The notes below the pieces were generated by a model. The model searched no databases. It was given only the letters and a program-made list of their open reading frames with translations, and was not told the DNA's origin. Source: Candidatus Saccharimonadota bacterium (GTDB lineage: Archaea > Micrarchaeota > Micrarchaeia > Micrarchaeales > Micrarchaeaceae). From it: a stretch of DNA of 32,000 bases. Each line of letters opens with the position of its first letter. Position 1 is the stretch's first letter. The DNA lies in contig OY970071.1 in the NCBI GenBank assembly GCA_963705375.1, forward strand, positions 60,001 to 92,000, given 5' to 3'. A program made the position numbers and the translations under genes. Below are positions 1 through 32,000 of this stretch, piece by piece.

Positions 1-231
1 ATATTCAATTTCTTGCTCATTAAGGGGATCGACATTCTCTGCAGCATGCATCAAAAGAGCTTCTCGTGAAGTGAGTGGCTCGGCAGCAGCCGCATCATCG
101 TTTTCCATACTGTGGTCGTTTCCTTGTTCTTCTATCGCTGCTGGCGCAGGACCGCTCGTATTTTGTGGTGTGCCTTCCTCCTTGTTGTTTTCGGCATTGC
201 CCTTACCATGATCTTTTGTTGCGTTTGGCAT
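1..231 (-). CDS. Hypothetical protein, 5' part only (gene runs off the left edge); acidic low-complexity N-terminus
   Basis: My own translation of the minus strand from ATG (complement of cat 229-231) stays open for 77 codons to the window edge (MPNATKDHGKGNAENNKEEG...NEQEIEY). An A/T-rich TATA-like tract (complement of 243-260) lies just upstream. No recognisable domain. Confidence 0.4.
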   Translation of the reverse strand, partial: MPNATKDHGKGNAENNKEEGTPQNTSGPAPAAIEEQGNDHSMENDDAAAAEPLTSREALLMHAAENVDPLNEQEIEY

Positions 232-341
232 TGTATCTGAGTATATAATATATATTGCCAGATATTTAAGCATTACTCTTCGTTACCGTCTATACACTAT
301 GTTTTGTGATTTTGATAAATGCCCATTTTGCCCGAAAACTA

Positions 342-1013
342 ATGGCGACTTCCTATTGGGTGACAGATAGAGATAAGTATGGTCTCTATCATACATATCC
401 TGTTCAATGCGTGGTTAAAATGGCTGACCTGCTAAGCAATGACGTGTACGAGTATCTGTCGTACGTGATCGGAAGGCTATCTTCAATAACACGATACAGC
501 ACAAGGAAGTTCATCATACGACAGACCGTGATGGAGCACATCGGGGATGTCGCATTCATTTCGATGGTGCTATCCGAATACCTAAACAACCAAGGTGTAA
601 AGAACGATTCTGGCAAGGTGCTGAAGTTGGCGCTCATACACGACGTTCCAGAAGCGATAAGTGGCGACCTGCCTCACGATTCGAAATACGACTATGGCAA
701 AGTGAGCGATGGGCTTCGAAAGCAGCTAATCGCGCTTGAGCGGGTTACTATGAACTACTCCCTGTCCAAGTTGAACGACAAAAAGACGTCACGGTCGATA
801 TATACGCTTTTCGAAGAATACACTGCAAGGAATACTGTCGAAAGCAAGATAGTGAAGCTCGCGGACCTCTATGATGTCATGCTCTACACGCGGCAGGAGA
901 TGAACATGGGCAACATGTCCCTGCTTAACGAGTACAATGGCACCAAGCGCGAATTCAAGACACTGCTCAAAAGCGTTTGCGGCAATTCTAAGGTTGCAAA
1001 AGCTCTTGTTTGA
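342..1013 (+). CDS. HD-domain phosphohydrolase (YfbR-like 5'-deoxynucleotidase family)
   Basis: ORF 306..1013. Contains MEHIGDVAF and LIHDVPEAISGDLPHD, the H...HD...D metal-binding pattern of HD phosphohydrolases. Start uncertain: ATG 342 lies ~25 nt downstream of a TTGATAAAT box; ATG 420 (MADLL...) would give a ~197-aa protein. Confidence 0.8.
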   Translation: MATSYWVTDRDKYGLYHTYPVQCVVKMADLLSNDVYEYLSYVIGRLSSITRYSTRKFIIRQTVMEHIGDVAFISMVLSEYLNNQGVKNDSGKVLKLALIHDVPEAISGDLPHDSKYDYGKVSDGLRKQLIALERVTMNYSLSKLNDKKTSRSIYTLFEEYTARNTVESKIVKLADLYDVMLYTRQEMNMGNMSLLNEYNGTKREFKTLLKSVCGNSKVAKALV

Positions 1014-1959
1014 CCTGCTTCCTGCTTTCCAACATTGGTGCTGCGGAATACCCTGCCCGTTGCAGGTTTCTGGATAGTGCCTCTGCCTCATGCCCGTATG
1101 TAAAAATGCGCCCTGCGCCAGTCGCGTCTATGTATTCTGTGCATTGCTTGAAGTCTGCATGATCGCTTAGCGCGAACTGCACATCAGTATCGAACCTAAA
1201 CTTCTTTGCAAAACCGGTCGCTACGGCCGTGAACACGCGTTTTCCGTGAACTTTGCCTAGCGTGCCACTGAGCTCCCTCAAATCGCGGGAATCCGTTACG
1301 CCCACGAAATTGTCCTTGACTATTTCCTCATAATCACTGTCTGCATCGTATGCCGATGCGTACTCTATGTTTATTCCCCAGTCACGGTAAACCCTGCTTG
1401 CAGTGCTTATCTTCCTGCTCACAAGCGGAGTCACGCCTATTTCGTTCAGCAGCGCTATTATCTCCTGAGACTTCCCCATCGCGTATGCGCTGAACAGCAC
1501 TATTCCGCGGTTTAGCTTGCTCTTTGTCCAGTCCTGAAGGCAGGATTCGACATCGCTTCTGTCATCGAATCTCATATCAGGTTCAGGATACGTTGAATCT
1601 ACTATTACAGTGTCTGCACTTGCTATCTCGATGTGCTTCGCTGTTCTTGACTCTTGCATCTTGAAGTCGCCGGTGTATATGGTGCGGTTTCCGCTTTCTG
1701 TGTTGTCTATGCAGAGCTGCTTTGCTCCTAGCATGTGCCCCGAATCAAGCATGCTGAACTGGGCATTGTCGCCCACTTTCAGTGTCGAATGCGCTCTGCT
1801 CTCTTGGCCTAGAAGCTGCATGGTCTCGTCACTAGCCAGTATGTACTGCGCTGACTTTACAGCTGATGTGTGGTCGCTGTGAGCATGGGATATGAAGTCA
1901 AGGTCGCTCCCAGACTCCCTTCTGTCTAGCGCTATGTTCATGTTATTGACGCATAGCAT
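988..1959 (-). CDS. Metallo-beta-lactamase-fold hydrolase, beta-CASP-like (short mRNA 3'-end-processing-factor/exonuclease-like family)
   Basis: 323-aa ORF. HxHxDH motif (ISHAHSDH) near the N-terminus; later SGHMLGA, VDSTY and LSDHAD motifs in the order expected for MBL/beta-CASP enzymes. Its 3' end overlaps the convergent HD gene by 26 nt. Confidence 0.8.
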   Translation of the reverse strand: MLCVNNMNIALDRRESGSDLDFISHAHSDHTSAVKSAQYILASDETMQLLGQESRAHSTLKVGDNAQFSMLDSGHMLGAKQLCIDNTESGNRTIYTGDFKMQESRTAKHIEIASADTVIVDSTYPEPDMRFDDRSDVESCLQDWTKSKLNRGIVLFSAYAMGKSQEIIALLNEIGVTPLVSRKISTASRVYRDWGINIEYASAYDADSDYEEIVKDNFVGVTDSRDLRELSGTLGKVHGKRVFTAVATGFAKKFRFDTDVQFALSDHADFKQCTEYIDATGAGRIFTYGHEAEALSRNLQRAGYSAAPMLESRKQVKQELLQP

Positions 1960-2029
1960 TCTGTCGCCAGCGCTTATTATCTGGGAAGCTTTTAATTACT
2001 TGCGCAGTCAATAGCTCTGCAGTGTTTGT

Positions 2030-2965
2030 TTGCCAAAAGTCGAGGACGTTATAATAGTGGGATCCGGCCCTGCAGGGTATGCCGCAGCAATCTATCTGTC
2101 AAGGGAGGACTTCGTACCTCTTGTAATAACCGGTGTCGAGCAGGGTGGTCAGTTGACGCTTACGAGTGTTGTCGAGAACTATCCAGGCTTTCCTGAGGGC
2201 ATACTTGGCGCAGAGCTCATGTCGCGCTTCAAGGCGCAGGCTGAGCGGTTCGGTGCAAAGTTGCTGGATGAAAGCGTGATAAGTGTTGACTTTTCAGCCA
2301 AACCTTTCAAGGTCGTTTCGGATTCAGGCACGCATCTTGCAAATAGCGTCATACTCGCATCAGGTGCATCTGCAAAATGGCTCGGCCTGGCATCTGAGAA
2401 AAAATATATAGGTAAGGGCATCAGCAACTGTGCCACATGCGACGCTCCGTTCTACCGGAACAAGAGTGTGGTTATAGTTGGCGGTGGAGACACGGCGATG
2501 GAGGATGTGCTCTTCATCTCCAAGTTCGCGAGCGACGTGACAATTGTGCACAGGCGAAACGAGTTCAGGGCGAGCAAGATAATGCAGGAGCGCGTCATGT
2601 CGAACAGCAAGATAAAGATTGTGTACGACAGCGTGATAGAGGATGTCATCGGAGAAGGCAAGGTCACGGGTGTCAAGGTGCGAAACCTTAAAACCAACGA
2701 GCTTTCTGTTCTGAAGACTGACGGCTTGTTTGTTGCGGTAGGCTACACGCCTAACACCGGATTCCTGCAAGGCAAGCTGAAGCTGGACGATCAAGGCTAC
2801 ATTGTGGCCAAAGATGAGGTTCTGACTGATGTCGATGGCGTGTTCGTTGCCGGTGACGTTGCCGATAAGGTCTATAGGCAAGCGATCACTGCTGCTGCAA
2901 GCGGCGCAAAGGCAGCGTTGGCCGCAAGGTCACATCTTCAGAATCTGAAATATGGTAAAGGTTAG
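2030..2965 (+). CDS. trxB: Thioredoxin-disulfide reductase
   Basis: 311-aa ORF. FAD GxGxxG (VGSGPAGYAAAIY), redox-active CATCD, second dinucleotide motif VGGGDTAMED, C-terminal GVFVAGDV. TTG start at 2030. Confidence 0.93.
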   Translation: MPKVEDVIIVGSGPAGYAAAIYLSREDFVPLVITGVEQGGQLTLTSVVENYPGFPEGILGAELMSRFKAQAERFGAKLLDESVISVDFSAKPFKVVSDSGTHLANSVILASGASAKWLGLASEKKYIGKGISNCATCDAPFYRNKSVVIVGGGDTAMEDVLFISKFASDVTIVHRRNEFRASKIMQERVMSNSKIKIVYDSVIEDVIGEGKVTGVKVRNLKTNELSVLKTDGLFVAVGYTPNTGFLQGKLKLDDQGYIVAKDEVLTDVDGVFVAGDVADKVYRQAITAAASGAKAALAARSHLQNLKYGKG

Positions 2966-2978
2966 TATAGGTGTTAAA

Positions 2979-3803
2979 ATGCGCAAATGTATGTTTGCTG
3001 GAAGTTTCTATCCTGCCACAAAAGGTGACATACTGCGGCTCATAGACGATGCCATGACTTCTGCCGAAGTCGATCCGAAAGCAGTCGAGGATGCAGTGGC
3101 GTACGTCTCTCCGCACGCCGGATATGCGTATTCTGGAAGGACTGCGGCATTCACATACAAAGCGCTTCAGCACAAAAAGGGCCTGGAATCTGTCGACACT
3201 GTGGTGATTGTTGGGCCCAACCATACAGGTCAGGGTGCACCTATCGCAGTTTCACTATTAGACTGGGAGACTCCTCTGGGTGTCGTGCAAAACGACATCG
3301 CCTTGTCGAACGCGATCGCAGCCACACCGGGAATATACCTTGATGAAGATGCCCATGCAAACGAGCATTCCATTGAAGTGCAGCTGCCGTTCCTGCAGCA
3401 CATCCTTCCTGAAAAGAAATTCTGCTTCGTATGCCTTGGAGACCAGACTGTCGGTTCCAGCGAACTTCTTGCAGATGCGATACTAAAAGCGTCACTCGCC
3501 ACTGGCAGGAAGATTGTTGTGCTTGCCAGCTCCGATTTTGATCATTACGAATCTGCAGATATTGCGAAAAGCAAAGACATGGAGCTCATAGATGCACTGA
3601 AGCGCATGGATCACATCACGTTCAACAGACTGGTCGGAACGCTTGGTGACAGCATATGCGGCTTTGGTCCGATAACTGTTGCAATGCTTTTCGCAAAAGG
3701 CGTCGGCGCACATTCTGGACTGGCTCTTGATTACTCGAACTCCGGCTATTCTACAAAAGACCATTCAAGTGTCGTGGCATACGCGTCAGTAGTATTCGTA
3801 TGA
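2979..3803 (+). CDS. MEMO1-family protein (AmmeMemoRadiSam system protein B-like)
   Basis: ORF 2952..3803. Family motifs FAGSFYPA, SPHAGYAYSG, VGPNHTG, HSIEVQLPFLQ. ATG 2979 (MRKCMFAGSFYP) fits the usual N-terminus. ATG 2952 would overlap trxB by 14 nt. Confidence 0.85.
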   Translation: MRKCMFAGSFYPATKGDILRLIDDAMTSAEVDPKAVEDAVAYVSPHAGYAYSGRTAAFTYKALQHKKGLESVDTVVIVGPNHTGQGAPIAVSLLDWETPLGVVQNDIALSNAIAATPGIYLDEDAHANEHSIEVQLPFLQHILPEKKFCFVCLGDQTVGSSELLADAILKASLATGRKIVVLASSDFDHYESADIAKSKDMELIDALKRMDHITFNRLVGTLGDSICGFGPITVAMLFAKGVGAHSGLALDYSNSGYSTKDHSSVVAYASVVFV

Positions 3804-3840
3804 TCTCTTAGTTGTGTGTGGATCCTGCCTTGTCTGGACT

Positions 3841-4215
3841 TCACATGTACCCTAGCGACCTCAGCTTCTTCACCATCTGCTCTTTCTGGTCGTCTTTTTT
3901 AACTTCAGAGACTATCTCCTTCTTATTCAGGACAAGCCTTTCCAGGAATCTTGCTGCGCTTTTTATCTTGGTGCCTTTTTTGTCATAAAGTGGCACGCGG
4001 AACATGGACTTGTGGTGTGAATCGTAAAGCACGGCATACGCCCGCCTTTTTTCTACGCCTGCAATTCCTGTCGGGTCAAATACGGAATAGTACTTTACGT
4101 TTGCGCTCTTTGTCATTCCTGCAAGGGTCTCCCAATTTTCCTCCGTAGGATTATCGTTCAGCTTCTTTGCCGTCTCTTTTATCGTTGCCATCTGATCGGA
4201 TCTCTTATACGACAC
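3841..4215 (-). CDS. Hypothetical lysine-rich 124-aa protein immediately downstream of rfcS
   Basis: Intact ORF on the same strand as rfcS with a 14-nt gap, so probably co-transcribed. No motif I can assign. Confidence 0.55.
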   Translation of the reverse strand: MSYKRSDQMATIKETAKKLNDNPTEENWETLAGMTKSANVKYYSVFDPTGIAGVEKRRAYAVLYDSHHKSMFRVPLYDKKGTKIKSAARFLERLVLNKKEIVSEVKKDDQKEQMVKKLRSLGYM

Positions 4216-4229
4216 GTATCTGAACTACT

Positions 4230-5192
4230 CTAGCGCACTGGCTTAAGAAGCGCGATGCTAGCAAGCATGGCCTCCAGCTGTATGCGCTCGTTCGCACCCT
4301 CGACCACCCTGAAGTTGCATTCGCCTATCTCCTTTATGATTCCAAGCTTCATGCGCTCGTCAATACCTATGTTCTGCACTTCTTTGTAGCACTGCATCAG
4401 TATGTCTTCTGCGCTCATCCCGTGCATTATCATCAGTTTGTCCAGCTCGCTTCTCGCCTTCGCCATGTCTGCGGACACTGCGCACTTCAGCATCGCAACC
4501 ACCTCATCCGGCCTTGCCCTTGACGCTATGTTATACACACTTGCTTCTGTGACCTTGGTGCTCTGTATGGCTGCGCTCTGCAGCACGTTTAAGAGCTTTC
4601 TCAAATCGCCATCACTGACGTATATCAGAGCTTCCACCGCCTTGTCATCCATCTCAAGATTCTCCCCTTCTTTTATGCGCGTTATGTACCTCCTCATCTC
4701 TTCCTCTACCAAGGGCTTGAACCTGAACACCACGCACCTGCTCTGTATGGGCTCGATTATCTTGCTCGCGTAGTTTGCGCTCAGTATGAACCTCGTCTCC
4801 GCTGCAAACATCTCCATGGTCCTTCTCAACGCGTGCTGTGCATCCCCCGTAAGTGCATCCGCTTCATCAAGGAATATTATCTTCGTGGGTACGCGTGCGA
4901 CCGAGATCGTCTTTGCAAACTCTTTCACTGCGCCCCTTATGACGTCGATACCACGCTCGTCAGATGCGTTGAGCTCTTTGAATGCGCCATCAAGTTCTCC
5001 TTTGTATAGCTCGTTAGCCATGGCTACCGCACAGGTAGTCTTGCCTATGCCTGGAGGCCCTGCGAATATCATGTTCGGGAAGTTCCCTCTTGAAATGAAC
5101 GAACTGAGTCTTTCTACGATGAGTTTCTGCCCGATGACCTCCTTCAGGTTCTTCGGCCTGTACTTTTCAGTCCACGGAAGGTCCATTCTCAT
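4230..5192 (-). CDS. rfcS: Replication factor C small subunit (clamp loader)
   Basis: WTEKYRPK box, Walker A GPPGIGKTT, Walker B/DEAD-like IFLDEADALT, SRC motif (IQSRCVVFRF). The track ORF extends to 5414, but homology starts at MRMDLPWTEKYRP (ATG 5192) and A/T-rich TATA-like boxes lie 20-45 nt upstream. Confidence 0.93.
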   Translation of the reverse strand: MRMDLPWTEKYRPKNLKEVIGQKLIVERLSSFISRGNFPNMIFAGPPGIGKTTCAVAMANELYKGELDGAFKELNASDERGIDVIRGAVKEFAKTISVARVPTKIIFLDEADALTGDAQHALRRTMEMFAAETRFILSANYASKIIEPIQSRCVVFRFKPLVEEEMRRYITRIKEGENLEMDDKAVEALIYVSDGDLRKLLNVLQSAAIQSTKVTEASVYNIASRARPDEVVAMLKCAVSADMAKARSELDKLMIMHGMSAEDILMQCYKEVQNIGIDERMKLGIIKEIGECNFRVVEGANERIQLEAMLASIALLKPVR

Positions 5193-5263
5193 GCAATCAC
5201 AAGAAACAATAATATTTAGCAAAGGCATTTTAATAAGCTTTCCTAATATATTGCATTGTCCTC

Positions 5264-5336
5264 GGGGGGCTACGCTAACCTGGCAGACTACCAGCCTTGG
5301 GCGCTGGCGATCGGAGTCCAAATCTCCGGCCCCCCA
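5264..5336 (+). tRNA. tRNA-Pro (anticodon UGG)-like gene, 73 nt, with aberrant D-stem and T-loop
   Basis: Hand-folded. Acceptor GGGGGGC/GCCCCCC has 7 perfect bp plus discriminator A. Anticodon stem CCAGC/GCTGG with loop CTTGGGC (UGG, G37). T-stem CGGAG/CTCCG. D-loop AACCTGGCA contains GG. However, only 2 of 4 D-stem pairs form (CGCT vs GACT), the T-loop reads TCCAAAT (C at position 55), and the variable loop is 4 nt. No encoded CCA. Confidence 0.55.
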
Positions 5337-5565
5337 GCTCTGCTTTTTGTCGACGGAGAGTGGTTGTTTGTCGTCGATATGAGATTTGTACTCTGCTATC
5401 AATTGGCCCACCACGTCGAATGACTATGAATGGCAGTGAATGCCATCAGAACACATGAGTGCGTGCCAATGGCGCGAGTAGCAAACGAAAAACAACATAG
5501 AAAAAGATGTCCCTGTTTGAACCACTGAATGGCACAGAACGACATGCGAAAAACGCCAGGAAAAG

Positions 5566-5573
5566 GTATATAA
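5566..5573 (+). promoter_or_regulatory. TATA-like box (GTATATAA) upstream of the Gly-rich micro-ORF
   Basis: Sequence aaaaggtatataagggtt lies ~33-40 nt upstream of ATG 5606. The spacing fits an archaeal promoter with a short leader. Confidence 0.3.
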
Positions 5574-5605
5574 GGGTTCACGACAGAGTGTAAGTTAGTG
5601 AAATT

Positions 5606-5659
5606 ATGTTTGGAGGCGGATCTGGAGGAGAAGGCGGAAGCGGCGGCGGAGGAACATAG
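5606..5659 (+). CDS. Candidate 17-aa glycine-rich micro-ORF (MFGGGSGGEGGSGGGGT)
   Basis: ATG followed by a strictly 3-periodic GGN tract and TAG, with a TATA-like box upstream. Too short for any statistical support. Confidence 0.2.
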   Translation: MFGGGSGGEGGSGGGGT

Positions 5660-5744
5660 TCTTAGACGTTCCTGAGCGAAGGCCAATATAAGCCAGTTTG
5701 GCAGTAGATTTTTTGTATCCTTTCACTTTTTACTAAACGTATAG

Positions 5745-7214
5745 CTATTCCTCTAGAGGCATACCTCGTATGTCCAACCTGACCGGTTGTTTCTTGGTTC
5801 TGTTTGGCTCAAAATAATTTGCTTTAGTGGCTGGTTTCTTCTTGTATTCATTTTCAAGTATGCGCTGCTGGCTGGAATATGTGTTGTCGTATAATCGGTA
5901 GCACAGGTCGCCTATTATCGTTTCACTTGCCATCATGGCATAGACGTTTGTGCCGCCTATGCGTTTTAGCTGCGCCACAGTTCTTTCTAACGTTTCCTCA
6001 TGGGTAACCGGCATGATAAAAATAACACCGCACGGCGTGTTTATGTCGCCCACAAGCACATATTTGTTTACGGGCTTATTGTCCTCTATTATGTCAGATA
6101 GAAGCTCTTGCCTGCTCTTTACGAAAGCATCACGCTTCACCCAATCCATGCAGATTATTGCGACATATCTTATTTGGGGCGTTTGCATCGTCAGCGTAAC
6201 CCTTTTTATTGTGTTGTTTGCAGTCAGTTTGTTATATGTATAATCAGACCTGCCCTTGTCAAAACCGTATTTCTTGTCTATCTTTGTGAATTCGCAACTG
6301 CCGTCGCGATTAAGTTCTCGCAGAACATGGAATTCTCTGGGAAGCAACTGCCCGGGCACTGGCCGGGAATTTTCTTTGCTCTTCTTCCATATCCTGCGTT
6401 CCAGCACGTTGAAAAACTCATCCCGTAGCGGGATATAACCGTACGTCCTATAGAAGGGTGATACGTACCACAGCGCATTGTACGACTTGAACACAGTAAG
6501 CTGAAATTCATAGAGTGCGTTTTGCGCCGCCCATTCGTAATATTTCTCGGGCAGATAATTGCTCTCAGCCACGAAATATATGAAAAGATCATATTTGCCG
6601 TGGACGGCCATTGCGAGCTGCACACGGGGAAATTTGGCCAGTTCTTTTCGCATCTCGTCGATGTTGGGAACTTTTCCTTCAAATTTCACGAATATTACAA
6701 AATCGACAAATTCCAGCTTGCTCGTATATACCTCGGACAGGTACCTGATGCCATATTTTTCTTCTATCTTCTTGACGTGGTACTCAGCTGCAGAATTGCT
6801 CATTCCTGTCATTTTGGCTATGAAAGGGACCGATGCGCGCCCGTTCATGCTGAGTATCCGGAGTATGCTCTCCTCGCTCTCGTCTATGGTCTCTTCTTGA
6901 GGTGGTCGGTCGCTGGCAAGTGCCTCATGTTTTTCACCGCGCCATATAACCTCGCCACCGTTGCGTGAAATAATGGCCTGTGCCCTCTCGAGGTCGCCCT
7001 TGATTGACGTTAGTTTCTTGACGAATGTGCCGTCCTCGGCTATTTTTCCCAGATATTTGGCAGTTATCTTCGGTCTCTTCTTTTCCTTGTCCCACTTGCC
7101 CGTCTGCCTGTAGACGTAGTAATTTCTGCCTATCTTTTTCAGCGCGAGGAATACGTCTGATTGTGTCTTCATTCGTTCGTACGTTTCCTGCACGGCTTTC
7201 GGCGCTGCTGGCAT
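5745..7214 (-). CDS. Tandem Lrp/AsnC-like transcription regulator (two HTH+RAM-like modules) with a basic N-terminal extension
   Basis: 489-aa ORF. Module 1: ILRILSMNGRASVPFIAKMTGMSNSAAEYHVKKIEEKYGI (HTH), then FVIFVKFEG...VQLAMAVHGKYDLFIYFVA (RAM-like). Module 2: FHVLRELNRDGSCEFTKIDKKYG...KLTANNTIKR, then YVAIICMDW...YVLVGDINTPCGVIFIMPV. N-terminus: GRNYYVYRQTGKWDKEKKRPKITAKYLGKI. Confidence 0.75.
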   Translation of the reverse strand: MPAAPKAVQETYERMKTQSDVFLALKKIGRNYYVYRQTGKWDKEKKRPKITAKYLGKIAEDGTFVKKLTSIKGDLERAQAIISRNGGEVIWRGEKHEALASDRPPQEETIDESEESILRILSMNGRASVPFIAKMTGMSNSAAEYHVKKIEEKYGIRYLSEVYTSKLEFVDFVIFVKFEGKVPNIDEMRKELAKFPRVQLAMAVHGKYDLFIYFVAESNYLPEKYYEWAAQNALYEFQLTVFKSYNALWYVSPFYRTYGYIPLRDEFFNVLERRIWKKSKENSRPVPGQLLPREFHVLRELNRDGSCEFTKIDKKYGFDKGRSDYTYNKLTANNTIKRVTLTMQTPQIRYVAIICMDWVKRDAFVKSRQELLSDIIEDNKPVNKYVLVGDINTPCGVIFIMPVTHEETLERTVAQLKRIGGTNVYAMMASETIIGDLCYRLYDNTYSSQQRILENEYKKKPATKANYFEPNRTKKQPVRLDIRGMPLEE

Positions 7215-7390
7215 AAAGTAATTAGTATCTAATTAGATATTTAGTTCTTATGTTAATCAGACGATAGCATAACATAAGCTATTTTGATAGATATCACGAT
7301 TATCACATAAATTCGACATATAACGCGCACAGATTCTGTTATGATTTGCACATGTCCATATATACCACGTGCGACGTATAATATGCCCGT

Positions 7391-7402
7391 GGTGGGCGAA
7401 TG
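7391..7402 (+). repeat. Copy 1 of exact 12-nt direct repeat GGTGGGCGAATG (ends in the ATG of small ORF-a)
   Basis: Identical 12-mer at 7577-7588. GGTG could pair with the archaeal 16S 3' end (anti-SD). Confidence 0.6.
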
Positions 7403-7570
7403 GAATGGGAAGATGCAGACTACAATTCAAATTCGCGTCCTGAATCAAATCCCAAGGTAAGCATTCACCCATCTTGCCACATAGGTCTCCAAACCACTTC
7501 GGCAGCGGGAGAGTCGGTCTCGCTGCCATCCCTTTTAAGGAAATCTCCGGAATTTTTAAGAATCTCTTGA
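7400..7570 (+). CDS. Candidate small ORF-a (56 aa, MEWEDADYNSNSRPESNPKVSIHPSCHIGLQTTSAAGESVSLPSLLRKSPEFLRIS)
   Basis: My own translation; it falls below the 60-aa cut-off of the track. Its start is embedded in repeat copy 1. Its stop TGA 7568-7570 overlaps ATG 7570 of the next ORF (TGATG). It contains a 7-bp hairpin (7501-7527), so an RNA role is equally possible. Confidence 0.25.
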   Translation: MEWEDADYNSNSRPESNPKVSIHPSCHIGLQTTSAAGESVSLPSLLRKSPEFLRIS

Positions 7571-7719
7571 TGCTTGGTGGGCGAATGAATCCAATAAGAT
7601 CGTGGATGGAAAGGAAGAGGCTTGCGCAGGATGCGCAGGCGAATGAGCAAAGGCCTGTGAAATGGGTCAAGGAAAGTGTGAACTCATGGAGGGTCGTGTA
7701 CTCTGACTGCGTCGAGTGA
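7570..7719 (+). CDS. Candidate small ORF-b (49 aa from ATG 7570, or 44 aa from ATG 7585: MNPIRSWMERKRLAQDAQANEQRPVKWVKESVNSWRVVYSDCVE)
   Basis: 3' part of track ORF 7474..7719. ATG 7585 is the end of repeat copy 2. Stop TGA 7717-7719 overlaps GTG 7716 of the RAM-domain ORF (GTGA). Confidence 0.3.
   Translation: MLGGRMNPIRSWMERKRLAQDAQANEQRPVKWVKESVNSWRVVYSDCVE
7577..7588 (+). repeat. Copy 2 of exact 12-nt direct repeat GGTGGGCGAATG
   Basis: Identical to 7391-7402. Ends in ATG 7585-7587 within small ORF-b. Confidence 0.6.
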
Positions 7720-8021
7720 ACGGTGCCGGTGGGTATGTGAAGAACGCAGCAAATAAAGCGAGAAGAGCGAAGCGCATCTCCGGGCGTTTCGGGTTCGTGT
7801 TCATCGATCCCAAGGAGAATGCCGATGCAAATGTTGTCGCGGAGAAACTGATTTCGATCGAGAACGTGGAAGAAGTGTTCGTCACAGAAGGCGATTACGG
7901 CTACCTGGTGAAGGTGCGCCTCGATGACGAAACGGACGGCAAGAAGTTCCTCGAGTACATGAAGCGGAATGTTTCGCCGCGGCTTGGGTCTGTCACGAGC
8001 TATTATTCGATAAAGAGGTAA
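7716..8021 (+). CDS. Stand-alone RAM (Lrp/AsnC ligand-binding, ACT-like) domain protein
   Basis: 101-aa ORF. FGFVFIDPKENADANVVAEKLISIENVEEVFVTEGDYGYLVKVRLDD fits the beta-alpha-beta-beta-alpha-beta RAM pattern with no HTH. GTG start uncertain (in-frame GTG 7737 is an alternative). Confidence 0.7.
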   Translation: MNGAGGYVKNAANKARRAKRISGRFGFVFIDPKENADANVVAEKLISIENVEEVFVTEGDYGYLVKVRLDDETDGKKFLEYMKRNVSPRLGSVTSYYSIKR

Positions 8022-8022
8022 A

Positions 8023-9072
8023 TTGTCAGCGACCATCACTGCTGCAAGAAATGACATTTATGGTGAGAAGTTGATATCAAAATCAAAGTCGTTCGTGTCT
8101 GATGCGATGGGCGTGAGTGTGCTAGTCAGAATGCCTAGCGATATAGGCGACTATTTTGCAGAGGCTCATAAGAGATACTTGCCTCCATTCCAAGAAGTGA
8201 CTGAGGACAATATGGTATCAAAACCAATGCTTGAAGTCGTCGTATCCCAAGGTCTGCCGTCAATCCACCATACCAGAAACTATACCAAAGTATATCTCTC
8301 AGAAGAATGCAATGCTGTCCGTGCCGCAGCAGATGCCACCATTGTCACGTCCAGATTTTTAGAGAGGGCGTTGAATCAACAGAGCATATATTCTGTGCAT
8401 GGTTGTGGTGTTTCTTATGAAGGAAAAAGCATACTATTCATAGGCGAGACAGGTGCCGGCAAAACGACAACTGGGCTTTATGCCTGCCTGTCCGATCCGG
8501 AACTAGGTTTTATCGGAGGCAATAGACTCTTTCTGAATGGAGATAACAAAATAATAGGCGGCGTAAGATCGATAAGCGTCAGAACGGGATCGCTCACAAC
8601 AGAATTTAGCATGTTTCCCCATGTGAAGGAGGTTGCAGCTTTCAAGGGCATAAACTGCGAACTTTCGAGCAAAAAAGTACTTATGGATCCTACTGACTTC
8701 CATATCACCACAGAGCCGGTGTATCCTTCTGAAATTTCTGCAATATTGATAGTGAAGAAAATACCCACACCGCTTTTGGTGACCAGAATAGATACAACAC
8801 AAGTGGAAGATTATTCAATTAAGGAATACCGGAGCAATTATGATGAATTTTTCAAAGTGCTTTACGAGTCCGCTGCGGAATTTAGTGAACATTTCCCTCT
8901 TGTTTTACCGGGGGCGCAGCTTCCGCATCCTGAGATTTTTTCTTATGGCATGAAGCTAAGAAGAGCAGAGTTCGTACGCACTCTTGCGGCAAAATCTTCG
9001 GTTTCACATGTAGAAGGAAACCTGAAAGATATCGGGGAATTTGCAATCAGGCTGCTTAGAGCTGGAAATTGA
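8023..9072 (+). CDS. HprK-related-kinase-like P-loop protein (HPr kinase C-terminal/PEPCK-like fold), function unknown
   Basis: 349-aa ORF. VHGCGVSYEGKSILFIGETGAGKTTTGLYACL...GFIGGNRLFL matches the H-G/A-x-x-V-x-x-x-G-x-x-x-L-x-G-x-S/T-G-x-GK-S/T-T...D/G-D/N pattern of HprK-related kinases as I recall it. TTG start lies 1 nt after the RAM gene stop (TAA 8019-8021). ATG 8107 is an alternative start. Confidence 0.6.
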   Translation: MSATITAARNDIYGEKLISKSKSFVSDAMGVSVLVRMPSDIGDYFAEAHKRYLPPFQEVTEDNMVSKPMLEVVVSQGLPSIHHTRNYTKVYLSEECNAVRAAADATIVTSRFLERALNQQSIYSVHGCGVSYEGKSILFIGETGAGKTTTGLYACLSDPELGFIGGNRLFLNGDNKIIGGVRSISVRTGSLTTEFSMFPHVKEVAAFKGINCELSSKKVLMDPTDFHITTEPVYPSEISAILIVKKIPTPLLVTRIDTTQVEDYSIKEYRSNYDEFFKVLYESAAEFSEHFPLVLPGAQLPHPEIFSYGMKLRRAEFVRTLAAKSSVSHVEGNLKDIGEFAIRLLRAGN

Positions 9073-9080
9073 TACACTAC

Positions 9081-9095
9081 GGTTCCTAGGGAACC
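9081..9095 (+). terminator. Hairpin GGTTCC-TAG-GGAACC followed by TTCTT
   Basis: 6-bp perfect stem 9 nt after the HprK-like stop. A TTCTTAAATG box then sits ~25 nt before the Nudix ATG. It could act as a terminator and/or operator. Confidence 0.3.
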
Positions 9096-9125
9096 TTCTT
9101 AAATGTGGCCTTGTAGGTTATTGTT

Positions 9126-9644
9126 ATGAAAACGCGAAACAGCACCAAAATCGTGTTTAGCGCTCCTAAATTTTTCGTAGAAGAAAGTGTTCTTACAACT
9201 GGTAAAAAACAAAGGAAACGCTATCTCATCGTGCTTAACGACACGGTTACGATCATTCCATTCACGCAGAAAAACGAGCTGATATTGGTGAAGGAATACC
9301 GCGATTCCGTGGCCAAGAATGTCTTGATGCTGCCTGGTGGGGGCATAGAAAAAGGTGAAAAGCCGAAGGGGGCAGCGTATAGGGAACTGTTAGAAGAAAC
9401 GGGCTACAAGGCAGGCAAACTGACGCTCTTTTCAAGGCTGCACCCGATATCCAAATCCATCCGCCGAACCCAGTACTATTATGTTGCAACCAACTTGACA
9501 AAATCAGAACAGGCACTCGAAGGCGATGAGAAGATCGAGGTCTTAAAGATCTCGAGAGGGAAGGCACTCGAACTCGTCAAGGCGTATGGCTTGGGTGTGT
9601 CTGAGCACAACATGGAACTTTTCCGGTTTTTGACGCATAGCTGA
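9126..9644 (+). CDS. Nudix hydrolase (ADP-ribose pyrophosphatase-like)
   Basis: Nudix box GGGIEKGEKPKGAAYRELLEETGY (Gx5Ex7REUxEExGU). Confidence 0.9.
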   Translation: MKTRNSTKIVFSAPKFFVEESVLTTGKKQRKRYLIVLNDTVTIIPFTQKNELILVKEYRDSVAKNVLMLPGGGIEKGEKPKGAAYRELLEETGYKAGKLTLFSRLHPISKSIRRTQYYYVATNLTKSEQALEGDEKIEVLKISRGKALELVKAYGLGVSEHNMELFRFLTHS

Positions 9645-9701
9645 CCAGACACTAGTGGTATATTTAAATGTTAGAAGGCCAAAATCTATTGAAGTGATAT
9701 T

Positions 9702-9914
9702 ATGGTAAAGAGAGCTTTTGAGGTTGTGATAGAAAAAGATGCTGAAGGATTTTATGTCGCAGACGTGCCTGAATTGAGAGGATGCCACACCCAGGCAAAA
9801 GATCTTGATACCCTCCAGAAAAGGATAAAGGAAGTGATAGAGCTTTGCCTTGCTGATGAGAAAGAAACGGTAGTTCCAAGTGAATTTGTAGGCGTGCAGT
9901 TAGTGAGCGTTTAG
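9702..9914 (+). CDS. hicB: HicB-family antitoxin (short UPF0150 form)
   Basis: 70 aa. FEVVIEKDAEGFYVADVPELRGCHTQAKDLDTLQKRIKEVIELCL is typical of the HicB N-terminal domain. Its stop is 1 nt before the hicA ATG. TATATTTAAAT box ~35 nt upstream. Confidence 0.85.
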   Translation: MVKRAFEVVIEKDAEGFYVADVPELRGCHTQAKDLDTLQKRIKEVIELCLADEKETVVPSEFVGVQLVSV

Positions 9915-9915
9915 C

Positions 9916-10149
9916 ATGGCAAAATACAAACCCACAACCTCATTTGTGGTTATCAAGGTGCTGTTGTCCATCGGATTTACAATACTCAGAAGGAAAGGCA
10001 GCCACGTAAGATTGAGGCATCCTGATGGACGCATTACCAGTGTTCCTGCGCATGGCAAAGAGCCGATAGGGCCTGGCCTTTTGCTTCGCATCCTAAAGGA
10101 TGCAGATATCTCCAAAGATGAATTCTTTGCACTTGCAGAGAAAATTTGA
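9916..10149 (+). CDS. hicA: HicA-family mRNA-interferase toxin
   Basis: 77 aa. GFTILRRKGSHVRLRHPDGRITSVPAHGKEPIGPGLLLRILKDADISKDEF, the YcfA/HicA signature (KGSH...H...P.H....G.L..IL..). Confidence 0.9.
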   Translation: MAKYKPTTSFVVIKVLLSIGFTILRRKGSHVRLRHPDGRITSVPAHGKEPIGPGLLLRILKDADISKDEFFALAEKI

Positions 10150-10232
10150 TTACTCTTTATAATACGCGACGTTCAGGGACGCTCACTACCGTCGTAAATG
10201 TTCTCTCCCAATTGCATTTTGACGTCGAAGAA

Positions 10233-10243
10233 CCGGCCCCCCA
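10233..10243 (+). repeat. Exact 11-nt copy (CCGGCCCCCCA) of the 3' end of the tRNA-Pro-like gene; candidate attR remnant
   Basis: Identical to 5326-5336 on the same strand. Similarity extends with gaps (CTGC-N-TTT-GT after both copies). A second degenerate match to the T-loop/acceptor segment (AAATCTCCaGCC) lies at 10267-10278. Confidence 0.4.
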
Positions 10244-10316
10244 CTGCATTTGTAGTCTGGACGACTAAATCTCCAGCCACTGCCTATGTATTCTGTTTTA
10301 TAATGGTTATTGTTCG

Positions 10317-10739
10317 ATGTTTTATCGTGGTCTTATGGAAATCGAAACAGGCACCATAAAGCAGAAAGTTGTCATAAATGCAACCCCTGAGGAGATATAC
10401 AATGCATTCATGGATGCTAAGATCCATTCGAAGTTTACGGGCAGCAAGGCTACAATTGTACTCAAAGTTGGAGGCAAGATAACTGCCTGGGACAACTACA
10501 TATTTGGGAAGAACCTCAAACTGGTTAAGGGCAAGAAGATAGTGCAGGAATGGAGCACGACAGAGTGGCCTGATGGTTATCCACCGTCAGTACTTACGAT
10601 AACGCTCAAAAAGGCTAGAAATGGGACAGAACTAACGATGGTTCACTCTAAGGTGCCCAAAGCACAGATGAAAGGCTATGCCGACGGGTGGAAGGGTTAT
10701 TATTGGAAACCGCTAAAGGAATATTTTGAAAACAAATGA
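10317..10739 (+). CDS. SRPBCC-superfamily protein, AHSA1 (activator of Hsp90 ATPase homolog 1-like) domain
   Basis: 140 aa. IKQKVVINATPEEIYNAFMD...HSKFTG...GGKITAWD...I.GKNLKLVKGKKIVQEW...LTITL...GTELTMVHSKVP is the characteristic AHSA1/SRPBCC layout. Confidence 0.85.
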   Translation: MFYRGLMEIETGTIKQKVVINATPEEIYNAFMDAKIHSKFTGSKATIVLKVGGKITAWDNYIFGKNLKLVKGKKIVQEWSTTEWPDGYPPSVLTITLKKARNGTELTMVHSKVPKAQMKGYADGWKGYYWKPLKEYFENK

Positions 10740-10841
10740 AGCTGAGCTCTTCGTTTTAATGCCTTACGGGCCTGTGAAATCCCTTGCGTTTACGCATGAG
10801 GATGAAACAGGCACAGAATATTATCCCTATTTCTCGATTTG

Positions 10842-10870
10842 TCTCCAACGCGGCCGTTAGGCCGCGGAGA
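10842..10870 (+). repeat. Left-end subterminal hairpin of the IS200-type element
   Basis: TCTCCaaCGCGGCC-GTTA-GGCCGCGGAGA: a 7-bp GC stem extended by TCTCC/GGAGA across an AA bulge. It ends 10 nt before tnpA ATG 10880. Confidence 0.6.
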
Positions 10871-10879
10871 CCTGAGAAC

Positions 10880-11326
10880 ATGGATAGTGTAAACTATGAA
10901 AATAAGAACCTTGTGCACAACGCGCACTCCGTGGGTGCGAACGAATATCATCTGCAATGGGTAACAAAATACAGATATGCGACCCTTGAAAAAGAGTCGC
11001 ACTGGAAGGATTGCGATGCGGCAATCCGTTCTGCGGCAGAAAAATATAAAATCAAAATCGTAGAATTGGGCGTAATGGAAGACCCTGTTCACGTAGTTGC
11101 GGAAATTCCTCCCGAGATGTCTGTTTCTCGTGCGATAGGACTTCTGAAAGGTTCAAGTTCCTATGAACTCTTCAGAAAACACCCGAATTTTAGGAAGACA
11201 TATTGGAACGGCCATTTCTGGGGCAGGGGTTATTTTTACAGAACAGTAAGTGAGGTGACCGAAGAAACCATCAGAAATTACGTGCGCAGAGACAACAATA
11301 TGCGTCAGAAGCGACTATGTGCTTGA
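10880..11326 (+). CDS. tnpA: IS200/IS605-family Y1 (HUH) transposase TnpA
   Basis: YHLQWVTKYRY (HUH region: H-L-Q), VMEDPVHVVAEIPPEMSVSRAIGLLKGSSS, and FWGRGYFYRTVS carrying the catalytic-Tyr region. The track ORF starts at 10784, but ATG 10880 follows the left hairpin. Confidence 0.9.
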   Translation: MDSVNYENKNLVHNAHSVGANEYHLQWVTKYRYATLEKESHWKDCDAAIRSAAEKYKIKIVELGVMEDPVHVVAEIPPEMSVSRAIGLLKGSSSYELFRKHPNFRKTYWNGHFWGRGYFYRTVSEVTEETIRNYVRRDNNMRQKRLCA

Positions 11327-11333
11327 AGTAAAT

Positions 11334-11353
11334 CCCACACCTTTAGGTGTGGG
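11334..11353 (+). repeat. Right-end subterminal hairpin of the IS200-type element
   Basis: CCCACACC-TTTA-GGTGTGGG, a perfect 8-bp stem 8 nt after the tnpA stop. Confidence 0.6.
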
Positions 11354-11426
11354 TAGTTTAAACATAAATTCACAGTATCCCGTAATAACGAAAGACTCCT
11401 GTCGCTTGAAAACGGCTCCGAAAGCC

Positions 11427-11876
11427 TCAACTCACAGCTTTCTTCACAAGCGCGACGATTTTCGTCTCTTCTGTTGCAGTCAACTTCTTCAGCGCAAAGG
11501 TGACCGGCCACATGGTGCCTTCGTCGAGGTTCGCTTTGTCGCTGAAGCCCAACGTCGCATACCTTGTCTTGAATTTACCTGCGCCTTGGAAGAAGCAGAT
11601 GACCTTGCCGTCCTTGGCATACGCTGGCATCCCGTACCAGAGCCTGGGGGTAAGGGTCGGCGCGGTAGCTTTGATGATAGTGTGGAGCCGCTTGCTCATT
11701 GTGCGATCCGGTTCTGGCATCTGGGCTATTTTCACGAGCACGGCGCTTTCTGCGTCCGCCTCATCCGCATTGAGCTCTTGAATGCGCTCCTTCATCGCAG
11801 ATATTTCCTCGCTCGTCAACCCCTTGGACTTCTTGGTTGTCTTTTCCCTATTCGAGTCGTTTGTCATGCAGGTCAT
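11427..11876 (-). CDS. YdhG-like/DUF1801-family protein
   Basis: [53 protein letters not shown] matches the DUF1801 core as I recall it. The track ORF extends to 12050 inside the upstream gene. ATG 11876 overlaps the stop of the 847-aa gene (ATGA); ATG 11867 is an alternative. Confidence 0.75.
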
Positions 11877-14416
11877 CTGATTTTGGTGAGTGTGAAAGTG
11901 CCGGTGTATGACGTAGGTGGCGTAGAGCTCTGGAACGGCAAGGTTGGGAACGTGCGGCTCAGCTGAACGGTCTCGCCATTCGGATTTAGCCATACTACGG
12001 GTCTTCCACTCGTGTCGTTTACTACGAGCCGACCGTTGGTGTTGCCCCATGTGGTGCTGAAGATATCTTCAATAACTTCAGACGTGAGGGTGTGCGCCTC
12101 TGTGCCGCCGCAATCCTGAGTCGAATATGTAGAGAAATAATAATTAGGCCATGACACGCTCGACTCTGAGCCTAAAATGAAATACACTCCTTGGCTGCCC
12201 GTGGTCAGACCGTCCTGATCGCTAAAAGTACCGCTGTAAGACGAATGCGGGTTTACGTATGATGGATGCGTTCCGTTAACCCAATCGCAGGTGTATTGGT
12301 ATGTGGCATTGGCAGACCCTGTTTCAGAATCACCTCCGCTTTCAGCAGTGTAAGTACCAACCATAAAATTGGTGAATGACAGTAGTATTTTAATCGAGGT
12401 GCGTTGATGCAAGCCGGCCTGTGTAGCGCTTATGTTCAATATGCCGCTATAAATTCCGGTCTGAAGGCCTGTATTATTTTGTAATATTGAAGTGGTGCTG
12501 TTAGTGATGTTGTAGCTTATCGTAGTGCTGCTTGTTGTCTGATTTTGCACCATGCCCGCAGCTATCACAAGCGAGTTGTTGAGATTGAGTGTGGGGACTC
12601 CTCCAGGTCCTGCTGTGGCGCCTTGCCTTAGCGCCTGGATTACCTGTGCATTTGACAGTGTTGGATATTTTCCCCATAAAATGGCTGCATCCGCAGAACA
12701 TACCGGTGCGGCTAAGGAAGTATATGTATCATAAATGGTTCCAGGTATCCTGCCTGCCGGAGTAGTGAACATGACTCCAAGCGGAGTTTTTGATACTCCC
12801 GCACTGCTTCCCCAGTCTGTTACATTAGATAGTGATAGCCCATCAGAAGAGAGCATTCCGCAGAACTGGAATGCATTCTGTACTGCTTTTCCGAGTGAGG
12901 TATCTGTCTGAATGGCAGAAAAGGCACTTGATAAATTGGCTGCGCTGTTGCCTGCGGCCTTGTTTATCATGACGTTTCCGCCTATGAACCAATCGTTGTC
13001 TTGGAGTGCGCCTGCAAGTCCTGCCACCTCATCAAGCCAGGCATCTGCCTTTTCGGAATTTGAGCAGTCATTGAATCCGTTGGGGCCAACACATACCCCA
13101 TACGTAGAGAAACTTATTACGACCTTTTTGTTCGCCTCTTGTGCTGCATCGATTATTGAGAGAATGGTGACCTTGGAGGAGAATTGATCGGCAACACGGC
13201 TGGATGAACTATCTTGAACTTCTATGTACTGCAATTGAGAGTTGGTAGCCGCATCCATTGCACCTGCCACATCATAGCCGTGGCTGCCTGCATTTTGGAA
13301 GCTATCAACAATTACGGTTATGACGTCAGAAGGCGATGCTGCAATTGCGTTTTGCAACTGGGTGAGATTTGAATCAGAGTGAAATGGGTCGTAGACCGTA
13401 GCGATCGCACTTGCCCGTGCATCAACAAAATCAGGCTCGACTGAGAGTGCCACGCCTGTGGCTTTTACATTATTAATAAAAGTCGATTCATTCTGTGTTC
13501 CCGAGCTGGCAAGGTACAATCCTGCTGACGGAAGATATGCAATCAGAGTGCCGTCATACTTCAGTACTGTGCTGTTAACAGTATCCGTTGACGTGAAAGG
13601 CGAAACCGATATCACCACCCAGCCCGGAACCGCATACAAAGGAATTTTCGAACCATTGGATTGTGTATAGTTGAATATGACAGGCTGCGGCACGGTGCCA
13701 TTGTAGAAAACGGCACCATCGAAAAGTGACTTTGTAGTTGTGATGTTAGGTGATTCGGTATAGCCGAGTGTGATCGGACTGGTTATTGTCAATGAATCTA
13801 CTGGGTTGCCTGGATAATAGAATGTTAGGGAATATGCTCCTGGTACTAGTTGCACATTTATGGTGGCACTTTTGTTATATACTATGTACTCGTTGTTGGA
13901 AAAGATCTTTGATACATTCACATGCATGAAGTTTGTGAATTGAGTACGCGTAAGTAGTGCCAATACGATCGGATATTGTGAACTATATGTGCCAGTTATA
14001 TGTATTTCCGTTGCATTAGCTGGTACCGTGAAATTGCTCCAATACACGCTCACACAGGGCGACGGTTTGCATTGCGAAGTCGTTTGGCCAAATTGAAACG
14101 AGACAGGTCCTTGTGCAAAAAGTGTTTGGGACACGTTGCGAGGCGATAGAACAACTTCTGAATTGTTGTTCACATACACGGCCTCGTCCACAATGTATAA
14201 AATTATTAATAAAAGGACGAACCCCAATGCTATATTTCTTGCCCTGAATATGGACTGCGTAGTCTTTGTTGCCTTTTGTTTTTCTACATCTCTATTACTT
14301 GCTGTTTCATTTCCATTGTTCAAGTTTGCTTTCATCTCCAAATACTGCTTCTTTGTAATCTCGCCGTTGGCATAACGACGCTTGATTATCTTTATGCCTT
14401 CTTCCTCCCCCATCAT
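11873..14416 (-). CDS. Membrane-anchored surface protein: N-terminal SHOCT-like motif, one TM helix, sequon-rich region, subtilase (S8)-like domain
   Basis: 847 aa. [23 protein letters not shown] (SHOCT-like). TM helix [15 protein letters not shown]. Subtilase motifs [10 protein letters not shown] (His), KAAGNSA (oxyanion Asn), and [37 protein letters not shown] (Ser motif plus the following helix). Catalytic Asp not confidently placed. Many NxS/T sequons. Confidence 0.75.
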
Positions 14417-14665
14417 CCCACGGATATGAGTATAGTGTGGTGAATTAATAAATCTTCCACAGCTTCATAAACTCCCTACTTGGTTGCGCTTTTGATCTTG
14501 TTCAAACAGTGCAATTCGGCACGTGCAATAGCTCTAAACTCAAACCCATCGAGCACTATTGTATGTCGACGTACATGCTCTTCCAAATTCCGATTTAGAG
14601 TGCGATTTACAGGCCCTGCCAGGTGTGATTAACTAAGGAAGATATTAGAATCTTTTCTTGCTTGT

Positions 14666-15028
14666 TTATCCGATAGGTGTTCTCTCTCCATTCCGGAGTT
14701 CGTCCTCTTCTTCATGCGTTCGCAGCACACCAAAGTATAAGCAGCCATCTTCTGCCGTATCTGCGTCTATATGATCCCTGCCGACGATCACTACCTCATC
14801 GACAATGCTAATCAGGCCAGTGCCTCTGGGTATGTGTCGTATAAAGGATTCTGGAGTTAAAAGAAGCAGACCATTTTCAAGCATTATGCACCCTTCTCGA
14901 AGCAGCGTTGTCGTACTGGTATTTTCGATGCGGTTTTGCTCTTCTATATGCTCGCCAGGTATCATTCCTCCTCTTTCACTCTGGTTTTGTTCCTCAGTCC
15001 TACGAGTAACCGTCATGTTGCCACGCAT
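14666..15028 (-). CDS. Hypothetical 120-aa protein
   Basis: Intact ORF with an A/T-rich promoter-like region upstream (15030-15090). No assignable motif. Confidence 0.4.
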   Translation of the reverse strand: MRGNMTVTRRTEEQNQSERGGMIPGEHIEEQNRIENTSTTTLLREGCIMLENGLLLLTPESFIRHIPRGTGLISIVDEVVIVGRDHIDADTAEDGCLYFGVLRTHEEEDELRNGERTPIG

Positions 15029-15591
15029 GTTTTTTTTGAGTTTTCAGATATATATGCTTATACTTTTATGAAAATATATTTGAGAAAGTTTGCTAAATTG
15101 CATACTTTGCTTTGCGCGAGTGGCTATGCTCTTTGTATGCTGCGCGTTATTTTAGTTGGTCGAAGCTGATCCGGTGCGCAACTCAGTTGCTTGGAGGAAG
15201 GGTGCTTGCTATGGCATATCATGCTATACTTTATTGTCAATAAACTGATCGCGATTACAAACTTTCCCCTCGCGAAGGCTTATAAAAAGGGTCATTTAGT
15301 GAGGCTGAGTGCATCACGTTGCCTTTACGTCCTTCTTGTTTTTAGAGGCGTAGTGGTAAGTTATGGCCATCATCCCCATCATTGCCGTAATTACGGCAGC
15401 TATTAGATAGGTGCTGCTTGATGTTGGAGGCGCTTTTGCATGTGCAGTCGCTGTGGTGTGCTCAATTCAAAAATCAATTTCTTCATAGCCCTTTATTTAC
15501 CTCTCCTTTTCCACGTGTGCCTTTCCAAAATTGGGATGCCCTTTTTTAATATCATATCCTAATCTATTCCTTAAATGAAAGATGTTCTAAC

Positions 15592-16350
15592 ATGAACGCA
15601 ATTATGGGACACCTGTCGAGACTGGCCTATAAAATTACCGGTTGGCAGATAATAGATTCGAAAGGCAACATATCTGTCATAAAGAAGGGAAATATGCTCG
15701 TACTCAAGGAAGGGTTCAAGACATACTCTGCTATAAGGGCTGACACGCTCTATACGCGGCTTTACTATGACTATTTCATACCTCTTGCGTATCTGTATGT
15801 CAAGCCTAAAATACTGGTAGTTGGAATAGGTGGCGGAACAACGCCCCTTCAACTGAACAGATTGTTTGAGAAAGAAGTCGAACTTTATGGGGTCGATACA
15901 AATGTCGAGATGGTAGACCTTGCGAAGAAACATTTCATGCATAATGTGGATATCCAGATTCACATAGAGGACGGCGCAAAGTACGTTTCAGGTGAGAAAA
16001 ACCGCTTTGATTTGATATTTCTGGATGCGTATGAAGATGCTAGGATTCCAAAGCAATTTCTATGCGAAGAGTTCATAAATGATGCAAGCAAAGCCCTTAG
16101 AGGCGACGGCATTCTTGCAATAAATGTGGTGCTTGGCTTGTTCGATCTTATCTCGTACGTAAAAAAACTAAACAAATACTTCAAGGTGTATCATCTAAAA
16201 CCAAACATAAACTCAGACAATGTTCTGCTCGTGTGCTCCAAACGTCTAAACGGACACGAAATATATGAGAAGATCGAAGAGAAGATGCCAAAGAACGATG
16301 AAAATGAGTTCCTTTTTGATAAATACGCTAGTATCGAGAAGTACCTCTAA
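15592..16350 (+). CDS. Spermidine-synthase-like class I SAM-dependent methyltransferase-fold protein
   Basis: ILVVGIGGGTTPLQL (motif I), VELYGVDTNVEMVDLAKKHF, IHIEDGAKYV, FDLIFLDAYED...P..F...EF......L...GILAINV. This is the layout of aminopropyltransferase-like proteins. Confidence 0.8.
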   Translation: MNAIMGHLSRLAYKITGWQIIDSKGNISVIKKGNMLVLKEGFKTYSAIRADTLYTRLYYDYFIPLAYLYVKPKILVVGIGGGTTPLQLNRLFEKEVELYGVDTNVEMVDLAKKHFMHNVDIQIHIEDGAKYVSGEKNRFDLIFLDAYEDARIPKQFLCEEFINDASKALRGDGILAINVVLGLFDLISYVKKLNKYFKVYHLKPNINSDNVLLVCSKRLNGHEIYEKIEEKMPKNDENEFLFDKYASIEKYL

Positions 16351-16454
16351 TCTAAATTACGGGTGCCTTGTTGGTGTGTGTTTGAAACAAGATTCCTGCG
16401 GTTTATACACAAATCTTAAATAGTTTTAGCGCTAAAATCATCTGGGTGGGAGAG

Positions 16455-16991
16455 ATGGGAACGAACGACGAGGATATCAAGGGTATCCAGGACTTTGGAA
16501 GACGTGGAAACCGGAATGCTGCCAGAATCGGCGGTCAAAATGGGCCCGTCACTGTTGTGTCTGACGAAGACTTCAGTGTGCCAGTATTCGTAGCCAGATC
16601 CCTTTTTGGGCTGCTGGGTCGCTGGTATTACCCTTTTCACGAGTGTCTTGCCGGTGCCTCTAGTATCGGAGCCGTGATTGCAATCTTGGCTATCGACAAC
16701 TTTGGCCACGGACTCAACAACACTGCATTTAATATCAACCTAGTGCACTATGTCGCTCCTTTCATGTGCTGCTTGGTTATGTTCGTGTTTTCCTTGTCCA
16801 TGATAAGCGTGTCTTCCGACTCTACATGTCCTCAATGCAGAGAACCATTCCGCATGTTCGAAACGCACAGGGAGCTTCTCAACAAATCAGCCGTTGAAAA
16901 TCAAACAGTGTATGTTTTCACTGTGCACGAGAAGTGCAACAATTGCGGCCACAAACGGCATCATCCGCATGAGGAAGTGGTGGACATTTAA
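16455..16991 (+). CDS. Hypothetical membrane protein with C-terminal zinc ribbon
   Basis: Two hydrophobic segments (IGAVIAILAI; YVAPFMCCLVMFVFSLSMISV), then CPQC...(x43)...CNNC. It competes with antisense ORF 16416..16709. Start is ATG 16455 or GTG 16446. Confidence 0.5.
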   Translation: MGTNDEDIKGIQDFGRRGNRNAARIGGQNGPVTVVSDEDFSVPVFVARSLFGLLGRWYYPFHECLAGASSIGAVIAILAIDNFGHGLNNTAFNINLVHYVAPFMCCLVMFVFSLSMISVSSDSTCPQCREPFRMFETHRELLNKSAVENQTVYVFTVHEKCNNCGHKRHHPHEEVVDI

Positions 16992-17089
16992 GTCCTAATA
17001 TCCAGCTGCATTCTCTTGTCTGGCTAGTTGCTGTCTGTTCTTGCAGTCTCCGAAGTTAAACTGCATGTCAGGCACATTGGCCGTCGAAA

Positions 17090-17581
17090 TCACTTTTCAT
17101 TCGTTTTATTCTGATAGTCTTCTTCGGTAATGACCTTTATTCCGTTTTTCTTCAGCAGAGCGGTGGTGACGCCGTCTCCGTTAATCTGCATGCCAGAGAA
17201 AGTGCCGTCATATATCCTGCCGCAGCCGCACGAGGGACTTCTGGCCTTCAAGATCGCCTCTTTGGCACCAATTGCCTTTGCTATTTCAAGAGTTGCGAAT
17301 GCGCCGGCAACCATGCTTTTTGTGACATCACAACCGTCAGCGTTGATAACTTTTGCCTTGCCAGCCAGCACGTCGGAGCCGGCACCACCTCTTATCTCTG
17401 CGGAAGGCCGCGGTATGCCCGTTCCTCCAATGACCTCCGGACATACGGGATAGATGATGCCTTTCTTGAACTCTTCAAGAAGCTTAGGATTTGGCTTGCT
17501 CTTGCCTTGATAGTTGCAATTTATCCCAAGCAAGCAGGCACTGACCAACTTCATATTATCACTAGCGGATTGTGTGTTCAA
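17090..17581 (-). CDS. DUF523-family protein (TudS-like 2-thiouracil desulfurase family)
   Basis: VSACLLGINCNYQGKSK, VCPEVIGGTGIPRPSAEI, LKARSPSCGCG..YDGTF: the conserved Cys pattern of DUF523. Confidence 0.88.
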   Translation of the reverse strand: MNTQSASDNMKLVSACLLGINCNYQGKSKPNPKLLEEFKKGIIYPVCPEVIGGTGIPRPSAEIRGGAGSDVLAGKAKVINADGCDVTKSMVAGAFATLEIAKAIGAKEAILKARSPSCGCGRIYDGTFSGMQINGDGVTTALLKKNGIKVITEEDYQNKTNEK

Positions 17582-17690
17582 GATATATATTACTTATCGA
17601 GACGCTCTCGACTATAGACGATACAAAGCTTTAAAAACCCTATGCAAAGGTATATATATTTGGATACAGGCATGGTTTTCGTGTGATGGC

Positions 17691-18254
17691 ATGAAGAATT
17701 TCCAACAAATAACAATGCAAGTTTCAAATGATGTAAAGCGAGAGATGCGTGGTGGGCAAGAGCATGCCGATTATGCCATTCTATTCGCAGGAGAGGCCCA
17801 CGTAAAGATCATCAAGTCTTCAGATTCTGCCGTATGTGAACGCGGCGTGTATGCGCCAGTAGTCGTATGGAAAAAGGGCGACGGGAAATTCGGCGATAGA
17901 TTTGGAGCCGCCCTTGTAGACGATGAAGGACGGGTGGTTTGTTCTCCGGGCGACTCGCTTTCGCCAAATCTCATAGGTGCATGGAAGGCCATGAAGCTCC
18001 TAGAAGCAACATATGTGGTTGATGCTAACATTCTGGCGGACTGCCGTTCTGTTGGGCAAATCGGAGTGCCTGAAGCAGAAATCAAAGAAAGGGCCGCTGC
18101 GATCGACGAAGCAATAGGAAAGAAGACTAGAAAAGACATAATGAAAAGTGCTCCTTCACGTGCAGAAGTGGATGTGGCATTGGGTTGGACTGCGAAGAAA
18201 GGAATCCAAATAAATAAGACCGAATGTGCTCTCTGCGACCTATTGCGCGTCTGA
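17691..18254 (+). CDS. Hypothetical 187-aa protein
   Basis: 3' part of track ORF 17514..18254. ATG 17691 follows an AAGGTATATATATTTGG box ~35 nt upstream. The upstream part of the ORF overlaps the DUF523 start and promoter. No assignable domain. Confidence 0.55.
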   Translation: MKNFQQITMQVSNDVKREMRGGQEHADYAILFAGEAHVKIIKSSDSAVCERGVYAPVVVWKKGDGKFGDRFGAALVDDEGRVVCSPGDSLSPNLIGAWKAMKLLEATYVVDANILADCRSVGQIGVPEAEIKERAAAIDEAIGKKTRKDIMKSAPSRAEVDVALGWTAKKGIQINKTECALCDLLRV

Positions 18255-18338
18255 TAAAGACGTGTTGGTCGAGCAACGAGCATCTCGCTGCAACTGGCAG
18301 TCATATCTGCTTTAAAGTGTTCTGTCCTAATCTTTATC

Positions 18339-18851
18339 ATGCTTAACGTAATCACGAAACGGCGGAGCATAAGAAAGTTCAAAAACAAGAATGTGGAACA
18401 GGAAAAAATCGACGAAATCTTAAAAGCAGCCATGTTCTCTCCTTCTGGAATGCACATGAGGCCCTGGCAGTTTGTTGTCGTAAGAGACAGAGAAGCCCGG
18501 AAACGTTTGGCAAAATCGACACTGTTTAGCGCGTTTGCAGAGTACGCACCTGTGGTCCTAGTCATAGGGGCGAATGGCATGCCGTTGTGGGTTGAGGATT
18601 GTTCGATAGCGGCAGAAGCGATATACCTGGAGGCCACAAATCAAGGGTTGGGGACATGCTTCATACAGATACTGGGGAGTAAGACTTTACTGAAAGATAG
18701 CGAAGACTATGTCCGAAATGTGATAAAAGCGCCAAAATGGTTCCGTGTACTCTGCCTTATGCCTGTAGGATATCCTGCCGAAGAAAAAGAAGGGCATGAC
18801 GACAAAGAGTTTGATAAGAAAAAGATACACCTGGACAAATGGCGCCGGTAA
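18339..18851 (+). CDS. Nitroreductase-family flavoprotein
   Basis: ITKRRSIRKFKNKNVEQEKIDEILKAAMFSPSGMHMRPWQFVVV is the canonical nitroreductase N-terminus. Confidence 0.9.
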   Translation: MLNVITKRRSIRKFKNKNVEQEKIDEILKAAMFSPSGMHMRPWQFVVVRDREARKRLAKSTLFSAFAEYAPVVLVIGANGMPLWVEDCSIAAEAIYLEATNQGLGTCFIQILGSKTLLKDSEDYVRNVIKAPKWFRVLCLMPVGYPAEEKEGHDDKEFDKKKIHLDKWRR

Positions 18852-18879
18852 CGTGCGTCCTCATAGCATCCGGTGCCGA

Positions 18880-18891
18880 ATCGACTCTCTA
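18880..18891. repeat. Left copy of 12-bp target-site duplication ATCGACTCTCTA
   Basis: Identical 12-mer at 20146-20157, directly abutting the right inverted repeat. Confidence 0.8.
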
Positions 18892-18894
18892 GAC

Positions 18895-18909
18895 TCTGGG
18901 ACAAAAGTC
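18895..18909. repeat. Left terminal inverted repeat (TCTGGGACAAAAGTC)
   Basis: Perfect reverse complement of 20131-20145. Confidence 0.85.
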
Positions 18910-18911
18910 GA

Positions 18912-19073
18912 TTACTTTGATTTCCGCACCATGACGTAAACCATCTTGCCAATGTACTCTTTAGGACAATCGATTTTTGCTCCTGTTCCGAACCGAGTTA
19001 CAGGTTTCTCAAAAACAACTACAACATCGTCTCCGATTTTAAGTTTGTTCTTTATTACTTCAATTTTCCTCAT
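18912..19073 (-). CDS. Small transposon-associated protein (DUF2080-like), 53 aa
   Basis: My own translation: MRKIEVIKNKLKIGDDVVVVFEKPVTRFGTGAKIDCPKEYIGKMVYVMVRKSK. The pattern V..FG.....I..PKE.IGK.V.V resembles the archaeal putative transposon-encoded DUF2080 family. It lies inside the IS, divergent from the transposase. Confidence 0.65.
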   Translation of the reverse strand: MRKIEVIKNKLKIGDDVVVVFEKPVTRFGTGAKIDCPKEYIGKMVYVMVRKSK

Positions 19074-19136
19074 TTACCACACCGTATAATATATATTAAT
19101 ATATATTTAAATACTTTTCCTTTCAATAATAATATC

Positions 19137-20132
19137 ATGGCAAAAACCAAAAGGTTAACGAATAGACAGTTCCGAAGATTTTTCAAGGAGTTCAAGAAAC
19201 TGATTGAGATTTACGGCGAAAAAACGGCAGAAAAACACACTGACTGGAAAACATATGAAGAAGAATATGCAAATAGGATAAGATATGTCGCGAAAGAGTT
19301 GAACATTCTTACAAAATCAGCAATAGACTCTATTGAGATGAAGGTATCCAAATTCGGAAGACCTGCAAAATTGTCTCTCCAACAGAAGGTGGTTGCGCTT
19401 ATCCTAAAATCGATTTTCTGCAAAAACAACAGACCAATGGCCGGACTGATGTCCCTTTTTGGCGCATTTTGTGGCATTGACATTAGTTACAAAACTGTCG
19501 AAAGGATGTATTCTGATGAACTGGTGCGAATTGTTTTGCACAACATGTTTATTCTGACGATAAAACGAAAATGTGATAAGAAAATAGATGTGAGCGGAGA
19601 CGGAACGGGTTACACACTAACAGTAACGAAACATTACCGTACACAAGTCGATAAAGAAGGGTACAGGAAATTCGTGTATTCGTTCAATCTCATCGACATA
19701 AAGAATGGGTTGTACATATGTTATGGCTCGGGTATACGATCTGAAAAGGAAGCATTCGAAAATGCAATGAAGCTGCTCAGAAATGTAGAGGTGGCCACAG
19801 GGATAACAGTCAATAGTGCAAGGTTAGACAGGTACTATAGTTACCAATCAACTTTGAAGTATTTTGACGACAAAACTGTTTTGTACATAATCCCAAAGAG
19901 CAACACAACAATAAATGGCCCGTCTAGATGGAGGAAGATATTCAGACGGATGATGAAGGATCCTCTGTCCTACTTGATAGAGTACTACAAAAGGGAGAAG
20001 TCTGAGAATGGTTGGTCTGTAGATAAACGGATGGTTGGGTGGAAAATATGGCAGAAAAGAAATGACAGAATCGATACAGCAATAAGTTGTACTGCAACAC
20101 TTCACAACTTATTCAGAATCGGTTATGGATGA
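19137..20132 (+). CDS. DDE-type transposase
   Basis: 331 aa inside the IR-bounded element. Candidate DDE residues in DVSGDGTGY, SARLDRYYS and YYKREKSENGWSVDKR. The stop overlaps the right IR. Confidence 0.88.
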   Translation: MAKTKRLTNRQFRRFFKEFKKLIEIYGEKTAEKHTDWKTYEEEYANRIRYVAKELNILTKSAIDSIEMKVSKFGRPAKLSLQQKVVALILKSIFCKNNRPMAGLMSLFGAFCGIDISYKTVERMYSDELVRIVLHNMFILTIKRKCDKKIDVSGDGTGYTLTVTKHYRTQVDKEGYRKFVYSFNLIDIKNGLYICYGSGIRSEKEAFENAMKLLRNVEVATGITVNSARLDRYYSYQSTLKYFDDKTVLYIIPKSNTTINGPSRWRKIFRRMMKDPLSYLIEYYKREKSENGWSVDKRMVGWKIWQKRNDRIDTAISCTATLHNLFRIGYG

Positions 20133-20145
20133 CTTTTGTCCCAGA
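20131..20145. repeat. Right terminal inverted repeat (GACTTTTGTCCCAGA)
   Basis: Perfect reverse complement of 18895-18909. Confidence 0.85.
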
Positions 20146-20157
20146 ATCGACTCTCTA
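20146..20157. repeat. Right copy of 12-bp target-site duplication ATCGACTCTCTA
   Basis: Identical to 18880-18891. Confidence 0.8.
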
Positions 20158-20161
20158 ATAA

Positions 20162-20173
20162 CATATAAATATT
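20162..20173 (+). promoter_or_regulatory. TATA-like box (CATATAAATATT) of the lyase-like gene pair
   Basis: Located 5 nt after the IS target duplication, ~32 nt before TTG 20205 and ~47 nt before ATG 20220. Confidence 0.35.
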
Positions 20174-20219
20174 AGGAAGCGGCCAAGAGTGCACCGATGA
20201 TGCTTTGGCAACAAAGGAG

Positions 20220-21161
20220 ATGGAGCCGACAAAGTCAAAAACTAGGCCTTCTACTGCCGCTCCATTTGATGTGCCTGCTGTCGATGCCGAAGTGCTGAAT
20301 ATATTTAAGAAATACCAGGTCGTGTGCCATATGCGCGATTCTGATGATTTCTTCTTCCATGTTTATTCTCGGCCAGACCTTGAAAAAGAGCTAGAAGCGC
20401 TGCAAGTGAAAACGGACGTGGGTTATAAGCTGCACGTTAACGTTTCGGATGAGTGCATCCCTCAATTTCTTGACGAGGCAATAAAGTTGCTTAGCGAAAA
20501 AGGCGCAGACTTCAAAGTGATGCGGCCCAGCATGCGGGACCGCGCCTCGGAAGGGCAACAATGCAAATTACTTACGATTTTTACTAGAAGCAAGTTCCGG
20601 GCAGAAACGATAGCCTCAGATCTTGAACGCATACTCGAACCTCCGACTTGTAAATACGAATACCATAGTGGCACTATTCCATCAAATGAAATAAAGTATA
20701 ATGATTACATAACTTACAGGTACTGCAACTTCAAAGACAGCATTCTTCATAATCCTTGGAATCCTTATGAAAGAATAGACGGCTTGGAAAGCCGGTTGGG
20801 GGCAAAGTTCGCAGACTGGACCGAGCCGCTTGGCGAAACCCACATAGTTTCGCGTAGTGACGTCCTTAACGGGGCTGCAAAGTTAGGAGACATCGTGATG
20901 ATACTGAGAAGGCACGTACCTGTAAGGTTTTCAAATTGTACGTTCTTAAAAGCAGAGCTTCTGGACTATAATGCTCATCGTGACCTTCAGAACCAGATCG
21001 ATCAGAATCAAACTGCCAACATTAAAACCAAGCACCCACAAACTGTGAACTTGCTTGTCGTGGTCGATGGCCTGGATTATTTCTGGACAAACGTTCCAGT
21101 GGATTACCTAATGGCCCGTGTACCGAAAGGCATTACTTCAGACATCACTTTGGAAAACTGA
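20220..21161 (+). CDS. Stand-alone phospho-Ser/Thr-lyase-like protein (LanKC/LanL N-terminal lyase domain / HopA1-OspF-like), paralog 1
   Basis: ORF 20205..21161 (ATG 20220 or TTG 20205). Motifs in order: GYKLHVNVSDEC, DFKVMRPS, CKLLTIFT, ITYRYCNF. C-terminal module IVSRSDVLNGAAKLGDIVMIL...AELLDY...NVPVDYL. The coding call is strong; the family call rests on motif recall. Confidence 0.6.
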   Translation: MEPTKSKTRPSTAAPFDVPAVDAEVLNIFKKYQVVCHMRDSDDFFFHVYSRPDLEKELEALQVKTDVGYKLHVNVSDECIPQFLDEAIKLLSEKGADFKVMRPSMRDRASEGQQCKLLTIFTRSKFRAETIASDLERILEPPTCKYEYHSGTIPSNEIKYNDYITYRYCNFKDSILHNPWNPYERIDGLESRLGAKFADWTEPLGETHIVSRSDVLNGAAKLGDIVMILRRHVPVRFSNCTFLKAELLDYNAHRDLQNQIDQNQTANIKTKHPQTVNLLVVVDGLDYFWTNVPVDYLMARVPKGITSDITLEN

Positions 21162-21171
21162 GGCGGATTCC

Positions 21172-21996
21172 ATGCCCAATAATTACGCAAAGCCGCAAGA
21201 GTCTCTGCCCATTATCCAGCATAATTTCACCTTATGGACGGACGATAAGGTTCGCGAAGCATTCGGCGAAAAAGGCTGCAAAGAGGAAGGATCTTTTTTC
21301 ATTTCAAAAAACATGTTTTTTATTCCGGAAAGTAAGGGCGCGTTTAAAGGTTACAAAATTCATGTTAACGTTTCAGACGAGTGTGTTCTGAGCTTCCTTG
21401 AAGAATTTGTACCGAAGCTCGAAGACAAAGGTGTGGTTTTCAAAGTATGGAGGCCTAGCAAGCTTAACGACGCTGAAGCAGCAGGACAAGGTAAGCTATT
21501 GACGATCTATGCGCAAAGCAGATACGAAGCGCTGCAGATATGCGACATGCTTGAACCCTTGATTGTTAAATACCTAAACGACATCCTGCCACAACGAGAA
21601 AAAACATTAGAATCGCCAAAACATCCGAATCTAACGGGGTTTGTATCTTATCGGTATTGTACTTTCACTAAACAACCTCTCTGCGATTCTTGGCATGCCG
21701 GAATACGAATAACTGATGACGAAAGCAGGAACGGTAATAAAGCAGGATGGGCCAGAGGTCTTGACGAAATTCCTCGCATCGTTTCGCGTTTAGACGTTAT
21801 TGAAGGAAGGGCAAAAATAGGCGACATGGTGCTTCTGCAACGGCAAGGTCAGGATGTGCCTGCAGAACTTTTGGATTATGACCCTATTCGCAATACCGTT
21901 TGCGTGCTTGACATTCATGTTCTCGGCATGATCGTGCTGATGAATGCTGTGCCTGTGGATAAGTTGTCGGAGTCACTTCTGCGAAATGATCCGTGA
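21172..21996 (+). CDS. Stand-alone phospho-Ser/Thr-lyase-like protein, paralog 2
   Basis: ORF 21118..21996. ATG 21172 lies 10 nt after the paralog-1 stop and has GAGG 8 nt upstream. Motifs GYKIHVNVSDEC, VFKVWRPS, GKLLTIYA, VSYRYCTF, then IVSRLDVIEGRAKIGDMVLL...AELLDY...AVPVDKL. Confidence 0.6.
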   Translation: MPNNYAKPQESLPIIQHNFTLWTDDKVREAFGEKGCKEEGSFFISKNMFFIPESKGAFKGYKIHVNVSDECVLSFLEEFVPKLEDKGVVFKVWRPSKLNDAEAAGQGKLLTIYAQSRYEALQICDMLEPLIVKYLNDILPQREKTLESPKHPNLTGFVSYRYCTFTKQPLCDSWHAGIRITDDESRNGNKAGWARGLDEIPRIVSRLDVIEGRAKIGDMVLLQRQGQDVPAELLDYDPIRNTVCVLDIHVLGMIVLMNAVPVDKLSESLLRNDP

Positions 21997-22245
21997 CATG
22001 TCTCTTACCTTTCATCGAATGTTCGCTTCCTCTTATGTCCTTTGAAGAACCTCTTTCCAAATTTCAGGCACCTACATAACCGAAAGCCTTCGTCAAAACG
22101 CATCGCTTCGAATTCTCTTTTTTGCTCTATGCTTATAGAATTATACATAGATTTATACGTTATATTTATACATATATTATTAGAAAGTTGAGCATTAACA
22201 AGGCTCAGATTTCGGCCTTTGTACATTTATGTATGGTGAAAATAC

Positions 22246-23271
22246 ATGGAAAAGAACGCATATCTAGGCAAAAAATTGAAACACATAAGCATGACTACAA
22301 ACAGCATAACGGAGCTTATTGACACGTACTCGTCAATGGCATTCCAGTCTAGGAACCTCGCGAACGCAACAAAGATATTCGAGCGCATGCTCCAGGACAA
22401 GGATTGCTCAATAATCCTGTGCCTTGCTGGATCCATATTCAGCGCTGGCCTGAAAAAGCTCGTATACGAGATGATCGAGAACAACATGGTCGATGCCATA
22501 GTGTCCACTGGCGCAATAATGGTCGACCAGGACTTCTTTGAGGCTCTTGGCTTCTACCATTACATAGGGACTCCGATGTCCGATGACGAGGACTTGAGGC
22601 AGAAGCACATAGACAGAATCTATGATACCTACATAGACGAAGACGAGCTTAGGGTGTGCGATGAAACAGTCGGAATGATAGCAGACGGCCTCGATCCGCG
22701 TCCTTACTCTTCTAGAGAGTTTGTGATAGAGATGGGCAAATATCTCACAAAGAACTGCAAGAAGGACGACTCAGTGGTTCTGGCCGCATACAAGAAAGGT
22801 GTGCCAATATTCATACCCTCTTTCTCAGACTCTAGCGCGGGCTTCGGCCTGATACACCACCAGACACAAAATCCAAAGTCGCACGTCTCAATCGATTCGG
22901 CGAAAGACTTCCTTGAGCTTACCAAGGTGAAGCTGGCTGCAAAGGAGACTGGATTGTTGATGATAGGCGGCGGCGTTCCAAAGAACTTCACCCAAGATAT
23001 TGTTGTTGCAACGGACGTGCTCGGAAAGCCTGCGCCAATGCACAAGTATGCAATTCAGATAACTGTTGCAGATGAGCGTGATGGTGGGCTTTCGGGATCA
23101 ACCTTGAAAGAGGCCCATTCGTGGGGCAAGGTCGATACAAGCAACACCCAGATGGTGTATGCTGAGGCGACGCTCGCGATGCCGTTGATGATGTCGTATG
23201 TCTATCACAGCGGTGCCTGGAAGGGAAGGACTTCCAAGAACTACAACAAAGTGCTGAAAGATGCGGAATGA
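22246..23271 (+). CDS. dys: Deoxyhypusine synthase
   Basis: 341 aa. FQSRNLANATKIFERML, LAGSIFSAGL, DAIVSTGA, RIYDTYIDEDELRVCD, IGGGVPKNF, EAHSWGK (catalytic Lys region). Confidence 0.93.
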   Translation: MEKNAYLGKKLKHISMTTNSITELIDTYSSMAFQSRNLANATKIFERMLQDKDCSIILCLAGSIFSAGLKKLVYEMIENNMVDAIVSTGAIMVDQDFFEALGFYHYIGTPMSDDEDLRQKHIDRIYDTYIDEDELRVCDETVGMIADGLDPRPYSSREFVIEMGKYLTKNCKKDDSVVLAAYKKGVPIFIPSFSDSSAGFGLIHHQTQNPKSHVSIDSAKDFLELTKVKLAAKETGLLMIGGGVPKNFTQDIVVATDVLGKPAPMHKYAIQITVADERDGGLSGSTLKEAHSWGKVDTSNTQMVYAEATLAMPLMMSYVYHSGAWKGRTSKNYNKVLKDAE

Positions 23272-23319
23272 TTTCGCAGGCATCTAAGCGCAAAGCACGA
23301 GCAAGAGGGATCGGATAGC

Positions 23320-24162
23320 ATGAGCAAGACACGGATCGGCATCGTCCAGATGAAGATGGGTGCCGACAACAAAAAGAATCTTGCCCATGCCCTGAAGATG
23401 ATCAACGAGGCTGCACGGAAAGGTGCAGATATAGTCTGCCTTCCCGAGCTCTTCAGTTCGCGCTACTTTCCTCAGTACAGAGGATTGCCAAAGATTGCGG
23501 AACCAGTTCCTGGCCCTACCACCAATGCGTTGTCCGATGCTGCAAAGGGAGAACAACGTTGTTCATTGTTGGGGGCTCTGTGTATGAGAAATCGCAGGGC
23601 AAGTTCTACAACACCGCTGTGGTCTTCGATCAGAACGGCAGGATTTTAGGAAAATACAGGAAGGTCCACATACCATTCGATCCCCACTATTATGAGAAGG
23701 ACTATTTCTCTTCAGGTAGGGAGTACAAGACATTTGACACTAAGCTTGGTAAGGTTTCGGTGCTCATATGCTTCGACCAGTGGTATCCGGAGCCTGCAAG
23801 GATCTGCAAGCTCGATGGGTGCAGAGATGCTGTTCTACCCGACTGCAATAGGCACTGTAAGGGGCGTTGAGCAGGCGGAAGGCAAGTGGCAAGAAGCATG
23901 GGAGAACGTTCAGCGCGGCCATGCCATATCAAACAGCCATGATCATCTGCGCGGTCAACAGGAGTTGGTGTTGAAGGCGATCTGGATTTCTGGGGCGGTT
24001 CCTTTGTCATAGACCAGTTCGGGAAGACATTGTTCCGTGCCGGAAATAAGGAAGGCGTCTTCGTGGTGTTCTTGCGACCTCTCGCTGGGGCGCGACGTCG
24101 AATCAGGGTGGGGTTTCATCAGAAACAGAAGAGCTGGTACTTATGGCTACATCTCCCGCTAA
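23320..24162 (+). pseudogene. aguB: N-carbamoylputrescine amidase-like carbon-nitrogen hydrolase, interrupted by six 1-nt insertions
   Basis: Homology runs through frames 1,2,3,1,2,3,1. Segments: MSKTRIGIVQ...CLPELF...DAAK | ENNVV | IVGGSVYE...YRKVHIP...VLICFDQWYPEPAR..LD | GAEMLFYPTAIG...RGHAISN | AMIICAVNR | VGVEGDLDFWGGSFVIDQFGK...GVFVV | SCDLSLGRDVESGWGFIRNRR...*. Track ORFs 23320, 23559, 23692 and 24030 are fragments of this gene. Confidence 0.8.
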
Positions 24163-25192
24163 ATCAACAGGTGCTGCTCCTTTTGCAATGGGCTACCGCA
24201 TGCCTGCAGAATGGAGTGCTCACGAGGCTACGTGGCTTTCGTGGCCGAAGGATCCTGTAACTTTCCCTGGAGATTCTGTGAAAAAAGTAGAGCAGACCTA
24301 TGTCCAGATGATGGGTGAGCTACGGCACGGCGAGCGCGTGGATCTGCTTGTTGACAACCAGGAAACTCAAGACGCGGTCTCCAACATGATGGGCCAAAAG
24401 GACAATGTAATGTTCCACAAGATTCGCACCGTTGATGTATGGGTGCGGGACTATGGCCCTATATTCGTCAAAGGAAAGGGCATAGCCGCGACAAAGTGGA
24501 CATTCAACGCATGGGGCGACAAGTACGAGGAGCTCAAATATGACGATACGGCTGGGATGCAGGTTGCCGCTTATACCGGGTTTCAGACTTTCAAGCCAGG
24601 AATAGTGCTGGAGGGTGGCTCCATAGACGTTAACGGCCTTGGGTCTTGCATAACGACAAAACAGTGCCTCCTCAACCCAAACCGCAATCCACAACTCAAG
24701 CAAAAAGACATCGAAATGCTTCTGCGCGATTATCTTGGGATAACGCACGTGATCTGGCTCGAAAAGGGTGTGGCTGGCGATGACACTGATGGGCACGTCG
24801 ATGACATCGCTAGATTCGTGAATCCAAACACGGTGGTCTGCATGGTCGAGAAGGATGAGCGCGACGAAAATTATGAGGTGCTGAAGTCCAACTTCGAGCA
24901 GCTGTCCGCATCAATGGACCAGTCAGGAAGCAGGCTTAACGTGATTCCGATACAGATGCCTGGCAAGGTGAGCCTCGAAGATACGAGGTTGCCTGCAAGC
25001 TACGCAAACTTTTACATAGCGAATTCAGTTGTTCTTGTCCCTGTTTTTAACGATCCGAACGACCGTCAGGCACTAGAAACTCTGCGCCATGCATTCCCTC
25101 ATAAAAAAGTTGTGGGTGTCGACTGCAGGGCATTGGTCCAAGGACTTGGAACGATCCATTGTGTGACCCAACAGCAGCCTGCGCCTGAATAA
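24143..25192 (+). CDS. aguA: Agmatine deiminase
   Basis: 349 aa. YRMPAEWSAHEATWLSWP, VWVRDYGPIFV, FNAWG, EGGSIDVNG, TDGHVDDIARFV, GTIHCVTQQQP (catalytic Cys). Confidence 0.92.
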   Translation: MATSPAKSTGAAPFAMGYRMPAEWSAHEATWLSWPKDPVTFPGDSVKKVEQTYVQMMGELRHGERVDLLVDNQETQDAVSNMMGQKDNVMFHKIRTVDVWVRDYGPIFVKGKGIAATKWTFNAWGDKYEELKYDDTAGMQVAAYTGFQTFKPGIVLEGGSIDVNGLGSCITTKQCLLNPNRNPQLKQKDIEMLLRDYLGITHVIWLEKGVAGDDTDGHVDDIARFVNPNTVVCMVEKDERDENYEVLKSNFEQLSASMDQSGSRLNVIPIQMPGKVSLEDTRLPASYANFYIANSVVLVPVFNDPNDRQALETLRHAFPHKKVVGVDCRALVQGLGTIHCVTQQQPAPE

Positions 25193-25200
25193 GAATCCGA

Positions 25201-26289
25201 TCATTGCAGCGCGTCAAGCAGTTCTGCGAGCTCGCCAGTTATCACGTGCTGAACCTTGGAAAGCTCTTTTATGCTCTTGCATCCGGTCAGGAACATTGTA
25301 ACCTTCAACCCGTAGATCATTATCTCAAGCTTCTCCTTGACCTTGTCGCTGGATATCATTGCTGGCTTGAGCAATGGCATCGCAGACGCGCACAAGGTCG
25401 AGCCTAGGGCTATGGCCTTCGCTATGTCCTGCCCGTTCCTTATGCCTCCTGACGCCACTACTGGTATTTTCACTGATCTCTTGACAAGCGCTACCGCCAA
25501 TGCAGTCGGTATTCCCCAGTCCCAGAACAGCTCTCCGATTTCTGTTTTCAAGCGCATCTTCTGATCCAGTGCTCGATAGTATTCAACTGCTGCGTAGCTG
25601 GTGCCTCCCGCTCCCGCAACTTCTACTGCCTTGACTCCTATGTGCTCCAGCTCTCTTGCGGTCTTGCCTGATATTCCGCACCCAACCTCTTTCACTACTA
25701 CTGGTTTCTTCACAGTCTTTACGACTTCCCTTATTCTTGAAATTACGTTCTTGAAGTTCGGTTCGCCCTCCGGCTGTACGATCTCCTGCAAAGGATTAAG
25801 GTGAAGGTAGAATGCATCTGCATCGAGCATGCTCATGATTTGTTTAAACTCTTCGCTGCCGAGCCCCTTGGACAGCTGAGCCCCTCCTACGTTAGATCCG
25901 ATGAAAGCGTTGGGCGCATTTTCCCTTACTATCGCATACGTTTCCTCAAGCGTTTTGTTGTAAAGGCTTGCCCGCTGACTTCCAACGACCATTCCGAGCC
26001 CAAGTTCCTCTACTGCCATTGCTATGTTCTCGTTCACGATCTTTGCAAGCGGTGCACCTCCTGTCATGGCCCCTACCATCAGCGGGGCCGAAAATTTATG
26101 GCCAAGGAAGGTTGTGGCTGTGTCTATCTCTTCAAAGTTCATTTCCGGCAGCGCCTCATTCAAAAAACGGACGCATTCGAACAGTGTGCTTGTCTCTCTC
26201 GCATGTACTGGCTTGTTGATGCTTATGTTTATGTGCTCTTCTTTTCTCCGTACGATTTCCTTTATCTTTTCCTGTATGTCTGCGTTCAA
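25201..26289 (-). CDS. fni: Type 2 isopentenyl-diphosphate delta-isomerase (FMN-dependent)
   Basis: 362 aa. RKEEHINI, VGAMTGG, VVGSQR, VVVKEVGCGIS, VAGAGGTSYAAVE, ASGGIRNGQDIAKAIALG. Confidence 0.92.
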   Translation of the reverse strand: MNADIQEKIKEIVRRKEEHINISINKPVHARETSTLFECVRFLNEALPEMNFEEIDTATTFLGHKFSAPLMVGAMTGGAPLAKIVNENIAMAVEELGLGMVVGSQRASLYNKTLEETYAIVRENAPNAFIGSNVGGAQLSKGLGSEEFKQIMSMLDADAFYLHLNPLQEIVQPEGEPNFKNVISRIREVVKTVKKPVVVKEVGCGISGKTARELEHIGVKAVEVAGAGGTSYAAVEYYRALDQKMRLKTEIGELFWDWGIPTALAVALVKRSVKIPVVASGGIRNGQDIAKAIALGSTLCASAMPLLKPAMISSDKVKEKLEIMIYGLKVTMFLTGCKSIKELSKVQHVITGELAELLDALQ

Positions 26290-26419
26290 GAAATTACCGC
26301 TTATTAATCCATAGTTGTGTATTTATATTTTTGGTAATCCTGCCTGTCTTTAAGTAGGCAGCAAATGCAGGCACCTATCCTTATTCTTATTTTTGAGTTT
26401 GTTTTCTTCACTATGGTTG

Positions 26420-27244
26420 CTAGCGCGTCGTATTCGTCTCGGCGTCTCGCGCCAATACTTGCTCTTTCTCAAGATATTTTAGGAGTTTTGCCATCCGCGT
26501 TTCTCGAATAACGACATGATTCGTATCCAGAATATCCTTTATTTCTTCTTTGCCGAGTCTTATTCTTCCATCCTGCTCCAATCTGTCGTAGATGTCCTTG
26601 AATACTGGAAGCTCCTTTGGATACACTTTTCTCGATATCAGGTACATGAAACGCTCTTTGTTAATCGAAAAAACATATTCCGATGAATATGCATGTCGCC
26701 CTTTTCTGTGTGCTTCCTCTGAGAGTTTCTCCTTGAAACTTTCAGGCGGCAGGCCCAGAAGATGAGTCTTAGTAAATTTGGAAAGATCCACCTTCTGCTC
26801 TTTTAGGAATTCGATGTTGGCAGACACCCTGTTTGGGTTGGAATACAATGCCGTTATAGTTATCTGCATATTCTCTGTCTCCAATGTGTTTTTGTTGGTT
26901 TCGATGGCATTCAGCGGTGCTTTAAGTGCTGTGAGTGATAGTTGCATCCCCATCGATTTGAATATCTCTATCTTCTTGTTCAGGATTTGTGTATCCTGAT
27001 TCAATACGTGCAGCTCCATTTCGGTGTATTTGTCTCTGAAACGAAATCCGTGTTCCTCCAGCGTCTTCTTGTTTTTTGCACGTCGGATAGACTGCCTGCT
27101 CTGCCCTTCGCTGTCGTCCCTCTTGAGGTCTTTTATCGACGATGTCGCAGGTCTGTTGCCCATCCATTCTGCCGCTAGCTCATGTGCAATGCTCTTGTCG
27201 TTATTTTGCTTATTTGCGTTTTTTTCGACCGTCTTGTCCATCAC
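26420..27244 (-). CDS. Hypothetical 274-aa protein, basic and helical
   Basis: Intact ORF with coding-like composition, divergent from the ABC operon. No motif I can assign with confidence. Confidence 0.6.
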   Translation of the reverse strand: MMDKTVEKNANKQNNDKSIAHELAAEWMGNRPATSSIKDLKRDDSEGQSRQSIRRAKNKKTLEEHGFRFRDKYTEMELHVLNQDTQILNKKIEIFKSMGMQLSLTALKAPLNAIETNKNTLETENMQITITALYSNPNRVSANIEFLKEQKVDLSKFTKTHLLGLPPESFKEKLSEEAHRKGRHAYSSEYVFSINKERFMYLISRKVYPKELPVFKDIYDRLEQDGRIRLGKEEIKDILDTNHVVIRETRMAKLLKYLEKEQVLARDAETNTTR

Positions 27245-27372
27245 CTACATATTGTCCTGCTGGAATATAAAAGAGTTGTTTCTGTGCCGTTACTGCAGAT
27301 AAAAAGCGATTGATCTCTCATGCACACAACCTTCTTATAGTTTCGTCTGGTTCCTATTCATCAAGGAGCTTA

Positions 27373-28350
27373 ATGGAAAATATAATTCGCGTCGAAAAAC
27401 TTAGGAAGACTTTCCTGACCAAGCACAAAGAGCCAGGTCTATCCGGAAGCTTAAGGTCGGTGATCTCTCCGAAGTTCACGGAATACTCTGCAGTAAATGG
27501 CATAAGCTTCGATGTGAAGAAGGGCGATGTCCTTGGCTTCCTTGGGCCTAATGGTGCAGGAAAGAGCACCACCATAAAAATGCTTGTCGGAATACTGTTT
27601 CCGACATCTGGAAATGTGGATGTGCTGGGATACGTGCCATGGAAACAGAGGAGAAAGCTCGCATACAAGATAGGCACTGTCTTCGGGCAGAAGCCGCAAC
27701 TCTGGTACCATCTTCCTGCCATTGACACCTTCAATCTCATGTCGAAGATATACGAGCTTGAAGATGGCGCATACAGGCGGCGCCTCAAGTACCTTGTCGA
27801 TCTTTTTGAGATCGACTATCTGGACATTCCAGTTCGCAGGCTATCTTTAGGTCAGCGCATGCGCGCAGAGATAGTCGCATCGCTACTGCACGAGCCTGAG
27901 CTGCTGCTTCTTGATGAGCCGACGATAGGCCTTGACATAATAGCAAAGCAGAAGATACGTGAACTGATACGGGAACTGAACAGGGATGATGATGTGACCG
28001 TCTTCCTGACATCGCACGACATGGATGATGTGGAGAAGCTGTGCAACAGGGCCATAATCATAAATCATGGCTCGATCGTGCTAGATGATACGCTAGAAAG
28101 CATGAAACACAGATACGTGCAGAGCAAGCGCATAGACGTAAAGCTGAACGAGGTTCCGAAACGTTTCGCATTTCCAGGGGCAACGCTAGTGAAACGCAGT
28201 CCATATGCTCTCAGCATAGAACTTGATAATAGAAAGGGCAACATAAGCGAGCTCATAGACTACCTTACGCACAGCTTCAAGATCGCAGACATAAACATAG
28301 CAGATCCTCCCATCGAGGAGATAATCGCTAACATATACCGCAAGAAGTGA
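27373..28350 (+). CDS. ABC transporter ATP-binding protein (ABC-2 type, uncharacterised-transport-system ATPase)
   Basis: Walker A GPNGAGKST, Q-loop, signature LSLGQRMR, Walker B LLLLDEPTIGLD, H-loop TSHDM. ATG 27373 is preceded by AAGGAG. The track ORF starts at 27310. Confidence 0.92.
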   Translation: MENIIRVEKLRKTFLTKHKEPGLSGSLRSVISPKFTEYSAVNGISFDVKKGDVLGFLGPNGAGKSTTIKMLVGILFPTSGNVDVLGYVPWKQRRKLAYKIGTVFGQKPQLWYHLPAIDTFNLMSKIYELEDGAYRRRLKYLVDLFEIDYLDIPVRRLSLGQRMRAEIVASLLHEPELLLLDEPTIGLDIIAKQKIRELIRELNRDDDVTVFLTSHDMDDVEKLCNRAIIINHGSIVLDDTLESMKHRYVQSKRIDVKLNEVPKRFAFPGATLVKRSPYALSIELDNRKGNISELIDYLTHSFKIADINIADPPIEEIIANIYRKK

Positions 28351-28354
28351 GTAT

Positions 28355-29155
28355 GTGTCGTGGACAAAATACCTCTCGATTGCAAAGCTTGAGATGTCGA
28401 ACAACCTGACCTATGCGGGCGATGTCGTTGCCAGGGGCATTTTCATAGCAGCCATTCTTTTCATCTTCTATAACCTGTGGAGCACAATATACCGCAGTTC
28501 CGCTTCCACCGTGCTGTCAGGCTTTACTCTTTCTGGCATATTGTGGTACCTTGTCCTGTCAGAATCCGTTGTGGCTGGCGGCAGGGGCAGGAGCATGGCG
28601 TTCTTCCTTTCAGACGACATCAAGTCAGGCAACATAGCGCAGGTGCTGAACAAGCCATACGATTTTGTCGCATTCTATTTTGCGTCAAATATAGGAAATT
28701 CGATCTTCATAATGCTCATGTCTTTCATGATAAGCGGCGCGATGATATATGCGCTGGTAGGTGCGCCCCACCTCAGCATCGCAGAGCTTCCGTTTGTGGC
28801 GCTGTCTATATTTCTTGCTCTTGTGCTCCAGTTCTTTCTTTACTTCTCAATCGGTTTGTGTGCGTTCTGGTTTGAGGATGTCTCCGCATTCAGGTGGATA
28901 ACCGAGAAGCTGGTCTTCGTTCTTGGAGGCATGCTCATACCCCTGAACTTCTTCCCGAAGATATTCCAGACCATAGCGAGCATTCTGCCCTACAGCTACA
29001 TGTCTTACGCGCCGGCATACCTGTTTGTCAATTTCAGCCTAAGCGGTGCCATATCTTCGATGCTGGTGCAGCTAGTATGGGTGATCCTGCTTGTGGCCTG
29101 TGCTTTCGGTCTTTACGGTCTGGGTGCCAAAAAGGTGTCTATAAATGGCGGTTAA
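28355..29155 (+). CDS. ABC-2 family permease subunit 1
   Basis: 266 aa with multiple hydrophobic helices. GTG start 4 nt after the ATPase stop. Typical second gene of the three-gene uncharacterised ABC-2 system. Confidence 0.8.
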   Translation: MSWTKYLSIAKLEMSNNLTYAGDVVARGIFIAAILFIFYNLWSTIYRSSASTVLSGFTLSGILWYLVLSESVVAGGRGRSMAFFLSDDIKSGNIAQVLNKPYDFVAFYFASNIGNSIFIMLMSFMISGAMIYALVGAPHLSIAELPFVALSIFLALVLQFFLYFSIGLCAFWFEDVSAFRWITEKLVFVLGGMLIPLNFFPKIFQTIASILPYSYMSYAPAYLFVNFSLSGAISSMLVQLVWVILLVACAFGLYGLGAKKVSINGG

Positions 29156-29948
29156 TCATAAGAAACACGGCCTGACTGGGTTCCTCTTTGCCACGTTCAA
29201 GCTGAACATACAGTCTGCGATGGAATACCGGGCCAACTTTCTGACCCAGGTTGTTGGCATGTTCATCAACGACATAGCCTTCCTTATATTCTGGATGATA
29301 GTGTACAACAGATTTCATTCGATCAACGGCTGGAACCTTAACGACGTCATGATGATGCAAGCAATAGTTACGATAGGTTTCGGGATTGCGTCGTTCTTTG
29401 CCGGCAACTGGGAGAGTATTGCCGACGTGATATCGAAAGGCGGCCTGGACTACTACCTTGTACTGCCTAAACCTGTACTGTTGCACCTGCTTGTAACAAG
29501 AAGCCAGCTCTCGGGAATCGGCGATGCTCTTTTCGGTGCTGTGATCGCTATTTATCTGTTTCACAACGCCGTAGCTTTGGTCCCATTGTTCTTGCTATTG
29601 ACGCTGATGTCCGGAACAATTCTGGTGAGCTTTGGAATTGCCATCGGCTCACTGACTTTCTTCATCGGGGGTCGCGGTGACCTACAGACCACACTTATCA
29701 ATGCGGTGGTTACCTTCTCAACGTATCCGCTTGGAATATTCGGCGGGTTTGCGAGGCTAATGCTGCTCACAGTGATACCTGTCGGATTTATCACAGGAAT
29801 ACCTGTTATTATACTCAAGAGCTTTAGCGGGACCTATCTGCTGTACATGATCGTAGCCACTCTCGTGTCGGTTCTTGCAGCATACTCCTTGTTTAAGCTC
29901 GGGCTCAGACATTATGAATCAGGCAACGCGATAAACGTACAAATATAG
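29145..29948 (+). CDS. ABC-2 family permease subunit 2
   Basis: 267 aa, polytopic. Overlaps the preceding permease by 11 nt. Confidence 0.8.
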   Translation: MAVNHKKHGLTGFLFATFKLNIQSAMEYRANFLTQVVGMFINDIAFLIFWMIVYNRFHSINGWNLNDVMMMQAIVTIGFGIASFFAGNWESIADVISKGGLDYYLVLPKPVLLHLLVTRSQLSGIGDALFGAVIAIYLFHNAVALVPLFLLLTLMSGTILVSFGIAIGSLTFFIGGRGDLQTTLINAVVTFSTYPLGIFGGFARLMLLTVIPVGFITGIPVIILKSFSGTYLLYMIVATLVSVLAAYSLFKLGLRHYESGNAINVQI

Positions 29949-30065
29949 GCACTCCTCCAAATACCTGGGGTGGAATTATAGTCAACAAGCGGCGCTTCGT
30001 ATGCAAAACGCGCAATCTAGAGGTGCAATGGTTATAAGTTTTTCATTTCAATACTACATGATTCG

Positions 30066-31919
30066 ATGTCTATGAAACAATACGCAGTGCTGCTCACAGT
30101 CGCGCTGGCGATAGTGGCTGCAGGTCTCTTGATCCTCTCTGATACGCTGCATACTGCAACATTCATTGTTCAACTTACTGATCCGCCGATAGTCCCTACA
30201 GGCACACAGGCATTGCTTGTGGCGTATTCCGGCGTGGCGCTGCACACGGCAGGTGCTTCGAACTCGACAGGCTTCGTAAGCGTCCCTGCTTCTGGAGTTC
30301 TTAACTTGATGAGCCTGACCAACATAACGCAGACAATTGCGATCCTGCACACAAAGATCAATGCGAGCTTCGACAGTGTGCGGCTTAACCTGACAAACGC
30401 CAGCATCACAATAAGCAACGAAACCTATAACGTGACGCTACTCCAAAAAACCTTGCGGGTGCGGCTGCTCAACAGGACCAATAGCAGCACAGGTGGGGCT
30501 GTTGTCGACCTGACCCCTACGATAATACAGATCTACACTGGCAACCAAACTCTGTTTGCTATGGCTCCATCCGTTAGGGCCGTTGCGATAGGTAAGGGCC
30601 TGGTAAACGGGACGTCTGCGCGTATAGGCGCATCACAAAAGATCAGGAACGAAACCCTTGCCTTGATAGAGATGATAAGGCCCAATATAACAGTGACTGG
30701 CGCTTACCTGAATGTCGCTGGCAACACAACACAATTCAATGTCACAGTTAGAAACAACGTAGGAAAGCCTGTAGAGCTTAATCACTTGGTCCTCTCCGGG
30801 GCATTCGAGGCTCTGCTCAACTCAAGCGCATTAGACACAATCAACACTAGCGCCGTAGCTAGCGGCATAAATGCGGAGGATGTTGCAAGCGTTGCGCATG
30901 CGATAGGCGTCCAGAGCATAACAGCAAATACTCTCAAAGAGATACGTGCCGAGATGGGCGGTGGTGCTTCTGGCGGTGCGTCTCCGGCTGTTACATCTAC
31001 TGTGCCTAAGATTGCACCTGCCATATCAATTGTGTCTGCAGTAGTGTCTGCCTACAACAACCATACATCTACATACGCAAATTCTAGGTTGTCCGCAACT
31101 GTAAACGCGATAGAGACTGAACTTCTGAATGCTACGGCATCAGGCGCACAGCAGACAATAGTTGGCTCTACCAGTTCGATCATCGGATCCAACATACTGT
31201 CGAACTCTGGAGGGATGAGTATTGCCTCCCAAGATGCACAGCACCTGCTCGGGACCGTTTCTGCAATAAGTACCCTGCTGGAAAACAGAAGCACGAACCT
31301 AACAGCATCTAACGCGCAGCAGATACTTGGCGCCATAGAGAACATAGGCACCATCTCGGCTGCAATGGCGACTAACGCCACGCAGGTCGAGAAGATCAGC
31401 GTTTTCGACACGATACTAAACATGACTGCGAACCCCGACGTCAGCGATAGCCAGCTGGCCGAGGTAACGGGCAGGCTCGCAAATATTACGGCACAAGTGC
31501 ACCTAACAAACACCACTCAGGCGTTGGCAATCGCAAGCAACCTCAACCTTACGCCGAGCGAGGCATCTACGACTGCACGGCTGCTTGTGCTCCATAACGA
31601 GCTTGCAGCGACAAGCATTTTCAGCAGAGAATATCATGGAGCGCTCAACTTCATCATAGCCGAGAACGGCACACTTTCATTGCCGTTCATGGTGCGGGCT
31701 GAGGGGCAGAAAGGCTATGCGCTTGCTGTCAATTCAAGTGTGACATTTGTGTTCAACGGCACGATGGCTTTTGGAACCCAGGCATCCGCCGCGCTTTCCA
31801 CAGAGCATCGGCCGATGCACCTTGGCACTACGGTGAGACCGATACCGAACGCCACATATGTGGTCAGAGTCACCGGAACGGATGGTGCGCTTGCTAGGAT
31901 GAATGTGACTGCAAGCTGA
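30066..31919 (+). CDS. Membrane-anchored, sequon-rich surface glycoprotein with an N-terminal DUF4382-like domain
   Basis: 617 aa. N-terminal signal/anchor AVLLTVALAIVAAGLLIL. FIVQLTDPP...ALLVAYSGVALH...SGVLNLMSL...FDSVRLNLTNASI resembles DUF4382. By my own count it has ~31 N-x-S/T sequons. TATA-like GGTTATAAGTTTTT ~30 nt upstream. Confidence 0.8.
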   Translation: MSMKQYAVLLTVALAIVAAGLLILSDTLHTATFIVQLTDPPIVPTGTQALLVAYSGVALHTAGASNSTGFVSVPASGVLNLMSLTNITQTIAILHTKINASFDSVRLNLTNASITISNETYNVTLLQKTLRVRLLNRTNSSTGGAVVDLTPTIIQIYTGNQTLFAMAPSVRAVAIGKGLVNGTSARIGASQKIRNETLALIEMIRPNITVTGAYLNVAGNTTQFNVTVRNNVGKPVELNHLVLSGAFEALLNSSALDTINTSAVASGINAEDVASVAHAIGVQSITANTLKEIRAEMGGGASGGASPAVTSTVPKIAPAISIVSAVVSAYNNHTSTYANSRLSATVNAIETELLNATASGAQQTIVGSTSSIIGSNILSNSGGMSIASQDAQHLLGTVSAISTLLENRSTNLTASNAQQILGAIENIGTISAAMATNATQVEKISVFDTILNMTANPDVSDSQLAEVTGRLANITAQVHLTNTTQALAIASNLNLTPSEASTTARLLVLHNELAATSIFSREYHGALNFIIAENGTLSLPFMVRAEGQKGYALAVNSSVTFVFNGTMAFGTQASAALSTEHRPMHLGTTVRPIPNATYVVRVTGTDGALARMNVTAS

Positions 31920-32000
31920 GGCCTTACGGCGCGGGCGCTGTGCTTCCAAATCTTCCGACGCGCGCCAGCACTATCTGCTGCTTGCAAGCCCTTTAAGCAG

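Follow-up and report, generated by a model that had tools for sequence, protein, structure and literature searches.

A fused double-Lrp regulator faces a probable cassette of two mini-protein genes and a stand-alone RAM gene in Micrarchaeota

Two small open reading frames and a stand-alone RAM gene, located beside a fused double-Lrp regulator in the 32-kb stretch of DNA analysed here (the window), can be considered, with moderate confidence, a single regulator-facing cassette in which a promoter is followed by sORF1, sORF2 and the RAM gene, the cistrons share an initiation region, and the RAM protein joins the double-Lrp regulator; the P-loop gene downstream is then a passenger and the Nudix gene a separate unit. 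The cassette, at 7356-8021, would be compact, combining an archaeal promoter, composed of a TATA box and a second AT-rich box, with three short cistrons transcribed divergently from the regulator (Table 1). Its real partner is this divergent regulator, which an earlier note on the same DNA had used only as a boundary. The link of the kinase-like and Nudix genes to the cassette is loose, and a peptide-modifying system is not supported. Judging from related loci, the cassette appears to represent one form of a module that recombines and exists in multiple copies in Micrarchaeota, with a double-Lrp regulator opposite an operon for mini-proteins of the RAM-only, C2H2 and zinc-ribbon types.

Table 1. 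Features of the cassette and its surroundings, in coordinates of the window.
Feature	Start	End	Strand	Remarks
Fused double-Lrp/AsnC regulator, 489 aa	5745	7214	-	Divergent partner of the cassette
Imperfect palindrome, 17-nt arms	7216	7249		Inverted repeat over the TATA-like box and 5' end of the regulator gene
ATCAC-N5-ATCAC element, ATCACGATTATCACATAAAT	7293	7312	+	Conserved; candidate regulator-binding site
TATA box region, CCATATATACC	7356	7366	+	Core ATATATAC at 7358-7365
Second AT-rich box, GACGTATAATAT	7373	7384	+	11 nt after the TATA box
12-mer, copy 1	7391	7402	+	SD GGTG, spacer GGCGA, ATG of sORF1 (7400); L001 counterpart GGTGTGGGGAATG
sORF1, 56 aa, acidic, Ser/Pro-rich	7400	7570	+	55-aa homologue in L001
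Hairpin inside sORF1	7501	7527	+	10 pairs in the window, 9 in L001; followed by TTTT at 7533-7536
12-mer, copy 2	7576	7587	+	SD, spacer, ATG of sORF2 (7585); L001 counterpart GGTGGGTGAATG
sORF2, 44 aa (49 aa from 7570), basic	7585	7719	+	Homologue of the same length in L001
Degenerate third copy of the motif, GGTGGGTATGTG	7728	7739	+	Precedes the RAM gene; GTG 7737 is the likely RAM start
Stand-alone RAM protein, 94 aa (101 aa from GTG 7716)	7737	8021	+	PF01037
Fourth motif, GGTG-N5-TTG	8062	8073	+	Likely SD plus start codon of the P-loop gene
PEPCK/HPr-kinase-fold P-loop protein, 333 aa (349 aa from TTG 8023)	8071	9072	+	Putative kinase
Short hairpin GGTTCC-TAG-GGAACC	9081	9095	+	Between the P-loop and Nudix genes; read from the sequence
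Nudix hydrolase, 172 aa	9126	9644	+	Own TTAAAT box at 9099-9104

The gap between the double-Lrp gene and the RAM gene had been described as not empty, and it does contain two conserved small ORFs with coding-type evolution. The conservation and dN/dS check suggested for them had a positive outcome: both are kept in one related metagenomic contig, L001, with a bias towards synonymous changes. In this single pairwise comparison, L001 being the sole independent sequence with both ORFs, sORF1 retains 64% amino acid identity, with 15, 10 and 21 substitutions at the first, second and third codon positions, an omega of 0.27, a permutation p of 0.002 and a sole indel of 3 nt, and sORF2 retains 68% identity, with 9, 8 and 22 substitutions, an omega of about 0.05, p<5e-5 and no indels. 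Off-frame controls within the cassette gave omega values of 0.67-2.1 for the same pair, and the non-coding spacers of the cassette carry indels of 1 nt and 5 nt. Both ORFs are intact in both genomes, although a set of random substitutions stays stop-free in only 17-32% of cases. By the intact frame, the synonymous bias and the frame-preserving indels, each seen against one relative only, sORF1 and sORF2 look like genuine protein-coding genes. The latter already has an annotation in the NCBI/ENA record, with a length of 44 aa (an exact match, P0162, on a 1,209,602-bp contig); sORF1 is unannotated and absent from a collection of 15 billion proteins.

Each of the two ORFs opens with an ATG that ends a copy of an exact 12-mer, GGTGGGCGAATG, as had been noticed earlier. 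Two copies occur in the window, the second one nucleotide upstream of the position first reported, and the full repeat is in fact a 13-mer, TGGTGGGCGAATG; simple arithmetic gives a chance expectation of ~0.006 for an exact 13-mer direct repeat within 900 nt. GGTG is complementary to the usual 3' end of archaeal 16S rRNA, and the suggestion that it acts as an SD element agrees with the layout, since each copy consists of GGTG, a 5-nt spacer and the start codon and the same geometry is found elsewhere. At the site of the third, degenerate copy L001 carries the exact 12-mer, whose ATG is the called RAM start there; the segment 7720-7736 is just 53% identical to L001, the lowest value of any cassette segment. 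In related modules GGTG lies 5-8 nt upstream of most small cistrons. GGTG-N5-start is found at 17 sites in the window, mostly gene-internal, and is no general feature of the window genes. The arrangement resembles SD-led archaeal polycistronic operons in the position of GGTG 5 nt before the start, in gaps of 14 and 17 nt and in a stop/start overlap, but differs in that the whole 12-mer, including the spacer, is repeated and conserved. The spacer GGCGA is conserved between genomes beyond the needs of an SD element. The 12-mer appears to be the common translation-initiation region of sORF1, sORF2 and the RAM gene. Internal cistrons would need an SD signal in this organism, whose first cistrons are mostly leaderless-looking, and it is proposed that the mini-proteins, sharing the same initiation region, would be made in matched amounts.

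The sequence does contain all three signals proposed to chain the reading frames: TGATG at 7568-7572, GTGA at 7716-7719 and TAA-a-TTG at 8019-8025. As a functional junction, TGATG is not conserved; the upstream ATG is out of frame in L001, and the conserved start of sORF2 is therefore the ATG of the 12-mer. The junction between sORF2 and the RAM gene is a stop/start overlap in both sequences, GTGA in the window and ATGA in L001.

The TATA-like box predicted upstream of ATG 7400 was recovered 34-44 nt upstream of it and is kept in four related loci. Its core is identical in the window, L001, L008 and L011 and near-identical in the L012 and L016 modules, and the homology with L001 begins exactly at the TATA box region. 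The second AT-rich box is conserved in the window, L001, L008 and L011, with a related sequence in L012 and L016; its position would fit an archaeal promoter-proximal element if transcription starts near 7386-7389, as we infer. Farther upstream, the core of the ATCAC-N5-ATCAC element, ATTATCACATRAA, is invariant or nearly so in the window, L001 and L008 (alignment A3), which makes the element a candidate binding site of the regulator. On the minus strand TAAATAT is located about 23-29 nt before the regulator ATG at 7214, and the palindrome between the two genes may be an autoregulatory operator.

The hairpin inside sORF1, to which 7 bp had been attributed, is present but has more pairs than that. 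All five of the five synonymous sites in its conserved stem are unchanged between the window and L001, though pS of the whole ORF is 0.52, which hints at an RNA-level role; the stem contains no compensatory change between the two. Such a role is central to an alternative that we consider unlikely, in which sORF1 is a regulatory upstream ORF and only sORF2 and RAM are functional proteins: translation of sORF1 would, in concert with the hairpin and two T-tracts (7533-7536, 7553-7557), tune transcription or translation of sORF2 and RAM. The stem, conserved even at synonymous sites, is indeed followed by TTTT, and in the comparison with L001 sORF1 gives a weaker coding signal than sORF2. A short ORF is the first after the promoter in every module and is variable in sequence and in length (56, 55 and 30 aa, 2 codons, 41 and 27 aa); since only 2 codons are left in L011, a paralogous locus, and 30 aa in L008, the peptide seems dispensable in general. 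The start context of this ORF, ATGGA(A/G)T(G/A)GGA, persists in L011 in spite of a stop at codon 3. Against this reading, the peptide itself is constrained between the window and L001, as the omega, the permutation test and the 3-nt indel indicate, the T-tract after the hairpin is lost in L001 (TTCCCTCTT), the whole leader is not unusually stable compared with shuffles (z -0.38), and no Rfam covariance model matches anywhere in the window at the gathering score.

Less probable still, and in our opinion very doubtful, is that neither ORF is translated and 7386-7715 acts only as a small RNA or long 5' UTR, with the ORFs and the 12-mer kept by constraint at the RNA or DNA level. The missing annotation of sORF1 and the conserved hairpin would suit it, as would the better conservation of promoter-proximal sequence than of the ORFs and the wholesale replacement of the region in L008. 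It leaves unexplained the third-position bias and low omega confined to the ORF frames, the survival of both ORFs in both genomes in spite of the low share of stop-free substitution sets, indels that preserve the frame within the ORFs and not outside them, and the conserved SD and start at each ORF, with sORF2 called by the genome's own annotation; nor was significant RNA structure or an Rfam match found there.

In the favoured reading of the cassette as a regulator-facing operon, the RAM protein would provide the link to the regulator. The RAM domain named earlier is supported by a match to PF01037 over residues 31-80 (28.1 bits against a cutoff of 25, E 1.9e-6). By its domain content the protein can be classed as a demi-FFRP, only RAM being matched and the upstream ORFs lying in other frames without an HTH match. 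Its gene evolves under constraint relative to L001 (omega 0.15, permutation p<5e-5; 81% identity of the homologue), a paralogue, P0004, 90% identical, lies elsewhere on the same genome, and identity to RAM86 of the L012 modules is 43%. For DM1-FL11 of Pyrococcus horikoshii, hetero-octamers of a RAM-only protein and a full-length Lrp are documented, as is the binding of an amino-acid-like ligand (PMC2995911). The likeness to that pair of a full-length Lrp and a demi-FFRP extends to a RAM-only protein of ~90 aa, a complete beta-alpha-beta-beta-alpha-beta domain and a gene beside an Lrp-type regulator. Here, in contrast, two Lrp units are covalently joined in the regulator, which also has an additional N-terminal domain, the RAM gene comes third, after two conserved mini-ORFs, and the module occurs in several copies and has been shuffled between genomes of Micrarchaeota. 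By analogy, the RAM-only protein would bind a small ligand and form a hetero-oligomer with the double-Lrp regulator through the RAM domains of the latter, which may change the DNA binding of the regulator at the shared intergenic region; both mini-proteins could be accessory subunits.

The regulator consists of a beta-rich N-terminal domain (residues 1-85) and two wHTH+RAM units (112-259 and 292-435); it matches HTH_AsnC, HTH_24 and LysM-like models (Pfam, NCBIfam), and its AF2 model (pLDDT 86.5) contains two HTH-RAM units. The family extends across the Micrarchaeota, with 51 homologues 440-500 aa long, a part of which bear the name of Micrarchaeales AsnC regulators. Foldseek ranks the fused double-Lrp NirDL first (E 1.6e-12) and single Lrp/AsnC proteins after it. 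NirDL and AhbA-AhbB, siroheme decarboxylases with a fused or paired Lrp/AsnC fold, offer the only solved fused double-Lrp architecture, but the enzyme NirDL has about 310 aa, lacks the N-terminal domain and shares only ~11% sequence identity with the 489-aa protein, and no heme-pathway genes occur among the ORFs scanned in the window. The 489-aa protein could conceivably be enzymatic rather than regulatory, yet it carries HTH_AsnC signatures.

Comparison of related loci indicates that the module is shuffled. In L001 the promoter-sORF1-sORF2-RAM block is kept, with 77% nucleotide identity, and the kinase is replaced by an unrelated 289-aa gene. L008 keeps the regulator (73% at the nucleotide level) and the kinase (81%), and there a C2H2 mini-protein and a divergent RAM gene replace sORF2 and most of sORF1. 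The L016 module has radical-SAM-like genes and no kinase, and in L003 and L005-7 the kinase is present without RAM or the peptides. The supposed unit of RAM, kinase and peptide substrates is not supported, as peptides and kinase do not co-vary across L001, L008 and L016. In related modules the regulator faces ZnF/RAM/Zn-ribbon chains, in several copies per contig, and C2H2 proteins of 25-92 aa and CxxC...CxxC proteins of 43-47 aa occupy the places of sORF1 and sORF2. Small C2H2 or CxxC zinc-finger micro-proteins of archaea have been studied in Haloferax; the proteins of the sister modules resemble them, whereas sORF1 and sORF2 contain no zinc-binding motif and have no detectable similarity to the zinc proteins of those modules.

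The gene behind the cassette, according to structure models and weak profile matches, encodes a member of the PEPCK/HprK-fold superfamily. It had been given a start at TTG 8023, which is probably not the true one, as the first possible start codon of the L008 homologue, in GGTGAGAATTTG, is the equivalent of TTG 8071; in the AF2 model (pLDDT 92) residues 1-17 of the 349-aa reading are disordered, with pLDDT below 50, and residues 21-28 form a confident strand. The resemblance to HprK noted earlier is real at the superfamily level but distant. The suggested HMM search of the 349-aa protein against HPr-kinase models yielded weak family-level similarity, all curated cutoffs being missed: 14.2 bits for TIGR00679 (cutoff 240) and 16.1 bits, E 0.0046, for TIGR04355, HprK-related kinase B (cutoff 200 bits), with no Pfam match at E<=0.1, including Hpr_kinase_C (PF07475). 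TIGR04355 weakly matches 37 of 42 members of the family (best member E 1.6e-10), which comprises 98 clusters; the best PDB match of the family profile is HPr kinase (E 7e-6, 69 columns of the HprK C-terminal domain), and Foldseek aligned the model with ATP-PEPCK (E 6e-11, probability 1.00, TMq 0.55, about 390 columns). SVHGCGV...GETGAGKTT aligns with SMHGVLV...GDSGVGKS of HprK, so that Walker A and the preceding His strand are both recognisable, and H126, G141, G146 and K147 are invariant or nearly so in the family. At the position of the catalytic Asp of HprK (Asp179, LIADDR motif) the protein has Asn167 (FIGGNR); close relatives have N, K, G or S there, and D/E is found only in distant members. 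The likeness to HPr kinase, HprK-related kinases A/B, ScmC and FomB lies in Walker A, the S-x-H strand before it and x-G-x-R after it, and, in contrast to that group, the locus lacks an HPr/PTS context as well as PqqD and lasso genes. The gene is a putative lineage-specific downstream passenger or target, with a predicted NTP-binding enzyme of an uncharacterised PEPCK/HprK-fold family as its product.

The proposal that this protein phosphorylates Ser/Thr of the small peptides in a RiPP-like manner, under RAM control and with Nudix in the same pathway, is hardly credible: a remote relationship to HprK-related kinases A/B, ScmC and FomB, a Ser/Thr-rich sORF1, adjacency of RAM and kinase in two loci (the window and L008) and a phosphohydrolase-type gene after the kinase-family gene in 3/3 contexts (Nudix, HAD, pyrophosphatase-like) speak for it, but the components do not co-occur, L001 having the peptides without the kinase, L008 the kinase with a 30-aa sORF1 remnant and no sORF2, and L003 and L005-7 the kinase without RAM or the peptides, the catalytic Asp is missing at a position that varies in the close subfamily, scores are far below curated thresholds, no RiPP maturation genes are nearby, and Nudix has its own promoter-like box. 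Co-variation of peptides and kinase, to be expected of a precursor and the enzyme that tailors it, is not seen, and a RiPP-type cluster was rejected because the two are not co-conserved (L001, L008, L003, L005-7).

The short hairpin behind the P-loop gene was not flagged by a terminator scan. The Nudix assignment of the next gene is borne out by PF00293 (E 3.5e-15, 56.6 bits against a cutoff of 21.1) and by the Nudix box GGGIEKGEKPKGAAYRELLEETG in the translation. The gene need not belong to the chain in which it had been included, since a TTAAAT box of its own precedes the ATG by 22-27 nt, and it is probably a separate leaderless unit; its product is NudE-like (E 1e-17, below the curated cutoff).

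The promoter, the two small ORFs (sORF1 and sORF2) and the RAM-only gene, together forming a cassette at 7356-8021, align with positions 429-1097 of the metagenomic contig L001 at 77% identity. Omega within the three cistrons is given in the table below, and in the remaining two frames it is 0.67-2.1; the permutation test kept the substitutions fixed in number and type, and a stop codon is avoided by just 17-32% of random substitution sets. There is one indel of 1 nt 5' of the sORF1 ATG, one of 3 nt within sORF1 and, in the spacer that separates sORF1 from sORF2, one of 5 nt; sORF2 and the RAM gene have none. Judged by these statistics, which come from one relative, L001, sORF1 and sORF2 evolve like coding sequence, the signal being weaker for sORF1. 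In the NCBI/ENA protein set sORF2 is present as a 44-aa entry; sORF1 was not found there.

Features of the locus and of related contigs (positions without a contig name are those of the window; identities and statistics of the cistrons refer to L001)
Feature	Position	Strand	Remarks
RFC small-subunit ORF	4230-5414	-	
tRNA-Pro (TGG)	5264-5336	+	inside the 5' part of the RFC ORF
Double-Lrp regulator	5745-7214	-	489 aa
Candidate operator, palindrome	7216-7249		
Candidate operator, ATCAC-N5-ATCAC	7293-7312		
Antisense ORF, most likely spurious	7257-8057	-	266 aa, spans the whole sORF-RAM cassette
TATA-like CCATATATACC	7356-7366		
GGTGGGCGAATG, first copy	7391-7402		
sORF1	7400-7570		56 aa; 35/56 aa identical; codon-position changes 15/10/21; omega 0.27; p 0.002
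Hairpin	7501-7527		
Direct repeat TTTTAAGGAAATCT / TTTTAAGAATCTCT	7533-7546, 7554-7567	+	imperfect, at the sORF1 3' end
GGTGGGCGAATG, second copy	7576-7587		
sORF2	7585-7719		44 aa; 30/44 aa identical; 9/8/22; omega ~0.05 (dS saturated); p <5e-5
RAM initiation region GGTGGGTATGTG	7728-7739		
RAM gene	from GTG 7737 (placed)		94 aa; 76/94 aa identical; 10/9/29; omega 0.15; p <5e-5
GGTG-N5-TTG	8062-8073		upstream of the P-loop gene
P-loop gene, then Nudix gene	8071-9644		same strand
HicB-like/HicA pair, then IS200-like Y1 transposase	9702-10149, 10784-11326	+	directly 3' of the Nudix gene
RamC_N ORFs	20205-21161, 21118-21996	+	each ~300 aa, overlapping, in tandem
P-loop family gene, then HAD gene	L003 2364-4029		same strand
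P-loop family gene, then inorganic-pyrophosphatase-like gene	L005 6001-7619		same strand
P-loop homologue, split	L008 4267-4976		81% identical
Match to regulator N-terminal domain	L010 6001-6111		Nanoarchaeota MAG
Chain in L012-L014			C2H2 protein (65 aa), RAM (89), zinc ribbon (47), RAM (86)
Chain in L016			58 aa, RAM-like (92), zinc ribbon (43), radical-SAM-like fragments, Nudix gene
Chain in L011 (paralogous regulator, same genome)			remnant leader, 45-aa ORF, 25-aa C2H2 protein
Chain in L008			30-aa ORF, 92-aa C2H2 protein, divergent RAM (33% identity), P-loop gene

Set against this coding-type constraint, a role of sORF1 as a leader peptide is a serious alternative, given that the hairpin within it is real and 5/5 synonymous sites in its stem are unchanged relative to L001, though pS is 0.52; that at the paralogous locus L011 the sORF1 start context is ATGGAATAG, where the ORF is only two codons long; that only a 30-aa ORF is present in its place in L008; and that the signal is the weaker one and comes from a single relative. 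The idea of a degraded HTH domain or of a single frameshifted larger gene was rejected, as the relative frames occupied by the three ORFs differ in the window and in L001, and no ORF is similar to HTH, ZnF or RAM1 proteins. The antisense ORF, represented in L001 by two ORFs in different frames, was rejected as most likely spurious, and a structured RNA was also rejected as the explanation of the region. The plus-strand ORFs that gene callers placed opposite the small-gene operon of L011, a Logan contig, may be the same antisense artefact. The direct repeat at the 3' end of sORF1 contains T4 and T5 tracts and is not conserved in L001.

The repeated 12-mer GGTGGGCGAATG occurs exactly twice in the 32 kb and each copy ends in the ATG of a small ORF, as had been claimed; the second copy lies one base lower than first reported, and the repeat is actually a 13-mer. 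In L001 the exact 12-mer stands at the called RAM start, a one-mismatch copy at the sORF2 start and a copy carrying a 1-nt insertion at the sORF1 start. At the RAM position the window has GGTGGGTATGTG, in register with the ATG of L001, and the least conserved segment of the cassette is the 17 nt from the sORF2 stop to the RAM start (53% identity with L001); for these two reasons the RAM start was placed at GTG 7737. In-frame overlapping starts, GTGA in the window and ATGA in L001, are retained as an alternative. The 12-mer is a translation-initiation region common to the cassette cistrons. Within it, the suggested SD element GGTG recurs upstream of the small-cistron starts here and in sister modules, where it lies 5-8 nt before the start at most small cistrons; since it is uncommon before the first cistrons of the window, it is the SD of internal cistrons. 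The spacer GGCGA is conserved beyond the needs of an SD. The junction signals TGATG, GTGA and TAA-a-TTG are all present, but the TGATG overlap did not hold as a conserved link: in L001 the upstream ATG falls out of frame, which makes the 44-aa sORF2 the conserved form. A fourth GGTG-N5-TTG precedes the P-loop gene, for which TTG 8071 (333 aa) is favoured over TTG 8023 (349 aa) and the NCBI start ATG 8107, because the first possible start in L008 is equivalent to it, and because the AF2 model of the 349-aa reading shows disorder in residues 1-17 and a confident strand in residues 21-28.

The TATA-like box proposed upstream of sORF1 is likewise conserved in related modules, the promoter common to those of L012-L014, L016, L011 and L008 consisting of ATATATAC, 11 nt, an AT-rich box and then a G-rich GGGTG/GGTGGG. 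A sigma-70 promoter scan, irrelevant to an archaeon, gave results below shuffle expectation. The product of the divergent gene, according to its AF2 model (pLDDT 86.5), is a fused double Lrp in which two wHTH-RAM units come after a beta-rich N-terminal domain; Foldseek placed fused NirDL at the top (E 1.6e-12), followed by many single Lrp/AsnC proteins. It has 51 homologues of 440-500 aa, some of which public records name Micrarchaeales/Micrarchaeaceae; its cluster-mates, 43-aa JGI fragments, are unrelated sequences. The N-terminal beta-hairpin domain (residues 1-85; YYVY...KWDKEKK...YLGKI) also has a lineage of its own in a Nanoarchaeota MAG (L010), in a different gene context; its motif may be similar to the N-terminal ends of certain IS1634-type transposases.

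In the neighbourhoods of the regulator homologues the same plan is found, a regulator facing a chain of tiny genes. The breakpoints are sharp: the window shares homology with L008 over 5749-7313 and 8040-8752 but not in between, and homology with L001, whose regulator is very different, is confined to 7356-8021. The cassette thus behaves as an exchangeable unit. The modules occupy variable stretches, with toxin-antitoxin genes and an integrase next to them. In L012, L013 and L014 near-identical regulator/ZnF-RAM-Zn-ribbon-RAM modules with different regulator paralogues are present in 2-3 copies per contig within 13-17 kb, with RHH/PIN, HEPN/nucleotidyltransferase and HicA-like genes lying among them and a phage-type integrase alongside, a pattern suggestive of segmental duplication within a genomic island. 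RAM-based scans of genome, metagenome and viral contig collections and a regulator-based scan of the metagenome collection returned nothing, the source genome being evidently absent from them; no viral contig matched the promoter pattern. The regulator scan of the genome collection gave only the N-terminal-domain match in L010 and a full-length homologue with 35% identity on a 1.9-kb contig (L009, CAYZEE010000127.1) from an uncultured Gammaproteobacteria MAG bin; this contig, with its Micrarchaeota-type double Lrp, is probably mis-binned. P0004, a RAM paralogue from the same genome, is not on L011, which carries the paralogous regulator P0112.

The 101-aa and 172-aa ORFs are, as reported earlier, a RAM domain protein (above the Pfam threshold) and a Nudix hydrolase. 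The P-loop protein between them has no Pfam match and only marginal NCBIfam matches. An exhaustive HMMER search yielded a family of 98 clusters, mostly of ~290-345 aa, whose profile has HPr kinase as its best PDB match (E 7e-6; S-x-H strand, Walker A motif and G-x-R after it), with PEPCK lower in the list. Among 42 members, TIGR04355 (HprK-related kinase B) is matched by 37, HprK-related kinase A by 10, FomB by 6 and ScmC by 4, all far below cutoff. The AF2 model (pLDDT 92) superposes over its whole length on ATP-PEPCK (E 6e-11, TMq 0.55), and Asn167 aligns with the catalytic Asp of HprK, at a position variable in the close subfamily. The HprK resemblance therefore holds at the fold or superfamily level but not in the curated scores or the catalytic residue, and the protein is a PEPCK/HprK-fold NTP-binding protein outside every curated HprK family. 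The suggestion of a kinase acting on small peptides, as in RiPP clusters, failed the co-occurrence test, and no new peptide-modification pathway is revealed; a literature search on ScmC/HprK-related kinase returned unrelated acronyms only. Elsewhere the family occurs without RAM and small ORFs, with a nucleotidyltransferase and HAD in L003 and with DUF6899 and a pyrophosphatase-like gene in L005-7. In each of the three contexts seen, with L005-7 taken as one, the next gene downstream lies on the same strand and is of a phosphohydrolase type. The homologue in L008 is split across two frames near 4410-4422, which makes it a pseudogene or else reflects an assembly error.

Beyond the observed conserved promoter, three cistrons sharing an initiation region, coding-type constraint, double-Lrp pairing and modular exchange, the RAM-only protein could sense a small ligand and co-assemble with the RAM domains of the regulator, both steps being inferred from the FFRP literature (PMC2995911). 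Through the candidate operators, such co-assembly would feed back on the intergenic region between regulator and cassette, and the mini-proteins would act as accessory subunits, their synthesis equalised by the identical initiation regions. A broader and, taken as a whole, rather improbable reading is that multi-copy recombining Micrarchaeota modules combine a double Lrp with interchangeable micro-proteins (RAM-only, C2H2 and zinc-ribbon, plus the two new cysteine-poor peptides), that sORF1, sORF2 and RAM, produced at a fixed ratio owing to their identical initiation regions, form a combinatorial ligand-sensing switch on the double-Lrp scaffold, and that a common post-transcriptional regulator targets the conserved 12-mer spacer; if true, a host-dependent DPANN archaeon would have a regulatory architecture that has not been described before.

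The cassette described in the earlier note is real; it varies a known arrangement, Lrp with a stand-alone RAM in an SD-led small-gene operon, and is not a new kind of system. Of most interest is the Micrarchaeota family of multi-copy double-Lrp/micro-protein modules, a subject that the interpretation of the earlier note for the most part does not cover. Stand-alone RAM proteins are here in conserved genetic pairing with fused double-Lrp regulators, in modules duplicated and shuffled within Micrarchaeota, and the module offers a concrete means of testing the long-standing idea that hetero-oligomers are the form in which RAM-only proteins act. The DPANN genome gains one unannotated small gene, sORF1, with support for the already called sORF2 and corrected likely starts for the RAM and P-loop genes; a ~320-aa PEPCK/HprK-fold family of ~100 clusters is defined, with a confident model.

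The window, taken from a contig of 1,209,602 bp, is archaeal in appearance: its genes include those for an RFC small subunit and for Lrp-type regulators, and at many genes a TTAAAT/ATATAT box ~22-30 nt upstream of the ATG suggests leaderless mRNAs. The toxin-antitoxin pair and transposase after the Nudix gene place the locus in a variable, mobile-element-rich stretch. Farther downstream, two ORFs match RamC_N (Pfam), the N-terminal domain of RamC, a class III lanthipeptide synthetase, where the first ORF, at 27.9 bits, just exceeds the gathering score (27) and the second, at 25.2 bits, narrowly misses it. As Pfam matches of the RFC ORF start only at residue 86, the real start of that gene is probably downstream of tRNA-Pro.

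What the first reader, a model, noticed from the sequence alone, without database searches (positions are those of the whole stretch)
20205..21996. Tandem stand-alone paralogs resembling the phospho-Ser/Thr lyase domain of class III/IV lanthipeptide synthetases (OspF/SpvC/HopA1-like) in an archaeal genome
Two adjacent, closely spaced genes (stop TGA 21159-21161; GAGG 8 nt before ATG 21172) encode proteins that align by eye along their whole length. Both carry the same motifs in the same order: G-Y-K-[L/I]-H-V-N-V-S-D-E-C, F-K-V-[M/W]-R-P-S, [C/G]-K-L-L-T-I-[F/Y], and [T/S]-Y-R-Y-C-x-F. This order and spacing match what I recall for the N-terminal lyase domain of LanKC/LanL enzymes (GWKxHVS ... 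FKF ... GKxxTxYP ... RYGGF). That domain is homologous to the OspF/SpvC/HopA1 phosphothreonine lyases, and the K-x-H dyad and the FK lysine correspond to catalytic residues there. Here the domain is not fused to a kinase or cyclase, is duplicated, and carries a shared ~80-aa C-terminal module (IVSRxDVxxGxAKxGDxV ... AELLDY ... VPVD) that I cannot assign. I found no LanC-like cyclase, Ser/Thr kinase or Cys-containing precursor-like small ORF adjacent. Possible roles are irreversible beta-elimination of phosphate from phosphoproteins (self, or host if the organism is a symbiont) or a split peptide-dehydration pathway. A free-standing duplicated lyase pair is not a described archaeal system to my knowledge.
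Basis: partly seen in the sequence, partly recalled or inferred. Interest (0 to 1): 0.8.

Follow-up and report, generated by a model that had tools for sequence, protein, structure and literature searches.

The report
Kinase-less phospho-lyase paralogs in an archaeon
Two adjacent archaeal genes encode free-standing relatives of the enzyme domain that bacteria use to strip phosphate irreversibly from phospho-serine/threonine (in lanthipeptide synthesis and in OspF/SpvC virulence effectors), here fused to a small beta-barrel instead of a kinase; the family is very rare and diverges unusually fast.

Summary
Genes A (20220-21161) and B (21172-21996) are co-oriented paralogs 10 nt apart (40% identity, E 1e-35). 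Their N-terminal ~190 residues belong to the OspF/SpvC/LanKC-lyase superfamily. Evidence:
- Pfam RamC_N matches both: A just above the curated cutoff, B just below.
- A family profile searched against 1.84 billion proteins retrieves almost only RamC_N proteins.
- A confident AlphaFold model (pLDDT 85) matches the class III synthetases ThurKC, CuvL, SalKC and PneKC first.
- The catalytic Lys-x-His, FK-Lys, GK-Lys, Asp/Glu and Arg are invariant in both proteins.

The shared C-terminal module is an unassigned small beta-barrel, Tudor/SH3-like at fold level only. It is duplicated in some relatives.

No kinase, LanC cyclase or precursor lies near any of about eight family loci, so these are not lanthipeptide synthetases.

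The family has only about 10 clusters, all in archaeal or unplaced contigs; one is Micrarchaeota. A close relative shares the flanking genes at 69-89% identity but its lyase gene at only about 40%. A and B are old paralogs, not a recent duplication.

Most likely they are stand-alone phospho-Ser/Thr lyases acting in trans on phosphoproteins. The target is unknown. This is a new variant of a known kind.

The parts
20164..20171 (+). TATA-like box (TATAAATA) about 34-50 nt upstream of the candidate starts of gene A. It lies just outside the right end of the IS5 element. Putative archaeal promoter of the A-B pair.
   Evidence: Read directly from the sequence. Inference only; no archaeal promoter tool was available.
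20220..21161 (+). Gene A, 313 aa (P0001). An alternative in-frame TTG start lies at 20205. Architecture: RamC_N-type lyase domain plus one C-terminal beta-barrel module.
20268..20828 (+). Lyase domain of A (about residues 17-203). Candidate catalytic residues: K70 (20427-20429), H72 (20433-20435), K99 (20514-20516), K116 (20565-20567), E157 (20688-20690), R167 (20718-20720), R192 (20793-20795).
   Evidence: Pfam RamC_N 27.9 bits against cutoff 27. Profile alignment to ThurKC. Published residue roles. Column conservation. Foldseek top hits are LanKC structures. Coordinates.
20832..21119 (+). C-terminal beta-barrel module of A (about residues 205-300), carrying SRSDV..G.AKLGD.V ... AELLDY ... 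VPVD, with a roughly 25-residue insertion relative to B.
   Evidence: Only weak fold hits to Tudor/PWWP/SAWADEE (E 0.5-2). No Pfam family and no significant PDB sequence match.
21160..21163 (+). GAGG ribosome-binding-like motif, overlapping the stop codon of A and 8 nt before the ATG of B. The 10-nt intergenic gap implies co-transcription.
21172..21996 (+). Gene B, 274 aa (P0005). Lyase domain about residues 10-197, with K62, H64, K91, K108, E143, R161 and R186. Beta-barrel module about residues 199-274.
   Evidence: (RamC_N 25.4 bits, E 1.1e-5)
18892..20148 (+). IS5-family insertion sequence immediately upstream of gene A. Terminal inverted repeats at 18892-18909 and 20131-20148; transposase at 19137-20132. 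This is context, not part of the system.
   Evidence: The short-read assembly L004 begins at about window position 20121, inside the right end of the IS.

Best explanation
A and B are two anciently diverged members of a very small archaeal family of free-standing phospho-Ser/Thr beta-elimination lyases. Each has a catalytic domain of the OspF/SpvC/LanKC-lyase superfamily joined to a small C-terminal beta-barrel.

Inferred mechanism, by analogy with SpvC and ThurKC:
- The Lys of GYK-x-H, the Lys of GK..T.Y and the two Arg (RY and SR.G) hold the phosphate.
- The FK lysine abstracts the alpha-proton.
- The His, assisted by the PP.E glutamate, protonates the leaving phosphate.
- The product is dehydroalanine or dehydrobutyrine, an irreversible removal of the phospho mark.

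No kinase is fused or adjacent, so the phosphorylated substrate must be made by a kinase encoded elsewhere, in the same cell or in another one. The beta-barrel most plausibly docks the substrate protein or peptide, playing the role that the docking motif plays in OspF and the kinase/leader-binding region plays in LanKC.

The extreme divergence of the genes between close relatives fits a target that itself changes quickly (conflict or host interaction). The target is not identified.

What is shown: homology, fold, conservation of catalytic residues, architecture, rarity, context and divergence. What is inferred: the chemistry, action in trans, and the role of the barrel.
For: Homology
- Pfam RamC_N matches A (27.9 bits, E 1.9e-6) and B (25.4 bits, E 1.1e-5).
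- NCBIfam gives weak N-terminal matches to LanL and LanKC, and to OspF for the relative P0003.
- A family profile searched against 1.84e9 proteins finds 135 hits. Of 110 non-family hits scanned, 109 carry RamC_N, 26 carry Pkinase and 14 carry LANC_like.
- A profile search of the PDB gives LanKC 8sap at E 2e-6, OspF 3i0u at 1.6e-3, VirA 3bo6 at 2.7e-3 and SpvC 2z8m at 0.055.

Fold
- The AlphaFold model has pLDDT 85.3 and pTM 0.86.
- Its top 15 Foldseek PDB hits are all class III synthetases (ThurKC, CuvL, SalKC, PneKC): ranks 1-10 at E 1e-6 to 3e-4, ranks 11-15 (all PneKC) at E 1.4e-3 to 0.04.

Catalytic residues
- K70, H72, K99, K116, E157 and R167 align with ThurKC K65, H67, K94, K117, D152 and R163. 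Alanine substitution of K65, K94 or R163 abolishes dehydration in ThurKC; H67A, K117A and D152A impair it.
- These positions are invariant in the 5-sequence alignment A1, which includes B. They are kept in 47-50 of 50 distant RamC_N proteins.

No fused or neighbouring kinase or cyclase.

Docking-module idea
- The barrel is present once or twice in every family member and in the 1183-aa P0012.

Fast divergence
- Flanking orthologues are 69-89% identical, against about 40% for the lyase genes.
Against: - There is no biochemical evidence for any kinase-less RamC_N protein.
- hmmscan matches only profile positions 30-114 of 191 in RamC_N. B is below the curated cutoff.
- The equivalent of SpvC R220 (R192 in A) is assigned only by a 2-column shift in a loop region.
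- I could not inspect model coordinates, so spatial clustering of the seven residues is untested.
- The barrel has no significant sequence or fold assignment (E 0.5-2).
- Whether the genome encodes Ser/Thr kinases cannot be checked from a 32 kb window.
- One divergent relative (P0011) lacks the RY arginine in the alignment.
Confidence: 0.55

Rival explanations
1. Split RiPP (lanthipeptide-like) dehydration pathway. A and/or B would be the lyase half of a class V-style kinase-plus-lyase dehydratase. The kinase, precursor peptide and any cyclase would be encoded elsewhere in the genome.
For: The closest sequence and structure relatives are class III synthetase lyase domains. Split kinase/lyase dehydratases exist in bacteria: LxmKY appears in the fold search, and stand-alone kinase and lyase clusters are noted in PMC4159009. 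ABC-2 type transporters lie within a few kb of the lyase gene in the window, L011 and L015.
Against: None of about eight independent family contexts has a kinase, a LanC-like cyclase, a Cys/Ser/Thr-rich small ORF or a leader protease. The only conserved neighbours are polyamine genes. The 73-aa antisense ORF between B and the next gene has no room in L011 or L003, where that intergenic gap is only 95 nt. RiPP enzymes are normally clustered with their substrates.
Confidence: 0.12
2. Non-catalytic phospho-peptide reader or regulator. The lyase-like domain would bind phosphorylated partners without eliminating the phosphate, and the pair would act as a scaffold.
For: The phosphate-binding residues are the same ones that would be kept in a pure binder. 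The barrel is fold-similar to reader domains (Tudor/PWWP), weakly. P0011 lacks the RY arginine.
Against: The residues assigned to acid/base catalysis, not only to binding, are invariant across the core family and in both A and B: the FK lysine, the His and the PP.E glutamate. No inactive member of this superfamily came up in the papers consulted here.
Confidence: 0.08
3. An enzyme acting on a non-protein phosphoester, or functionally tied to the adjacent polyamine genes (deoxyhypusine-synthase-like gene, N-carbamoylputrescine amidase-like gene, agmatine deiminase).
For: The gene lies directly upstream of the DS-like gene, on the same strand, in the window and in L003/L011. The gap to the DS-like gene is only 95 nt in L011.
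Against: The two organisms are close relatives (DS-like protein 89% identical), so the shared order may simply be inherited. Five other family loci have no polyamine genes nearby. Every characterised member of the superfamily named in the papers and PDB entries consulted acts on pSer/pThr in peptides or proteins.
Confidence: 0.06

Closest known systems
Lyase domain of class III/IV lanthipeptide synthetases (LanKC/LanL; Pfam RamC_N PF25816; structures of ThurKC 8SAP, CuvL 8CAV, SalKC 9UGQ, PneKC 8WGO)
   Same: Best sequence and structure match. Same order of GxKxH, FK, GKxxTxY, D/E and RY motifs. All residues tested by mutagenesis in ThurKC except K108 have conserved counterparts; the R191 counterpart is assigned by inference only.
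   Different: No kinase domain, no cyclase domain and no precursor gene. Instead there are one or two C-terminal beta-barrel modules. The host is archaeal. Family-specific motifs (NPWN, SR.G, W.RGL) lie in the second half of the domain, which the Pfam model does not align.
OspF/SpvC/VirA type III-secreted phosphothreonine lyases
   Same: Free-standing lyases that act in trans on proteins phosphorylated by someone else's kinase. Same catalytic constellation. Detectable by profile: OspF E 1.6e-3, VirA 2.7e-3, SpvC 0.055; OspF NCBIfam hit for P0003.
   Different: More distant than the LanKC branch. No type III secretion context and no MAPK docking motif. The extra beta-barrel module is absent from these effectors. 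The host is archaeal, not proteobacterial.
Class V split dehydratase LxmK/LxmY and other HopA1-type stand-alone lyases
   Same: The lyase is a separate polypeptide from the kinase. Weak fold similarity (9DK1-9DK3 chain B, E 0.05-0.1).
   Different: No Pfam HopA1 match. No partner kinase gene adjacent. No RiPP cluster.
Kinase-less bacterial RamC_N proteins, including C-terminal RamC_N domains behind pretoxin-HINT modules
   Same: These are the nearest non-family hits (P0014-P0021). They also lack kinases. Some are clearly toxin or effector cargo (P0024, P0025).
   Different: Other accessory regions. Apart from P0012, the few examined (P0014, P0015) lack the SR.D..G..K.GD.V barrel module. All are uncharacterised.

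Membership tests
OspF/SpvC/LanKC-lyase superfamily (RamC_N branch, PF25816) | Significant match to the curated family profile | tested here: met
   A scores 27.9 bits against cutoff 27. B scores 25.4 bits, just under, with E 1.1e-5. In the reverse direction, 109 of 110 non-family proteins retrieved by the family profile carry RamC_N.
OspF/SpvC/LanKC-lyase superfamily (RamC_N branch, PF25816) | Catalytic and phosphate-binding residues equivalent to SpvC K104, H106, K136, R148, D201, R213 and R220 (ThurKC K65, H67, K94, K117, D152, R163, R191) | tested here: met
   A has K70, H72, K99, K116, E157 and R167; B has K62, H64, K91, K108, E143 and R161. These are aligned and invariant. The seventh residue (A R192, B R186) is family-invariant but mapped only by inference, through a 2-column offset.
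OspF/SpvC/LanKC-lyase superfamily (RamC_N branch, PF25816) | Alpha/beta lyase fold | tested here: met
   The model has pLDDT 85.3. Foldseek ranks 1-15 are all LanKC structures: ranks 1-10 at E 1e-6 to 3e-4 with probability 1.00, ranks 11-15 at E 1.4e-3 to 0.04. Residue geometry in the model could not be inspected.
OspF/SpvC/LanKC-lyase superfamily (RamC_N branch, PF25816) | Beta-elimination of phosphate from pSer/pThr | not testable with these tools
   This needs an enzyme assay.
Class III/IV lanthipeptide synthetase (LanKC/LanL) | Lyase-kinase-cyclase three-domain polypeptide | tested here: not met
   The proteins are 313 and 274 aa and have no Pkinase or LANC_like hit. NCBIfam LanL/LanKC scores are 16-18 bits against cutoffs of 575-650.
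Class III/IV lanthipeptide synthetase (LanKC/LanL) | Adjacent precursor peptide (LanA) gene | tested here: not met
   No conserved small ORF lies next to the family genes in the window or in L001, L010, L011, L012, L014 or L015.
OspF/SpvC type III effectors | Match to the effector equivalog model | tested here: not met
   A and B give no hit to NF052433. The relative P0003 scores 18 bits against a cutoff of 250.
Class V split dehydratase (LxmK/LxmY type) | HopA1-family lyase encoded next to its partner kinase | tested here: not met
   There is no HopA1 Pfam hit. LxmY appears only at Foldseek E 0.05-0.1. No kinase lies in the window or in any homologue context.
Tudor/SH3-like 'royal family' barrels (C-terminal module) | Significant sequence or fold match to a defined barrel family | tested here: inconclusive
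   Foldseek hits to Tudor, PWWP, SAWADEE and chromo domains reach only E 0.5-2. SGF29 tandem Tudor scores E 0.8-1.6 by profile. No Pfam family matches.

The most novel reading that the evidence does not exclude
The family is an archaeal counterpart of OspF-type effectors. These would be fast-evolving phospho-lyases of small (possibly DPANN/Micrarchaeota-type symbiotic) archaea. They would irreversibly erase Ser/Thr phosphorylation on proteins of a partner or host archaeon, or of a virus, with the beta-barrel as the target-docking module. That would make them the first eliminylation enzymes, and the first inter-archaeal phospho-signalling effectors, described in Archaea.
Probability: 0.15. Interest if true: 0.85.

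Novelty: new variant of a known kind. Interest (0 to 1): 0.55.

Why it matters
Phospho-Ser/Thr lyases carry out an irreversible protein modification. So far it is known from bacterial virulence effectors and from lanthipeptide synthetases. Two papers in the library searched here report LanL/SpvC-type lyases and class III/IV lanthipeptide clusters only in bacteria.

This family puts an apparently intact lyase of that type into archaea, in a new architecture: lyase plus beta-barrel, without a kinase. Its divergence pattern resembles that of conflict genes.

If the family is active, it would show that archaeal phospho-signalling can be shut off by elimination rather than hydrolysis. It would give a compact, kinase-independent dehydroalanine-forming enzyme for protein engineering. 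It would also offer an entry point for studying interactions of small-genome archaea with their partners.

Tried and rejected
- **Single-sequence PDB search with A.** It gave only designed repeat proteins, which are spurious.
- **Word-indexed homologue searches.** Three searches (A, B and the 11-sequence family profile A3, all three allowed) returned only six distinct proteins, counting A and B themselves. The full HMMER scan was needed to find the rest.
- **First AlphaFold run.** With 5 sequences it was too poor to use (pLDDT 54.8). It was redone with 61 sequences.
- **Wider collections.** The GTDB-representative scan gave one partial Micrarchaeota locus. The metagenome scan returned only two contigs already known. 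IMG/VR, phages and plasmids gave nothing.
- **PADLOC.** No defence-system model matches A or B.
- **C-terminal module.** No Pfam family and no significant PDB sequence match. P0035, which matched the barrel region 15 times, is an unrelated Big_13 repeat protein.
- **Small-ORF comparison.** No conserved partner peptide was found. The 83-aa ORF before P0002 resembles by eye the N-terminal extension of P0004/P0006, suggesting a split or frameshifted gene rather than a partner.
- **Naming the source organism.** Accession searches in the literature found nothing, and cluster look-ups carry no names.
- **Recent tandem duplication.** Rejected on the tree.
- **Functional link to the hypusine/polyamine genes.** Considered and down-weighted, because the only two genomes sharing that order are close relatives.
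Full report
**Observation**

- Gene A runs from TTG 20205, or from ATG 20220 (the start used by public gene calls, P0001, 313 aa), to the TGA at 21159-21161.
- Gene B runs from ATG 21172 to 21996 (P0005, 274 aa). GAGG lies 8 nt before its ATG, and only 10 nt separate the genes.
- BLASTP of A against B gives 40% identity over 197 residues, E 1e-35.

**What the N-terminal domain is**

Five independent lines agree.
1. Pfam RamC_N (PF25816, the N-terminal lyase domain of class III synthetases) matches A at 27.9 bits (cutoff 27, E 1.9e-6) and B at 25.4 bits (E 1.1e-5).
2. NCBIfam gives weak matches confined to the N-terminal part of the LanL and LanKC models. For the relative P0003 it also matches the OspF effector model. 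All scores are far below the full-length cutoffs.
3. A profile of five family members was searched with HMMER against 1.84 billion representative proteins and found 135 proteins at E <= 1e-3.
   - About ten of these align over their full length.
   - The others match only profile positions around 40-160.
   - Of 110 of those others scanned against Pfam, 109 carry RamC_N, 26 also carry Pkinase and 14 carry LANC_like.
4. An 11-sequence family profile against PDB sequences hits LanKC 8SAP (E 2e-6), 9WJ0 (6.5e-5), OspF 3I0U (1.6e-3), VirA 3BO6 (2.7e-3) and SpvC 2Z8M (0.055).
5. An AlphaFold2 model of A built on a 61-sequence alignment is confident (mean pLDDT 85.3, pTM 0.86).
   - Its best 15 Foldseek matches in the PDB are all class III synthetases (ThurKC, CuvL, SalKC, PneKC). 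Ranks 1-10 have E 1.3e-6 to 3e-4 and probability 1.00; ranks 11-15 (all PneKC) have E 1.4e-3 to 0.04.
   - The class V stand-alone lyase LxmY follows at E 0.05-0.1.

**Catalytic residues**

The ThurKC structure paper (PMC10604976) lists the lyase residues as K65, H67, K94, K108, K117, D152, R163 and R191. It equates them with SpvC K104, H106, K136, R148, D201, R213 and R220 (K108 has no SpvC equivalent). K65A, K94A, K108A and R163A abolish dehydration; H67A, K117A, D152A and R191A impair it or leave phosphorylated intermediates.

The HMMER alignment of the family profile to ThurKC places the residues as follows.

| Motif in the family | ThurKC residue | Protein A | Protein B |
|---|---|---|---|
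| GYK-L-H (Lys) | K65 | K70 | K62 |
| GYK-L-H (His) | H67 | H72 | H64 |
| FK | K94 | K99 | K91 |
| GK..T.Y | K117 | K116 | K108 |
| PP.E | D152 | E157 | E143 |
| YRY | R163 | R167 | R161 |

- All six positions are invariant in the five-sequence alignment that includes B.
- They are kept in 47-50 of 50 distant RamC_N proteins; position 157 is D or E in 48 of 50.
- A seventh residue, the family-invariant Arg of SR.G (A R192, B R186), lies two alignment columns from the conserved D.R arginine of other RamC_N proteins. I take it to be the ThurKC R191 / SpvC R220 equivalent, but this is inference.
- I could not inspect model coordinates, so the spatial clustering of these residues is untested.

**The C-terminal module**

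The shared tail (SR.D[VI]..G.AK[IL]GD.V ... G[YF]..AE[LI] ... V.L ... I[ST]..P) is a mainly beta module of roughly 80 residues.
- It occurs once in A, B, P0003, P0007, P0008, P0009 and P0011, and twice in P0002, P0004 and P0006. It also follows the lyase domain in the 1183-aa P0012.
- It has no Pfam family and no significant PDB sequence match.
- At fold level only weak matches appear, to Tudor, PWWP, SAWADEE and chromo barrels (E 0.5-2). SGF29 tandem Tudor scores E about 1 by profile.
- I therefore call it an unassigned SH3/Tudor-like barrel.

**Size and distribution of the family**

- The family proper has about ten clusters at 50% identity among 1.84 billion representatives.
- Word-indexed searches and collection scans added nothing beyond these. 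There is no match in IMG/VR, phage or plasmid collections.
- The only hit in the GTDB species-representative genomes is a Candidatus Micrarchaeota MAG.
- The contig carrying P0139 has archaeal ribosomal protein and RNA polymerase subunit genes.
- The window itself has an RFC small subunit, type 2 IPP isomerase and a deoxyhypusine-synthase-family gene.
- The phylum of the window could not be established.

**Context**

- No protein kinase, LanC-like cyclase, leader protease or conserved small ORF lies next to any family gene. This holds for the 32 kb window and for L001, L010, L011/L003, L012/L013, L014, L015 and L016.
- An IS5-family element lies just upstream of A. Its inverted repeats are at 18892-18909 and 20131-20148.
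- Downstream lies a polyamine cluster:
  - a DS-family gene whose best NCBIfam match is 1,9-bis(guanidino)-5-aza-nonane synthase (561 bits, cutoff 500);
  - an N-carbamoylputrescine-amidase-like CN_hydrolase;
  - an agmatine deiminase.
- The same order, lyase gene then DS-like gene then CN_hydrolase, is found in L003/L011. That organism is a close relative of the window's organism, so the shared order may simply be inherited.

**Divergence between close relatives**

Nucleotide collinearity with L011 (77% identity) starts at the first bases of the DS-like gene, where its protein begins to align, and runs on downstream. Upstream it resumes only at window 11425-11867. Protein identities between the window and L011 are as follows.

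| Gene | Identity, window vs L011 |
|---|---|
| DS-like protein | 89% |
| CN_hydrolase (intact L004 copy used) | 81% |
| Agmatine deiminase | 76% |
| 143-aa gene (L011 165-596) | 69% |
| A vs the single L011 lyase gene (P0138) | 40% |
| B vs P0138 | 40% |

- The lyase genes therefore sit at the edge of a variable island. They have either diverged far faster than their neighbours or been replaced by distant family members.
- In an NJ tree (237 columns, 200 bootstraps), B groups with P0009 (92.5%) and loosely with P0003 (63%). A is not sister to B. The pair is old, not a recent tandem duplication.
- No PADLOC defence model matches A or B.

**Mechanism**

The most economical reading is that A and B are active, free-standing pSer/pThr beta-elimination lyases that act in trans.
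- The chemistry is inferred from the full conservation of residues shown by mutagenesis to be required or important in ThurKC and assigned phosphate-binding or acid/base roles in SpvC.
- Action in trans follows from the lack of a fused or neighbouring kinase.
- The barrel as a docking module is inferred from its constant association with the domain.
- Fast divergence, IS elements and a variable island suggest a changeable target. So does the use of RamC_N domains as C-terminal cargo behind pretoxin-HINT modules in bacteria (P0024, P0025). This does not prove a conflict role.

I put 0.55 on this explanation. Three rivals remain:
- a split RiPP pathway, 0.12;
- a non-catalytic phospho-reader, 0.08;
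- a role tied to the polyamine genes or to a non-protein phosphoester, 0.06.

**Comparison with what is known**

- The proteins are members of the lyase superfamily, on the RamC_N branch, by profile, residues and fold.
- They are not class III/IV synthetases: the three-domain architecture and the precursor gene were tested and not met.
- They are not OspF-type effectors by the equivalog model.
- They are not a class V LxmK/LxmY-type pair: there is no HopA1 match and no partner kinase.
- Functionally they would work most like OspF/SpvC, as a lone lyase attacking proteins phosphorylated by another enzyme.
- Literature held here:
  - Khater and Mohanty 2014 (PMC4159009) state that SpvC-like and LanL-like lyases occur exclusively in bacteria.
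  - Walker et al. 2020 (PMC7268733) found only class II lanthipeptide clusters in archaea.
  - No paper combining phosphothreonine lyase with polymorphic toxins was found, and none of the three papers combining Micrarchaeota, effector and lyase concerns such an enzyme, judging by title and abstract.

**Verdict**

The finding is real, and the homology call is correct. The interpretation needs trimming: this is not a fresh duplication, it is not lanthipeptide biosynthesis, and being free-standing is not in itself unique.

The new elements are the architecture, the archaeal host, the rarity and the divergence pattern. I class it as a new variant of a known kind, with interest 0.55.

Noticed in passing
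window 22998-24131 (mainly the CN_hydrolase gene, about 23268-24155): All 27 differences between the window and the short-read assembly L004 of the same organism fall in this 1.1 kb: 20 substitutions and 7 single-base insertions in the window. The other roughly 3.1 kb of the 4.3 kb overlap, including genes A and B, is identical. The window's CN_hydrolase is split over at least three frames, while L004 has one intact 295-aa gene. This is either a decaying pseudogene or strain variant, or a locally poor stretch of assembly.
   Followed up: partly
window 18892-20148: A complete IS5-family element with 18-nt terminal inverted repeats (18892-18909 and 20131-20148) and a 331-aa transposase. It is inserted between a nitroreductase gene and gene A, and GC drops to 0.37 there. 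The short-read contig L004 begins inside its right end, at about window position 20121, as expected for a multi-copy repeat.
   Followed up: partly
window 10784-11966: An IS200-like Y1 transposase (10784-11326) is followed by an overlapping 215-aa ORF with no Pfam hit. Synteny with the related contig L011 resumes at 11425-11867. The 8 kb from there to gene A has no counterpart in L011 and looks like a variable island. It holds an 847-aa orphan, a methyltransferase, a 2-thiouracil desulfurase and a nitroreductase.
   Followed up: partly
window 22246-25192: The 'deoxyhypusine synthase' gene scores best, and above cutoff, against the NCBIfam model for 1,9-bis(guanidino)-5-aza-nonane synthase (561 bits against 500). 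It is followed by a CN_hydrolase and an agmatine deiminase. This looks like an agmatine-based polyamine cluster rather than a plain hypusine gene.
   Followed up: no
proteins P0024, P0025 (also P0026, P0044, P0081, P0087, P0110): In some proteins the RamC_N lyase domain sits at the extreme C-terminus. P0024 and P0025 have it behind a pretoxin-HINT domain (shown individually). The five others have it within about 45 residues of the C-terminus of 729-3026 aa proteins. One of the 110 proteins scanned also carries an eCIS_core domain. This is the layout of polymorphic-toxin cargo. A search of the held literature for papers combining phosphothreonine lyase and polymorphic toxin found none.
   Followed up: partly
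window 27310-29948 and L015 3440-5988: A homologous ABC transporter lies 2-6 kb from the lyase gene in two unrelated family loci. It consists of an ABC_tran ATPase plus ABC2_membrane_6 permeases, and the ATPase is about 45% identical by tblastx. L011 has a different ABC-2 transporter upstream. This may be coincidence.
   Followed up: no
L001 9714-9965, next to P0002 at 10001-11113: The 83-aa ORF just upstream of P0002 resembles, by eye, the helical N-terminal extension that is fused to the lyase domain in P0004 and P0006. P0002 may therefore be a split or frameshifted long form.
   Followed up: partly
window 5264-5336: A tRNA-Pro(TGG) was found by ARAGORN. Rfam confirms it at 40.7 bits in a local scan, but the whole-window Rfam scan at gathering threshold reported nothing. 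The 394-aa ORF at 4230-5414 overlaps it. The RFC model match starts at residue 76, so the real RFC start lies downstream of the tRNA.
   Followed up: yes
window 15592-16350: A SAM-methyltransferase/spermidine-synthase-like protein matches the PADLOC model mad2 (mads_2) at E 2.7e-14. No other defence-system component was found among the nine other window proteins scanned in the same PADLOC search.
   Followed up: no

Follow-up and report, generated by a model that had tools for sequence, protein, structure and literature searches.

Frameshifts of one direction in an archaeal aguB-like hydrolase gene probably reflect a consensus of two co-occurring haplotypes

Is a gene whose homologous protein changes reading frame six times, always in the same direction, a decaying gene, a recoded gene or a product of the assembly? 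The question is raised by an aguB-like carbon-nitrogen hydrolase gene of the PF00795 family, located at 23320-24162 (+ strand) of a 32,000-nucleotide stretch of archaeal DNA (the window, GC content 46.9 %). In the initial annotation the gene was read as carrying six single-base insertions and as being otherwise pristine, and very recent inactivation, a localised sequencing or assembly error and recoding were named as possible explanations. Three-frame translation confirmed that the homologous protein passes through frames 1>2>3>1>2>3>1 across the coding sequence, and deletion of the six bases proposed there gave an 837-nt open reading frame of 278 amino acids with no internal stops.

Residues 7-274 of the restored protein align to the NCPAH structure 6MG6 (E = 3e-53), and a second solved NCPAH structure, 5H8I, was also matched over the full length. 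The segments LPELF (Glu), YRKVHIP (Lys) and LICFDQWYPE (Cys) align to conserved blocks, in agreement with the earlier statement that the catalytic residues are intact. When the extra bases are removed, the protein has both the full-length match and the Glu/Lys/Cys motifs of the nitrilase superfamily (PF00795), a domain that was present in all of its close homologues. The carbon-nitrogen hydrolase fold and the three motifs are like those of AguB/NCPAH of the agmatine deiminase route. TIGR03381 (AguB) was the best NCBIfam match; unlike an AguB equivalog, the window protein obtains 240 bits and does not reach the equivalog cut-off of 410.25. Because of this score the restored protein is best regarded as a predicted aguB-like, diverged archaeal relative and not as a formal TIGR03381 equivalog, and N-carbamoylputrescine or bis-carbamoyl-homospermidine is its candidate substrate. 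The window is from an archaeon of the Nitrososphaerales type: the nearest homologues are from Nitrososphaerales MAGs, and the nearest GTDB representative genome encodes a protein 82 % identical to the restored hydrolase.

Both neighbouring genes are intact and full length, as had been noted from the beginning. A deoxyhypusine-synthase homologue of the SpeY type (dys, 22246-23271, + strand) lies upstream, and an agmatine deiminase-like gene (aguA, 24143-25192, + strand) shares 20 nt with the 3' end of the hydrolase gene, the three genes being arranged head to tail. The adjacency of aguB and aguA is kept in all 45 related loci listed, and a speY-like gene upstream of the aguB-like gene was found only in the closest relative (contig L002) among the loci listed. 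The dys-like gene scores as SpeY (561 bits against 500), and the position of the hydrolase gene, 3' of a SpeY-type homologue and overlapping an agmatine deiminase homologue, is like that in the SpeY + AIH + NCPAH homospermidine clusters. A bacterial cluster of SpeY, agmatine deiminase and NCPAH has recently been shown to make homospermidine from agmatine, and the same study asks if archaea have agmatine-dependent DHS homologues (PMC13625781). Judged from its gene content, the speY-aguB-aguA cluster of the window may be an example of these. At lower coordinates, the window has a tandem pair of paralogous genes, 20205-21161 and 21118-21996, that overlap each other. About 190 aa of their products align with 40 % identity, and both match the RamC_N domain weakly. 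They are preceded by a gene for a 331-aa protein (19137-20132), which has no Pfam match and is dissimilar to the pair.

The best database match to the restored protein was P0001, with 96 % identity, followed by a protein with 82 %. P0001 is encoded on L001, a 4.3-kb Logan contig assembled from run ERR11594402, and it is uninterrupted, with 295 aa in the gene call and 278 aa when counted from the homologous ATG. On both sides of the gene, at 20121-22997 and at 24132-24390, L001 and the window are 100 % identical. All 27 differences between them fall in the 1,134 bp from 22998 to 24131, and they comprise 20 substitutions and seven bases that are found only in the window, while L001 has no base that the window lacks. 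Seven further contigs of the same run (L080-L086) were found by exact-protein look-ups. Of the window's 32,000 bases, 27,493 are spanned by the eight independently assembled Logan contigs together, and outside 22998-24131 there was not a single difference in 26,359 compared bases. If the seven indels were placed at random, the chance of all of them falling in 1,134 of 27,493 bases would be about 2e-10. An uninterrupted open reading frame in raw reads or a sister strain had been named in advance as the mark of an assembly artefact, and this is what the ERR11594402 copy, with its identical flanks, provides.

The run itself is probably derived from the same sample or population as the deposited assembly, since ERR11594402 was the only public run matched by the window proteins and most look-ups also returned one contig of more than 1 Mb. 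A literature search for the run accession gave no match. P0126, the broken ORF fragment of the window itself, is on record from a contig of 1,209,602 bp, and therefore the frameshifts are in the deposited assembly. The frameshift-bearing ORF fragments were found on no other public contig. The length of the deposited contig, 1.2 Mb, suggests an assembly of the long-read type.

Some features of the Logan contigs and of the wider window may be recorded here. L001 and L080 abut at 24390/24391 with no overlap, about 260 nt past the last variable site, while the other neighbouring pairs of contigs have 28-29 nt in common. On contig L084, which is identical to the window, a HicB-like antitoxin and HicA toxin pair was called after a NUDIX hydrolase gene (about 9702-10149). 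An ORF of 847 aa on the reverse strand (11873-14416), identical in L081, has no credible Pfam domain and a sub-threshold SHOCT match. The ORF listed at 4230-5414 encodes the replication factor C small subunit, and its 5' extension contains a tRNA-Pro(TGG) gene (5264-5336), so that translation of the protein probably begins 3' of the GTG given in the list.

The extra bases were placed by base-by-base alignment to the near-identical intact copy on L001. The six coding sites of the initial annotation were recovered, each within 4 nt of the position given there, and a seventh site had been missed: an extra T at 23316 (GGA[T]AGC), 4 nt 5' of the ATG and thus outside the 278-aa coding sequence. Within the gene, three of the extra bases form pairs with an adjacent base in which either member gives a synonymous codon, namely G23551 (GGA[G]AAC; A|G at 23550/1, GGA or GGG), C23813 (CT[C]GATG; C|G at 23813/4, CTC or CTG, Leu) and G24068 (GGT[G]TTC; G|T at 24068/9, GTG or GTT, Val). 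Two others correspond to exchanges of similar residues. At A23565 (GTTC[A]TTG; C|A at 23564/5) the alternatives are CTT (Leu) and ATT (Ile), both of which are found in close homologues, and at G23964 (GGA[G]TTG; A|G at 23963/4) they are ATT (Ile) and GTT (Val), of which Val is carried by the outgroup L002 and by 36 of 39 homologues. The remaining base, C23937 (CAG[C]CAT), stands beside another C, and its reading as a doubled polymorphism is ambiguous. All seven extra bases are on the + strand as read. Placement against L001 also alters three residues of the restored protein: aa77 is Gly and not Glu, aa165 Met and not Asp, and aa205 Ser/Thr and not Ala.

Thus at five of the six coding sites, putting the extra base in place of the adjacent L001 base leads to a synonymous codon or to a residue found in homologues. 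In simulation, random non-homopolymer insertions pass this test at 69 % per site, and the probability of the observed set is about 0.1-0.16. L002 carries the extra base at one of the doubled sites, the L001 base at two or three and neither at two, and five of the seven implied doubled polymorphisms would be transversions. The earlier claim that the indels are insertions in one direction only was borne out by the alignment (seven insertions in the window and no deletions, P = 0.008 at 50:50). Six of the seven extra bases are unlike both neighbouring bases, C23937 being the only one of the homopolymer type, and three of the non-homopolymer bases fall inside what L001 has as an unbroken homopolymer. 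No convincing sequence or methylation motif was shared by the seven sites, although three of them follow GGA.

A single direction of shift throughout and a perfect restored protein are also what would be expected if programmed +1 ribosomal frameshifting or correction at the transcript level restored the protein, and as in the frameshifting of bacterial prfB each shift moves the reading frame by +1. The window nevertheless differs from prfB in having six sites instead of one; its shift sites are not conserved and coincide with neither a stop codon nor a rare codon. The seven contexts have no common slippery or hungry-codon motif, none of them is at a stop codon, and the old frame continues for many codons past each shift site. 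One extra base, T23316, is not even in the coding sequence. No orthologue conserves the shift sites: the gene is uninterrupted in the copy with identical flanks and in 76 of 78 related loci (L001 and L002-L063 are read in a single frame), and the two exceptions, L064 and L072, break elsewhere. To our knowledge, six programmed frameshift sites in one prokaryotic gene of 278 codons are without precedent. We consider recoding to be extremely improbable.

The 20 substitutions give information on the nature of the tract in which the extra bases lie. Seventeen of them are in the aguB-like gene, one is upstream of its start and two are in dys. The latter, at 22998 and 23104, are the outermost of the tract and both are synonymous. 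The 17 in-gene substitutions consist of ten synonymous and seven non-synonymous changes, and the non-synonymous ones are mostly conservative: there are two K>R exchanges and one each of L>I, A>T and A>V, against which stand A>E and, at a variable column, R>G. Under random change, the probability of at least ten synonymous changes among 17 is 0.003, and dN/dS is roughly 0.2. The statement that the gene has no other damage therefore stands as far as stop codons and catalytic residues are concerned, but not with regard to the 17 in-gene differences from L001.

In the outgroup L002, in which the gene is 79 % identical, the window allele was found at six sites, the L001 allele at six and neither at five. 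Similarly, in an alignment of 40 homologues the common residue is carried by the window allele at some positions and by the L001 allele at others. Because of the synonymous and conservative bias and the equal support of the outgroup for either allele (6:6:5), the tract points to a real second allele, unlike random error or decay. From the synonymous bias, the split in L002 and the support of homologues for each allele it follows that derived changes have accumulated in both lineages, under purifying selection. With a divergence of about 2.4 % inside otherwise identical DNA, the tract probably arose by import through homologous recombination, or else as a locally maintained polymorphism; a recombination tract is the probable form. 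The transition:transversion ratio of the 20 substitutions (8:12) is low for natural divergence of close strains, and it might reflect the types of SNP that a consensus caller mishandles. DGR-style hypermutation was considered and rejected, as the substitutions have no adenine bias.

The same substitutions bear on the notion that the region is merely a low-quality stretch, with thin coverage or a gap filled by one noisy read, and that all 27 differences are random errors. The differences are indeed tightly localised, and some raw long-read chemistries have insertion-rich errors. However, random errors would not lean towards synonymous and conservative changes (P = 0.003), nor would L002 agree with the window base as often as with the L001 base (six sites each). 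We therefore regard this explanation as improbable.

The description of the gene as otherwise pristine could not be upheld, as the extra bases lie in the tract of a diverged allele, about 2.4 % different within identical DNA, and this location explains the one-directional pattern. It could still be argued that the sequence is a real and very recent pseudogene allele, in which a diverged aguB tract was recombined in and seven genuine +1 insertions occurred, the Logan run representing an intact sister allele. The sequence does, after all, stand in the public record, where P0126 lies on the 1.2-Mb contig, the diverged allele has the look of a real one, and it is we who infer that ERR11594402 and the assembly share a sample. 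Against this stands the spectrum of the indels, with seven insertions, no deletions and six of the seven not of the homopolymer type. Prokaryotic indel spectra are usually dominated by slippage and biased to deletions, and homopolymer length errors are typical of reads; the spectrum of replication slippage differs from that of the extra bases in the window. On the assumption of at least five substitutions per indel, decay would have brought 35 or more neutral substitutions, of which some 26 would be non-synonymous, but only seven non-synonymous changes were seen (Poisson P about 1e-5), with dN/dS about 0.2. The restored frame has no stops, the catalytic residues are unchanged and the aguB-aguA pair is kept in all 45 relatives listed. 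Of the features of a decaying pseudogene, i.e. dN/dS near 1, mixed indels and nonsense changes, none was found. A pseudogene allele is thus unlikely, although it is the least unlikely of the alternatives to an artefact. More improbable again, and somewhat below even the low-quality stretch, is that an insertion-bearing allele physically exists, produced in a localised burst of insertion-only, non-slippage mutation that accompanied the import of the tract by recombination or repair synthesis. If true, an ammonia-oxidising archaeon would have undergone a 'mutation shower' with a +1 signature.

In our judgement the frameshifts are most probably a consensus artefact, formed when two co-occurring haplotypes were assembled as one sequence. 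In the population the aguB-like region would exist as two alleles, both functional, which diverge by about 2.4 % along some 1.1 kb within otherwise identical genomes. At the 20 substituted positions the consensus would have chosen the allele that is not in L001, and at seven of the 27 variable sites it would have retained both alleles in tandem, as XY instead of X or Y. Such doubling can only add a base and never remove one. Once both bases were in the draft, each column would be backed by about half of the reads, and a haploid polisher would presumably have no clear reason to drop either. An error that only adds bases would make all shifts go one way, would leave the flanks clean and the motifs intact, and would also account for T23316, which is outside the coding sequence; the non-homopolymer type of the shifts would follow from the two alleles being kept side by side. 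This mechanism, including the presence of both alleles in the assembled reads, is our interpretation of the pattern. In a simple likelihood treatment doubling is favoured only where deletion has a per-base probability above sqrt(substitution probability / 3), a condition that is borderline and context dependent and that fits doubling at only seven of the 27 sites.

The errors are confined to the polymorphic tract and are absent from an independent assembly, in which the gene is intact, as would be expected of a mixed-haplotype artefact. The second allele in an insertion-free form was sought in three ways: a search with the full-length protein gave only P0001 (96 %) and then a drop to 82 %, a search with a 121-aa allele-specific fragment returned only the window's own P0126, and there were no matches when JGI metagenome contigs were scanned for exact 27-mers. 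A paralogue was also considered as a source of mixed reads and was rejected, as there was no second protein of at least 90 % identity in the collection searched.

Long-read assemblers are known to collapse conspecific strains into one consensus (PMC8302730), and both collapsed-strain consensus sequences and indel frameshifts have been described in long-read MAGs (PMC8302730, PMC9262707). The case of the window resembles such 'strain-oblivious' consensus errors in that one consensus is formed from conspecific haplotypes, with frameshifted ORFs on very long contigs, and in that the frameshifts vanish in an independent assembly. In contrast, the indel errors commonly described for long reads are homopolymer length errors spread across the genome, whereas those of the window are of the non-homopolymer type in six of seven cases and are restricted to a single 1.1-kb tract rich in SNPs. 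A literature search for a consensus error with both alleles in tandem gave only general statements on strain collapse and indel frameshifts, and we infer this signature from the window and not from a published description.

The two related loci in which the gene is also broken are both from long-contig Nitrososphaerota MAGs. L064 (MFD09222.bin.2.165) has one break in the +1 direction at 10190-10280, and L072 (MFD00991.bin.2.13) has two, at 10500-10600 and 10690-10760. These breaks are at other positions than those of the window, and at least one of them looks non-homopolymer (GTG[C]GTC). In addition, truncated homologues (P0125 and P0144) occur on contigs of 147 kb and 735 kb. Taken together, these cases suggest that the error class recurs in such assemblies, which fits them better than conserved biology does. 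Among the three explanations offered by the initial annotation, a localised sequencing or assembly error is thus favoured, recent inactivation is unlikely and recoding is unsupported.

Where a long-contig MAG has a SNP-dense tract with a cluster of same-direction, non-homopolymer frameshifts, these indicate a collapsed consensus of two haplotypes. Such a signature could be of diagnostic use and should not be taken for pseudogenisation or recoding, as automated pseudogene counts and pathway-completeness calls on genomes of this kind would be misled by doubled bases. For the organism studied here, it is almost certain that a working aguB-like gene is present, and its polyamine pathway should therefore not be scored as broken.
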